64,000 bases of DNA from Carcharhinus longimanus (lineage: Eukaryota): the NCBI GenBank assembly GCA_030264375.1, contig JASCQW010000043.1:87388392-87452391 (forward strand). The letters run 5' to 3'. The notes under the pieces are model-generated. The model saw only the letters and a list, made by a program, of their open reading frames with translations. It ran no database searches and was not told the origin of the DNA. Of this stretch, positions 1-64,000 are shown piece after piece. Every line of letters begins with the position of its first letter. Position 1 is the stretch's first letter. The position numbers were made by a program, and so were the translations under genes.

Positions 1-178
1 GGTAGTAAGGGCGTGGAATGCCCTGCCTGCAGCAGTTGTGGACTCGTCAACTTTAAGGGCATTCAAATGGTCATTGGTTAGACATATGGATAATATTGGA
101 ATAGTTTAGGTTAGAGGGTCATTAGATTCGTTCCACTGGTTGGCGCAACATCGAGGGCTGAAGAGTCTGTACTGCACT
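1..178 (+). mobile_element. CR1-type LINE 3' end
   Basis: gtagtaagggcgtggaatgccctgcctg (VVRAWNALP) ... catcgagggctgaagagtctgtactgcact, the typical CR1 ORF2 end and 3' tail. Confidence 0.8.
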
Positions 179-2250
179 TATTTATCTTAGCAAGTCAGAA
201 TTATTTTTTAATAGCCATCTCAACTCATCCTCTGAAATACATCACTTCACACTTCAGTTAAATTGCATCTGAAATTTTTTTTTGTTTGTCCTTGTTTGAA
301 GTTTTTTGTTTTGACTCTGTCAACTGCATTGTGAGCCTTCAGTACCTTTTTTTTTGAGCCTAAATCCAGTACATGCCCTTATTCACCTTTCTCATGTCTT
401 GGGTTATTGCATACTCTCATTGTTCTGATGGCTTTGGCTTTGTTTCATGGTTTGGAAGATTTCCAGTGCGCGATTCATATTTCGCATTTTCTAGTCTGGA
501 ACAGTGCATGCGGGGAATTATCTCCGTTAACTACTCATAAGTATTAACATCCTCCACCACCATTCTTTTTCCCCACCTCTCCCTATATCACTGATCTGTC
601 TAGTGAACTTTACTTATTGTTGCCAATTCTGATGGTTCATGCTGTCTTTTTAAACATTAAGATCTTGGTTGACTAGTTTTCTGAATCTTGTTTTGTAATT
701 GCACTTGCTAACTTGCTATTTGTTCTCGAATACAACACAAGTACAGGTGACCTCTTTTTCATAAGAGAAATGCTGTTTAATATGAATTCTTCTAGTCCAA
801 TTGAAGCCTGACCACATCTATACTGATGGGGATGTAGAATGCAGAAGGTGGTGACCATTCAGCCTTAGTATGTTTAATTTTTAACCTAGTTTCAAATAGC
901 CATAGACCTTGATCAAAATCCTACATCGTACTGGTCTGAGAGCATAGTGACTGCTCCAGATTCCGGTGCTTTGCTTCAAGTGGATCATGTGTTCCTGGGG
1001 ATTTACTTTGCATTACTCCCTTGTTTTTTTTTTAATTTTCTGTAAGATTTTAAATATTTCATTAGAGAATTTATTTAGGTTTTCCTCATTTGAGTGATAG
1101 ACCCATCTTTTAAACACTGGACTTGTCTGATCCTAGAGGAGAGCTTGTGTACAGAATGCATTGAATCGTGTGCAGCACAATGGGCTGTTGAATCTGACCT
1201 GTCCCTTGGCTAAAAGGGAATGTGGGACAAGATGACAGTTTGTCGGGCACTATTTGTTCAAATGGACTGATGCTTGGATTTTTCCCAGAAGTTGTGTAAA
1301 AGGAAACCAGAAGCTGTTGCCTTGAGACATGAAGCAAGTATCTGAACCTAGATGTCCAGCTCCTAATGCTACTTCCACAGTGCAGGGATTCATAAAAATT
1401 GGCTTCATTTGGATTGGTTTGTCCATAAACTATTTCTGAATTTTAATTTCACATGAGTGCCAGGAATGTTTATGGTATGCAAAGATGCCTTGAACTCTGC
1501 AGTGCAGCATGTTCAAATCATGTGGTTGATTTGAACAATTGTACTGATTTTTGAGCAAATGTGAGATGGGTAGATGAATTGATTTTAATGTGCTAAACTG
1601 TGAAAAGATTGGGCAGTTTTTTTTCCCCCAAAGCAATCTGCATAAGCTGCACTTTCTTGAATGTAAAGCAGACTAAAATTGTTCCGGCACAAGCCACAAA
1701 TTCCATTAGTGTGAACTGAGTTATGGCATTTAGCTGGTTAGGTTTGCTGCAATAATAAAACTGCGTAATGTCTGGTGCCTAAAACTAGCTGTGAACTTCA
1801 TTTTAAATGTGTATAACTTGTATAATGAAACACAATTTAATTGATCTTTCTGCAAATCAAATTTCCCAGGTTTGTCAATTTTTTTTTGTATTAGCGGTCT
1901 AGTGGCATAACTACTAAATGCTCTGAAGGAAAATGCACTCCCAACTTCATGGATGAGGAATGGTTCCTCCTGATTCCTTGTAGTTATGATCACTATAAAT
2001 GCATGATCATGCTCTTCCTTTATTCCTTGCCATTTTGGATATATAATGCTGTTAATTGTGAAAAGAGAAGCTAGAATATGTAAGGAGTAATGAAATCTGA
2101 GGTCCTGGGAAGTGGTTGTATTGGTGTACTCTGCATGGTTAACACCATAAACAGGGATTTTTTTTTTCTATTTTTCCAAAAGGAAAAACAAACTTTGCAT
2201 ACGCATAGCTGCTGAGTAGTGAAATGAGCAAAATGGCAGTTGGTTTAGTT

Positions 2251-2587
2251 TGGCATGGTAGCAGTGGTTAGCACTGCTGCTTCACAGCTCCATGGACCTG
2301 GGTTTGATCCCAGCTTGGGTCACTGTCTGTGTGGAGTTTGCATGTTCTCCTCGTGTCTGTGTGGGTTTTCTCCAGATACTCATGTTTCCTCCCACAGTCC
2401 AAAGATGTGTGGGTTAGGTAGATTGGCCATGCTAAAACTGCCCATTTAGTATCCTGGGATGTGTAGGTTAGAGGGATTAGCAGGTAAAATATGTAGGGAT
2501 GTGGGGGTAGGGCCTGGGTGGGACCATGGTCAGTGCAGACCCGATGGGCCAAGTGGTCTGTTTCTGCACTGTAGGGATTCTATGATT
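2251..2587 (+). mobile_element. HE1/V-SINE-type tRNA-derived SINE, near full length
   Basis: tRNA-like head (ggtagcagtggttagcactgctgc ... gggtttgatccc), V-domain tgtgtggagtttgcatgttctcc...ggtttcctcccacagtccaaagatgtg, and CR1-like tail ttctgcactgtagggattctatga. Confidence 0.9.
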
Positions 2588-3765
2588 TAAAGTCTGGCTC
2601 AGTTTAGACTGCTGGAATCACAAATGGGAAGTGGTTGTCTGAGGTTTGGGTTTGTACTAAATTTTTGAAATCTGCAGTGCACTTAGTTGGCTACTTTGGA
2701 GCATAGGGCAACGTAGCAAGTTGTATAACACCTTTTGTCCACTGAAATATCTGCACTTCACAACTATTTACTTTTTGAAGTGCAATTACTAAAGAAGTTC
2801 AGCAGTTAAACTGCAGTGCAAACTGCCTCACAAATAACTAATGGTATTATGCTCCATACTGACTTAAGGGGAAACTGCTCACAAAGCAAGAGAACTATCT
2901 TATTGTACTTTTCCGTCACTCAGGCAGGAGACGGTGCCCTAATTTAACACAGGAAAGTTTTGATAGTGGATTATATAGTGTTTCTAAAGTGTCAGGTTAC
3001 ATGGCATTACTGCTTCATTCCATTTCCTGGAAAACACAAATATTCCTAAAATTAAAATGTTTTGAGATTGAGTGCGAGATCTAAATATTCTTGCATCCAA
3101 CAGCAGTGCTTGAATTTGTAGCTGTCATTTGGCTGTCAATTCAGCCATGCTGTGCAAGTTCAAGCAACAAGGTGGTGAAATTTAACTTGATTTTCGGTAC
3201 CTACTTTTAAAGTGAAAAATTCATGTTGAGTGAAAAAAGATTTGGATCAGTTTCTGCAACTTGGAAGAGCTGTTAACTGCAGACCTTGTTTCTTCTTTGG
3301 ATAGAAGACTGGGTGCTGATTTTTGAAACTATGTTGCCACAAAAAGTTGTAGCCTCATGAAGTGGTAGAGAATGTCTCAACATCTACATCATTAGTATAC
3401 ATAAAACTGTGTTTTATGACATTTTGGGCTTTATCTCTTGTCTCCAATTTCTTTTTAAACATTGGAATGCCATAAGCTCAGTATGAGAATTTTTAGTTTC
3501 ACTTTTGTGCTGATGTTATTCAAGTCTGGCTACATGATTTGAAATTTAGTTTTAAATGACCTGTAACAGATTTTCTCTCATCATTTGGAAAAAGGATCCT
3601 CTGAATTGGATAACTGAATGCCCCTTGTAGTGTAATTGGAGCATCTTGCCAGACATGCTTGCCAGGCCTTTTCAGTGTTCAAAAGTTGTTTTTGAGTTAA
3701 CTGAATAGGTCTCCCCTTAAAGGGTGGATATGGAATTTGAAGTATTGTGTATCAAGTAATGACTT

Positions 3766-3907
3766 CCCTCCCTAACAGCACTCTTGAGTTTACCTACACC
3801 ACAGACTGCAGCGGTTCATGAGGTAGCTCTCTACCACCACCGCCAAGAGTAATTATGGATGGACAGTAGATAGTGGCTGAGCTAAAGATGCCCATATCCC
3901 ATGAATG
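3766..3907 (+). mobile_element. 3' tail fragment of the LINE family at 59289-61857
   Basis: ccctaacagcac...tacctacaccacagactgcagcggttca...gatgcccatatcccatgaatg aligns by eye with 61740-61857. Confidence 0.7.
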
Positions 3908-4264
3908 CTACTCAATGTTGGTAAAACCTGATAATCTGAAGTGCTGAGCTTTCTGTTGGATGGGATTCTTGGATATGGAAACTGATCCGCTTCAGCAAGG
4001 CACACTTTTTTAAATTTGGCTGTTTTCAGCTACAAGTGCTGGTGAGATATCTTGGCATCGTAGTCCTTGGGTAGGTTTGCTTTACATCACATGAGCAAAA
4101 ATAATGTTCAGTATAAACGGGCGCTGGCCTTGACGTTAAATACTTGTGTAGCCAGTAACAAGATTCTTTTTGGTGATCTGCCTTGGATGACCAAATGATT
4201 GAAGGTCCATCATGAAGTGTTAATTTCCAAGTGCTTGGTTTACAAATACTTGAATTGTTGTGTT

Positions 4265-4284
4265 GTGTGTGTGTGTGTGTGTGT
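4265..4284. repeat. (TG)n microsatellite
   Basis: About 10 TG units, directly visible. Confidence 0.9.
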
Positions 4285-4615
4285 CTGAAAACTGCCATTT
4301 TGTCTTCAAGGTCTGCAGTCCATTTGAGAAAAATGTTTGTAAGCAGTTGCCTTCTTTTAGAAATTGAGACCACCCTAACCAAGTAAAAAAATTCCTCCTT
4401 CTTTCGTTATGCTGTTTACCTAATCCATTGTCTAAACAGAAGTATTGTTACAATCTCCATCTTCATTTGAGCTTCAGTTAACAGCAAAAGAATGATTTGT
4501 CAAGGTTTCACGTTTTTAAAACTTCAATGAGACACCCTCCCACGTTGGCAGCCCAAGAGGCCTTTTCTCTCTGACTGCACAGAATTGCTTTCTGTGATGT
4601 TCACTGTTTTGTAAT

Positions 4616-5186
4616 GAACAAAGAATTAAAAATTACAGCATAGGGACAGGTCCTTCGGCCCTTCAAGTCTGCATTGACCATGCTGCACGCCTGAACTAAA
4701 AATTCCCCACACTCCTGGGGACCATAATCCCTCAATTCTCATGCTATTTGTGTACTGGCCAAGACATCCCTTTAAAAGCCAGTATTGTAGCTGCTTCCAC
4801 TATCTCCCCTAGCAGCACATTCCAGGTACCCACTACCCTCTGATGATTGGGAGGGGGGGAGGAGAACCTTGATCCTCGCACCTTAAATCTATGCCCTCTA
4901 GTAATTGACTCTTGCGCCATGGGGAAAAAGCTTCTGTCCACTCTGTCCTTGCCCCTCATCTTAGACTTTTTTCAGGTTGCCCCTCAACCTCCATCGTTCC
5001 AATGAGAGCAAACCAAATCTCATCAATCTCTTCCCCCATAGCTAATTACCTCCATGCCAGGCAACATCCTGGTAGATCTTTTCTGTATCCTTCAAAGCCT
5101 CCACATCCTTCTGGTAGTCTGACAACCAGCATTGAACACTATATTCCAAGTGTGACCTACCTAAGATTCTATATAGCTATAACATG
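4616..5186 (-). mobile_element. CR1-type LINE 3' fragment
   Basis: Minus ORF 4744-4959 reads DRVDRSFFPMAQESITRGHRFKVRG...QRVVGTWNVL (CR1 ORF2 C-terminus). Tail starts at gaacaaagaa...acagcatagggacaggtccttcggccc. Confidence 0.85.
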
Positions 5187-6199
5187 AGTGAAGCCAGTAA
5201 TGCATATCTCGGTGGCTTTCTGTGCCCCCTGTTCCCCATAGCATTGTGAAACATAACATAACCATGTATCTAGAAATGCTAATTAACTATCCTTGATTCC
5301 AATTTCCTTTGGTTTAAAACGCATTACCTTCAACATCACTGGGACTTGTGGTGACTTGGTCTCTAGGTTTGCAACAAGTACACTGCTNNNNNNNNNNNNN
5401 NNNNNNNNNNNNNNNNNNNNNNNNNNNNNNNNNNNNNNNNNNNNNNNNNNNNNNNNNNNNNNNNNNNNNNNNNNNNNNNNNNNNNNNNNNNNNNNNNNNN
5501 NNNNNNNNNNNNNNNNNNNNNNNNNNCCACAATGTGCCTAATATTTCAAGGGCCACTTAAATACTCAGGGGTAGATAATCAAGCCCTGGGGGATTTATCA
5601 GCCTTCGATCCCATCAATTTCCCCAATGCCATTTCTCTAGAAATACTGATTTCCTCAGTTCCTCTGCCTCACCTTAAACCCCCTAATCCTGAATATTTAT
5701 AATATTATTTGTGCTCTCCTTTGTAAAAACAACTCTAACTTGATCAGTGACCTTACATCACTGATTTGATTTATTATCACATGTATTAGCACGCAGTGAA
5801 AAGTATTGTTTCTTGCGCACTATACAGACAAAACATACCATTCAGAGAAGGAAACGAGTGAGTGCAGAATGTACTATTAGTTATAGTTGGGGTGTAGAGA
5901 AAGAACTTGATGCAAGATAGCTACTATTGTCTAAGTGTAAATCCCTTCCACCTTTTCTCAATAAAACAAGCTTCCCTTTGACCTCTTGCAGACTGTAGAA
6001 CAGATAACATGACACCCTTTATTTACCTCAAATTAAAGCTGTACTTCAACTAGCCACCTAAGCAATTTTTCAATATCAAAAAAGTCTCCATTTCAGTCAC
6101 CGACTTGAGTCTTCTCCATCTGAATCTAAATATTCCTCTTTGCTACTCCAAGCACTGATTCTATCTATTCTGCCTCATCTCTCCCAAAACCCCAAAAGC

Positions 6200-7400
6200 T
6201 AAATATTTCAGGTACTGCAAAATAACTGAAAAAAAACAGCAGGTCAAGGAGCATTTGTGGGGTGAGTTGATGCTTCAGGTTAATTACCTTTTTCATTAGA
6301 ACTGAAGAAAGATAGGAATAGTAAGTGTTTTGGAAGGAGGCCAGGAAGATAGTGGAAGGCAGTGGAGATTAGCTTTACACCATTAAAGTGGTAAAGGACA
6401 TAATAACAGAATCACAGGATTGTTTCAACATGGGAGGTGATTCACCCATTTTTGTCTGCACCGTTTCTCCAAATGAGCAATTTACTTTGCCATTCTCTTG
6501 CTGCCTCCCTGTAACCTTGCAGAATCTGTCTTTTCAGATAAGTTTATTTCCTTTTGCATGCTTTGATAGAACCAGGTTCTGCCATGAAGTGCAGGGCATT
6601 CCAGACATGACCACTCATGACATGAAGTGGGGTTTCCTTGTTTTCATCAGTGATTTTTAAACCCATGCTTGCTCTCTTTCACTATCAAGAACAGTTTTTT
6701 TTTCCCTATCTTCTGTGTCCAGACCCCTTGTGATTTTGAACATGGCTACAGTCCCAACTTCTCTAATCTACCATCATAACTTTTATGTCCAAATGAGGCA
6801 TGAATAGCTACATAAAAGCCATCATGAAAGGATAAATAAACTAAACAGACCAACTCAAATAAAAATGCATCATACCTATCGCCAGTCTGTTTCATGTATT
6901 CCCTAATGTAGAGGAGACCACGTTGTGAACGGGGAATACAGTATATGAAATAGTAAAGTGTAATTTCCACTGGAAAGTGGAGCTTAGGACAGTTACTGCA
7001 TCTCCTGCTGCTGAATGGAAAGGTACCCAAGGAACGATATGTTGGGAGTGATTAATGGCTTGGATATAGAACTAAATGATCCCTCTGTTCATAATGCTGA
7101 AAGAGGAGGGGAAAGGTGTTTGGTCACATTGCACTAGGGGAAATGGTGGAAGATGATCTGTTGGTTAGATGCTGGTGGGATGGAAGGGGAGGGCAAGTAG
7201 AAGCCTGTCCAGGTTCTGGGAGCAAAGAGCTGAGTAGTAGTGCATGAAAAGGAGCTGGGGAGGGAATCCTCGGCTGAGGAATAAAGCAGCCCTATCAGGG
7301 GAAGTCCCTACAGGAAGCACGTGAGAGGGGAAATGTAGACTAGATAGTTATGGGTTGGCATGGATCTTGAAACAAAGTTGAAGTCATAGTTAGGAAGGGT
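6200..7400 (-). mobile_element. Penelope-like element remnants (GIY-YIG endonuclease and terminal repeat), interrupted by a CR1 tail
   Basis: Minus ORF 6746-7030 has GTFPFSSRRCSNCP...IYCIPRSQRGLLYIRE..QTGDR, a decayed VYCIxCxxCGLLYIGETxRxLxDR motif. 6200-6305 resembles the Penelope terminal repeat. Confidence 0.65.
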
Positions 7401-8949
7401 TGGCCATTGAACTTCCTGGTCAAGAATCTATCCATTCCCAAACTTGAACTGGCTGCACTTTTGTGTCACAAATATTCTGTACTGCTCCAATAGTGAGGGA
7501 AGTAGTATAGTGCAGTATTCTAAAATTGGAAAGATTTTAATGTTTTCATGTGCAGTTATCAACGTAATTATCAATAGATGTCAGCTGCGGGATGTAGTTG
7601 AAGTTCTTGCTGATCTCGGTTTCATTGGAACACTTCAATTCATGCTTGATACTACCAACCACTCTTCCTACCCCCACTTTTTTTTTCCTCTTGCTTCCCT
7701 TTCTCCAGAAACACATCTTGGACAAGATTCTGTGGGTTCAGTTGAATAGATATGTACTGTAAACTTTAAAGTAATGCTCCTAGCCTGGCGGTAGCATTTT
7801 TCAAATAATTTGCTTGCCAGAAAAGTATTTGTACATCTCTCTCGCCTTTTGGAGGGTGACAAAAATGTAGCAATTATTCCAAGTAATTCTATTCGCCAAA
7901 TCGTATATAGAGATGGTAGAACCAGGGCAGATTACTTCATACAATTTCGTTCATTGAACCCTGGGCTAAACGGGCATTTGAAGGAATGTAATGCAAATTC
8001 ACCAAGACACTAAGATTAGATTATGAAGAAGAGTTGCATAAGTTAGGCTTTTATCCCCTAGAATGTAGAAAACTAAGGGGCGATAGGATTTTGGGCAGTG
8101 GAAGAGAAAGAGGAGTTAGGATGGGCCAGAGAAACATTTATTGACATGAGGTGGTGGAAATGTAACACACTAGCACAAACCAAAGTAATTGAATGAATCT
8201 TGGATATTGATCAGTCATAATTGTGTTCTTATAAGCAGGGAAATCTAATCCCATATCAACATCGTTGACTTGTATGTATCAAATTACATATTGCTTATTT
8301 CAGAGCAACTAGGGATGAATAAAATGCAGCCTTAAATCTTAGAGTCATCAGGAGCTTTGTGCAGCAAAACTGAATTTGTGTCAAATGGTGGAACTCTATC
8401 CAATAGCTTACTGAAAGCAAGGATTTGGAACCTAATAAACTTGGGTCACCAAAAACAAAGGTTATTGGTGCACTCAAGTTTACCTTTTGTATAATTCAAT
8501 AGTATATTATCTTGTTTTCACTTTCCCACTAAAATTGGGAAGTATTACAAGAGGGGAGGGAGCTATTTTGGATTAACTTGAGACGTTGACTTGGTTGAAT
8601 TATGATTGCATGGCTTTAATTCTGATCAGCGTTTAATGAAAGTTTACAGATCTGAATAATGACTGTGACATTCTACTTAAGTGCAATATAATTGAAATGA
8701 CAGACTTGAGACTAATAGTTTGACTCCAAATACAATTGTGATTTTAGTGATTCTATAATGAAATGCAGGATTCTTAGCTTTTGGTTAGAATTGTTATTTA
8801 GGAACAGTTGTGATAATGCAAGATCGTTTTATAAAAATGCCAAATCCTTGGCCTTGATCCAGGCTACTCTAGGACTAGAAAGGAAAACAGTATATTCTAC
8901 AGAAGACTAGCTCAAGATTTAATTGGAGTTGTATGGTCCTTAATTTTTT

Positions 8950-9157
8950 TTTTGAAGTGGTCAGTACTGACCTGGCTAGCATTTACTATTTCCAGTTTCC
9001 CTGAAGGTGATGGCAATAACAATTTTGCTTGGGCACAGTTTAAAGTCATTCACATTGATGCAGGTCCAAAATTGCACATGAGGCAGGTTAGGTAACGGAC
9101 AGCAGTTCTCTTTCCTTAAAGGGACTTCACTATAATTCTACTTCATGGCCATTTTCA
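8950..9157 (-). mobile_element. Degenerate SINE of the 30872/36378 family, running into a gap
   Basis: ctggctagcattta, cagtttaaagtcattcacattg and gcagttctctttccttaaagggac are collinear with the 36378-36540 copy. Confidence 0.6.
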
Positions 9158-9743
9158 NNNNNNNNNNNNNNNNNNNNNNNNNNNNNNNNNNNNNNNNNNN
9201 NNNNNNNNNNNNNNNNNNNNNNNNNNNNNNNNNNNNNNNNNNNNNNNNNNNNNNNNNGAGTATGAAAACGGAAGTCATTATGTTCAGATTAAAGCTGAAA
9301 TGTTAATAAAGTCAAAAAGCTATTTCATTAAAAAGATTTAGATGCCGATATCAATTAGATATCAATTTCTTTGATAGCAAGAATACAGTCAAAAGAAAAT
9401 AAGGTTTATGTTTGGAGAAGAAAACTAGAAATAAAACTAGAATCAAAATCCAAGCATAGTTGCAAAACTAAAAATACCTGTATGCCTTTTGTAGTGTCAC
9501 AATAAAATTTTTTAGCACATTTACTCTAACATCATAAAATGATGAATGGTTAGGTCAAAAATGAGAGAAACGGGATGTTTCAATGTACTGTATCCATGCA
9601 TTAAAAGACATAAAAAGCTGCTTTTTAAATGACCAAAACCGCTTCAAACTCAAAACCTGTTAATTAGATCTAATAGTGAATGACTGCCTTCTACTATCAC
9701 AAAGTTAACAGTTTGGAGAAGTGATTGGATTGATGTACAGTGA

Positions 9744-9983
<240 letters not shown>

Positions 9984-12900
9984 TAATGTAAAATCTTTGG
10001 TTAGAATTTGAGGTCATTATATTGCATCTTCAATGAATCTGCCATGCAATGTTGGCTAAAGCAGGTTGGTGACCTCTTGTACCTTCAGCTCTCAAGGCAC
10101 CAGGACTAGAAGGGCTTCAAATCACTTCCTTAACTGACTGATATTGACCAACTAAAACTGGGATGAGGTGCAGATCTGGGGAAAGTACTGGTCAGTGCAA
10201 TGTGATTTGCAATTCAAACCTGATTCCCACAGAAAAGTACAATATGATTAGGTGGTCTTGACTAGAAATGCAAATTAAGGGATCTTTCCAATACACAGTT
10301 TGTTCTGTGGCCGTGACCAGTGACATCTATTGATCACTATTTGAACATTATGGATGTTCAACTGGTATTTCCATGCTGGCCACCATCCCACATAGCTTGT
10401 GTAGTACTGGAACTTACTGCACCTTGTTTGTTTTAAGGGGATGCTTCCTTGCTTTTAGGCTGCAGTTCACAACAATGTATTTTACGCATGATCATTTGGC
10501 GGACAGGGTGAACAGATTAGAGAACTCAACAGCAAAATCCAGGATGCAAGAATATGAAGACTTGACTATGCAGCGTCTATTGGTTTGTCGGAAATCTTGG
10601 GATTCAGGAATGCTTCAGGAAACCTACTGGCCTGTCAAAATCATTATGCTTTCATTTGGACAACTTCAACTTTCCAGAAGCCCAGTTGGCCTTGCCTGTC
10701 ACTATCCCAGTGTCTTGACAATGATCACTATCCAGAAGATTTTCTAGCATTGACTTCATTTAATAATAGATATTTTTCCAGCTTTCATTCTGAACAAACG
10801 AGTTACTGTCATCTAGATGTTTGAGAATTGTAAAAGTCTGCATGGACATTTCCATTTTCTCTTTTTTTTTTCCCTGTTTGCAATAAGCTAACCTTATTCT
10901 GCTTGTTTCTGGTGCATTAGGAAATCTGACAAACAGCTATCCCTTATCCATGAAGAACTCAATTGTCCTAACCAATGCTGTGCCTCCTGCAAATAGCTGG
11001 TCCTCTTGCAGGAAGAAAAATTGACTTCATTTTTTTTGTATTTCAGTGCACGTGACCATCCAAAATCCATTGCTCCAGATACAAAGTTAATCACTTTCTT
11101 GCCTTTTTAACCTCATTCTCTCTCAACACTTGTTAGCAGGGTCATGGTCCTAAAATGCAATAGCAGTGCTGCAGAGTGGAATTATACTGCTAGGCAGTAT
11201 ACTCCTGTGAAATGTGATTGTCCTGCCACCTACCTCTAATTCATCTTAAACTTTCAGATATTGAAAGCTTGTTGTAGTAAGAAAATTTTGTTTTAAATGG
11301 CTACCATCTTGCTAATGCTTAGCAAGATCAGGCACCAAGGTCCCAATACTGAAATAGCCAATGGCTGACAGTATTGATGCCTATTTCCTTCGTAGGAGAA
11401 ATTCTTTTGCAGAAAGGGAAATTTTTTTTTCTGGAAAAAGTGAGGATAGTTTGCAGTGAGTTGTGTGGGTGGTTCTGCAACAGCATTATGCCAGTTTTGC
11501 CCCTTGAGATGCTTTGGTTATGCACTTGAATGTGAAGGTAGTATTTACTTGCCATTCAGTACCATAGCAATGGCTTCTTTGCTACAAAAACAAGTGCTCC
11601 TAAATTGGATGTGGAATTTGACTCTTGAGCTGAGAGCAACTATTAGTCCTTGAAGAGATGAAGTACTTCACATCGCACCTGGTTTGTAGCCTCTGGTATA
11701 ATAAGTGTTTTTAAGTTTATAAATATCCAGTTGACTGAAGGTTAATTAAAAATACAAATAAGCAATGAATAACCAATTGAAAATCAAGCAATCAGCACCC
11801 AGTTGAAAATGCAATTCACAGCATGGCATGCACTGTAACGAAGCAATCACGTTGTTCAATCTAATTAATTCTAATGCTATTTTTGAGGAGACAGCCATAT
11901 AGAAATAATTTGATATTTAAATAATTAGAAATCATGCTCATCACCTTGTCTCTTCCCAGGATAGCCCAGCCACTACTGCTGGTTTTACCTGGAGTTTGTT
12001 ACAGGTCTTAAAATTACTGAATTAACAAATTGTGTATATGTAAATAGTCCAACACAATGGCTACTGATCGATGCATTTGTTTTTAAAATACACCTATAAC
12101 AGATACAGGAAAAAACTTGCAAAAAAAGAACTGCATGACTGACTTTTGGGGGGTTAGCAAAAACTGAGACAGTGGTTCCCAGTAAAATGAGCTGCAATTG
12201 AAATTGCAATGCTTCAATACTGTTGTGCTGAATAAACTTTTATGCTGGTCAGTAAAAAATGTGATGGTGGGATGAAGGTTAGTAAATTTCAGCAAGGATA
12301 ACATTAATCCACTGAAGTAACGGGGGGAGGGGAAGGGGGAGAAAGAAATTGCATACAGAAGTTTTCAAAGGGCAGGATGCAGTACCTCAATCTATGTTCA
12401 CAAGTACAGCAAATCTATTTTAAAGGGGCTCCGGAGGGGGAAGAAAACACAAATGATAAATGTACTGCACTGCTGAATTTTTGAGGGCTGCTTCCTTAGT
12501 AAATAATGCAACTTTAGCTAATAACTTGTAATTTTCCTGTAGTTGATTTTTCTCCATTGCAACGGTGGGTGGATTGTTGTATTAGGGTTGCAGCCAGACT
12601 TGGGTCATGGTAAACATTGCTAAATCACTGCCTTTGGCTACCTGTGACCTAAAGGGAAATGTATTTTAGGAGTAGACAGCTGAATTTTTAAATTACTTCA
12701 AACAAAAACTGAAGCTCCCACTTTTAAAAGTAGATTCAGCAATCCTTGTGCCTTTCTCTTGTATGTTTACCCAATACATTGCAGCAAGCGGGTTTATCCA
12801 TGGTTATTTGATCATACAATTATCCCAACTTATGTTTTAGTTGTGTTTTGACAATAATATTGCAAAATACTTTTGAAGCATCTGTAAAGATTCATGTCTA

Positions 12901-13959
12901 GAAGATTATGACAGAACAGAATGCTAGTACCATTTATTTATATTGTTTCCTTATTCTAATTTCTGCCTGACTGGTGTATATGACTGGCCAAATTTATCTA
13001 AATATAGAAAAAAATGTAAGTTTGAAGTAACTTAACTGCATGCTTGCTGCTGTCAATTTACAGGAGAGCAAAAAATGTTTAAACTCATTGAGAAGTAATC
13101 AAACTGGCTCCCAAGGAGGTGTAAGATAGCAGTGCGTGGCTAAACTGTATTGCTTCACATCATTTGTTTAACTCTGACTTTGCTTTTAGCTATTTCTTGC
13201 CTAAATTTTCTCAATCATGATGTTGCATGGTCTCGCGGTTCTAAATTCAAAACTTGCCAATGTGGGGATAATGTCAAGATGAAAATGGAAGTGAAGAATC
13301 GGCAATTTATCTTATTGAATGGGGAACTTTTAAGGGCTGAATAGCCTCCTATTTCTTGTATGTAGGGCAGCATATATATGGAATGTCTAATAGACATTTA
13401 AATCTTGGCCCAGGAAGTGGACAACAAACTATTATTATGCTGGGCATGAGTCAAGTTTCAATATCTTGATAGCAAAGTCATATATGTGGATTATGAAAGC
13501 ATCAGTTAGTATTGATTGGGCAAATAGCCCTTTGTTCCAAGTTTTCTTGTGTTCTTTCCTAGAATTTCAAATTTGCTGGTGCCTTTTTGTTCTTAAAGTT
13601 ATTACTTAGGCTTTCTAAACCTGGCATAGCAGTAAACCAACAACTGTTTTATCTGCTTCATTTGGGTCTCCTTTGCATTTAGTATCAGCCCAGCGCAGTG
13701 TTAATTTGCAGATCTGATCTTGCCATGTAAAAACTTGGTATGAAACACTATCCAGCCAAAATGCTCAACTGCATTCTACAATCTCTATCATTTTGCTTTG
13801 CTCCCTCCTGTTTGCCACTGAAGTAGTTTTGTATGAGTCAGCCATCATTATTGAATAAGGGAATTCATTAGAAAATGTTTGTTTTTTTTGGCAGTTTTGT
13901 ATTTCTGTAGCTTCTTTAATGTGTATAATCATCCCACGTGGCATATGGAAAAAGACAGC

Positions 13960-14560
13960 ACCAAAAATTATACGAAGTGACCAAAAACTTGGCCAGAGAT
14001 GGAATTTAAGGAGAGAATGAAGTGTGATGCTAGGCAGCTGAAAGCATAGTTGCCATTAGGGTGAAAAGGGAGAATGTCTGTCAGAAATTTGGACTAGTGG
14101 AGGTTGGAGATGGGAATATATGAAACCTTGATTGAAATGCACAATAAATTTGAGGTAATGAACAGGGAACAGATATAAATCGGCGAGAAGTATGAATGCA
14201 GTGGTGGGATTTATTTTTTCCATAGCATGCCGGCATAGTTTAGCATAAGCTGATCTTTACTGAAGGAGGCTTGGAGACTGATGGAAGGGAAGTCCATGGG
14301 GTGAGATGTATCATTGTTGAGCTGAAAGTAGACCGTTCTGTGATGGCGAAAATATTGGATCTGAGTTCAGCTTGAGGCTCCAACAAGTCTAAGTTGGAGA
14401 TGTATGGAGGGAAGGGTGATGTGGTGAAGTGGGAGGAATGGAGTTGGTGCTGAGGGAACAGTGTTTCAGCCAAGGGCTGGAAATGATGGCTTTGAACTTT
14501 TTACTGTTTAGATGGAGAAAATTGCAGCTCATCCAAGACCAGATGTCAGACGAGCAGTTT
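13960..14560 (-). mobile_element. Old L2-like LINE remnant
   Basis: Purine-rich decayed LINE-like sequence (ggaaatgatggctttgaac...ggagaaaattgcagctcatccaagaccagatgtcagacgagcag). No intact ORF. Confidence 0.45.
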
Positions 14561-15611
14561 GGCACAAATTAAAGGTCAGAAATTGCATTTAACTGATCCC
14601 TTGCACAACATTTAAAAAAAAAAGTAACTAGATTATGGATACCTGCTTTATCCAAGTTTTTTTCTGTTTTTAGATGCAACCTTTTCACGTAATCTGATTT
14701 ACAATTCCTTCTAGGCTTGCTTCACATTTTGTGGTACAAAATACAATGTGCTAAGGATTTAATATTTTTTCAAAGCTTAAAAGGCAGAGTACTGTAAACT
14801 TGCCCAAAGATGAGCAAAATGTTGGGCCAATGTATGGATTTGGAGTGAGGATCCTAATATATGAATATTCCAAACTTTAATTCCAAAGCTCCCTTTTAAG
14901 TATAATTCTTCCTGGTTTTTTAATTTTTATGTCTATTTGTATGTAGTAGTCACTAACAATGTGGGGGGGGAAACTGACCAAAAAATGATAGTGTTGTGTT
15001 TCATGCTATGCTGTGATGCGGTGGGGGGCAAAGCCCAGCTCCACTGAGATCAGAGTGGCAAGCACAGGCTAAAGATCACCCCTGTAATCACAACCACCAA
15101 AATGATAAGTAAAATATTGCTTGTCAGACCTTTATTCCAACCATTATTTCTTCAGTTGATAGTTCCTATGCAGGCTGTGCATAAGCCTGCCCCTTACCAA
15201 ATGAGTTCCAAACATTTAAAAGGCCTGTGCACAAACAAGCATTCTACATAAGTATACTGACAATCCAGAAATGTAAATTTGAAGATTCAAACTTTCCATA
15301 ACAGCTCATGGAAATAACCTGCTAAATTGCTAGTCTAAGTATTACTACCAGATATTTGTACATTTTTTTTAAAGGAAGGCATTTATTTCAGACATCAAAT
15401 TTTGTTTCCCATTTCCTGCAATGTTTGATTTATAGACTTATTGCTGCTGCATTGGGCAAATATTATGTGAAATTTTCTAATCAGTTTGTTACCACTCCTG
15501 TTGTGGGCTCTGACCTCAAGTGGATCAATTTTCCAATTTTAATGTTTTAAAATAGAGACTGATCAGTGGTACAAGCAGTTTCCCAGTCAGCCTTATGAAC
15601 AGAAGTGTAAA

Positions 15612-15805
15612 GATCAAGTTGCCATAGTACCAGATGACCGTAGGCAGCTCTCCCCTTTTTAAGGGGGAGAGTGGACTGGTGGTGATTTAACCTGAGGATC
15701 ACCACACCTCGGGTGAGAAGCACAGACTTTGTAAATGACCTCAGCCGGTTGGGGAACTGAACCCACGCTTTTGATTACTCTGCATCACTAACACCTATCC
15801 ATCTA
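15612..15805 (-). mobile_element. tRNA-derived SINE of a third family
   Basis: Minus strand has a B-box-like gcgtgggttcagttcccc followed by aaccggctgagg. The 3' part contains the inverted repeat ctctcccctt-ttt-aagggggagag. Confidence 0.6.
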
Positions 15806-17049
15806 AATGACACCTGCATCACCCAATAACATGTGCCCTGCATTGCATTTCATCACAACTTTTTGAATGTTTTTGTCAGCATCTGTCAATAGAGAGAACT
15901 TGACCTTTACTTGTGCAGGTGCAGATCTCTGACCAATTGACTGCTTTGTGATTTTTGTAGAAGGTCTACGTGCCATTTTGTTTCTCAAGATTATGGCCTC
16001 TCTATCCTTATCCTTAATCTTGTATGCAACCAAAATGCCCCTTGTTTTTTCATTCAAATTCCACATTGCTTGGGTGGTGTATTATTCTACTGCTTGTTTC
16101 CATTATTCAACATATTGGTAGTTTATTATTACAGACCTTAATTCTTAATATTGAGACAGGTTTATTGCGCCCCCCCCCACTGATTTGTTACAAGAATAAT
16201 TTTTGGTTCTTTTAGGTTCTGTTTTATGATCTATCATGCAATTAGGCTTATCAATACTTTGCTCTCTCTAATATTATTTCCTGCATCTCCAGAATTCTAT
16301 TTTCAAGCACTTGTTTACTTTTGCAGTCATAGATTTTTGAGTCACATTACTGCATCTACTACTAAATTTGGGTTCCGCTTCCTTCACTTGGAAGTGCAAT
16401 GTAGTTTCTGGCAACTATGCCTTTTTTACAATTACATTTGTTCTTCAGACTTTGTATATTTTTGACAGTTACAATACTATAATGACAACAGTGACTACAT
16501 TGTGAAGCATGTTCTATGCTTCACTTGCCTCCTCCTCTCCCCCTCTCCTCTCTCTCCCCTCCCCCTTGAGGGAACACTCAACTACTTCATCTTTGGGACT
16601 GAACTATGACCATTATATTGCTACCCTTCACTACATTGATTTTGATTCATATATAAAGGCACTCAAATCCCTGAGAGTGCCATATACTATTTTTAGAAGA
16701 GCTACTACCAAAATAATACTTCTCCCCTCATTATTTGAGTGGGCAAAGCAGCATTTGCAGCTTTATGTTCTTGTCTTCTGCCTACTTTTCAGCCTAGTTT
16801 TGTATTGTCGGCAACAGGCACATGGCCCTTTCATTGATGCGTTTTATAAATAGCTGAGACCCAAACTCCTGATCTTTGCCGCATCGGTCCATATTGTAAC
16901 CTGAAAATTACCTTTTATTCCTACTGTTTTCAAAACTCGTGGTCCCAGTCAGCACAGTGGCACAATGGCAAATTGGGGGTTATCTGATCAATTGTTTTCT
17001 CTCTACCTCACTGTTCTAGATGGAAGTATCTGCCTTTTAATCCAATGGA

Positions 17050-19500
17050 ACCAATCTAGAATCTCAAACTGCAGATCAAAGCCAATGCATGTACTACCTC
17101 TACAGCTATCTCCTTTTAAAACTAGATGTAGGATATCTGGAACAGATGACTTGGCTTTTAGTTCATTTTTCTTTTAAGATCATTGCTCTCATTAGATCCT
17201 TTTCCCTTACTATTTCCAGTATGTCTTCTGCCTACTTTGAGGATGGATACAAATATAACACGTCTGCCATTTCCTAATTCCCTATTATAATTTCTCTTCC
17301 CTCTGCTTGAGGGACCAGTTTGCTTTCAATCCTTTTTTTTTGATGCTTTGAAATGCTTCTGATCCGTTTTTATATTTTCTGCTTGTTTATTTATTGTTTT
17401 TCTCCCATTAACTTCTTGATCACTTGCTAATTCTAAAAAACTGTCCCAGTCATGTTTGCTATGTTTTGGTGACATTGCAAGCCATTTCCTTTCATATTCT
17501 TAACTAATACTACTTTTTTCCTTTTTAATTCCTCAAAAGTGAATATTTAAGAGTAATTTCTGGAAAGGTTGTCATTGCTTATAAGCATCACATCTTTTAA
17601 TCTTATTTCCTATTAAGGCACGAGGGAGAAGTTGCCATGTAATTAGCTTTTGTTTAAATTGAAGACCAATTTCTGATGTCGAGCTCAGTGATGGGAAATT
17701 CTTCATTATTGCTCTTCCCAGATAGCCCCTCTGAAAGATTACTACTCTAGATATCTGCTTCTAGACTGTCCTTTTTGAAGCCTCAAAACCCCCCAAAATG
17801 GGGGCCGACTTCTACACAGAATAGAAAAGCAAGTGAACCACTTCAGAATGAGTGATTTGTCATCTCTGCTTAAAGAGCATCTCTTAAACACAGCTCAGAT
17901 TATCCATTTGATTCCTGGTACCAGTAAGTGAAACATCCATTTGCGGGATGAGAAATTGAGGCTGATGTAAAATGACTGGAAAGTGGGGCAGGGTGGGAGA
18001 GTCTGTTTGTCCAAAACAAATGTTGTTTTTGAGGCTGGGATAGTAAGTTTGATTGATAGGTAAACCACAATTGTTAATTATAATATCCATCACATTGAAT
18101 AATAGATTTAAAACATTTTGTTCCCCAGTTGGTTCTTTTGTTCTAGAAAGCTCCAGATACATTTTATGAACTTGATCTCCAGGTTACTTCTGCTAGTTTT
18201 CTTCATCCAGTCTGTATGAAGATTAAAACCCCCACCAACCCCCTTTTATCTAACCCTCATTAATGGCACCTCTAATTTGCCAATTTTTGTATTCTATAAT
18301 TCTTGGTAAGGCCAATGTTTTCTGTTTTTTTTAGCTTTATCAAAAATATTTCTACAACCTGATTTTTGGCCCCTTCGAGGGGCTATATCCTTTCTCATTT
18401 TTAATCACCTTTTCCATTCTGATCTTTTCTGAAAGTGAAATACCCTGAAATATTTGGATCTTCATTTTGCAATCGTGTCCCTCCAAGATCAAACTTAATT
18501 AATCTGTGATCTATTTTATTAGAAATGTTTGCATTCTGTTTCAGACATGATTGTTACCTTTTATTGAAGCTTGTCTCTGCCTGAGACAATGCTTGATTTT
18601 AAAAAAAACTTGTTCCTCTGCTCTACAACCTTTTTTTAGTGTTAACCTTTCCTCCTCTTATAGTCTTGTCAGCCACCCAACTTATTTGATTTCACCTGCA
18701 CGCTGGTCATGCTCAAGTGAGTTCCATCCAATGGAACCGCAACCACTTTCCTTACTAGTGGTGCTGAGACCTCCGTGAATTGAAACTTCTGTCTCGCGTT
18801 CTGGTTTTTGACTAGACATTTTGTCCCTTCAGTCATTTGGCACATGGCTTTGATATTAACTTTGCGATTTTAAAAGAATTTGGACCCTAGTTTCACATTT
18901 GCTCAGCAGAATCTCATTCCTATTCTTATCTAGCCATTGGTTCTATATGAACCATGACCACTGGATCATTCTGTTCCTGTTGCAAATTCTTCACCCATGA
19001 GGAAATGTCCTTACCTCTGACACTGGACAAGGAGCACTGCCTTTGGGAGCTGCAGAAATCTGTACATTTCTTGCTTTACTACTAGTTCATTTATACAATG
19101 TGCTGTTGATCAGGCCAGTATTTGTTGCCCATCCTTAACATTACCATATGCCTTTTCACACTACTGAACCATGTTAATTTGCCCATCGTTCTTGGGGAGC
19201 CTTTGTTCTCACAGCTGTATCAAGTACTTCGTAGCTGCTGGACATGGGTAAATCACATGTTTGTCATATGCTGTATGATAATGAGGAAATCCATTCGTCT
19301 GTAACTCTTAATGGATTGCAATTCATGTATGCAATTCATATGTTCAGGACCTCATTACAAAGATTAAGATCAAAGCTGTTTTAACCTCAGAGGGTACTGA
19401 TGGCCATGAAGGTGGATATTGTTCCAGCTATTTGTGATTCCATGCAAGGGCAAAAGGCTGTGACATCGGAAGTCTCCTTACCTGGTTGACCTTGATTCAA
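17050..19500 (-). mobile_element. Highly decayed CR1-like LINE (ORF1/endonuclease region)
   Basis: Scattered CR1-like phrases (gatctggaacagatgacttgg, ttcatccagtctgtatgaagattaaaacccc, ggcacatggctttgatattaac). Many stops; boundaries approximate. Confidence 0.4.
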
Positions 19501-19899
19501 TTGTATTCTCCTGTTCCCTGACTACTTGTCAAATCTAAACTGCCATTAAGGGTATGACATTCAGGCGCACAAGCCTGACACAAGGTCTCAAGTGGTGGAT
19601 CAAATGGCTCCTGTTGAATCCTTTATACATCAAAGATGATGCCTGAGGTTGCATGGTCTACAATTAAAATCACCTGTGTACAGGAAACTGGTCATTCTAG
19701 TCTGACCCATTTTCACCTGCTTTCGAGCACTCTAATCTTTTTTTAATGGTATGTGGGTGAGGTGTTGTTTAGTATCTGTTCATTCCTGAGGTTATGCTGC
19801 CTCTCTAGGAAATATCACTGCTTTGCCAAGAGATATTGCCATAGTAATTGTTGCTAATCGGCTGAGTTGGGGAATAGTTGACCTCTGATCATTCAGTTC

Positions 19900-22800
19900 C
19901 TTTTGTAGTTGGTGAATTTACATCTGTGCCTTCAGCTGTGAAGGAGTAGCTTCTCCAGTTGTACGTATATTTCTTGTTGCAATATGTCTGGTCGTTCATT
20001 TGCATGTTGTATGATCAAGGTAACAGCTTCACACAGGGGTCCCAAATTGCCAAATAGGCTGACTGAGTGGATTGAACGTTTGCACTCTGGCAATAACTTG
20101 GCAGCTTTATCAAAGTTTTGGTTTTCTTATCATTCCAGTTTGATTATTGTCACCTAAGTCTGTGATTACTTCTGGCTTCAGTGTCTTGGCTAGTGGAAGA
20201 GCAGTTTTGGTGCAGCATGACAGTTGTTGAACTGGACTGCTTTCCATGTCCTCGCTTCTCCACAAAGGTTGCTTTGTATAGCTCTGTGCTGAATCTACTT
20301 GACTTTTTAAAATCTCTTCAGCTTTCTTCACCACACTCTCAGCCTCTGCTTTTGGCTGTGGCTAGATAGTGTAGCGATATGTGCTGAATTCTTCACTCCT
20401 GAACTGAGGGCCATTGTTACTGTCCACAATATCAGGAATACCATTGTGACCGAAGTGTGCTTGTAGGCATTCTACAATCTCTCTGGTCACTAATGTTGGC
20501 TTATTTAATACCCAGTGGTCTGGGTAGCAGTCAATGGTGATGAAATAGTTATAGAGAAACTGTAAAGGTTTATTCCAAGCCAAGTCTTTAATCTGCCTGG
20601 GATGTCATGAGTCAGGAGTGGCTCATTGATGTTCACTACAAGTGCTGCATTGACTAATATGGATCTCTATTTCCTTGTTCCTGTTTGACCAATGGAGCAC
20701 TTTTCTCATGCCTTCCCAAGACTAGACTTGATTCCTTGATAGCTCTTGAACATCTCTTTCCTCATCTCCTTTGGGATGATGATTCAAGTTCCTTTTGTGC
20801 AAGATGCCATCTTGGGCAGTCACTTGTGTTCAGGGCACATTCTTACAGCGCTCGATATGTCCTTGATGGTTTCTGGCTGAACTTTAGAGTTGCATCTCTT
20901 GCAAAATTTTCTTGATCCGAGCAAAATACTTGTCAGATTCAGTGTCTCTGCGTTGATGCCTCAAGCATGCTGTGTTGCTTTTTATTGAATCTAGAAGATT
21001 TCACACTCCCAAAGGTGTACCATTTCCTTCAAAGGAAGTGCCATGCAATGTACACTTGTTTCCCCTGCTTTAATTTCAAATGATATCTTCTCCCCAAATG
21101 AAGTAACATCCTTTTTCAGATGTTATGGAGCAGATAGATACAAAAAAAAGATGCTTCGAAGGGACATAGTCCAATTTTTTTACCATTTTGTTTCCCAAAC
21201 AATTCTGATGCAAATGTTCACAGGCAAAGACAATATCAGGTGTACAGTTGTTCAGTACGAGTTGACACTCTGGATGCAAATTCAACTGGTTATTCTTGCT
21301 GCATAAGGGTTGCTCCAAGTCCCCTCATTGGCATCTCACTTCAGAGTGACTCTGCTACCTCAGCACTGGCGTCGTATCGTTAGTTTGAGAATGAAAGCTG
21401 CTTGTTCTATTCCTCAAAACGATTGAACATCTTGTGAGCTTGTATGGAGGTTCATACTCCTTGACCAGTGGACAAAAAGCTTTCTAGGTAGTTCACAGAT
21501 GCAACGAATTGTTGCACTGCCTTCAAGTCTGGTTGCTGCATCTCTGCTACGACACTCATCAGGATCAGGCCACACTCGCTATCATTACGTGACCTGTTGC
21601 AGTTTCTTCTACTTCAGGTTAATCAGGTGAGCTCTTTCCAGCAGTCGCACTAGATTCTGATCATGGCCTGCAATACTTTCAATTGTTTCTCCGCACCCAT
21701 AGTCTAGCAGATTACCCATGGTCACCTCCACTCCTGGAGAACATTGACTATTTCCATGTTGTTGGTGCAGTTTTCTGGAGCAGTTTAAAAAAAAAAATCA
21801 GCGCCTAATCTGGAAACTGCTGCTTTCATCCAACTATTTTTGCCAGTGTCCATCCTTCATATCTAGGTTTTGCACTGAGGCAGGTTAGGCCTTCCAAGCA
21901 CAAAACAATAAGTAAAGGAAGAATTACTTGCAGAGGGGCCATCTGAAAGATCAGGGTCAGAGTACTGGACCTTTTTCTGGTAAGTTATAGTATGTGCCTT
22001 CAATGACACAAGATCAGGAGATCTCGTCAAAGCTTTATAGAGGCCCTTTGGATCTGTGCATACATTCAGCTTTCCTGGTTGTTTCACTTTATCATGCTGC
22101 TAATCCAATCTGTAGGAGTTGTCACTTTCCTATTCCTCCATCTTGTTTACCTTGTCTTTCAGGCAGAACTAAGGCAGCTGAAACTTCAAGATGCTGACTT
22201 GGTTTCATGCTGTCATCTATTTCAAGGTGATAGTCACCAGGAAGACATCCAAGATTAATGAAAACATCTTAATTTTTTAAGATTTGTTAAGCAGTCAATT
22301 GCTTTGTTGTACAGAGTAGTGTAAAGCTCTGGTACAATGGGGGGTTTTCGGTCTGGATTTGTTTCAGCTTAGTTGAGTGGATTTGGCTTAGTGTTTGATT
22401 TGCAACTGCTTATCTTCATTCTTCCCACTGAGCTCTTCTGTTTGCCCTCTTGGGGGTGAGCAGTGTTCCATCATACAGCCTTAACTTTACCTTGGGCTTC
22501 ATTTTGGGTCACTGTTTTGATGTTGTACATTCCAGTAGTCAGAAACCATTTCTGAGACTTGGGAATGCCAATGTGTTCAATTTGTTGTGTTGGTCATCTG
22601 CCATTTTTCCAGCAATCATATTATTTCACTTTCCACAGTGATTAAGCTTCCTGCAGTTAGCACTTGACTATCCCCTCACTGGATGTGTTTTTTAACATGG
22701 TATTCTGTACAATAATGGCATTCAGTACTCTGATCTTAATCTTTCAGATGGCCCCTCTACAAGTAATTCTTCCTTTTTACTTATTGTTTTGTGCTTGGAA

Positions 22801-23100
22801 GGCCTAATCTGCCCCTTGGTGCAAAACCCAGTGTGTTCTCCCATTGATACTCTCCACCTGAGCTCAGGCACATGTCAATAGCTTTTGAGAGTAAGTTTCT
22901 CCTCTCGCCCTCTACTGATGATTATGAACAGTAAGCACTGGAGCTTGGCAAAGTGTGTCTTACAGACCTCAAATTTCACGATACTGGCTTTTCCTCCAAG
23001 CAGGACTTCAATTTCTTCCCCACCAACACCTTTAAAAGACGGGTTTCACTCGACAAGTAATTCCATGTGTTGTGAAAGGGCTATTGTTTGCTTCACCACT
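19900..23100 (-). mobile_element. Decayed Ty3/Gypsy LTR retrotransposon internal region, antisense to ELAVL2
   Basis: Integrase core ITIDCY...ECLQAHFGHNGIPDIVDSNNGPQFRSEEF (20362-20583), RNase H-like YDAS near 21375, RT-like ADNLLDYGCGE near 21700 and a Cys/His gag knuckle remnant near 22630-22720. The order gag-RT-RH-IN fits Gypsy. No LTRs recognised. Confidence 0.8.
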
Positions 23101-23269
23101 TATTCTTGTAGTTGCATGTACTCTTTCTATTTTTACTGGTGTCTGGATGTTTTCAATTACCAAACACATTACTTATTTTAAGTAACAAATGGAACAGCTT
23201 TGTAATAATGCCATAGAGAAAATGTCCCAATTATATTACAAATTATCTCCTTGGTAGAGATTAGGAAAT

Positions 23270-24095
23270 TGTTCTAGATAACAAGCAGAAGATGATGTGG
23301 TAAATAGTAAGGATGATACCAATTGACTAGAAGTGCACAGGCTAGCAGAATGCACAAAAGTAGCAGAATATAATACAAGTATTAGGTGATGCATTTTGGT
23401 GCAAGGGCTTGGGACAATATGGACTTACAGTACAGTTCCAAAGTGTGTGGTGATAGGGTCTGGGAAAGCCACTTGTGCAGGGACCAAGGAGGAAATCTGG
23501 AGGGTTCTCGTGTGCAGCGGTGTCCTTTTTTTTTCTTGAGGGAGGGACAAAGGATTCACTTCCCTGGAGAGCTGCTCATGTGGGGCCAGCGAAGATGGCA
23601 TCACATGTTGAGAGTAATTGGCAAAGCATATAGGCTTTTGGGTTTCATTAAAAAGGAAGTTGTGCTGAAGCTGTCAGTGATTTTGTCCAGTGCTGGGCAC
23701 GGCACTTTAGGAAGAATGCCCTTGAGAGGATGCAAGGTGTGAGTTAATGATTCAAAGGGATTAAGTAATTGGTAACAGTTTAGTTGGAGAAACTGAAGTC
23801 ATTCTTAGCGCAAAGGATATTGAGAGGCAATACAATGGGTGTGTTGGCAAGTTTGGACAAGGTAGATGAAGAAAGATGACTGTAGAAGAACTAGGAACAT
23901 GTTTTAAAAAGTTTTGAGTGAGATGCAGATTTGAACTTAAACAGTGAATAGTAATGACCTGGAGTTTGCTGCCAACAGAGGTGATCGGTGATCAGTGATC
24001 TGCAAAGGAAATTGGATGGGTACTTGAGGAAAATAAACTAGATTGCTGTAGAAAGCCACGTGGGATCAGTAGGCTGAATGGTGCCTTCTGTTATG
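23270..24095 (+). mobile_element. Decayed CR1 LINE 3' region
   Basis: MHFG..., KAYRLLGFIK...EVVLKL and the tail aggctgaatggtgccttctg. Confidence 0.6.
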
Positions 24096-24460
24096 AACTT
24101 TCTAAAGTAAAAGCTTAATTGAGCAATCGGTTCAATGCTGATTTTGGCCTTTATTCCCACCAGAGGTGGGGTGGGACATAGCTGTGATGGAAGTTGTAGA
24201 TTGTTACTGGTCCCATGAAATTTTGCTTTGGGCAAAACAGCTACTTTGTTTTACAGATGTTGTTTTTAAAAAAAGAACCTCATCGCCAGAGGATTTAGTG
24301 TGATTTTTTTTTTTCTGTGTACACGATGGGGAACACCAGCTGTAGTAACACTTTTTGCTGTTCTCAACTTTTTGGCTTATTGTCTTTGGTGCCTTTTCAG
24401 CATGCCATGCACTTGTGCCATAAAAATCTTGACTTAAATGAAGGATGTATTATTGGAATT

Positions 24461-24639
24461 AAGTTAGTTTATTTAGTCACAAGTAGGACTGACTTATATT
24501 AACACTGCAGTGAAGTTACTGTGAAATTCTCCTAGTCACCACACTCCATTGCCTGTTCAAGTCAATGCTCCTAATCAGCACATGTTTTAGACTGTGGAAA
24601 GAAGATGCTGAGGCAGCAGTCCTAACCACTGTGCTGCCC
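24461..24639 (-). mobile_element. Internally deleted V-SINE-headed element with a different tail
   Basis: Head tgaggcagcagtcctaaccactgtgctgccc is the reverse complement of the 2251 head. Tail is aagttagtttatttagtcacaagtagg...gaagttactgtgaaa. Confidence 0.65.
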
Positions 24640-26559
24640 AAGTGCCAGTAGGACATTGAAATGTCCTATCCTTTTTCATACAGCAAGTCGTGGTCCAAAT
24701 GAAATGATGTCCTGAAATGTGACCATGTTGGAGTATTGCTGGTTAAGGCCTGGATGCAAGCTGCTGCATTGACTCATGAGCAGGTTCAGCTGTCTCTGGG
24801 TGCTATGATGAAGTAATAGGGGCTTAGTTCAGCTTCTGTAAAATTTGAAGGAAAAACAAACTTAATATTCAATTGTCTTAAATCGCCTGCTTTAGTATAG
24901 AAATGCAGCTTTTTCATTTTTCACCATAAATATTTTCTAAACTTGCCTTAGTAACTTGGAAATGTTGCAAATGGAGCAGGAGTAGGCCATTTAAGTCCTT
25001 TTGAACCTGCTCTGCCATTCTTTTTATGATCGTGGCTGATCAGCTCAATAGCCTGATTTCTTTTCTTCCCCCCCCCCCCCTCCAAAAAAAACGAATGATT
25101 TTAGATTGTATTTCCAAATACAATTTCAAAAATGTCCTAGTGGAAACCAATCTTGGTTGAATAGAATTGTTTTTGGGATGTAGTTTTTCAAACTGGGTCT
25201 AGCCCAAAGAGTGGTCAGTATTTGTGAAACTTGTCAATAGCCAAGACAATTTAGATGGGGAAGAGATGGGTAGGGTGAGAGGAGCTATTACTCATTTCAC
25301 TATTTCTACAAAAGCTTTCCTAGGGTTCTTTTTGTACAGCACCTTTTGGACCACCCTATTTTGTATGACACATCTCTTTATCAGAAATTACCCATTTAGT
25401 AATGTTGGTTTGTACTTTTAATCTGGGTTACGTGAACCTACTTTTTCTCTGCTGTAGGCAGTTCTGATTTAAAGATTTCACTTTTTGTATATCAAAGGTT
25501 GTAAAGTCATGCCATCTCAAACATGTTCTTGTTTTAAAACGTTTTGGTTGAGAAGTCTGACTTAATCTTGATGAGCCTGTTCTTCATTTGGTTTCCAACA
25601 CAATTGAGAATTATTCTACAACAGAGGTGAACCATGTGGTTTTTTTTTTTGCCCAAAGAGGAGATGCTTACAAAAACTATCTTTTTATTGCTACCAGTCT
25701 TTGTGGGGGGCAGGGGTGTGTGCTAGAAATCTCGGCATGATATGCAGCTCATCTGAACTCGAATCCAGTTGATGGAACTCAGTAACTGAAATGTAAATCT
25801 GCACCTGAGACATGGCAAGCAGCTGATGCTGGTACCTGGTCCAGTTAATTGTAATAGGTTATTTTCCTTTTATAAATAAAGTATATTTTGTGGTTAGAAT
25901 GTTCTAATTGTTGACATTTCCCTAGTTACAACTGTAGTCCATAGCCTCTTGGGAGACCAGCTGACCTAAAGCCAAAAGCAGACATTTTTACTATCTTTTC
26001 AATTGCTGCACCATTCTGTGTGATACAATCATTTGGAGACATCCTTTGATAAATGAATTGGATACTGTGATCTTGCACTACCCTATGTAGTTTACCAATC
26101 TTCTGAAAGGTAGGCTGAATTTTGTCATGAGAAGGCCAAATATAAATCATTGGGCTAGCTTGTTTACAACCCATTCATGCATCAATTGTTTTATTAATTG
26201 TGAATTTAATTCAGCTGCATGCCTTGTAAATTTTAAAAACAATCACTGTTAAAAGGCTGGTAAACTTTCCACTAACAATTTCTGATCCTGACCAACTCTG
26301 TATTGAGGACATGTTGGATCATTCAATTGCTAAATATTCCCAACTGTCTCTGAGGATGGCCAACCCTTCCACCTCTTCTGGATTGAGTTGCAAAATAAAC
26401 TGGCTGCCTGCTCTTTTGCTTTTACCTGTTGGCTGTACAAAATAAGCATTCCACTGTCAAGTGCTTGAATGGTTGATTCAAATTGTTTGAAAAGCAGGCT
26501 TATATTGTGGAAGCGCAGAAGCATTCAAGGATCCAGGTTCAGAAGACACAAAAGGCAGG

Positions 26560-27110
26560 TTAATTAGTTTTATTTCTGAAGAGCAATCTCCATGAAATTT
26601 TGTTTAATCACTAGGGGTAGAATGGGAAGCAGAATTTGTTAAACTTGCAGATTCCTAATTAGACTAAACTTTCTGCCTTGTGACTGCTTCTCCCATACTA
26701 TAAAATGATATAGGAGGCACCACAGAGCCAAAAAAGATGAATGAGACAAGAACTGAGGGCTTATGCTAACTGAAAGGCTGGAAGCTCTTTTTATTTTGAA
26801 AAGAGAATGTTTGAGAGAGGCTTAAGATTGTGGAAGGGTTTGGGGTAGATATTGAGATGATTCCATTAGTCCAATAGGGTTGAGGTAGAGGAACAATATT
26901 GGGATGGTAGCCCTGTGATGAGGAATTTGGAACTCTTATTTGATTTTTTAAAATATGGAACATGCCACCACAAATAATAATTAGTATAGATGCATTTATA
27001 AGGCTAAACTGGATAAATGCGAGGAAGGAATGAATATGAGGATGTTATTGGGATTAGATGGTTTGGAAGGGACTTGTGTGGGCATATTGGCCTCTTTCTA
27101 AGCTGCCAAT
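26560..27110 (+). mobile_element. Decayed CR1 LINE 3' region
   Basis: ccatactataaaatgatatagg..., aaaaggctggaagctcttttattttgaaaagagaatgtttgagagagg (LGLFSLEKRRLRG-like). Confidence 0.5.
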
Positions 27111-29940
27111 AAATATGGTGTGATATGAGAATATATTAAAACCTAAGTATAGTGCAGCATTAAGATTCAAACTATAGTAATGGTATTAACATAAACAGAT
27201 TCACGATGCTCTCTGACATGAGGTTGACAAAACCATGCAGATAACAGAAATTACATAGGTCTACAAAGACCCATGTAATTGAACATAAAATGCTAGAAAT
27301 TTAAACTGGTTGTAAGATGTTACCTTTAGTCAGCTATGCAGTTTGCTATTAGTAATTTAAGGAAACATTAAGCTGAATATTATGATTGGCTAGATGAGTG
27401 AAGGTATTTGGAAACAGGAGGAAGAGATGTGTTGCTGAAGTGGAGGATAAATGCTGACTAGGCCAAATGGTCTTACTGTGTTTGATTTTTTTAAAAAAAA
27501 ACACTTCTGGTTGTTCTTTCTAGCATGTGACTATTTTTTTTGTCAGCATAATGTGCTCTTCCATGGCCAAGTAGAAAAATCCCAAAATTGCTACCTTTTT
27601 AAAAGTCCTTTAGGCATGTTGGGTTTGTTTCAAAAGGTGCACAGTCAAATCTCTGCAACAGCTGTGTTGCACAGGATGCTAACGCTCAGTGCACACTTCT
27701 GACTGCTAGCTGAAGTTGCAAGAGATTCTGGTAGAACCTTACAATTTTTGTTAGGAGTCTGAGGAGTTCTTTTGGGTGTCTTGGTCAACATTTATTCCTC
27801 AACTAAGAAGCTGCAATTGATCATTGTCAGCTGTTTGAGAACTTTCTGAATGGAGATCGCTACCTAAACTGCAGAAATGATTTGTTGGCTGTGAAATGCT
27901 TGGATGACCTGATGCTATAAAATGTTATGCAAGTTGGCTTGTCTTTTTTTTCCACCCTCTTGAGAAGTTCTCATTTGTTCTGTTTTCTCCTCCTGTTTTG
28001 CTTTGTGTGGCGTGCAAGTTGCATTGTCTAATTTTCTAGCCTGTTTAGGCTTGTAGCTTCATCCTCTGATTTTTAAACTGTGTTCAAATAGTTTTTTAAA
28101 ATCTTTTCATTTAAGTTCTTAAACCCATTTAAAATGCAGCTGTCCTATATAGGCCACCATGATTTAAAGGTATGGAATTGGACTATGTATTGATTACTTG
28201 GAGAGGGAAGGGTAAACCCCNNNNNNNNNNNACCCCATTAACCACTTTTTTCTGACAAAGCAGCATGTGGTCAGCCTTGGGCTGAAACATGGGAGATAAT
28301 GACTGTACCACAAGTGCTTGCCAGCAAAGGCCCTGTGAATTTTCTGTCACTTTCCACTAACATCCTGCAAAGTCATCCTTGATCATGAGTTCAACTGGAT
28401 TAGATGCATGTGTGACAGACCAGAGGCTGTACACTATGTAGTAACCAGCTCGCCATCTGACTTGCCTGTGCCTCAATTATAGGGACACCATTATCACACG
28501 GACGGCTTATGATTTGAGATCCAGAATCTCAATTTTCAGCTCAACCAAATAAGGGATGGCGACTGTCAAACATTGTTCCCTTTCTAACCAACATTTTTGT
28601 GTTGCCTGCAGGAATACATGACCAGGATTGTTCTTCAGTTTTTAAATTGACATGTTCTGTTAAGATCTAAAACCAATATTTATTTTGTGTAGAGCAACAT
28701 TTGTCCCAATTTTTGGACCAGTTTTGTAAATTTGAATGGACCAAATTTGGAAATTAGACATGTACAAAAAAAATTACTCAAACTGTTCTGTTAAATGCCT
28801 GACCCTTGGTGTCACTATGCTTAATTCCACTTATCTGGCAGCAGGATGCTCAGAGATCTTTGTTAAATGTTGGGATGGCTGACGACTTGGGGTGTCTTAA
28901 ACTCTTCAAGGGCAATTATAGTTTGAATCTCCAGTGCTGCCACAAAATGTCACTGTTAAAACTTTGTCTATTTTTTTTCAATTACATAGTTGACTCAGTT
29001 GCATTTGGTTGAAAAATCCAAACATGTTGAAAACTGAACAAAATCTTCTTTTACCAGGTCTTAAATATCACTTCAAATAGTCATCTGACATCTGTTCAGT
29101 ATCTTGGAACTGAACTGGTGATGGGAAGCAGTCAAAATCTGTATTAGCCTTGCATAAAATTGGAGAGGCTGTTGATGGGATGAACAAAATTTTGGCAGCT
29201 CGCACAACCAGATTGTGGCTAGATGAGTAAATTTCAGTGACATGTAACAGGAATACATGGCTTCGCAACATATGCCATGCCCATTAATCACAGCATTGGC
29301 TTGGATCTAAATGCAGAAGTTGCATTTGCTGTGCGATACATCAAACTGATCTATTTTTAGGTAGACATTGTATTATCTGCTCGAATATTGCATTTGTTTG
29401 TAAATTGTCTCAGATGAAAACTTGTTGCACCAACTATCCCTATCCTAAAGCCGTCTGAACCTGTAGGATTTTTTTTCTGTCTTGACCTTGAACAAATATT
29501 CTGTCACATCAGTAAAAATGTTGGCCTTAAATATTTATTGCATCATTTGGAAGGTAATTTGTGTGAATGGTTTGAAACCAATGCTGTAAGGGTCTAGTTG
29601 CATCTGTGCAAAGAAATAGTTTGTTTCAGCCAAACTTTCAGCAGGGGTCAAAACAACAGTCTGTTTCTCTCTATAGATGCTGCTGAGCGTTTTCAACGAC
29701 TGCAATATTTTGGTCTTGCACCAATCGTCTGAAGTCTGGTTAAAATCTGAATAAACTGGGGGGAAAAAAAAAATCAGGGTTTTGATTTGCTCTGAATAGA
29801 ACTAACCAGTCTTGTACAAGGTCACCCTGGGACACTAGTGTTGTTTTGAATGCAATAATTCATTTCCAAGATCACTTTAATGTTAATTTTCCTTGTGCAA
29901 AATCTGTCACCTCTTTCATGCAAAAAGATAATCTTTTTAA

Positions 29941-30228
<288 letters not shown>

Positions 30229-30871
30229 TAGAAAATGTAATTTTCTGCTGGAACTGTTCATAAATATGCATGGACAAAAATAGATTTAAGAGCTCACACT
30301 GACTTCAGTCATTTCCCACCCTGAAGGTGCAGGTTTGAACTGTGCTTTCACAGCTGGTGCAGTAATAAATTTAAAGCGGTTATAATCTTTATTTCAAACC
30401 TACTATAGAGGATAGAGTTCTAATCCTTATTGTGTTGCTAATGTGTTATTTTAAATTTAGCAGAAATGTAAAGCAAGACTTAAAGCTGAGAAATGGGACT
30501 TGTACTCTTTAACAACAAATGTGTTTTCAAGGTAGCTTATGCAGTAGTAGCTTGTCTGGACTGTGCAGATAGGCACTATGTGAGGTCTCCAGAACTCGGA
30601 TATGATTGGCAAACAAAATTTGTTACGCTGCAGTGTAAATGGAGAGGAATGTTCAAGTTGTCACACTTGGGTGCTACAATCTTTAGTTATAGGTGAAAGA
30701 TAGATTTGAGCTATAAATTTTCTAGACTAAATCTTTGTGTGTTTTATACTGTTGGCCAGGTGTTTTTATTGACGTGAACAAGTTTACTCACATTCACTTT
30801 ATCATGACTGGCCTTGCTTGACATCAAATAACTTTGAAAATGTGGTCTTGTGTGTCTCTCCTCTCCTGTAA

Positions 30872-31246
30872 GGGGAGATGATGGCCTAGTGATACTATCA
30901 CTACTGTTAATCCAGAAACTCCCCTAATGTTCTGAAGACCTGGGTTCAAATCTCGCCGCAGTAGTTGGAGTTTGAATTCAATAAATATATCAGAATTAAG
31001 AATCTACTGATGACCATGAAACCATTGCTGGAAAAAGCACATCTGATCCTGTAGGGAAGGAAATCTGCTGCCCTTGCTTGCTCTGGCCTGTGTGACTCCA
31101 GAGCCACAGCAACATAGTGACTCTCGACTACCCTCTGAAATAACCTAGCAAACTACTCAGTTACACAAAGGCAGCTAGGCAACTCGATGTGCAATAAATT
31201 CTGGCCAGCCAGTGATGCCCATGTTCCACAAATGGATTAAGAAAAA
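30872..31246 (+). mobile_element. tRNA-derived SINE sharing head and tail with the LINE at 59289-61857
   Basis: A-box-like tggcctagtga, B-box gggttcaaatc, body ggaaatctgc...gtgtgactccagagccacagc, tail gcaataaattctggccagccagtgatgcccatg...aaaaa. Confidence 0.85.
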
Positions 31247-31627
31247 GGCAATCTTCAGTGGGTGTAATCTGGTCTGATTGTGTGGTTTCCAGCCCTGGGA
31301 TTCTGATTAATGGAAAATATTGTCTAACCTTTGTCACTTAACTGTTGTTTTTTAATGGATTGTTCTTTGTCCTAATAAACCAGTTCTTTTTAAAATACAA
31401 AAATTAAAGCACTTTAATTTTGGTATTGCTTGTTTTGGAACAATTTAAAAGGCTTTTGTGTGCAGGAGTAGACTATTGTGTCCCCATGAGCCTTCAGTGA
31501 CTCCATCTACCTACCTTGGTTGCATATTTCTTCTGTCCCGGCATTGCAAAAGATGCAAATTTCTGATTTTAAATATGAATTGAGCTAGTACCTATTGCTT
31601 TTGGTAAGGTTCTACGCACTCCCACCT

Positions 31628-34190
31628 TAGAGTCATAAAGGTTTACAGCATGGAAGCAGGCCCTTCGGTCCATCTTGTCCATGTTGCTTTTTTTGAACGC
31701 CTTAAGCTAATCCCAATTGCCTGCATTTGGCCCATATCCCACCAGATCCATCATACTCATGTAACTATCTAAATGCTTTTTAAAAATAAAATTGTACCTA
31801 CCTCGACTACTACCTCTGACACTTGTTCCATGCACTCACCACCCTCTGAAAAAAATCGCCCCTTTGGACACTTCTGTATCTCTCCCCTCTCACCTTAAAC
31901 ATATGCCCTTTAGTTTTAGACTCCCCTACCTTTAGGGAAAATATTTTGACTATCTACTTTTGTCTGTGCCCCTCCATTATTTTATAGACTTCTATAAGGC
32001 CACCCTTCAGCCTCCTACACTCTAGAGGAAAAAGTCCTAGTCTATTCAACCTCTCCTTATGTCTCAATCCATCGAGTCCCCGTAGCATCCTAGTAAATCT
32101 TTTCTGCACTTTCTTGTTTAATAATGTCCTTTTATAATAGGGTGACCAGAACTGCAGAGTATCCCAAATGTGGCCTTACCAATGTCTTGTACAACTTCAA
32201 GACCATTCCAACTCCTGTATTCAATACTCTGACCGATGAAACCAAGCATGCCAAATGCCGCTGCCTTCATCCTTCCACCTTCCACCTGTGACTCCACTTT
32301 CAAGGAGCTAAGAACGTGTATCCATAGATCTTTTTGTTGTTCGTAACTGTCCCCAGCACCTTACCATTAAGTGAGTAAGTCCTGCCCTGGTTCAATATAC
32401 CAAAATGCATCACCTCGCATTTGTCTAAATTAAACTCCATCTGCCATTCGTCAGCTCACTGGCCCAATTGATNNNNNNNNNNNNNNNNNNNNNNNNNNNN
32501 NNNNNNNNNNNNNNNNNNNNNNNNNNNNNNNNNNNNNNNNNNNNNNNNNNNNNNNNNNNNNNNNNNNNNNNNNNNNNNNNNNNNNNNNNNNNNNNNNNNN
32601 NNNNNNNNNNNNNNNNNNNNNNNNNNNNNNNNNNNNNNNNNNNNNNNNNNNNNNNNNNNNNNNNNNNNNNNNNNNNNNNNNNNNNNNNNNNNNNNNNNNN
32701 NNNNNNNNNNNNNNNNNNNNNNNNNNNNNNNNNNNNNNNNNNNNNNNNNNNNNNNNNNNNNNNNNNNNNNNNNNNNNNNNNNNNNNNNNNNNNNNNNNNN
32801 NNNNNNNNNNNNNNNNNNNNNNNNNNNNNNNNNNNNNNNNNNNNNNNNNNNNNNNNNNNNNNNNNNNNNNNNNNNNNNNNNNNNNNNNNNNNNNNNNNNN
32901 NNNNNNNNNNNNNNNNNNNNNNNNNNNNNNNNNNNNNNNNNNNNNNNNNNNNNNNNNNNNNNNNNNNNNNNNNNNNNNNNNNNNNNNNNNNNNNNNNNNN
33001 NNNNNNNNNNNNNNNNNNNNNNNNNNNNNNNNNNNNNNNNNNNNNNNNNNNNNNNNNNNNNNNNNNNNNNNNNNNNNNNNNNNNNNNNNNNNNNNNNNNN
33101 NNNNNNNNNNNNNNNNNNNNNNNNNNNNNNNNNNNNNNNNNNNNNNNNNNNNNNNNNNNNNNNNNNNNNNNNNNNNNNNNNNNNNNNNNNNNNNNNNNNN
33201 NNNNNNNNNNNNNNNNNNNNNNNNNNNNNNNNNNNNNNNNNNNNNNNNNNNNNNNNNNNNNNNNNNNNNNNNNNNNNNNNNNNNNNNNNNNNNNNNNNNN
33301 NNNNNNNNNNNNNNNNNNNNNNNNNNNNNNNNNNNNNNNNNNNNNNNNNNNNNNNNNNNNNNNNNNNNNNNNNNNNNNNNNNNNNNNNNNNNNNNNNNNN
33401 NNNNNNNNNNNNNNNNNNNNNNNNNNNTCATAACACTTTTGTCACCTACCCTTCCTTATTTACCAAGAGGAGGTCAAGTTTTGCCCCATCTCCAGTTGGG
33501 CAATCCACATACTGAATGAGAAATTCCTCCTGAATACACAACAAATTTCTCTCCATCCAGCCCTCATACTATGGCTGTCCCAGCCAACGTTGGAAAAGTT
33601 AAAATCTCCGACTATTACCATCCTATTTTTCTTGGAGTTATCTGTAATCTCCTTACTTGCTCTTCAATTTCCTGCTGACTATATGGAGGGCTTTATAGTA
33701 CAACCCTATCAGTGAATTTTTTTTCCCTTATTTCTCAGTTTTACCCATATAGACTCCATGGCTGAACCCTTGGATATATACCTCCCTCCCTTCCCTTTCC
33801 ATCCATCCCCACACACCACACACCCCTGCCCTGCCCTCCCCCTGCCGCCAAACTAGTTTTAAACCCTCCCAAGTGGCTGTAGTAAATCTCCTCCCTGCCA
33901 GGATGTTAGTCCCTCTCCAGTTCAGATGTAACTCATTCCTCTTGAACAAGTCACCCCTTCCCCAAAAAAAAACCCAATGATCCAAAAATCTAAATTTCTG
34001 CCCCCTGCACCAGCACTCATGCCAGGCATTCATCTGCCTAATCCTCCCTCCTATTACTACTGTCTACCACATGGCACTGGTACTAGTCCAGTAAGTACTA
34101 CTTTCAGGGTCCTGCACTTTAGCCTTCTGCCTAACTCTCTCTCCACATTTCAGGACCTCATCCCTTTTCCTACCTACGTTGGTACCTTCT
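31628..34190 (-). mobile_element. CR1 LINE spanning a gap: ORF2 3' part, endonuclease fragment and ORF1 SGNH-esterase fragment
   Basis: ORF2 AFGMLGFIGQSIEYRSW (32118-32303). ORF1 NAW...WCRGQKFRFLDHW..FWGRGDLFKRNELHLNWRGTNILAG (33728-34033) is the esterase motif of CR1 ORF1. Confidence 0.85.
32473..33427. other. Assembly gap (largest of eight; others at 5388-5526, 9158-9257, 28221-28231, 48215-48314, 51530-51536, 57690-57699, 62375-62392)
   Basis: Runs of N. Confidence 0.99.
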
Positions 34191-34357
34191 ACGGGATGTA
34201 TTTCTCCCCTTTCCTGTTCTGGGTATTCATGATTTTTAAAACTTCTGGTCCATCTTTCCATCCAGTGATGTCGTATTTGGCTGCTTTGAAATCTATTGCC
34301 ATAATTTTGCTTAATCAAATTTATGATGTTATCTACACCAATATTTATTAGCAAACC

Positions 34358-34385
<28 letters not shown>
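34358..34385. repeat. (TA)n microsatellite
   Basis: About 14 TA units, directly visible. Confidence 0.9.
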
Positions 34386-34388
<3 letters not shown>

Positions 34389-34859
34389 CTCTCGTTCATT
34401 ACTTAAATCATAATTTCTCCATTAATTACTACTTAGTTTGAGGATAGACCATAATCCAGATTCTCTTTGTTAGCATTTGCCTTCTAGAAGGCATTCAAAT
34501 GCTCAAAAGTTCATAAAGCCATTTCCTTGTCACCTTTTGTAACTTGATCTCTCCATGCATTTCCCTCACCATTTTCTTGGGGTGGGAGCTTTTTTAGTTC
34601 CTAGGACCTCAGTCTTCTCTGCATGTTCTCTAATACTGTTTCTTTTTATTTAGTGAGCTCCAGTCCTTGTTCCATTATTTGTTTCCTTTTTGGAAATGTT
34701 AAATCTGTTGTCCCTTTCCTCTCCTGTGTGAAAGCTGACAGAAGTAACTATTCAAACCTGTTTACAATCTCTCTAAGACCCACATTGTGGAAGCATATTC
34801 CGTGTCCATATTCAGCTTGGATTGATAACTAACAAGTAATGGTCACTGCCTGACACTCG

Positions 34860-35410
34860 TTTGACATGAATATCTCCAGCAAGTGAAGATACTGTGGCTG
34901 CAAGAGCAGGTCAGAAGCTCGGAAGCCTGCTGTGAGTAATTGATCTCGTGCATCCCCCAGTGCCTGGCCACCATCCGCAAAGCCGAAATTGTGGGTGATG
35001 GAATTGGATGAGTGCAGCTGCAATGATCCTCAAACTTGACACCATCTAGGACAAGCAGTCTGCGTGATTGGCAGTTCCACTACCATTGATGTATAGTGGC
35101 ATCTGTGTGTACCACCTACTCAATAGGACTCCTTTTGATTGTACCTTCCTAACTTATGACATTTATAACACTTGCAAAAACAAGGGTAGTAGATCCATGA
35201 GTGTGCCACCAACTGGAACTTTGACTCCAAGCTATATACCATCCCGACTTGGAAATACATCGCTGGAACTATCAACCATTCCTTCACTGTTATGGGGTCA
35301 AAAGCCTGGAATTCTTGTGGGTATACCTGCACCATATGGGCTGCAGATGTTCAAGAAGACATCTCACCACCACCTTCTTAAGGGCAGTTAGAATTGGGTA
35401 GCAAAAAAGA
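34860..35410 (+). mobile_element. 3' fragment of the LINE family at 59289-61857
   Basis: ggatgagtgcagctgca...cttgacaccatctaggacaagcag...gttcaagaagacatctcaccaccaccttcttaagggcagttag is collinear with 61395-61810. Confidence 0.75.
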
Positions 35411-36377
35411 CTAACCAAGCCAACTGTTCTTGTCCACCTTTTCTCTGCATAATTAAGAACTACTAAGCTTGATATCCTTAGCAATTTCCTTCATATTCCT
35501 TTAGTAGTTTTTGTTTCTAAAATCTAGACTCTTAACTCAAAGTTTGATCAGGTTAAACATTGCCATTTGGTTATGATGTGATCATTAAAAATGTTCCTTT
35601 TTTATGTTATTTGCCAAATTTGACAACTTATACATTCTAAATCGGGTATGATTTACTACCTTGGTTCTAGAATGTATTGCTCCAGAAAGTTTTCTGGAAT
35701 CTTTTGACTTAAAGCAACTTTGCTCTCCGTTGTTATGATAGATTGACTGACTGAGGGGGTGAATCAGCTCTCACGATTACAGTTGTGGGAAGAAGTGAGG
35801 TAACAGTCACAATAACTTCATTGAAGTGTTAATGTAAGCCTTACTTGTGACTCAACGTAGGATGAAGCTGCAAAAACTGAAAACCAGCAAAGGTTGGAGG
35901 GTGGTGCTCAAGATTTTGGAGGCTTCTAGATGTTACTGAGTGCAGCGGAGATGTTTTCATTTTACATTTATTAAAAGCTTAGGAAATAAAAGCTTTTGAG
36001 GGCAAAAAGTAGCAAGTCGCTTAAAATAGTCAGTGAATGGTGGAGTGAGAATCTAGCCAGACAGTGGCTTTGAAATGCTTCATTAAAGCTTCAGATACAG
36101 AATCCCCAAGTGCAAAGTTCAAACGTTCCACAACTTTTATAGAAATGGCTAATGAGGGGGTAAAAGCTAACTCAGTATGAAATGTGGCACCTGCATTTGG
36201 GAATAAAATAGGAAACCCCCAAGTCAGAGGTAGGAATGTCAGAAAAAAACTTGGTTGTGGGGATTAACCCTGGGAGTTCCTCTTTTGAAATGCTGTCTCT
36301 TTAAATTATGTCATCTGATTCACATTTTGGCTGTTTAGCAATCTTAAACGTTAGATTCTTTCCACAGAACAATCTTC

Positions 36378-36710
36378 TTCATTTGAGGGATATGGGCATG
36401 GCTGACTGGCCAGCATTTATTGCCCATTCCTAGTTGTCCTTGGGCAGTTGAGAGTCAACCACATTGTGGCTCTGGAGTCACAAGTAGGCCAGACCAGGTG
36501 AGGAGCGCAGATTTCCTTCCTGAAACGACATCAGTGAACCAGGTGTTTTTTTTTCTGACAATGATCATCAGTTCTCTCTTAATTCCAGATTTTTTTTAAT
36601 TGAATTCAAATTCCACCATCTGTGTTGGGATTTGAACCAGAGTCCCCAGAGCATTAGCTGAATTTTTGGATTAATAGTCTAGCAATAATACCACTAGGTC
36701 ATCATTCCCT
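36378..36710 (-). mobile_element. tRNA-derived SINE, same family as 30872-31246, opposite strand
   Basis: ctggccagcatttattgccc, tgtggctctggagtcaca, gcagatttccttcc, gggatttgaacc and ccactaggtcatc are reverse complements of blocks in the 30872 copy. Confidence 0.85.
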
Positions 36711-39700
36711 TCCCCCCACCACCCCCTTGCACGGTTGTCTCCTTGTTCTGTGGGTTGGGCTAGTATGGCTGAATTTATTGTCCATTACTAATTTGAGAAG
36801 GTGTACCACTGCCCCAAATTGCTGGTGATCTTTGATTGTTCCAGCAACCATTGGGTAGAGAATGCAAAGCCTTTGACCAGGCAACTATGAAGGAGCAGCC
36901 TGGAAGATATTGTGTAATTTGAAATGGATGATTCTTGATCACATGGGAAGAGATGGGGTTGGAAAGTTTTTTTCTTTGTCATGCAAGCTTAAGTGAGTTG
37001 AAGATGGTACAGAGGCAAACAGTGTTTCAGGTGAATATCAAGTCCAGTAACAACAAAGGTGATGGAGTAGATCTGTAACAAGTTGCAGTTCATCTTAACT
37101 TGGTTGTCCTGGAGGTCTTGGCAATATAGATGCCACCATGCTTTGCATCTCTAAAGTATACAACCCAGGTGCAGTCTGATCCGTTGCATTTGAGAAACCA
37201 GTTGTAGCAACTATAGTCTTTTTAACTTGCAAGTGAAGGGTTTAAAGCCATAAAACTCGTGAGTGGTAGAGCCAGCAAAGTGAATTTTTGTATTATACGG
37301 GTGTTTGATTAAATCTGGAGATTGCAGGGGAAAGAATCTAAATTGAATGATTTGTTTGTGTATCATGGTGAAGTTGAAGTAATTTTGTTTCAGCTTTCAG
37401 GAAAAGAATTGTCACTTATAAATGAAAAGTTGCTACAAAGTGGATTGATTTTTGGGGAAGTTGTAGCTAAAAATGACAATTGATCTTTATAACGCATAAT
37501 AGAGAAGATATGGCCATGACCAGTGAATCGAGTGAAGTTGCCATGCCAAAGTGTATACTACCTGGCTATAATTTTAAGGTTTGCCTAGATTACCTTGCAT
37601 TCCCCCAAAGCTCCATGAAAATAAAGTTGCCAACAAACATCAACTTGCATTATTTTAACAAAGATGATTGATTACAGGATATTTGGACAGATGACAGCAT
37701 TCTCAAAGGTGAAGAACTTATTTTGGAGAGAGGGATGATGGAGAAGTTTAGCAAGTAAATTCCAGAGCTTTGGTCATAGATAAGTGCACATTCATGGAGT
37801 TTGCAGATGGGGGAGGAACGTGAGAAGTGAGTGGCTTTTTGGAAGAGGAGGGGGACAATAGGGAGAGAAAATAGATGAAGTTAAAGGCTAAGAAGTGGGG
37901 CAATTTGACTTGGTGGACAGTGGAGGAATATGGCAGGTGGCTAAAATGACAATACCATACCAATCATCTTTATGGTATTGGCTGCAGTGCTATGTTTTGT
38001 AGAAATTCTTGGCCTATTTATGACCAGTTGTTTGCCGAACAATCTTTGGCCTGGCCACCCCACCCCACTTTGTCTACTCAGTCCATGTTTCAACAGTGTC
38101 TGCATGTCACCTATATTGAGTAATATATATTAATGCATTCTCAATTTCCTGCTTTGCAGCTGACTTTTGAGCTAGTTACCCATCTCTTGATTTTGTTGTT
38201 CTGGGCAGTTGAAGTTTACAGGATCTGAACAAATGGGAAATGAAACTTGTTACTCGTGACATTTCCGTATATAAACTATTTCCCTTGTACCTTGGATTAA
38301 ACTTGTTTTGGTTCTCACCTGCCTCTTGAACAGATGTGGCTCAGAACCCAGATTGCTTTATTCAGGACAGGTGATTTGTTCATCAATGTCTACAGTATTA
38401 TAGCTTTTTGGAGCCCTCGAGGTTTCACCATTATAAGGGCACATTCATTAGTTTAAATGAGCTCTTTCTTAAACAGGCAAAATTTGTTAAACCCTTGAGG
38501 TACCTTGTGCATGGTAAATAGACAATCTGTACTGTAAGCCAACAGTTTAGAGCTTGTTTGAATGTAGCTGCTTCTCATTGAATGATGCCTGAATGTTAAC
38601 AGCCTCTGCAGTTGTGGTATTTTTATGGATGGACATTTATTTGGAATTTCAATTTTTTTAACATGCAATAATTTTCATACAGCTCATCTGACTAATCTAG
38701 GTTGTCATTGAGTTGGTGCCTGAAGTTGGCAGAGTAATAGATTTTTAAAAAAATCCAAAGGTAATCTAGTATTCCTTGTATCACTTTGTTTTACTGCATT
38801 AAAGATGCTATATAAATGCAATTTTGTTTCTTGATCACCTGATGTTTTTCCTTGCCTTCATCATTTGTGTTCTAACAATTTTTACTTGCAGCCTAATATC
38901 CACAATCTCTTTGCCTGGTATTCCAAAACCTGCAGAATGCCTGGTGAACATTGCAAAACTAATCTCAAGTGCATTCTAGAACCATTGCAATGTTGCTTGG
39001 ATAAATGGGGAACTTTCCATCATGCCGTCTTCAGATATTAGCACTTCATTGGTCATGCACACAACTTGACCAACTTGTCATGCTTTGGTATAAATAAGCA
39101 AAATCCTGTTGAAGTACTGTTTGTTTCTGTATTTGCACATATTTATTAATACTTATGGTAAACTTCAATTGCATGGTTTTAGGTGATCACTCTATGCTTG
39201 AAAACATTCTAGGTGGTTTTGATCTCTTGGGCATTATATATATCATGCTTCCCTGCCTTTGCTCATGTAATGAGGGATCTGTCAAAGCATAACGTTGATG
39301 TGAACATGTCAGACTGTGTCACACTAAAGTACATGGGTGGCAGAAATGAGTAGGTAGGACACAATTTTAATTCCAGTGCAAAACACCAAAATATTGGGGT
39401 TAGAGCATGAATCTTTGGAGATGCTTCTGACCTGTAGAACATACATTCTACATGTTTTGGCAGGTACAAAAGTTGCACCTTTGTGTGGCTCAACTCCATT
39501 TTTGAACAGTAAATTTTGCCAGCCTTAGGGTTTAGTTGTGCATTGTGTTCTTGTATGAATGGGCAAAGCCCATGATAAAGGGAGTAGATCACAACACTCT
39601 TTAGTGGACTTTTCTAACCATGCAGTTAGTTTGGAAGCCAACTTGTAGGAAAAAGGGGAAGCATGATGAACTGTTTCAAATCTTAATGTGCAGCAGAGTC

Positions 39701-40400
39701 TCCATGTGTTTTTGAAGTCTTGGCTCCATGAAATTCTGTACTGCTCAGTCCAGAGAGAGACTGTGACTTGAATGTTGAATTCATATAATGCACTTCTTCT
39801 TTTGTACAACATGATCACCTGTGAATTTTTTTGTTTTTGGCTCCGCAATCAAGGTGATATTTTTCTAGCTTGCTTTGTCCAAATCAATGAATGAATTTGA
39901 GAGATTTGACTAGGACCTGGTGCAACATATTGGGTTTCAGTGTAGGCTGCCTGACTAAGGGGGAAAGAGATTTAAAGAAACTTTTTTCTGCAGTAATATT
40001 GTGGGTAGAAGTTTAATATCTCAAAGTAAAGAAAAACATTAATTTGTTCGGCTAAAATGACAATTGATCATGTTATAAAATATTTTACTGCTGCTAAATT
40101 GACCACCTTTTTGATCTGTTTGAGACATTACTTGCAAGCACATTTTAAAAGTGGTTGTGTACTGATTGCAACAGGAAAAAAGTTAGATTTTGAGCTACTG
40201 CAGAAATCTCAATGGTAGGGCTCAATGAAGTATATTAATTGGTTTGTGAAGTTAGGAATCTATAGATTCCAGCTGCTCTCTACTGTTTTTCCTGAACCCT
40301 AATTGTATCTTTTCTAATTGTTTTGCTTTCAGTGCCATTTCAGCAGAAGACCTGGACGGTTAACAAATAGTTTGCCAATTCTAATTGTTCAGATCATTGA

Positions 40401-40742
<342 letters not shown>

Positions 40743-41387
40743 TAAGAGCAAATGCTTCATGGAATTTGCCAAGAGGCAGAATTAAGTAAAACTGACTGCT
40801 AAATAACACTTGTTCAAAATTGACTGTGACCTGGATGTTAGTTGCTACAGTAATGCAAATACAGGTGTATCAAATGTTGAAATTGAAAAATGGATAAAGA
40901 TGTAGTCTTGATACCCTGCTAACTTATGTTGAAGTGCACTAATTTTATGGTGGCTTACAGCCATTTTGTTGTTACTGGCAGTAGTTAAATGTGGCCCAAT
41001 TTTGTGTTCTAATGCTATTGCCTCTGATTTTAATGCCTTATTTCCTACTAGTTCTGAGTAGAGAATATAATCTCAACTCTTAACTATCATTCTTTTTGTT
41101 TAGTCTTCAAGTATCACCCAGGAAAAGACACCAGAGAAGTATGCAACTTGATGCTATCTATTTGACACTACTCATGGTCTTTACCTAGCAAGCCCAGTGT
41201 ACCTTCAGCTTCTGCCTGTAATTCACAACAGGAAATGTTTTTTACTCGATTGATCCTCCTGTATTACTAATTTTCTTTTGTAAAATCTTGGTTGCTGTTG
41301 AGACATTGTCTAACTTCAGTCTGAAGTGTTTTTGATTTATAGTATTCTTAAGTTAACCAGTGGGTGTATGGTTAATTCCACTTCTTC

Positions 41388-41623
41388 TGATGTGGAGATG
41401 CTGGTGTTGGATTGGGATAAACTCAGTAAAAAGTCTTACAACACCAGGTTAAAGTCCAACAGGTTTATTTGGTAACAAATGCCACTAGCATTTGGGGCGC
41501 TGCTCCTTCATCAGGTGGAGGCCCACTCACCTGATGAAGGAGCAGCGCTCTGAAAGCTGATGGCGTTTGTTAACAAATAAACCTGTTGGACTTTAATCTG
41601 GTGTTGTAAGACTTCTGACTGTG
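41388..41623. mobile_element. Palindromic Penelope-derived terminal-repeat element with two opposed hammerhead-like cores
   Basis: Arms 41421-41517 and 41528-41623 are reverse complements. CTGATGA-a-ggagc-agc-gctct-GAAA-gct at 41531-41558 is mirrored at 41486-41514. Confidence 0.8.
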
Positions 41624-41825
41624 TCAACCACCTGTGCACAGTGGCAGTCATATGTATCATTTACTAAATCTACTGCATTAACTTGCCAAACATCCTACAA
41701 CAGCACCTTCCAAATACCTGACCTCTATCACCTGGAAGGACAAAGGCAATAGATGCAGGGGAAATCCGTTACGACCTCATTCCTCTCCCAGCCAAAAACC
41801 ATTGCAAATTGGAACTATTTCACGA
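41624..41825 (+). mobile_element. Fragment of the 59289-61857 LINE family 3' region
   Basis: gcacagtggcag...cagcaccttccaaatacctgacctctatcacctggaaggacaaaggcaatagatgca corresponds to 61505-61640. Confidence 0.7.
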
Positions 41826-44310
41826 GTCCTGTTTGATTGGCAAATCATTAAGGAGGTGTTTGGAAATGGAGTGGGGGTGGGACAAATCAGTGTGCCAAGG
41901 GCAGTCTCCTGCTTTAAGTACACCAATCCTTCAGATTTCTTTTAAATTTGAATATTGTTAGCCTTATGGTTACTGCTTTTTAAGAATTATTCGTTCTTAT
42001 TTAAGTTCTTTCTAGTTCTTGATTTTTGCCCCCTTGTGGCCATTTGTAGAGGAACCATGTTTCTGAAGAAAAATCTCAGTTTACATTTACTTTGCATGCT
42101 TCTTCAGTTGAGGAAAATTATGGGAACAAGATTGCTGGAACACTTAAGTGATTAGTAGACCATAACATTGGACACCTGTTGATTAGACCTTGACTTAATT
42201 CCAGATCCAATGAGCCTTTGAAGTCTTGACACTTTTTAGAGTTGTTTCCAATTTTTGTGTTCTCTCCAAAAGATTACTGGTGTATGGATTCACATGCAGT
42301 AGCTACCCTCTGCTGCCTTTTTTTAATGGATACTCTCTATACATAATGCTGGATTAATTGGCTCTGCAAGTGGTCCATGATGTCATTGTATTTTTGTCTC
42401 ATTGTACTGGCAGTAATACAAACAGATTATGACGTTTCAGTGGGGGGGAAAAAAGCAACATTTGTATAATCTCTCAAATTCTGTATGCAACTTTCCCAAC
42501 AGCTTTCCCTACCTGCGATATGGCAATCCTTCACTGACACTATTTCTGGAAGTTTAAAATCTATGTGATGTTTGCTGGGGATTGTTAACTATTTATCAGC
42601 ATTGGAGTAAGGAGGGAAAAACCTATCTTCCAGCCCTCAGTTTTTACATAATCTAAATAACAGTTCAGACCACAAGTCCGAGGGTGCAAAAAAACAATTA
42701 TAGGTTTAGAATGTGATAAAACCACATAGAAGTAAATGCTCACGCTTGCATAATTGATTGCTGCTGTGTGAGGTGCCTGACTGACTAACTGGATTGCAAT
42801 TTAAATGAAAAAGGAGATGCTTGTACACATTCTAATTTTGTGAAGACCAAAATGGAAAGAACTTCTCATTCCTGCGCCCTGTGCTTATTTTCTTGTATTA
42901 TCTTTGTGATAATCACAAATGTCAGTGCAATGAGATTTGCCATTGATGGAAACATGGTTCCTATCTTGGATCAAAACTCACTCTTGACGACTTAACCGAA
43001 AAACCATTCTGGCATTAAACAGTTGTTGGTATGAGAAAATGCAGAGGGATAATAGTCCTGATCTTGCTTTTATCTCATTGCCTTGGAGTTGTGACGTAAT
43101 ACGAAATAGCAGTCTTAGGTTTTATATGCCACTTGTGCCATTTATACTTCCACAAGACCCTTTCCGTTTGCCTTTGTCGGAATCTGAGTTATTTTGCACT
43201 TTTTCCTTGGAAGGCCATCTGGGTGCCAGACGAGGCACCCTACGCCAGTGGAGGTTTGCACCCAGTCTGTCATTTATTTAAGGGGAGATTTGAATTAAAA
43301 TACAAGCACAAATAGATTGCAAATCCAAATTGTTGGAATTTGTCTCTTTCAGGCAGGACTGTTATCATTAGGTTTAATCATCACAGAGGAATGCAAAAAA
43401 AATGAACAAAAAATAGCTTAGTTTTATCCACTGTGCCCCTCCTTTTGTATATTTTGCCTGATGATAAACTTTTTACCATCTATTTTAACTGCTCCAGGAG
43501 CTTAATAATTACAAACAAAACTTCATAGTTGTTAAAATGAACTTTCTTTTTAAGGTAAGAAAATAAAACTCTTGGATGTAATCTGTCACTGCACCCTGCC
43601 TTACAATGACCTGCATGTAGCCCAAGTTAAATCGTATATAGGCTTCACCTCTGACCAAAAGCCACAAACCTGGAAACAAAAATCCTTTCCTGAACACCAG
43701 TTCACAATTTAAACACAAACTTCACAGACAGTCATTCAATGAACAATCTGCTCCAAGGTATTTGCAGCAAAAAAAGACACCATCTCCAATGCAGAACTAC
43801 TGAACCATGTTCCAGAATCGTAGAAATTCAAAGCACTGAAGGAAGCTATTTAACCTATCATGTCTGCAGCAGCTGACAAAAAGCCATCCAGACTTTTTTA
43901 TCTAGTCCTTGGCCTGTACTCTTCAGGTTGTAGGATGTTTGGCAAGTTAATGCAGTGGATTTAGCAAATTATATATTTGGCTGCTTCAACCACCTGTGCA
44001 CAGTGGCAGTGTATATTTAAGGCCCTGGATGGGCTGTTGGCTAAGTGGACTGCTTTGACCTGGATGGTGCTGAAGTATTTTGGGAGCATCAACCAGGCAA
44101 GTGGAGAGTAAACACTCCTGATTTGTGTTTAGGTAACAACATTTCAAATGCATAACCAACTGCTTTTTAAATGTTAGAAGGGTTTCTGCCTCTATTGACA
44201 TTTCAGACCGTGAGCTCCAGATCTACTCCACCCCTCAATTCCTCACCATTCTTCTTATCCAAAATCTGTATTCCCTGGTTATGGATCCCTAAACCAAGTG
44301 TAAAAGAGCC

Positions 44311-44577
44311 AGAGAATACGTACAGTGCCAAGAGAGGCCATTCGACCCATCTGATCTGCACAGGCCCTCCCCTCTGCCCTATCCATGTAACCCTGCATAT
44401 TTACCATGGCTAATCTACCTAACCTAAACATCTTTGCACAGGGAGGAAACTGGAGCACCCAGAGGAAACTCGGACACTAGGAGAACATGCAAACTCCACT
44501 GACAATCGCCCAAGGCCAGAATTGAACCTGGGTTCCTGACGCTGAGGTAGCAGTGCCAAGCGCTCATCATGCAGCCC
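44311..44577 (-). mobile_element. HE1/V-SINE nested in CR1
   Basis: gggaggaaactggagcacccagaggaaac...ggagaacatgcaaactccac...attgaacctggg is the reverse complement of the 2251 element. Confidence 0.85.
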
Positions 44578-45650
44578 TATCTGTTCTATTAGATATCTCC
44601 TCAGTTTCCTCTTTCAAATTAAACAACTGTTACCAATCCAATATTTCTTCATAATTTAACATTTTCAGTCCAGGCCACATCCTCATGAATTTTCTTTTAC
44701 CTTCTCTCATGCAATCACTTCTTTGCTATCGTGCAGTGACCAGAAATGTGGTCTTAGCAGTGTTTTAAACAGTTCCAACATAAACTTCCTCCTCTTATGT
44801 TCACCTCAGCTAATGAAGGCAATAATCCCAAATGCCCTTTTGACTACCTTGTCTATCTGCATAGCTACCTTCAGGAGTGTGGGCATGCATCCTGGGGCCT
44901 CTCTATACCTCTACACTTCTGAGTAGCCAACCATTTATTGTGCTGTTTGACTTCCTATATGCATTACCTCACACTTCTCTGAATTGAGCTCCATTTGCTG
45001 CATTCTCCCCCATCTAACAAGTTAATTGATATCTTCCCCACAGTCTCCAGCATTTTTTTCATTTCCATCATTTGTATCATTTACAAAATTCTTAATTATT
45101 TACTCTACATCAAATTCATTGATATATATACCCCAAAAAGTAAGAGTGTTGGTACTGACCCTGTGGAATCCCACTGGAAACTGCCTTCTGTCGCAAAAAC
45201 ATCCATCAACCATAATACTTTGCTTCCTCCCTCAGAGCCAATTTTGGATCCAACATGTCACTTTGCTTTGAATTCCATCTGTTTTTAATTTAGTGACCAG
45301 CCTGCCATGTGGAACTTGTCAGTCGCCTTGTTAAATCAATAAATATTGCATCAAATTTTTGATCTTTAGAAAATTCACTCATGTCAGTCAGATGTGACCA
45401 CCTGTTAATAAATCTGTGCTGACTGCCCTTGATAATCCCGGGTCTTTCCAATGAAGATTTGTCCTGCTCCTCAGAATTTTTTTCAGTAGTTTTCAGCTTC
45501 TGAGGTTCGGCTGATTGGCCAGAAATAATTCATTCCATCCCTTTCTCCCTTTTTAAACACCCAAGCCTGTGTCCAGAGAGGATTGCAAAATGATGGCCAG
45601 TGTCTCTGCTATTTCTTCTCTTGCTTCACTGAACAGTTTAGGATGTATTT

Positions 45651-45970
45651 CATAGAATCGTAGCCTCCTTCTGCACTGTAGGTATTCTATTTGGCCCATT
45701 GAGTCTGCACCGACCCACCTTTTTATCTTATCCAGGCTCTATCCCCATAACCCCATATATTTATTCCACTAATCCCCCTAACCTACACATCTTTGGACAG
45801 TAATGAGCAATTTAGCTTGGCCAACTAACTTGCACAGCTTTGGACTATGGAAGGAAACCAGAGCATCTGGAGGAAACCCAAGCAGGCACTGGAAGAATAT
45901 GCTAACACAGGCAGCCGAGGCCTGAATTGAACCCTGGCGTGGTGAGGCAGCAGTGCTAACCACTGTACCT
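45651..45970 (-). mobile_element. HE1/V-SINE nested in CR1, with a 29-bp internal inversion
   Basis: ttggcccattgagtctgcaccgac...gcaatttagcttggcca...gtgaggcagcagtgctaaccactg. The flanking CR1 sequence rejoins as ggatgtatttcat|ccaaacctggggacttatc. Confidence 0.85.
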
Positions 45971-47149
45971 CCAAACCTGGGGACTTATCGACTTTCAAAT
46001 GTTAAAACCCTTAATGCTTCATTTTTGACCATGTCAATTTCATTTAATATTTCACATTCCTCCTCCCTAATTGCAATTTCTGAATTGTCCCCCTCTCCTG
46101 TGAAAACATACACAAATGCAAAGTATTTCTTGGAAACCATATCTGTTGATTTGCCTCCACTCATAAGTTACCCTTACGGCGCTTTTAGTTAACCTTTTGT
46201 TCTTTATGTATTTGTCAAAAAATGATATCTTTTTTCTTCATTTTTACCTGCCAGTATTTGTTTCATGCCTTCTCCTTGTTTTCGTAGTTTCTCTTTTAAT
46301 TTCGCCCTTACTCTTTTTATACTGTCATCTTTCAGCCATGTCTCTGTAATAATTAAAATATCAGATTCCCATGGAAATGATGCCCTACAATGAGAATATT
46401 GGAATTTGTAATGTCTGTTGTTTGACTTTCAAGACCAACGAAGAATGAGGGCTTGCAAATCAGTGCACTTGGCTGGAGCACAGATTGGATTCTTGAACAT
46501 TTTTTTCAAAAATATTGAATTGAATTGCTGAACAGTATGAAGTCTATTATAGTTGTTATTTGAGGTGCAGGCTGAAATGACCATTTAAGTCAGATGTTGT
46601 GGAGTGCTTTTCATTTTGCTCAGCTCAAACTCCCAGCGACTAAACAAATCGGAGTTAGGAACATTTATTTAAAAATTCATTCAGTCCATTTGCTGTATTT
46701 TAACGTTGTATAAAGTGTTGGCAGAGTGTGAACCATTTAACCCTAGCACAAAGGTAATTGCTTGAATGGAAGCATTATTGCTTCCCATGCAAGAGCAGAG
46801 AATATGCAAACCTCTTAAATTTGTCCTGAGAAAATAATTGCTTTTATCATGTCAAAACATTTTAAAAGCACCTCATGCAATCAATTAGTTTTGGACTGTG
46901 GTAATTGTTACGTAGCAAAATGTGCCGCCAATTCTGAGATCAGTTCCGCCCAAGTAACTATGATTTATTCTCGATTGCGGAGGATGTTGACCTGAGCACT
47001 TCTCCTAGAAAGTGCCATAGAATCTTTTAATATTTATCTTGAGGCTGGAAGGTCAGCATTGAGAGGTTGTCCTGCTGCAGCTCACTTGTGAATATTTTGA
47101 GCAGAATGATTTGTTTTCTAGAAAACCTATTATATTTCTGCCTCCCTTC

Positions 47150-47290
47150 AGTCCTGAACAGCAGTCATTATTAGACTTGAAATATTCACTTGGTTTCTTG
47201 CTCCACATACGCTGCCAGACCTGCTCAATTTCCCTGTACTTTTTTTTAATTCAAATCTCCAACATCTGCAGTATTTTGCTTTTATTTTGA
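47150..47290 (+). mobile_element. Old Penelope-type terminal repeat with an eroded hammerhead-like core
   Basis: ctgaacagc-agtc-attatta-gact-tgaaa followed by gctgccagacctgct...catctgcagtattttgcttt. A related remnant lies at about 29640-29715. Confidence 0.5.
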
Positions 47291-48314
47291 CACTTAGTTT
47301 GCCTGTTTGAACCCACCACTAAAGGGCTGTTGCTGACCAGGCTTATTGGTTATTTAGTAATAGGGTGAAATAGAATAATACATTTTTTGAATATTATGCA
47401 CTAGTATAAAAGTGTGGCCTCGTGGAAAAAGTAGGTATACTCCTTTTCTACAAGCACATGTAACTCTGAGCCAGAAACAAGATGTAGCATGCACGTAATA
47501 TTATAACCACTCGCATTTATGAAATATCTTTCATACAAAGAACGGTCCAAAACTTTGCAGATAGGTATGAAGTAAATTGATCCTAAGCCAAAAGAGACGT
47601 GATCAGAGTGATTTTGAATGCAAGGTAGATAGATGGTTAGTTGGGAATTTCAGTGAAACATGACATTATTCATGGACTTAATAGAGTAGATGCTGAGAAG
47701 ATTGTTGCTGTGGTTGGGAAGTCTAGAAGTAGAGGGTCACTGTCTCAGGATCATGAATCAATTATTTTGGACTGAGTTGAGGAGAAATTATTTCCCTCAA
47801 GACTGGGAGTCAAGGAATTCTCGTCCCCAGAGGGCTGTGCATTTTCAATTGTTGAGTATGTTCCTGACTGATCTTGAAAGATTTTTGGACAAGGCAGTCT
47901 CACATTAGGCTGAGAACATACCGAACACGGACCAAGCGGCCAATTTCGTTTACGACTTGTGTTGCTTTTTCTGGAGATGTGGACTGAGAGTGATGCATAA
48001 ATGATTAAAATCAGAAGTGCTGTGTTTGAGGGGAAATGGGATTTGGCAAGGCCTTTGAGGGACTGAAGATTTCATTTTTGACCTAAAGAACAAAAACAGC
48101 CCGGGAAACAGGCCCTTTGGCCCAACGAGCCCGCGCTGCCATCTCAACACCACCAGTCCCCCTCTCCACCCATGACCCTTGTCTAATGTTTTATGGCCAT
48201 CCACATTGAGGGAANNNNNNNNNNNNNNNNNNNNNNNNNNNNNNNNNNNNNNNNNNNNNNNNNNNNNNNNNNNNNNNNNNNNNNNNNNNNNNNNNNNNNN
48301 NNNNNNNNNNNNNN

Positions 48315-48530
48315 CTGATTGGAGTAGGTGTAGCTCCTCCTCCAAGGCTTGATCTAATTTGCATCTTAGCCAAAAGGCTGAGATGCCGCTTTAAAAAACT
48401 GCTTCAAATGAAGCTGAAATGTAATCTAATGACTTCAACCAAGTGCAGCATGTCCATACTACACTCAATCTTAGCCAAATGGCTGAAAAGCGATAGCCTG
48501 TAGAACAGATACTACACTTGATCTTAGCCA
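48315..48530 (-). pseudogene. Cluster of U2 snRNA 5' fragments (U2-headed or U2-targeting element remnant)
   Basis: Against the vertebrate U2 sequence: 48502-48530 = nt 18-46 (29/29), 48456-48494 = nt 1-39 (34/39), 48363-48383 = nt 7-27 (20/21). No Sm site or 3' half, so this is not a functional U2 gene. Confidence 0.85.
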
Positions 48531-49892
48531 GATCAGGCCAATAGTTTGACCAAAAACGATATGTTCAAGACTGATTTTGGTGTATCTGAGCCTGAACTTT
48601 CAGACTTAGCTTAGTTTCTTCACCTTTTAGTTTCCTGACAAGTTTGTTTTTAAAAATTAGAGCTTTATTTCTTGCTTTATCTGATTTCTCATGAGTATCT
48701 TGAGTAATGTTTTTTAAAAAAACTTGTAGCTGATTCTCTACATATTCTTCTAACTTGATGCCTTCAAAGGTGTGCTTTTGTATTTGCTATCTATCATGAA
48801 CTTGGTGTCTGTGAAAGGTGATTTTCTAAAGGTGACAGCTGGTAGGAAGATTGTGAGCAATGACTTTGGTAGGGCCAATGCATCAGTGTTCATTTTCAAA
48901 TACATTTGTGCAGCAATGTGTAAGGCTGAATTGTGTAAAAGTATGAGTGATTGTGATCCAGCACTTTTGCAAATACATATCAGATAATCGGAGATTCCAC
49001 GTATTTATGATTATGCTTCGCTTCCTGCTGGTCCTGTTATTTTGCAGATTCAGCTATAAAATAGAGTTGTAGCTCTGTTTGCACTTGGAGGCTATTTTCC
49101 TTGACAACCCAGTGGGAATCAAAAATGTCTGGAATTGCAAACCAGAGGTTACAAGTCTGGTTCAACTAACCACCTCGTCAGTCTGCATTCATTGTGGTCT
49201 TGAATTTGTATGTGTACTTAACCTCATCCCTTTGGTAGCAGTACTATTGATGTTTGTACTGTTGCCCCTAGAATGTCACTACATCTAGTTCAACCATGTC
49301 CTTTGCCTCCCTAAGATTTGATTTTTTTTATCTCTAGCTTTGGTCTACCTCTATTTGTGTATTTCAAAAAATCTTTTATAGCTTCTAATATCTTTGTATA
49401 TACTTTTTATTCCTTTTTTCAGATGCCTGTCCTTTATTCATCTTGATTCCGTATTAAGGGTTTGTCAGTGCCATCTTTTTCCTTCCTCCCCATATTCATT
49501 TTACTTTACTAGTCATCCAACAACCTACCACTTCAGATGCCCATGTCTGCCCTTTCTCCCCTCATGGCAATGTCCACTCTACCTGAACTAAACTTTATTG
49601 TTCCATTCCTGCTTTCTGACTTTTGATTTCAATCCACCTGCGTTCTTTCCAATTGACTGAGATAACAACCCTCCAGTTCCGTTTTTACTCCTGATTGTTC
49701 GCCTTTTCTAGAACAATTGCAAAACCAGGTGTTAAGATCACTATTTCCAAATGCTTCCCCACCTGAAATATCCTCCCTGACACACTCTTCATTCCCCAGA
49801 GCAAGATCCAGTGCTGCTTCTGTTGTGGAATTGGAAACACTAATCATTAAGTTTCTTGTACATGTCTCAGAATAGCACTATGTCCTTTTAGC

Positions 49893-50076
49893 ATCATAAA
49901 AACCCTACAGTGCAGAAAGAGACCCTTCAGCCCATCAATTCTGCAGCGACCACAATGCCACCCAGACCCTACCCCTATCTCCCTACATATTATCCACTAA
50001 TCTCTCTAACCTAAGCATCTTGGGACACTAAGGGGCAACTTTAGCATGGCCAATCAATGTAACCCACACGTCTTTT
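49893..50076 (-). mobile_element. 5'-truncated HE1/V-SINE
   Basis: ccctacagtgcagaaagagaccc...gggacactaaggggcaactttagcatggccaatc...aacccacacgtcttt. Confidence 0.8.
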
Positions 50077-52554
50077 AATTTGCTGCTGTATTTTTGGTTA
50101 ATTGAAGTCTCCACCCAATGTCTCTTAGCAATCTGCCTGCAGAAACTGCTCCTTAAGTTATACTTTCAGAAGTATAATATCTTCTCTGTTGATTCTAACC
50201 ATATAGTTTGACCCTTTTGGCTATGCAAATACTAAATAGCTTTTACCACCCTTTTTATTTTTAATGTCCTGAATATCTTCACAAGGAATGAGGTTTATAA
50301 TCTGCCTGTCTTTGAACCAGGACTGCTGTCACCATATCGTCGTACCACATCATGACTTGTGTCTGCAGCTCACCAATCTTATTTGTCTAAACGCACACAT
50401 GATCCAGTTTGCATTGGCCCAGTTAATCCTTTCTATTTGTAGATTGGACTATTGGATCATATTGATGTGAACCAGTAGATTTTGGAAACACAACAGCAAT
50501 AACTCCGGATGCTGAAAATCAAACACAAGGGGAAAAATTCAAGTCAGTAGTTGAGGGGGAAGAGAGGAACATTTCTTGGTTGATCAAGATGTAAGTGATT
50601 TGTGAGCTCCTTATGTTGATGTAATGGAAGACAGGTTTTTAAAACTGGTTTCTCTGGATCTAAGAATAGTAAATGGAGCAGTCTTCGCCATTTCAAAATT
50701 GTTTTGAAGTCCCTAAGTTTTTACACAAAGCAAGGATGTATAATTTCAGGTTCCCTGCAAGCACCCAAAGCAAGCATTTGCAAGAGATGTAGTTGTAAGT
50801 GAAGGAATTTCCTGAAGGTTTTGCTCTAAGCTATGCTGGATGACTTGTATCATTTAAGACAGTTGTACTGTAATACTACAGATTCCGACTCCAATTTGGC
50901 ATGGATTGCCTTGCTGTAACCTGAGGCAAACATACTTGTTTTCAAGCTGAGAGCTTTGATTAATCTGTGGTTCCGAAAGTCACTGTTGTCTTTGTCTTTT
51001 AACACCTTCAGTGTGACTCACCACTGATCTTAACTAGAAAATCCAGTGAAGAATAAGTCTTCCGTTAAATGGTGCATAAAATAGTTAGAGGGACACTGGT
51101 CGTGAAGTCTGTTCTTTACTTGGCAATTTCACTTCTAACACAATTGAGCAAATTATTCTTTGGACCTGATGCCTTGAAGCTTGTTAAAATAGGAGAAATG
51201 CATTTTGGGGTTGAAGTGCAAATAACCATGTTCCTTGGAGTAAATATTTAGATCAAACATCTTTTCAGAAAGTAGCTTTGTGCATGTGTAGAGTTTCATA
51301 CCTGAAGGGTAAAATTTTAGTGTAGGTCTTGAGCACTTCACCTAAACTAAAAATAAAATTTTCTCCCACTTGGTTTTAATATGCCTTGTCGACAATATTG
51401 CATTCAAGTCCTGGAGTCCAAACAAGTTGTCTTAATTTAGTAGAGCAAATCATGACTAGATTTGCACGAGTTATTGGAGTTTGCTGGAAGTGCAAACTGA
51501 AAAGTTTGATTCGGAAACTGCTTCAGACANNNNNNNTCAGACAAATTGGGACCCCCCCCCCATTCTCCAGCGTGCATAAGTCTCCAACTGTGGCATGACT
51601 ATCTAGATGTGGTATAAGAATATTTAATATTACTTGCAACATCAGCAATTTACTGACTGGTGCTATGCTTAGGGATTTCAAGTTTGTAGCCACTGATAGT
51701 AATAAATTATCTGTAATCAGTAATTTAGTTAAACACTGTACAAATACAAAATGTGAAATTATTGGCTAGTCCCCATTTGAAGAGTGCTGACTATGACTAT
51801 GCTAATCTACATCAATCTAGGTTTTAAACTTTGATCTTGACACTTTAGATCTCCATGTTGGTGAACTAAATTTGTTCTTACTGGTTTGCCAGCTGGCCTG
51901 TGTAAGTCTTGATCGGCTAAATATTGTTGCATTAGTGATAAATCCCATTTGTATATGTTCCACTCCATATCAGCTTGGAGCAATAACTAGATTTACTTGT
52001 CACTTATTCACTTGAGCTAAACCTAATCAAAGAACTAACTAAAAAGGAGGCTTTTTGTAACACTGAATGATATCACTGGGCATACAAAAGTGCCAATTTC
52101 GTAATATATCATGGTTTCTCCTTTTTCTCTTCTCTCCTATTTTCACATTTTGCTCCCAACCCTATTTTGTTGAGCACAATGATGAGCCTTATTTGAAGGT
52201 GGGTGTTGGGAAACTTTTTGAAAAGAATCTGTAATATCTTCAGTTTTTAATATTGATTCAACAATGCAAAGCACCAAAATGTTTTGATTACCATATGTAT
52301 TTAAGTTGAGATTCTAGCTGGGATTCTCTGACCTTTGTCTGCAGCTGGGATTCTTTGGTCCTGCTACTGTGAATGGAGATTTGACTTGAGTGCCAATATC
52401 TGTGTTTTGCTGGCAGCAGAGCATGAGACCAGAGAATTCTGGCCCCCTGCCTTCTGCAACGAATGTGGAACTTTTTGGGGGTGGTGGGTGTGGGTGCCAG
52501 GGAGAGGGGTGGCTTTGATTTATGCACATCTGAATTGCAAAATATTTCTTGCAG

Positions 52555-52593
52555 GTTGGACAATCTTCTAAATATGGCTTACGGTGTGAAGAG
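52555..52593 (+). CDS. ELAVL2: ELAVL2 39-nt hinge cassette exon (Hel-N1 vs Hel-N2 type), absent from the ORF track
   Basis: atttcttgcag|G TTG GAC AAT CTT CTA AAT ATG GCT TAC GGT GTG AAG AG|gtaatt. Encodes (R)LDNLLNMAYGVK(R), phase 2-2 and frame-preserving. Matches the known alternatively spliced 13-aa hinge segment of neuronal ELAVs. Confidence 0.95.
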
Positions 52594-52893
52594 GTAATTG
52601 TCTATTTTCTAGTCGTGCTGTTTGTTAAATTGAGATGAATTTTTCCTGTCTTTTCTATATTTAAAAATTGTAATCAAGTCTTGAGAGTAAATCCATTTTG
52701 GTTAAACAGGTTAAATTATTCAAAGCTAAGGTCAGAATGCTATTTCGTAAACTTGCTTTTCTCAATTCCATTGTGTGAAAATCAGATGATTTACCAGTTT
52801 GGAATACAACTTGTTTAAATGAATGCTTTTCATTCTGTGCAAATTTCCTTGTGAATTCAATCTAAATTTTATTGATCTTGTGTCCCAATGTAA

Positions 52894-53301
<408 letters not shown>

Positions 53302-55615
53302 TATGTAACATAACTGTTATATAGCTATTCAAAAAGACATGTTAAAGCAAAACTTTATATACTAGTGCAAAGACTTTGTAAGTCAGTGTTAAGACAGATG
53401 TATGACTATTTAGCATCCTAAGAATATGAGAGGGTTTTATATTGCTGGTAACTTTGCATTAAATCTTCTTTCATAGCTTTTATGTTTTGAAAATAGACAA
53501 GAGGTGCAGGGTTTTTTTACCTGTCACAAAACATTCTAGTACCTCCTTTTGAAGGAGGTGAACCTTTTAAAAAGAAACTGTTTCAGCTGAAGGAAGAAAG
53601 ACTCCTAGATTTTTACACAACTGCCTTGAAACAGTACATAAAGTGAATTTGTGAGGCTTTATTTCTTTTTCTTTTTTAGAAGAAAATATATTTTGGTCAA
53701 GTATTTGATTTGCCTTTAAATTCATTGCATTTAAGTGATCAGTTTCAAAGAGATGTTGGTTTACATTTTGTTTTCTTTATTTACATGTTAAGTGAAGTTT
53801 TATTTTGATAAGATTTTGGATTGGGAAAGGGTGGGCTGCAATTATACCTTATTGTAAGGTTCTTGGAAAAAACTTTCTTTTCGTAACACAGTACCTTGCC
53901 AAAGAGAGAGAGCCTCTTTGCTGAAGTGGGTTTAAAAAAAAGCATCTATTTTTATAAAAGAAATTTGGAGAAACTTTTTACAGGACCTGGAACAAATATT
54001 TTGACTTGGTTACTTTAAGAATCTCTTCATACGACATCTAGTGAGCTTTTGAAAAATTAAAACCAGGAAATTTCCAGTGGCTGGCATTTATTGGAAAGAC
54101 TTGTGATGTAGAGATTACCTTGAAGACCTTTGTATTACCAAGATGTAGAACCAATGGGCACTGTGGGTTTCATTTGTATAATCAGTGGATCATCCTGGTT
54201 ATTTGTGGCAAAATGGCTCACGTTTAATTGTGATTTCAAGAATTAAAAAGAGGCTTAACATTGAGACAGTGCATGCAAATATATCAATTATTGAAAATTG
54301 GGGGAAATATGTTCTTCCTGAAAGTATTCCCTTCTGTTAAAGCTCAAGGTGTTTAGTGATGTACACTCTCCTGCTGTATTGTCTGTGCTGGAATTGGGTG
54401 GAAAAATGATTGGATTTGCTTTGCGATACAGATTTCAAAGCAGTCGGAATAAATTTAGAAAATGCAAAAATATAATAGACTGCACCTGAGCATTGTGTAA
54501 TGTAAATAAGTCCTTGTGTTATGGACCTTTTCTGCTTTTTGTTTTTGACTACATGCCAAGTGCTGTTAAAAGAACCTGAATGCTTTGTATGTTTTTTGTT
54601 TCTTGTAGACTGCATTAACATTACTTGAAGTTTACTTGTTTTGTTGTCCTAATGACCAGAATTGCAGTGCATCAGATTTGTTTGTTGTTGGTCTGTAGAT
54701 AGTCTTGTTGCAGCTCTTTAAAACTATAGTGACACTGCTTTTGTTATATATGCATTTGTGGTACAATGGGTAAAGCCACAGTTTGAACAAATATGCTTAC
54801 ATTTTCATACTAAAAAGGAAGATATCCTGTTGAAACGTTGAAGTAAATTTGCAATTAATGCTTAAATCACTATGGGGAGATATAGCAGTTCTTTATCATA
54901 ACAGGAATAAATTTGAAAAACTCTATTTTCAGAGAAGCATCTAGCTTAACTTATTCTTCTAAGAACAAATTGGTTGTGGAATTGCAGTCCTCAACCAGGT
55001 GCACTGATAACTGTAGTTAAATGTCCTGCTTTGTGTAAACTGAAATGCTCATGTGCTCTTCCCCTTAGAACAAGCAATGTGCTATGCATAACAGTTGTAC
55101 ATTTATCTTTGCTATTGCTTTTGAATACTGTAGTTATAAATTCTCAGCCTAGTTGAAGTACATATACTGTGAAGCTCGTGAAAGTGTGCACCCATGTTTT
55201 CATGCTAACCCACTCGTTGCTGTCACCTAGAACTAATTTTCGGGCCTTGCACAAAAAAGTTGCAAAAGAACCCATGTGCAGCTTTAAAAACAGACTTTCG
55301 GTTAGGTATAAAGGCCGATAGTTAACATGAATGTTCTAGCCTATAGCCTATTTGTAGCCTAGTCAAATGCAGCAAATTTAGTGGGAAAGCATGTGAATTG
55401 GTCTTCACTTTACGATGTTTATCATAGCACTTAATAAAATGTAAGTCTGTATTTATTTGAAGTTGTAAAGTATGACTAAATTTACATTGGTTGAATAGAA
55501 TGTATGTTCTTTTGAGTATTTAAGAGGCTGTACATGTTTATTTCCTTATATTGTGTTTGGATCATTTGTACTTTTTCATGTTCAGTACATCAATAAACAA
55601 AAGTTGAAGGGAATG
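53302..55615 (+). other. ELAVL2: ELAVL2 3'UTR (long, U/AU-rich, no recognisable repeats)
   Basis: Follows the stop codon and has many U-tracts. Blocks such as gaaggaggtgaaccttttaaaaag and gcatctatttttataaaagaaatttggagaaac resemble the mammalian ELAVL2 3'UTR as recalled. The end is inferred from the AATAAA at 55592. Confidence 0.8.
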
Positions 55616-55630
55616 AAAACTTGTTTTAAG
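55592..55630 (+). terminator. Probable main poly(A) signal and downstream element
   Basis: AATAAA at 55592-55597, several upstream TGTA motifs (55501, 55529, 55567) and a U/GU-rich ttgtttt at about 55621. Confidence 0.7.
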
Positions 55631-57200
55631 GTTCAGTACACCTGATTATTGGCTTTGAACCCAACTTTTATTTGCCAGGAATGTGGGATTGGGGAAACTG
55701 AGAATGGAGTATCTTGTCAGTGGGTAATATCCCAGTAAGCAGGGTTCCAATTTAATTGCGGCAGGGATGAATTGACACAACTTAAAATTCTGTCTCCAAT
55801 ATAACTGGGATTGTGCTACACTAAACACATTGTTTGTTTTGTACATATTTAATCGGTGGATAGAGGGCTTCAATATAACATGACAGGATAAATGGGCAAA
55901 ATTGAGATTTTTCATAACATCTTGAACCATAAGACCAACGCCTTTTTGGCTCTTGCTAAAACCTCCTAATCCATAGCCCTATTCTGCTTCAGTTGTCCAC
56001 TCCCTCTTTGAACTCCCCTTTCAATCTTTCTTGGGGAACAGCTCCAACTTCCCACTATTCTGTCTGAATGTTATATTGAAGGCACTAATGGAATACAGGT
56101 TTTTTGTATGTTGAAGGAACTTGCCATTGTGTCGTGACGACAGTGAACATTAACAACCCGGTGAAAAGTCTAAAGCCCGTCTGAAGTACTTTTGAAAACT
56201 TCTTATCCTCAAACATTTGGCAGTATACTTTTAAAATCCTATTTCTAGAATGCATTATCCTCCTTTTCTGACTTTTCATGTCAGATTTAATATTGGGTTG
56301 GTCCAAAGACATGGTAAAGCTGCAGTTCAGGAGGTAAAGAGGCAGTTTAGTTGTGGCTATGCCCACACGCTGGATTCAAAATCATTTCATCCGTCTATTT
56401 TGTACTGGCTTGCTTCGACTGCTTGCAGCATTGCACATTGAATTAATTGCTTTTGTAAAGGCCTGGAAGAATAAAATGCCATCAGTTTTTAGAATTGATT
56501 TTGAAGATGTTTTGTGCAGGATTTGGGTGAAATGTGAACAATATAACACTTGAGATGTAATCATGGATACCATCTCCTCTTGGAGATTTGTCTCTCAGGT
56601 AATATAAGTGGTACGAACTGTTATATAACTATGATCTGCCCCAGACCTTCAGCGCAATATTGTTCACTTGCATGGAAGAATTTGACAGTAATTATCTTAA
56701 ACTTTGAAAGCTTTGGTTCCTTGTACCATAGAACAAAATCTTTGATTTCATTCTTTTATCGTCTAATTCAGATCCTACACTTCTGACTCAAGTATTCCAT
56801 TTTAACTACTCCCAAGCCAACACCACCAATTTTCTTGCCAGTATGTATTTGACTGTCCCAAGACGATGCAAGCTCTAGATTGCAAAAGAAACCTGCGTAC
56901 GTTACGGAGTATTCAAAGGCAAAGGAATAGATTTCTTTCTTTACAAGTATTCCCAGGTTTGAGCATAATGTTTAGAAATTGTTTCTTTGATTGCAAGCGT
57001 CATTTTTTTTTCTCTTTTTATGCAGGGAATCAAACTTGACGGCTATGAATTTTGGAATTAAGTGTTGATGTAAGGTGGCTGTTTAGCATAGAAATTTGTT
57101 AGAAAAATTGTTCAAACAAAGAATTGCCAGAGACTGGCTAGTTGCCAACAATCTAATATTGATGATTCTCCTTTAATGCCCATTATTATTTTTGCTCGTT

Positions 57201-57290
57201 GGTGATTCACCTGATGAAGGAGCAGTGCTGCGAAAGCTCATGATTCCAAATAAACCTGTTGGATTGTGACCTGGTGCTGCGAGCCTTCTG
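57201..57290 (+). mobile_element. Single arm of the 41388-41623 Penelope-type element with a hammerhead-like core
   Basis: cac-CTGATGA-aggagcagtgctgc-GAAA-gc-TC-atga, then ccaaataaacctgttgga...ctggtg as in 41528-41605. Confidence 0.8.
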
Positions 57291-59288
57291 GGACAGGGAA
57301 GTAAGGCCGAGAAACTGACTAGGGTTTGCCTTTGGAAGAAAAGGTGCCTCCTATAAAATAGATGAAAGTTTTTTAGGAAAACAAAAATACTTTGGCATGC
57401 CTCTTTTCTGCTTGCCTTACTCCAGCAGAACCAAAACCTCCATCAAATATGGAATAACATACTTTGTGGCCTATTAAGCTCATTTGATGCATGTTTTCAA
57501 CAGGTACAATGAAAATTTTAAACTAATGGAATATAATTTCCTTTGTACAACTTTTTTGTATTCTACATTTGGTCTTGGTGAAAATGGTTACTGCTGTATC
57601 ACCAGATCTTGAGATTTCTACCTGAAGGCCTCGTCCATATGATTAGAACACTGAATTGATTTTGATAGAGAAATTCAAGAGTTGAAATTNNNNNNNNNNA
57701 TTCTTGGCCTTACAGGAAAGGTATTAGGATGACCACTCTCTTAATCTGCAGTGAGTTATAATGTTTTAATTGTGGTAGAGAAGAAATACTGGAGAATGCT
57801 GAAACAGATTGGACGTACTTAAAATCGTTTTATGGATTTTGCCACTTCCTCTAATTTCTGGAAGTAATTTTCAAAATACTAACAAAAGCATTTTTCATCA
57901 GGAAGTACTTTCACAATGAGTTTCAAAGCTCTCCATTGTTTCAGAAGTTCAGCTTCCTATTTTCAACATGCCTCATTCCAAATCCTTAATTCCACTTGAA
58001 TACTCATTTCATTTTCATCTTTCTTCACTGCCCAAGTGCAACTGGCATCATCATGGATACACTTAAAGGAAAGTTCTACTAAATTTTCTACCTGACCCTC
58101 AAGCTAAGACATCAAAACATCTAGCAACTCTAGTTAGTTAGTTTCCAGACATTCAATATGCACATGAATTGTTAAATTTCTTTGATCCCATAACAGGATA
58201 AATAGACTCCTTTTATGGAATTGAATATTTCATTGTACATTCAAAATAAGATGCAGCTACCCAAGATCAAATAATATAAACAAAGATTTATAGTGATGAA
58301 CAGCCAAAAACCCATTTGTGTCCAATCATGTCTAAAGGCCATGTAATTGCCTGAGGGGTAAAAATCCAGAACAATTATGGGGGAAGGGGGAAAAACTCCT
58401 GTTGGGTGTAGTTCAGTGGGTCTCGAGGGATTAGTAGTCTTGGGTAGTTCCAACGTTGTGCTGATCCCAGGGTGTGGTCATGTGTTCTGTTGCTTCACTC
58501 TGGGCAGCACTGTACTCAGTCCCATGTTAACATGTAATATGCTAGATCTTTATTCCAGACCCCTGTTTATCTAAAATACTTGCAACTAATCCCAGTTATC
58601 CCCATGTATTTGCATCATTATGGCTCCTCCTTCCACCAGTTGAGTTCATGGGTATTGAAAGGCTTTGTTGCCCTTCCAGATCTTGTTCTCACTGATGTTG
58701 GCGAGTGAACAGTAGCTCTGCTGCTGCAGGTGAACTTTGTTGAATTGGAGGGTGTCTTCCTCTAGCTATCTGTCTGAGGTATCTTGGGGAGCTGGTATGG
58801 CGGTGGAAGCTGAATATAATGGCAAACTGAGCCAAGTACTCACTTGGAAATTGTGGGCTGTTACCAATCTCATCCACCCTGGAGCATCTTTCAGTCATTT
58901 AACTACTGCATCTGTTTGGTGTGCAATTGCTTCACTTCAGCCTATCTGGAAAAGTGATCCACCACAAATGAGGAATGCTTTATTAAATAAATTGATGTCT
59001 AATGGGTCTGGCAGGGAACTGTGGGGATAAGGGTCTGCCTTCAGTTCTGTTTGGCCAACTTATACACCTGACAGTTAATCATTTTCTCAATTGCCTGAGA
59101 AAATGATTATCACCAGATGACATGCCATGCCCTGCACTTGATGTCCAGGTGTACTTTTTGGAGGATCTCTGGCCAAAAGGAAATGAAGATAACCAGCTGC
59201 TTATTGAAGACCAGGAGATTTTCAATGACAAGTGCTTTGTTTGAACCAAGGTTTTGTCATACCATTGCTTGGTCTCCTTGTTGGCAAC

Positions 59289-61857
59289 GGGAAGATTGTG
59301 GCACAGTGGTATCATTGCTAGTAATTCAAAGGCCCAGGGTAATGCCCAGGGGGCCTGGATTTGAATCCTGTCAAGACAGATAGTGGAATTTAGTCTAACA
59401 CAGTTATTGTTGATTGTCGTTTCTTTTGTGAACTAGTTGGGCTTTTCTTAAGCGTCTGGTTTTTTTTTGGGGTGGTGCAAGGAAACCTGCCGTGGCATAC
59501 GTGTGACTCCAGACCCACAGGAATGGTATAGCAAGCCACTCTGTATTCAACCACTAAAAATGGAACAACAAGGAAAGAAACTAGACAGACCACCCAACAT
59601 TGACCTAAGCACAAAAGTGACGATAGTAAACCCAACTCTGCCTCTGCAAAGGCCTCCTTAGCACCTGGAGGCTTGTGCCCAAATTGAGAGCTGTCTCTCA
59701 GACTAGTCAAGCAACAGCCTAACATAATCAAACCTTACTCAAAGATAATGACAGACCCTGCAGAATTGGTGGGTGGCACAGTGGTTACAGTCAGAAGGGA
59801 TTGCCCTGGGAGTCCTGATCATGACTTTGGGCCCCATGAAATCGCATAGCACCATCTCAAACTTAGGAAGAGAACCTACTGTTTCCCTCACCTCGCTCAG
59901 CTGCTGAATCAGTACTCCATGTTTAATACCGCTTGGAGGAAGTACTGAGGGAGTAGAACGTGCTCTGGGCAGAGGCTTTCTCTGTCCATCAGGACTGGTT
60001 CGGTTGTGCCACCACAGACTGAAGTGGCCAGGTCCTAAAGAACATTGCTGTAAACTGGGCACACAGCAGGTGATGCAAAAGAGAGAAAACATACTTGACC
60101 TCATCTTCACTAACCTGCTGGTCACAGATGAATCTATCCACGATAGTATCAGTAAAAGTGACCACCGCACAGCCCTTGTAAAGACAAAGTTCCTCCATCG
60201 AGTTGTGTGGCCCTACTGCTATGCTAAATGGGCTAAACTTCGAATGGATCTGGCAGCTCAAAACTGGGCATTCATAAGATGCTGTGGGCCACTAGCAGCA
60301 GAATTGCACTCAACTACAATGTGTAACCTTATGGTGTAGCACATTCCCTTCTCTACCATTACCACAAAGCCAGGGGATCAATCCTGGCTCAATGTAGAGT
60401 GCAGAGGATTTTCCAGGCATACCAGAAAGTGAGGTGTCAATCTGGTAAAGCTACAGAACAGGACTACTTGAGTGCCAAATTGCATAAGCAGCAAGTAACA
60501 GACAGAACTAAACAATCTCACAACCAACGGATGAGATCTTAACTCTGCGGTAGTGGCACATCTAGCCTTGACTGGTGGACTGTTAAACAACTCACTGGAG
60601 GAGCAGACTTCACACATATCCCCATCCTCAATTAGTGGGAGCCCAGCACAAAAGAGAAGGAAGCATTTGCGCAATCTTCAGTCAAAAAATGATCCATCTT
60701 GGCCTCTGCCAGATATTGCCAGCATCATGGATGTCAGGCTTTAGCCAATTTGATTCACCTTCACATGATATCAAGCTACATCTGCAGACACTGGATACTG
60801 TAAAGATTTATGGGCCCTGACCACATTTTAAACAATAGTACTGAAGACTGGGGCTCCATAACTTGCCATGCTACTAACCAAACTGTTCTAGTGCAGCTAC
60901 AACACTGACATCTACTTGTCACTGACATCTACTTGTCAATGTGTAAATTTGCCCAGCTATGTCTTGAACCCACACAGAACAAATCCAACTTGGCCAATTA
61001 CTGCCCCAGTAGTCTACTCTTGATCATCGGTAAAATGATAGCGCTGATGATGACTCCTATCAAGCAGCACTTAGCAATAACCTGCTTAGCTTGGGCCCAC
61101 CAGGGTCATTTGCATCTGACATTTAGCCTTGGTCCAAACATGGACAAAAGAACTAAATAGGGAAGGTGAAAGTGACTGCCTTTGACATCAAGGTAACACT
61201 TGACCGTATGGCATCAAGGAGCCCTAGCAAAATTGGAGTCAGTGAGAATCAGGGAAACCTCTGCTGGTTGGAGCCATATCTGGCACTAAAGATGATGATT
61301 GTAAGTTAATTATTTCAGCTCCAGGACATTTCAGGAGTTCCTCATCTACCTGGCACAAGTCGAGAGTTTTGAGAGAATACTCTTTCCCCCTGCCTGGATG
61401 AGTGCAGCTCCAGCAACACTCCTCAAGAAGCTTGACACCATCCAAGACAATGCAGTCGACTTGATCACTCCTCGCTCCTGTCACAGATTCAATCCCTCAC
61501 CACTGACAAACAGTGGCAAGAGTGTGTACCATCTGCAAGATGCATTGCAGGATCTCACCAAGGTTCCTTGGGCAGCAGCTTCCAAATACAACACAACTAC
61601 CATTTTAGAAGGACACGAGCAGCAGATACCTGGGAACACCACCTGGAGATTTGCCTCCAAGTCACTCTCCACCCTGACTTGAAAATATTTCATTGTTTCT
61701 TCATTGTCACTTAGTCAAAACTCTGGAAACAGTAGTGGATGTACCTATACCATGGACTGTAGCGTTTAAGAAGGCAGCTCACTACTACCATCTCAAGGGC
61801 AACTAGAGATGGGCAATAAATGTTGGTTTAGTTACTGATGCCCACATTCCATAAATG
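59289..61857 (+). mobile_element. Decayed APE-RT LINE (CR1/L2 group) with a tRNA-like 5' head and an internal deletion
   Basis: APE end ENILDLIFTN...SISKSDH (ORF 60004-60339), RT start NKSNLANYCPSSLLLIIGKM (ORF 60933-61160), TAFDIK near 61175, C-terminal SAAPATLLKKLDTIQD and tail gggcaataaatgttgg...gatgcccacattcc. Confidence 0.85.
60903..60936. repeat. Perfect 17-bp tandem duplication inside the LINE
   Basis: cactgacatctacttgt x2. Confidence 0.9.
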
Positions 61858-61899
61858 GCTTTATTTTTAAATGTGGATGATTGCCTCATCTTGTGTTTG

Positions 61900-63760
61900 T
61901 TCCTGATAAATATTTAGGGCTTTACTTGCAGTCACCTGCAGGTGCTCCTTGTTAGTTGGGAGTATGCTTCAATCTCCTAAATTAGATTGACAACATCTTT
62001 TGACAGAAGGTCCACTTTCGCCTGGAAAATGTCATCTTTTTGGATTTCTGTCCTGAATGTATACCATTTGAAGGTGGAATCTCTGGATACTGGGTGGCAT
62101 CTTTGTTCACTCTTCCTCTAGCAATGTGACCTGTGGCTCCTGATCTGTTTCAGTTGTGACCTTTTTGGCCAGTGATATAGTCTGAAAGTTTCTTGTGCCA
62201 TTTGATTGAGGGGCTTCCTTTCTCAAACTATATAATGTATGACAGTCCACCGGTCTCCTTGAGCCCAGTTGCTCTTTAAATAGCAGTGCTCCAGCACCTG
62301 CAGATGAAATATGTTGTTGGGGCGGTAAGTAAGAATGGGCCATTGTTAGCCAGTATGTTGGTTTGTTTTAATCANNNNNNNNNNNNNNNNNNGTGCCTGG
62401 CCTTTGAGGTTTGGAATTGAGGATGGAATTGGGAACACTTTAATAGCTCTTTTGCTTCCCGTGGGTTGGCAGTTTCCAAGTAATGCATTGATGTCTTGGA
62501 GAACTCTTCTTATTCGGCTTCAGCCCTGCAGATGACGAGGACTGCCATGAGTCTTGTTGTGCCATGAACTAAAATATTGTCCAATTGGCAAATGACCTGC
62601 TGTAGGCCTTGCAAAATGGCTGACATTGTACTGGATATATTTCAAACAGCAGACAGTTGAAGCAGAATATTGCAGAAGGTAACGAATATGGCAAGTAACT
62701 TGGATCCTTTGCCTAGGGGAAGTTGCTAGTAGACGTTGTTTTGAAAACGCTATGTTTAGTCAGGCTTTCATCCACTAAGACCATTGGGTGTACGTATCTG
62801 CCTTTTGAACTTTGTCAAATTGATGCAAATATAGGTGGACCTGTTTAGTTGTAAGACTGGATCCATCCTGGAAGACAGTGCAGTTGGTTGTGTGACTAGG
62901 GAGGTGACTCACGTTTGTCATTTCATCCAGCTACTGCTGCATTTGCTTAAGTAAGGAATCTTCTGGGATATGAACGGGCCCATGAGTTCAGCACCATCCT
63001 TCACTGATCTCTGCGTTCTTCAATCATCCCAATCCTGGCAACCCCCACTCTTATATTTTTTTAGAAAATGATTTGATGATGTCGAAGTTGACATAGACTT
63101 TGTGTCTGGCAAACGAACAGTGCTTATTTTTATGTGGACCACAAACAGTGTCTCTAATTCTTTTCCTCTTTTGTACCTGGGTATAGTCTACAGAGTACCT
63201 TCACCAGGAGTTTGTCTCCTGCTCTTGCTCTGTATGGGTATATTGTGGGTGGTATCAACCATTTGAGTCACCAGGCGTTCTATCAATAAAATAGGCTGCC
63301 ATATCCAAAGTTTGAGATCCACATTCCAGCATGAAAATCCAGGATCTTTTGACCTTGCCCAGGAAGTGTACTTCTGTGATATCTCAACTTCATGAATCCT
63401 TACAGAGTCTCTTGTATGTTCTGATATTTTGACTTCGCACAGCTTCCCAAACTGACCTAGTCAATTATATTGACAGCATTAGGCTGAAATTGCAAGACAC
63501 TGATCATGCCTGCAGGGGTGCTTTGCTCCCCAAGTGTTGGCATAGTGTCTGTGCTAGTCAATTAAGGTATTGTGTCCTTTGGTCAAGTGTCCCTACTTTG
63601 CTGTTTCACTGGTTAAGACAGTGGGATTTACTTTGTGCTGCTATTTGCTTGCTCTCTTTTTTTAAATATGGGTCTGTGCTGCAGGTTTCAGATTGCCTTG
63701 CAATCTGGATGGCTTTCTTGAAGATTGTATCTTCTTTCACTTGGAGCATGAGAAGGTTGT
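61900..63760 (-). mobile_element. Probable highly decayed Gypsy-like gag-pol remnant
   Basis: Minus-strand pieces resemble RT motifs (VTSLV near 62900; VDESLTKH..F...QLPLG near 62715-62780). Heavily frameshifted. Confidence 0.4.
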
Positions 63761-64000
63761 GTAGAACTCAGGATTGACTGGCCTATTCCTGTTCCTTTGT
63801 CAAGCCTTCTCTACTCTTATCCTTTAAGATCATGACTGATCTGCTTGTTTCAGCTGTGTTTTTGATAGATTATGGGGGTAGATGGCAAAAGTCCTGCCTA
63901 ACTGTCTTGAATAAATTCAATGGCCCAACCTCCTCAACTTCCTGGAAAAGAGAATTCCTCATACTGACTACTGTTAGAAAGTTTGCCTCCTCTAAGTCTT

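Follow-up and report, generated by a model that had tools for sequence, protein, structure and literature searches.

A U2-headed, SINEU-like retroposon family in Carcharhinus longimanus and its likely Keno-like Tx1 partner

The U2 snRNA fragments on the minus strand of the window, the whole 64,000-nucleotide stretch analyzed here (C43:87,388,392-87,452,391 of the 2.68-Gb genome), belong to a single, dead copy of a retroposon of ~320 bp that has a U2 head and an A-tail. This retroposon represents a real SINEU-like family, which may already be in Repbase or Dfam. That its motor is a Keno-like Tx1 LINE is very likely, and the mechanism as a whole, in which that LINE moves the SINE and source copies lying inside U2 genes are transcribed, is probable. 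The U2 pieces of the window were aligned with U2 gene L002 of the same genome.

Anatomy of the window copy and of its family

Read along the minus strand, the window copy is headed by an extra U2 piece (48502-48539; U2 nt 11-46), a second head placed ahead of the element. Its match is exact for nt 18-46 (48530-48502) and, past a 2-nt insertion, reaches nt 11 at 48539 (score, 60). An 8-nt flank (48495-48502, its first base shared with U2 nt 46) then equals positions -8 to -1 of the tandem-array type of U2 gene and leads into the SINE head, U2 1-40 (48455-48494), which includes the branch-point recognition region (U2 nt 33-38). Over U2 1-39 (48494-48456), 34 of 39 head positions are identical to L002 (score, 53). 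Body part 1 (48387-48454) begins with a decayed inverted copy of U2 26-40 (about 48451-48437), predicted to fold back on the head, and is followed by an internal second U2 piece, U2 4-27 (48363-48386), that is fixed in the SINE consensus and matches L002 at 22 of 24 positions (score, 40, for an alignment running on to 48351). The sequenced part closes with an octamer word (48357-48364; element nt 131-138) and, at 48315-48356, the beginning of the first hairpin module, one of a look-alike pair in the 3' half. Positions 48494-48315 match the first 180 nt of the SINE consensus at 170 positions. The element then enters an assembly gap of 100 N (48215-48314), where, judging from full-length sister copies, its last ~140 nt and A-tail are predicted to lie. 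This gap is bridged by no contig listed, the loose ends stemming from sister copies.

The sequence-only reading of this DNA had proposed four U2 pieces (nt 18-46, nt 1-39, nt 7-27 fused to an octamer, and a weak fourth start) as well as the gap. The first three pieces, the octamer, and the gap are all present, the piece scores of 60, 53, and 40 comparing with a best score of 25 among 2480 other 50-nt tiles of the window. The fourth start (47916-47907) fails, its 9/10 match (score, 15) being equaled or exceeded by 232 of the 2480 background tiles. The PSE proposed along with it is at chance level and sits in a segment, 47880-48090, whose sole candidate in the genome is itself. Both lie outside the element in single-copy intron DNA (47880-48084), with no match to 47880-48085 in any other locus retrieved. 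A CpG-rich stretch reported there does hold 5 CpG in 81 bp, as opposed to 7.5 per kb in the window, but it is tiny and single copy. An unrelated high-copy repeat (48085-48214, minus strand), presumably a CR1/HE1-type tail, separates this DNA from the gap, lies outside the element, and has very high depth in all four runs. A weak U2 14-30 look-alike occurs at 47594-47577 (minus strand), ~720 bp away from where the element meets the gap; as a candidate fifth U2 piece it was rejected, its score of 24 ranking in the top 3 of the 2480 tiles without being clear of the background.

The element lies antisense within an ELAV-like gene (40401-53301, plus strand), between RRM-coding frames at 40401-40745 and 52894-53301; its C terminus resembles that of ELAVL2. 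Contigs of the three other runs, ~97 to 98% identical in the upstream flank, pass from that flank into the first U2 piece, indicating that the insertion is shared with those runs. No empty orthologous site was seen in the three runs, all of which enter the element from the upstream flank. The window copy shows no sign of function.

Copies of the element are dispersed through the genome, confirming the suggestion that the fragments form a nonautonomous unit headed by the U2 5' end. A genome search with 48315-48600 returned 2476 first-look candidates, 40 of which were scored and proved 86 to 95% identical (the window itself excepted), and another using one copy's 3' half returned 2284. One 18-mer of the body has 1351 exact matches genome-wide (control, 0) and is exact in 11 of 20 copies picked by their tails, which yields a lower estimate of ~2500 copies for the young subfamily. 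The consensus of 49 copies is ~320 nt long (mean identity, 92.7%). It runs from U2 1-40 through a 68-nt body segment, U2 4-27, a pair of look-alike hairpin modules, one short hairpin, and a low-complexity stretch to the A-tail, at which there is a polyadenylation-like word. Its head is identical to L002 at 40 of 40 positions. An older subfamily (L319-L343; 1371 candidates) is represented by 25 copies at 88.9% identity to their own consensus; it lacks the octamer and has several different head-body junctions.

A position-ordered sample, taken as the first 100 of the 1351 18-mer matches (98 loci on C1, C8, and C27), gives the following distribution of 5' ends: 24 start at U2 nt 1 to 3, 42 at nt 4 to 10, 20 at nt 11 to 20, and 14 later, such that 66 of 100 start by nt 10. 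Second U2 heads occur in 4 of the 100. Target-site duplications flank 12 of the 52 copies that have both ends and no second head, compared with 0.6% of cross-paired flanks. In an Rfam search of the unit the sole match was U2, in 4 loci, and a classical Pol III SINE with an internal promoter and a tRNA, 7SL, or 5S head was rejected on that result. Runs of four and six T's occur inside the unit.

The sequence-only reading went further and suggested that the unit may carry an snRNA promoter, made up of octamer and PSE, along with a new U2 start that could restore an interrupted U2 gene. The octamer is indeed part of the young consensus, and real U2 loci have an octamer at -248 (L004) and -270 (L017). 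But the octamer of the element lies inside the transcribed unit, is missing from the older subfamily, and shows no sign of promoter function, 14 such words occurring in the window; moreover, the PSE-like word and the fourth start are chance-level, single-copy flank. The unit ends at its A-tail ~320 nt from its start, and where U2 is present after the tail, it resumes at nt 39, not nt 1. With neither a PSE-like word nor a new U2 start in the unit, nothing indicates that it restores U2 genes that it interrupts, and such a role is extremely improbable.

A Keno-like Tx1 LINE and the U2 target site

The association of the family with a Tx1 LINE rests on a common target and on neighborhood. A pattern that joins an A-run to U2 from nt 40 onward was found at six loci (control, 0), in which U2 actually resumes at nt 39: three are Tx1 3' ends, two are SINE tails, and one is unassigned. 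The same U2 nt 39 flank is the 3' target of Keno (PMC6136364 and PMC4640811, in the parts accessible to us), and the U2 38/39 site is also used by Utopia (PMC4640811, likewise in part). Tx1 3' junctions before U2 nt 39 occur in L071, L073, L090, and L304 and are absent at the 3' ends viewed in seven other loci. Among sampled SINE copies, the 3' flank is U2 39-48 in 1 of 53, the other 52 matching at no more than 6 of 10 positions; the target preference shared with the LINE is therefore weak.

Domain matches assign an APE-type endonuclease and a reverse transcriptase (RT) to the partner LINE. PF13966 and PF23057/8 score above the Pfam cutoff, and PF03372 and PF00078 score below it, on broken pieces. 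The most complete view comes from L123, a broken 5.1-kb Tx1 copy with ZCCHC3-type ORF1 domains, endonuclease, and RT, which has a SINE on each side; L301 (the same as L071) carries zf-RVT. Only two of ten matches to the endonuclease bear names, those of Mobula and Cetorhinus. Like the SINE, the LINE acquires snRNA heads: U2 ending at nt 35 is fused to the Tx1 5' end at 7 loci, and other Tx1 5' ends among 30 loci, judged by eye, have U2 to nt 47 or U1/U3 pieces. Copies L284, L288, and L295 have both U1 and U3 pieces in front.

The two elements also lie close together more often than expected. Six SINE copies fall within 5 of 20 Tx1 loci, which were chosen by RT similarity and span 157.6 kb, versus an expectation of 0.3 to 1.2 that assumes 5,000 to 20,000 SINE copies. 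Among the position-ordered loci, 1 of 98 has a Tx1 3' end directly before the SINE, and one more has a short Tx1 piece. A link to Keno-like elements and to the U2 38/39 site, which had been suspected from the window alone, is thereby borne out by U2-site junctions and by the neighborhood of SINE and Tx1.

The bodies of the two elements share no significant sequence. Compared with seven Tx1 5' ends and three Tx1 3' ends, the SINE body yielded no convincing match (P = 0.03 to 0.5; a lower P value for L266 is the product of a run of N), and the resemblance of ~8 letters ahead of the SINE A-tail to the Tx1 end is not significant. The SINE is therefore not a UTR of that LINE, and it is from target and neighborhood, rather than from a shared tail or UTR, that the partner is inferred. 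The possibility that the unit is simply the 5' UTR of a known Keno element was likewise answered in the negative against the Tx1 family found in this genome. Two candidates for shared sequence were discarded: the SINE body as a Tx1 UTR, its match not being significant, and the tail of L072 as the tail of the partner LINE, which is single copy.

A related alternative is that the unit is no SINE at all and instead an internally deleted derivative or untranslated end of another LINE, either a different Keno or Utopia. Its A-tail with a polyadenylation-like word, the ~8 Tx1-like letters before that tail, and the sharing of the U2 site by Utopia (PMC4640811, in the part accessible) would all fit. 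Such an origin is nevertheless very unlikely: beyond the unconvincing matches to Tx1 ends, 29 new copies picked by their tails led in 25 cases to the SINE 5' part (some truncated), in 4 cases into a gap, and in no case to a LINE.

Several Tx1 loci have further features of their own. L301 and L304 continue from the Tx1 3' end through U2 39-186 and a spacer to the next U2 start, as apparent 3' transductions from a U2 array, and in L301 a bare A-run lies at the cut site of the second U2. The Tx1 5' ends of L278 and L281, which are on different contigs, share ~150 bp of non-U2 upstream sequence, possibly a 5' transduction or a target.

U2-gene upstream DNA and added heads

In most copies with a full head, the upstream DNA is unrelated between copies, indicating that the usual RNA starts at U2 +1. 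The upstream flanks of 17 perfect-head copies have no long shared similarity beyond L145, in which 19 nt match the -19 to -1 flank of L001, a U2 gene (score, 17, versus no more than 3.5 in the other 67 of 68 heads). A pattern search for this flank found only L145, L001, and one dead U2 gene. L141 is a dead U2 gene with an L001-type upstream region, broken after nt 14.

Longer extensions derive from a second type of U2 gene. The 110 to 190 bp immediately ahead of U2 +1 in SINE L133 recur in two Tx1 copies, where this DNA runs on upstream into a U2 3' end. Nine loci contain this 220-bp spacer: four consist of a U2 3' end, the spacer, and the next U2 start (L303 by eye), two have the spacer and a full SINE (L305 and L309), and three are fragments. 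In all, L305, L309, L133, and L314 have about 110 to 190 bp of tandem-array spacer joined at U2 +1 and unrelated flanks beyond it; their spacers start at differing positions, and the copies end at A-tails, except for L314, which is cut short earlier. Duplications of 7 to 8 bp, short and seen by eye after the fact, surround spacer plus SINE in L309 and L133. L314 came from a pattern search with five matches and one control match, and its match to L133 spans 145 bp. The 8-nt match to positions -8 to -1 of the array type that lies between the two heads of the window copy is short and was spotted post hoc; across 70 full heads, runs of array flank measure 15 nt in L305, 8 nt in the window copy, 4 nt in L133, and no more than 3 nt in the other 67. 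Such extensions are rare: all five copies with a long one were found by selective searches or by chance, and none was recognized among the 100 position-ordered copies.

The spacer-bearing copies look like 5' transductions whose source copies lay in a tandem array of U2 genes. Because U2-gene upstream DNA is joined to these copies at +1, it is likely that source copies were located in U2 genes and drew on the promoter there. The link to the promoter is thus opposite to that first proposed: rather than carrying a promoter within it, the SINE has U2-gene upstream DNA standing ahead of its head. The assembly yielded no intact U2 gene or array with an intact source copy in it. The array type appears there only as dispersed pieces, and the 40 kb at the end of contig C43 hold no assembled U2 array, only spacer beside a 4.9-kb gap (L302 enters this gap).

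Added heads bear on the same question. In 22 double-head junctions (20 in SINEs and 2 in Tx1 copies), the end of the added U2 piece lies between nt 40 and about 58, for the most part at differing positions and usually with short shared letters; one pattern search for such junctions could detect only ends in the range nt 45 to about 64. The two routes that fit such heads, entry into a U2 gene with duplication from nt 39 onward and subsequent transcription, or template switching to U2 RNA, are close to evenly balanced, the former being marginally the likelier. U3 5' pieces stand ahead of the U2 head in L035, L039, L155, and L257, and U1 pieces in L037 and L058, amounting to 1 of 100 position-ordered copies and 5 of 73 others.

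Template switching can be extended to a general alternative, in which the SINE and its Tx1 motor are the same, the extra heads and spacers are acquired during reverse transcription by a switch from SINE RNA to free snRNA or to array read-through RNA within the shared U2 head, and the sources lie elsewhere under a host or other promoter. The scattered double-head junctions with their short shared letters and the U1/U3 pieces on six copies are consistent with it, as is the lack of a detectable in-array master, and template switching is the favored explanation for 5' additions to SINEU-2 in the portions of PMC4494074 at our disposal. But this alternative leaves the promoter unexplained. Furthermore, the U2-body junction is fixed within a subfamily and differs between subfamilies, as expected if masters form by entry into U2 genes, and the added U2 pieces extend no more than 20 nt past the DNA cut site, at which SINE copies do land. 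On balance, template switching is unlikely to be the general explanation.

Proposed cycle, RNA structure, and relation to known elements

The preferred reading, transcription from source copies inside U2 genes, suggests the following cycle. The Tx1 endonuclease would place a SINE copy into a U2 gene at nt 38/39, and the upstream promoter of that gene would then produce RNA from U2 +1 to the A-tail of the element. Read-through from the previous unit of an array would yield 5' transductions. The Tx1 proteins would insert the SINE RNA mostly at random sites, where the promoterless copy presumably decays. As copies enter U2 genes time and again, the head is likely renewed and in some cases doubled.

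The head may be kept harmless by the structure of the RNA. Folding z scores are -6.3 for the young consensus and -5.8 for the old subfamily, with only -2.4 for one natural copy, and nt 1-75 alone reach -7.0 (young) and -5.7 (old). The start of the body is an inverted copy of U2 26-40, with 14 of 15 positions matching the reverse complement of the head in the older consensus, and the predicted fold-back after the head pairs with the branch-point recognition region. Differences between the old and young subfamilies affect 26 of 81 unpaired sites and 18 of 137 paired sites (P = 0.0014; with the old structure, P = 0.025), although 12 of the 18 differences at paired sites in the young structure break the pair. 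With its branch-point region hidden by the predicted fold-back, the RNA would be kept from behaving like a defective U2, so the masking may have a protective role.

A broader version of the model is tentative. It describes a promoterless retroposon that cycles through snRNA-type genes, with Tx1 dropping copies 30 to 60 nt behind the start of U2 (sometimes U1 or U3), the host promoter transcribing them, and a selected fold-back hiding the branch-point arm from the spliceosome. Under this version, the family and crocodilian SINEU would have separate origins, and the transcription of all SINEU elements would be accounted for by the same route.

The nearest known elements, SINEU-1, -2, and -3, were described from crocodilians together with Tx1-Mar (Kojima 2015; PMC4494074) and, according to the sections available of that paper and of PMC4758252, PMC5786205, and PMC5381603, were not found outside that group. 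The shark SINE resembles them, as they are described, in being a noncoding, high-copy unit of less than 500 bp whose head derives from U2, with several U2 pieces, snRNA pieces added time and again at the 5' end, and a poly(A) tail. As in the accessible account of SINEU, duplications are present in only some copies, there is no LINE-derived tail, and the partner is a Keno-related Tx1 with snRNA heads. Differences are the vertebrate class, the insertion preference (weakly the U2 38/39 site, with a Mariner, Mariner-N4_AMi, described for SINEU), the presence on shark copies of U2-gene upstream DNA, absent from the available sections of PMC4494074, and the fold-back over the head.

Comparisons with other systems, drawn from partial texts, locate the family more narrowly. 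Keno, a U2-specific LINE of the Tx1 clade, resembles the partner LINE in having an APE-type endonuclease and an RT, and at L071, L073, L090, and L304 the 3' junctions of the partner lie before U2 nt 39, whereas the SINE encodes no protein and is no UTR of the partner LINE, and most copies of both shark elements lie outside U2 genes. Utopia shares the U2 site but is autonomous and has a restriction-like endonuclease (PMC4640811). R2, which is cotranscribed with rRNA (PMC4494074), offers a parallel for the borrowed transcription of a target gene. Tailless U2 retropseudogenes and U snRNA-LINE chimeras also join 3'-truncated U2 to other sequence (PMC4494074), but here the U2-body junction and the body are common to more than 1000 copies, which argues for a transposing unit and not the sum of independent chimeras.

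In the literature searched, with subscription papers, Repbase Reports, and Dfam outside its scope, no snRNA-headed SINE is reported from cartilaginous fish. The family would be evidence that SINEs with snRNA heads, along with a Keno-like LINE, emerged in a second class of vertebrates. The transcription of SINEU is called an open question in the text available of PMC4494074, snRNA genes having no internal promoter, and the DNA from directly upstream of two U2 gene types found on shark copies points to a specific, testable answer, source copies in U2 genes. There are also practical consequences: thousands of U2 heads can be misannotated as U2 genes, with two full copies passing the Rfam cutoff, and an insertion common to related species is a usable phylogenetic marker.

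The searches also revealed the organization of U2-related loci in this genome. U5 and U2 genes are arranged in tandem at L002:470-920 and L004:1121-2636, the latter consisting of two units. On the small contigs represented by L016, L017, and L018, a composite is repeated that leads from a piece resembling a tRNA (by eye) through a spacer into U2 nt 1 to about 160, joined to the 3' flank. Many near-full-length U2 copies of the L001 variant (L005-L009, L011-L014, and L019) end about 35 to 40 nt beyond the mature 3' end, some with clear duplications, and form a family of precursor-U2 retrocopies.
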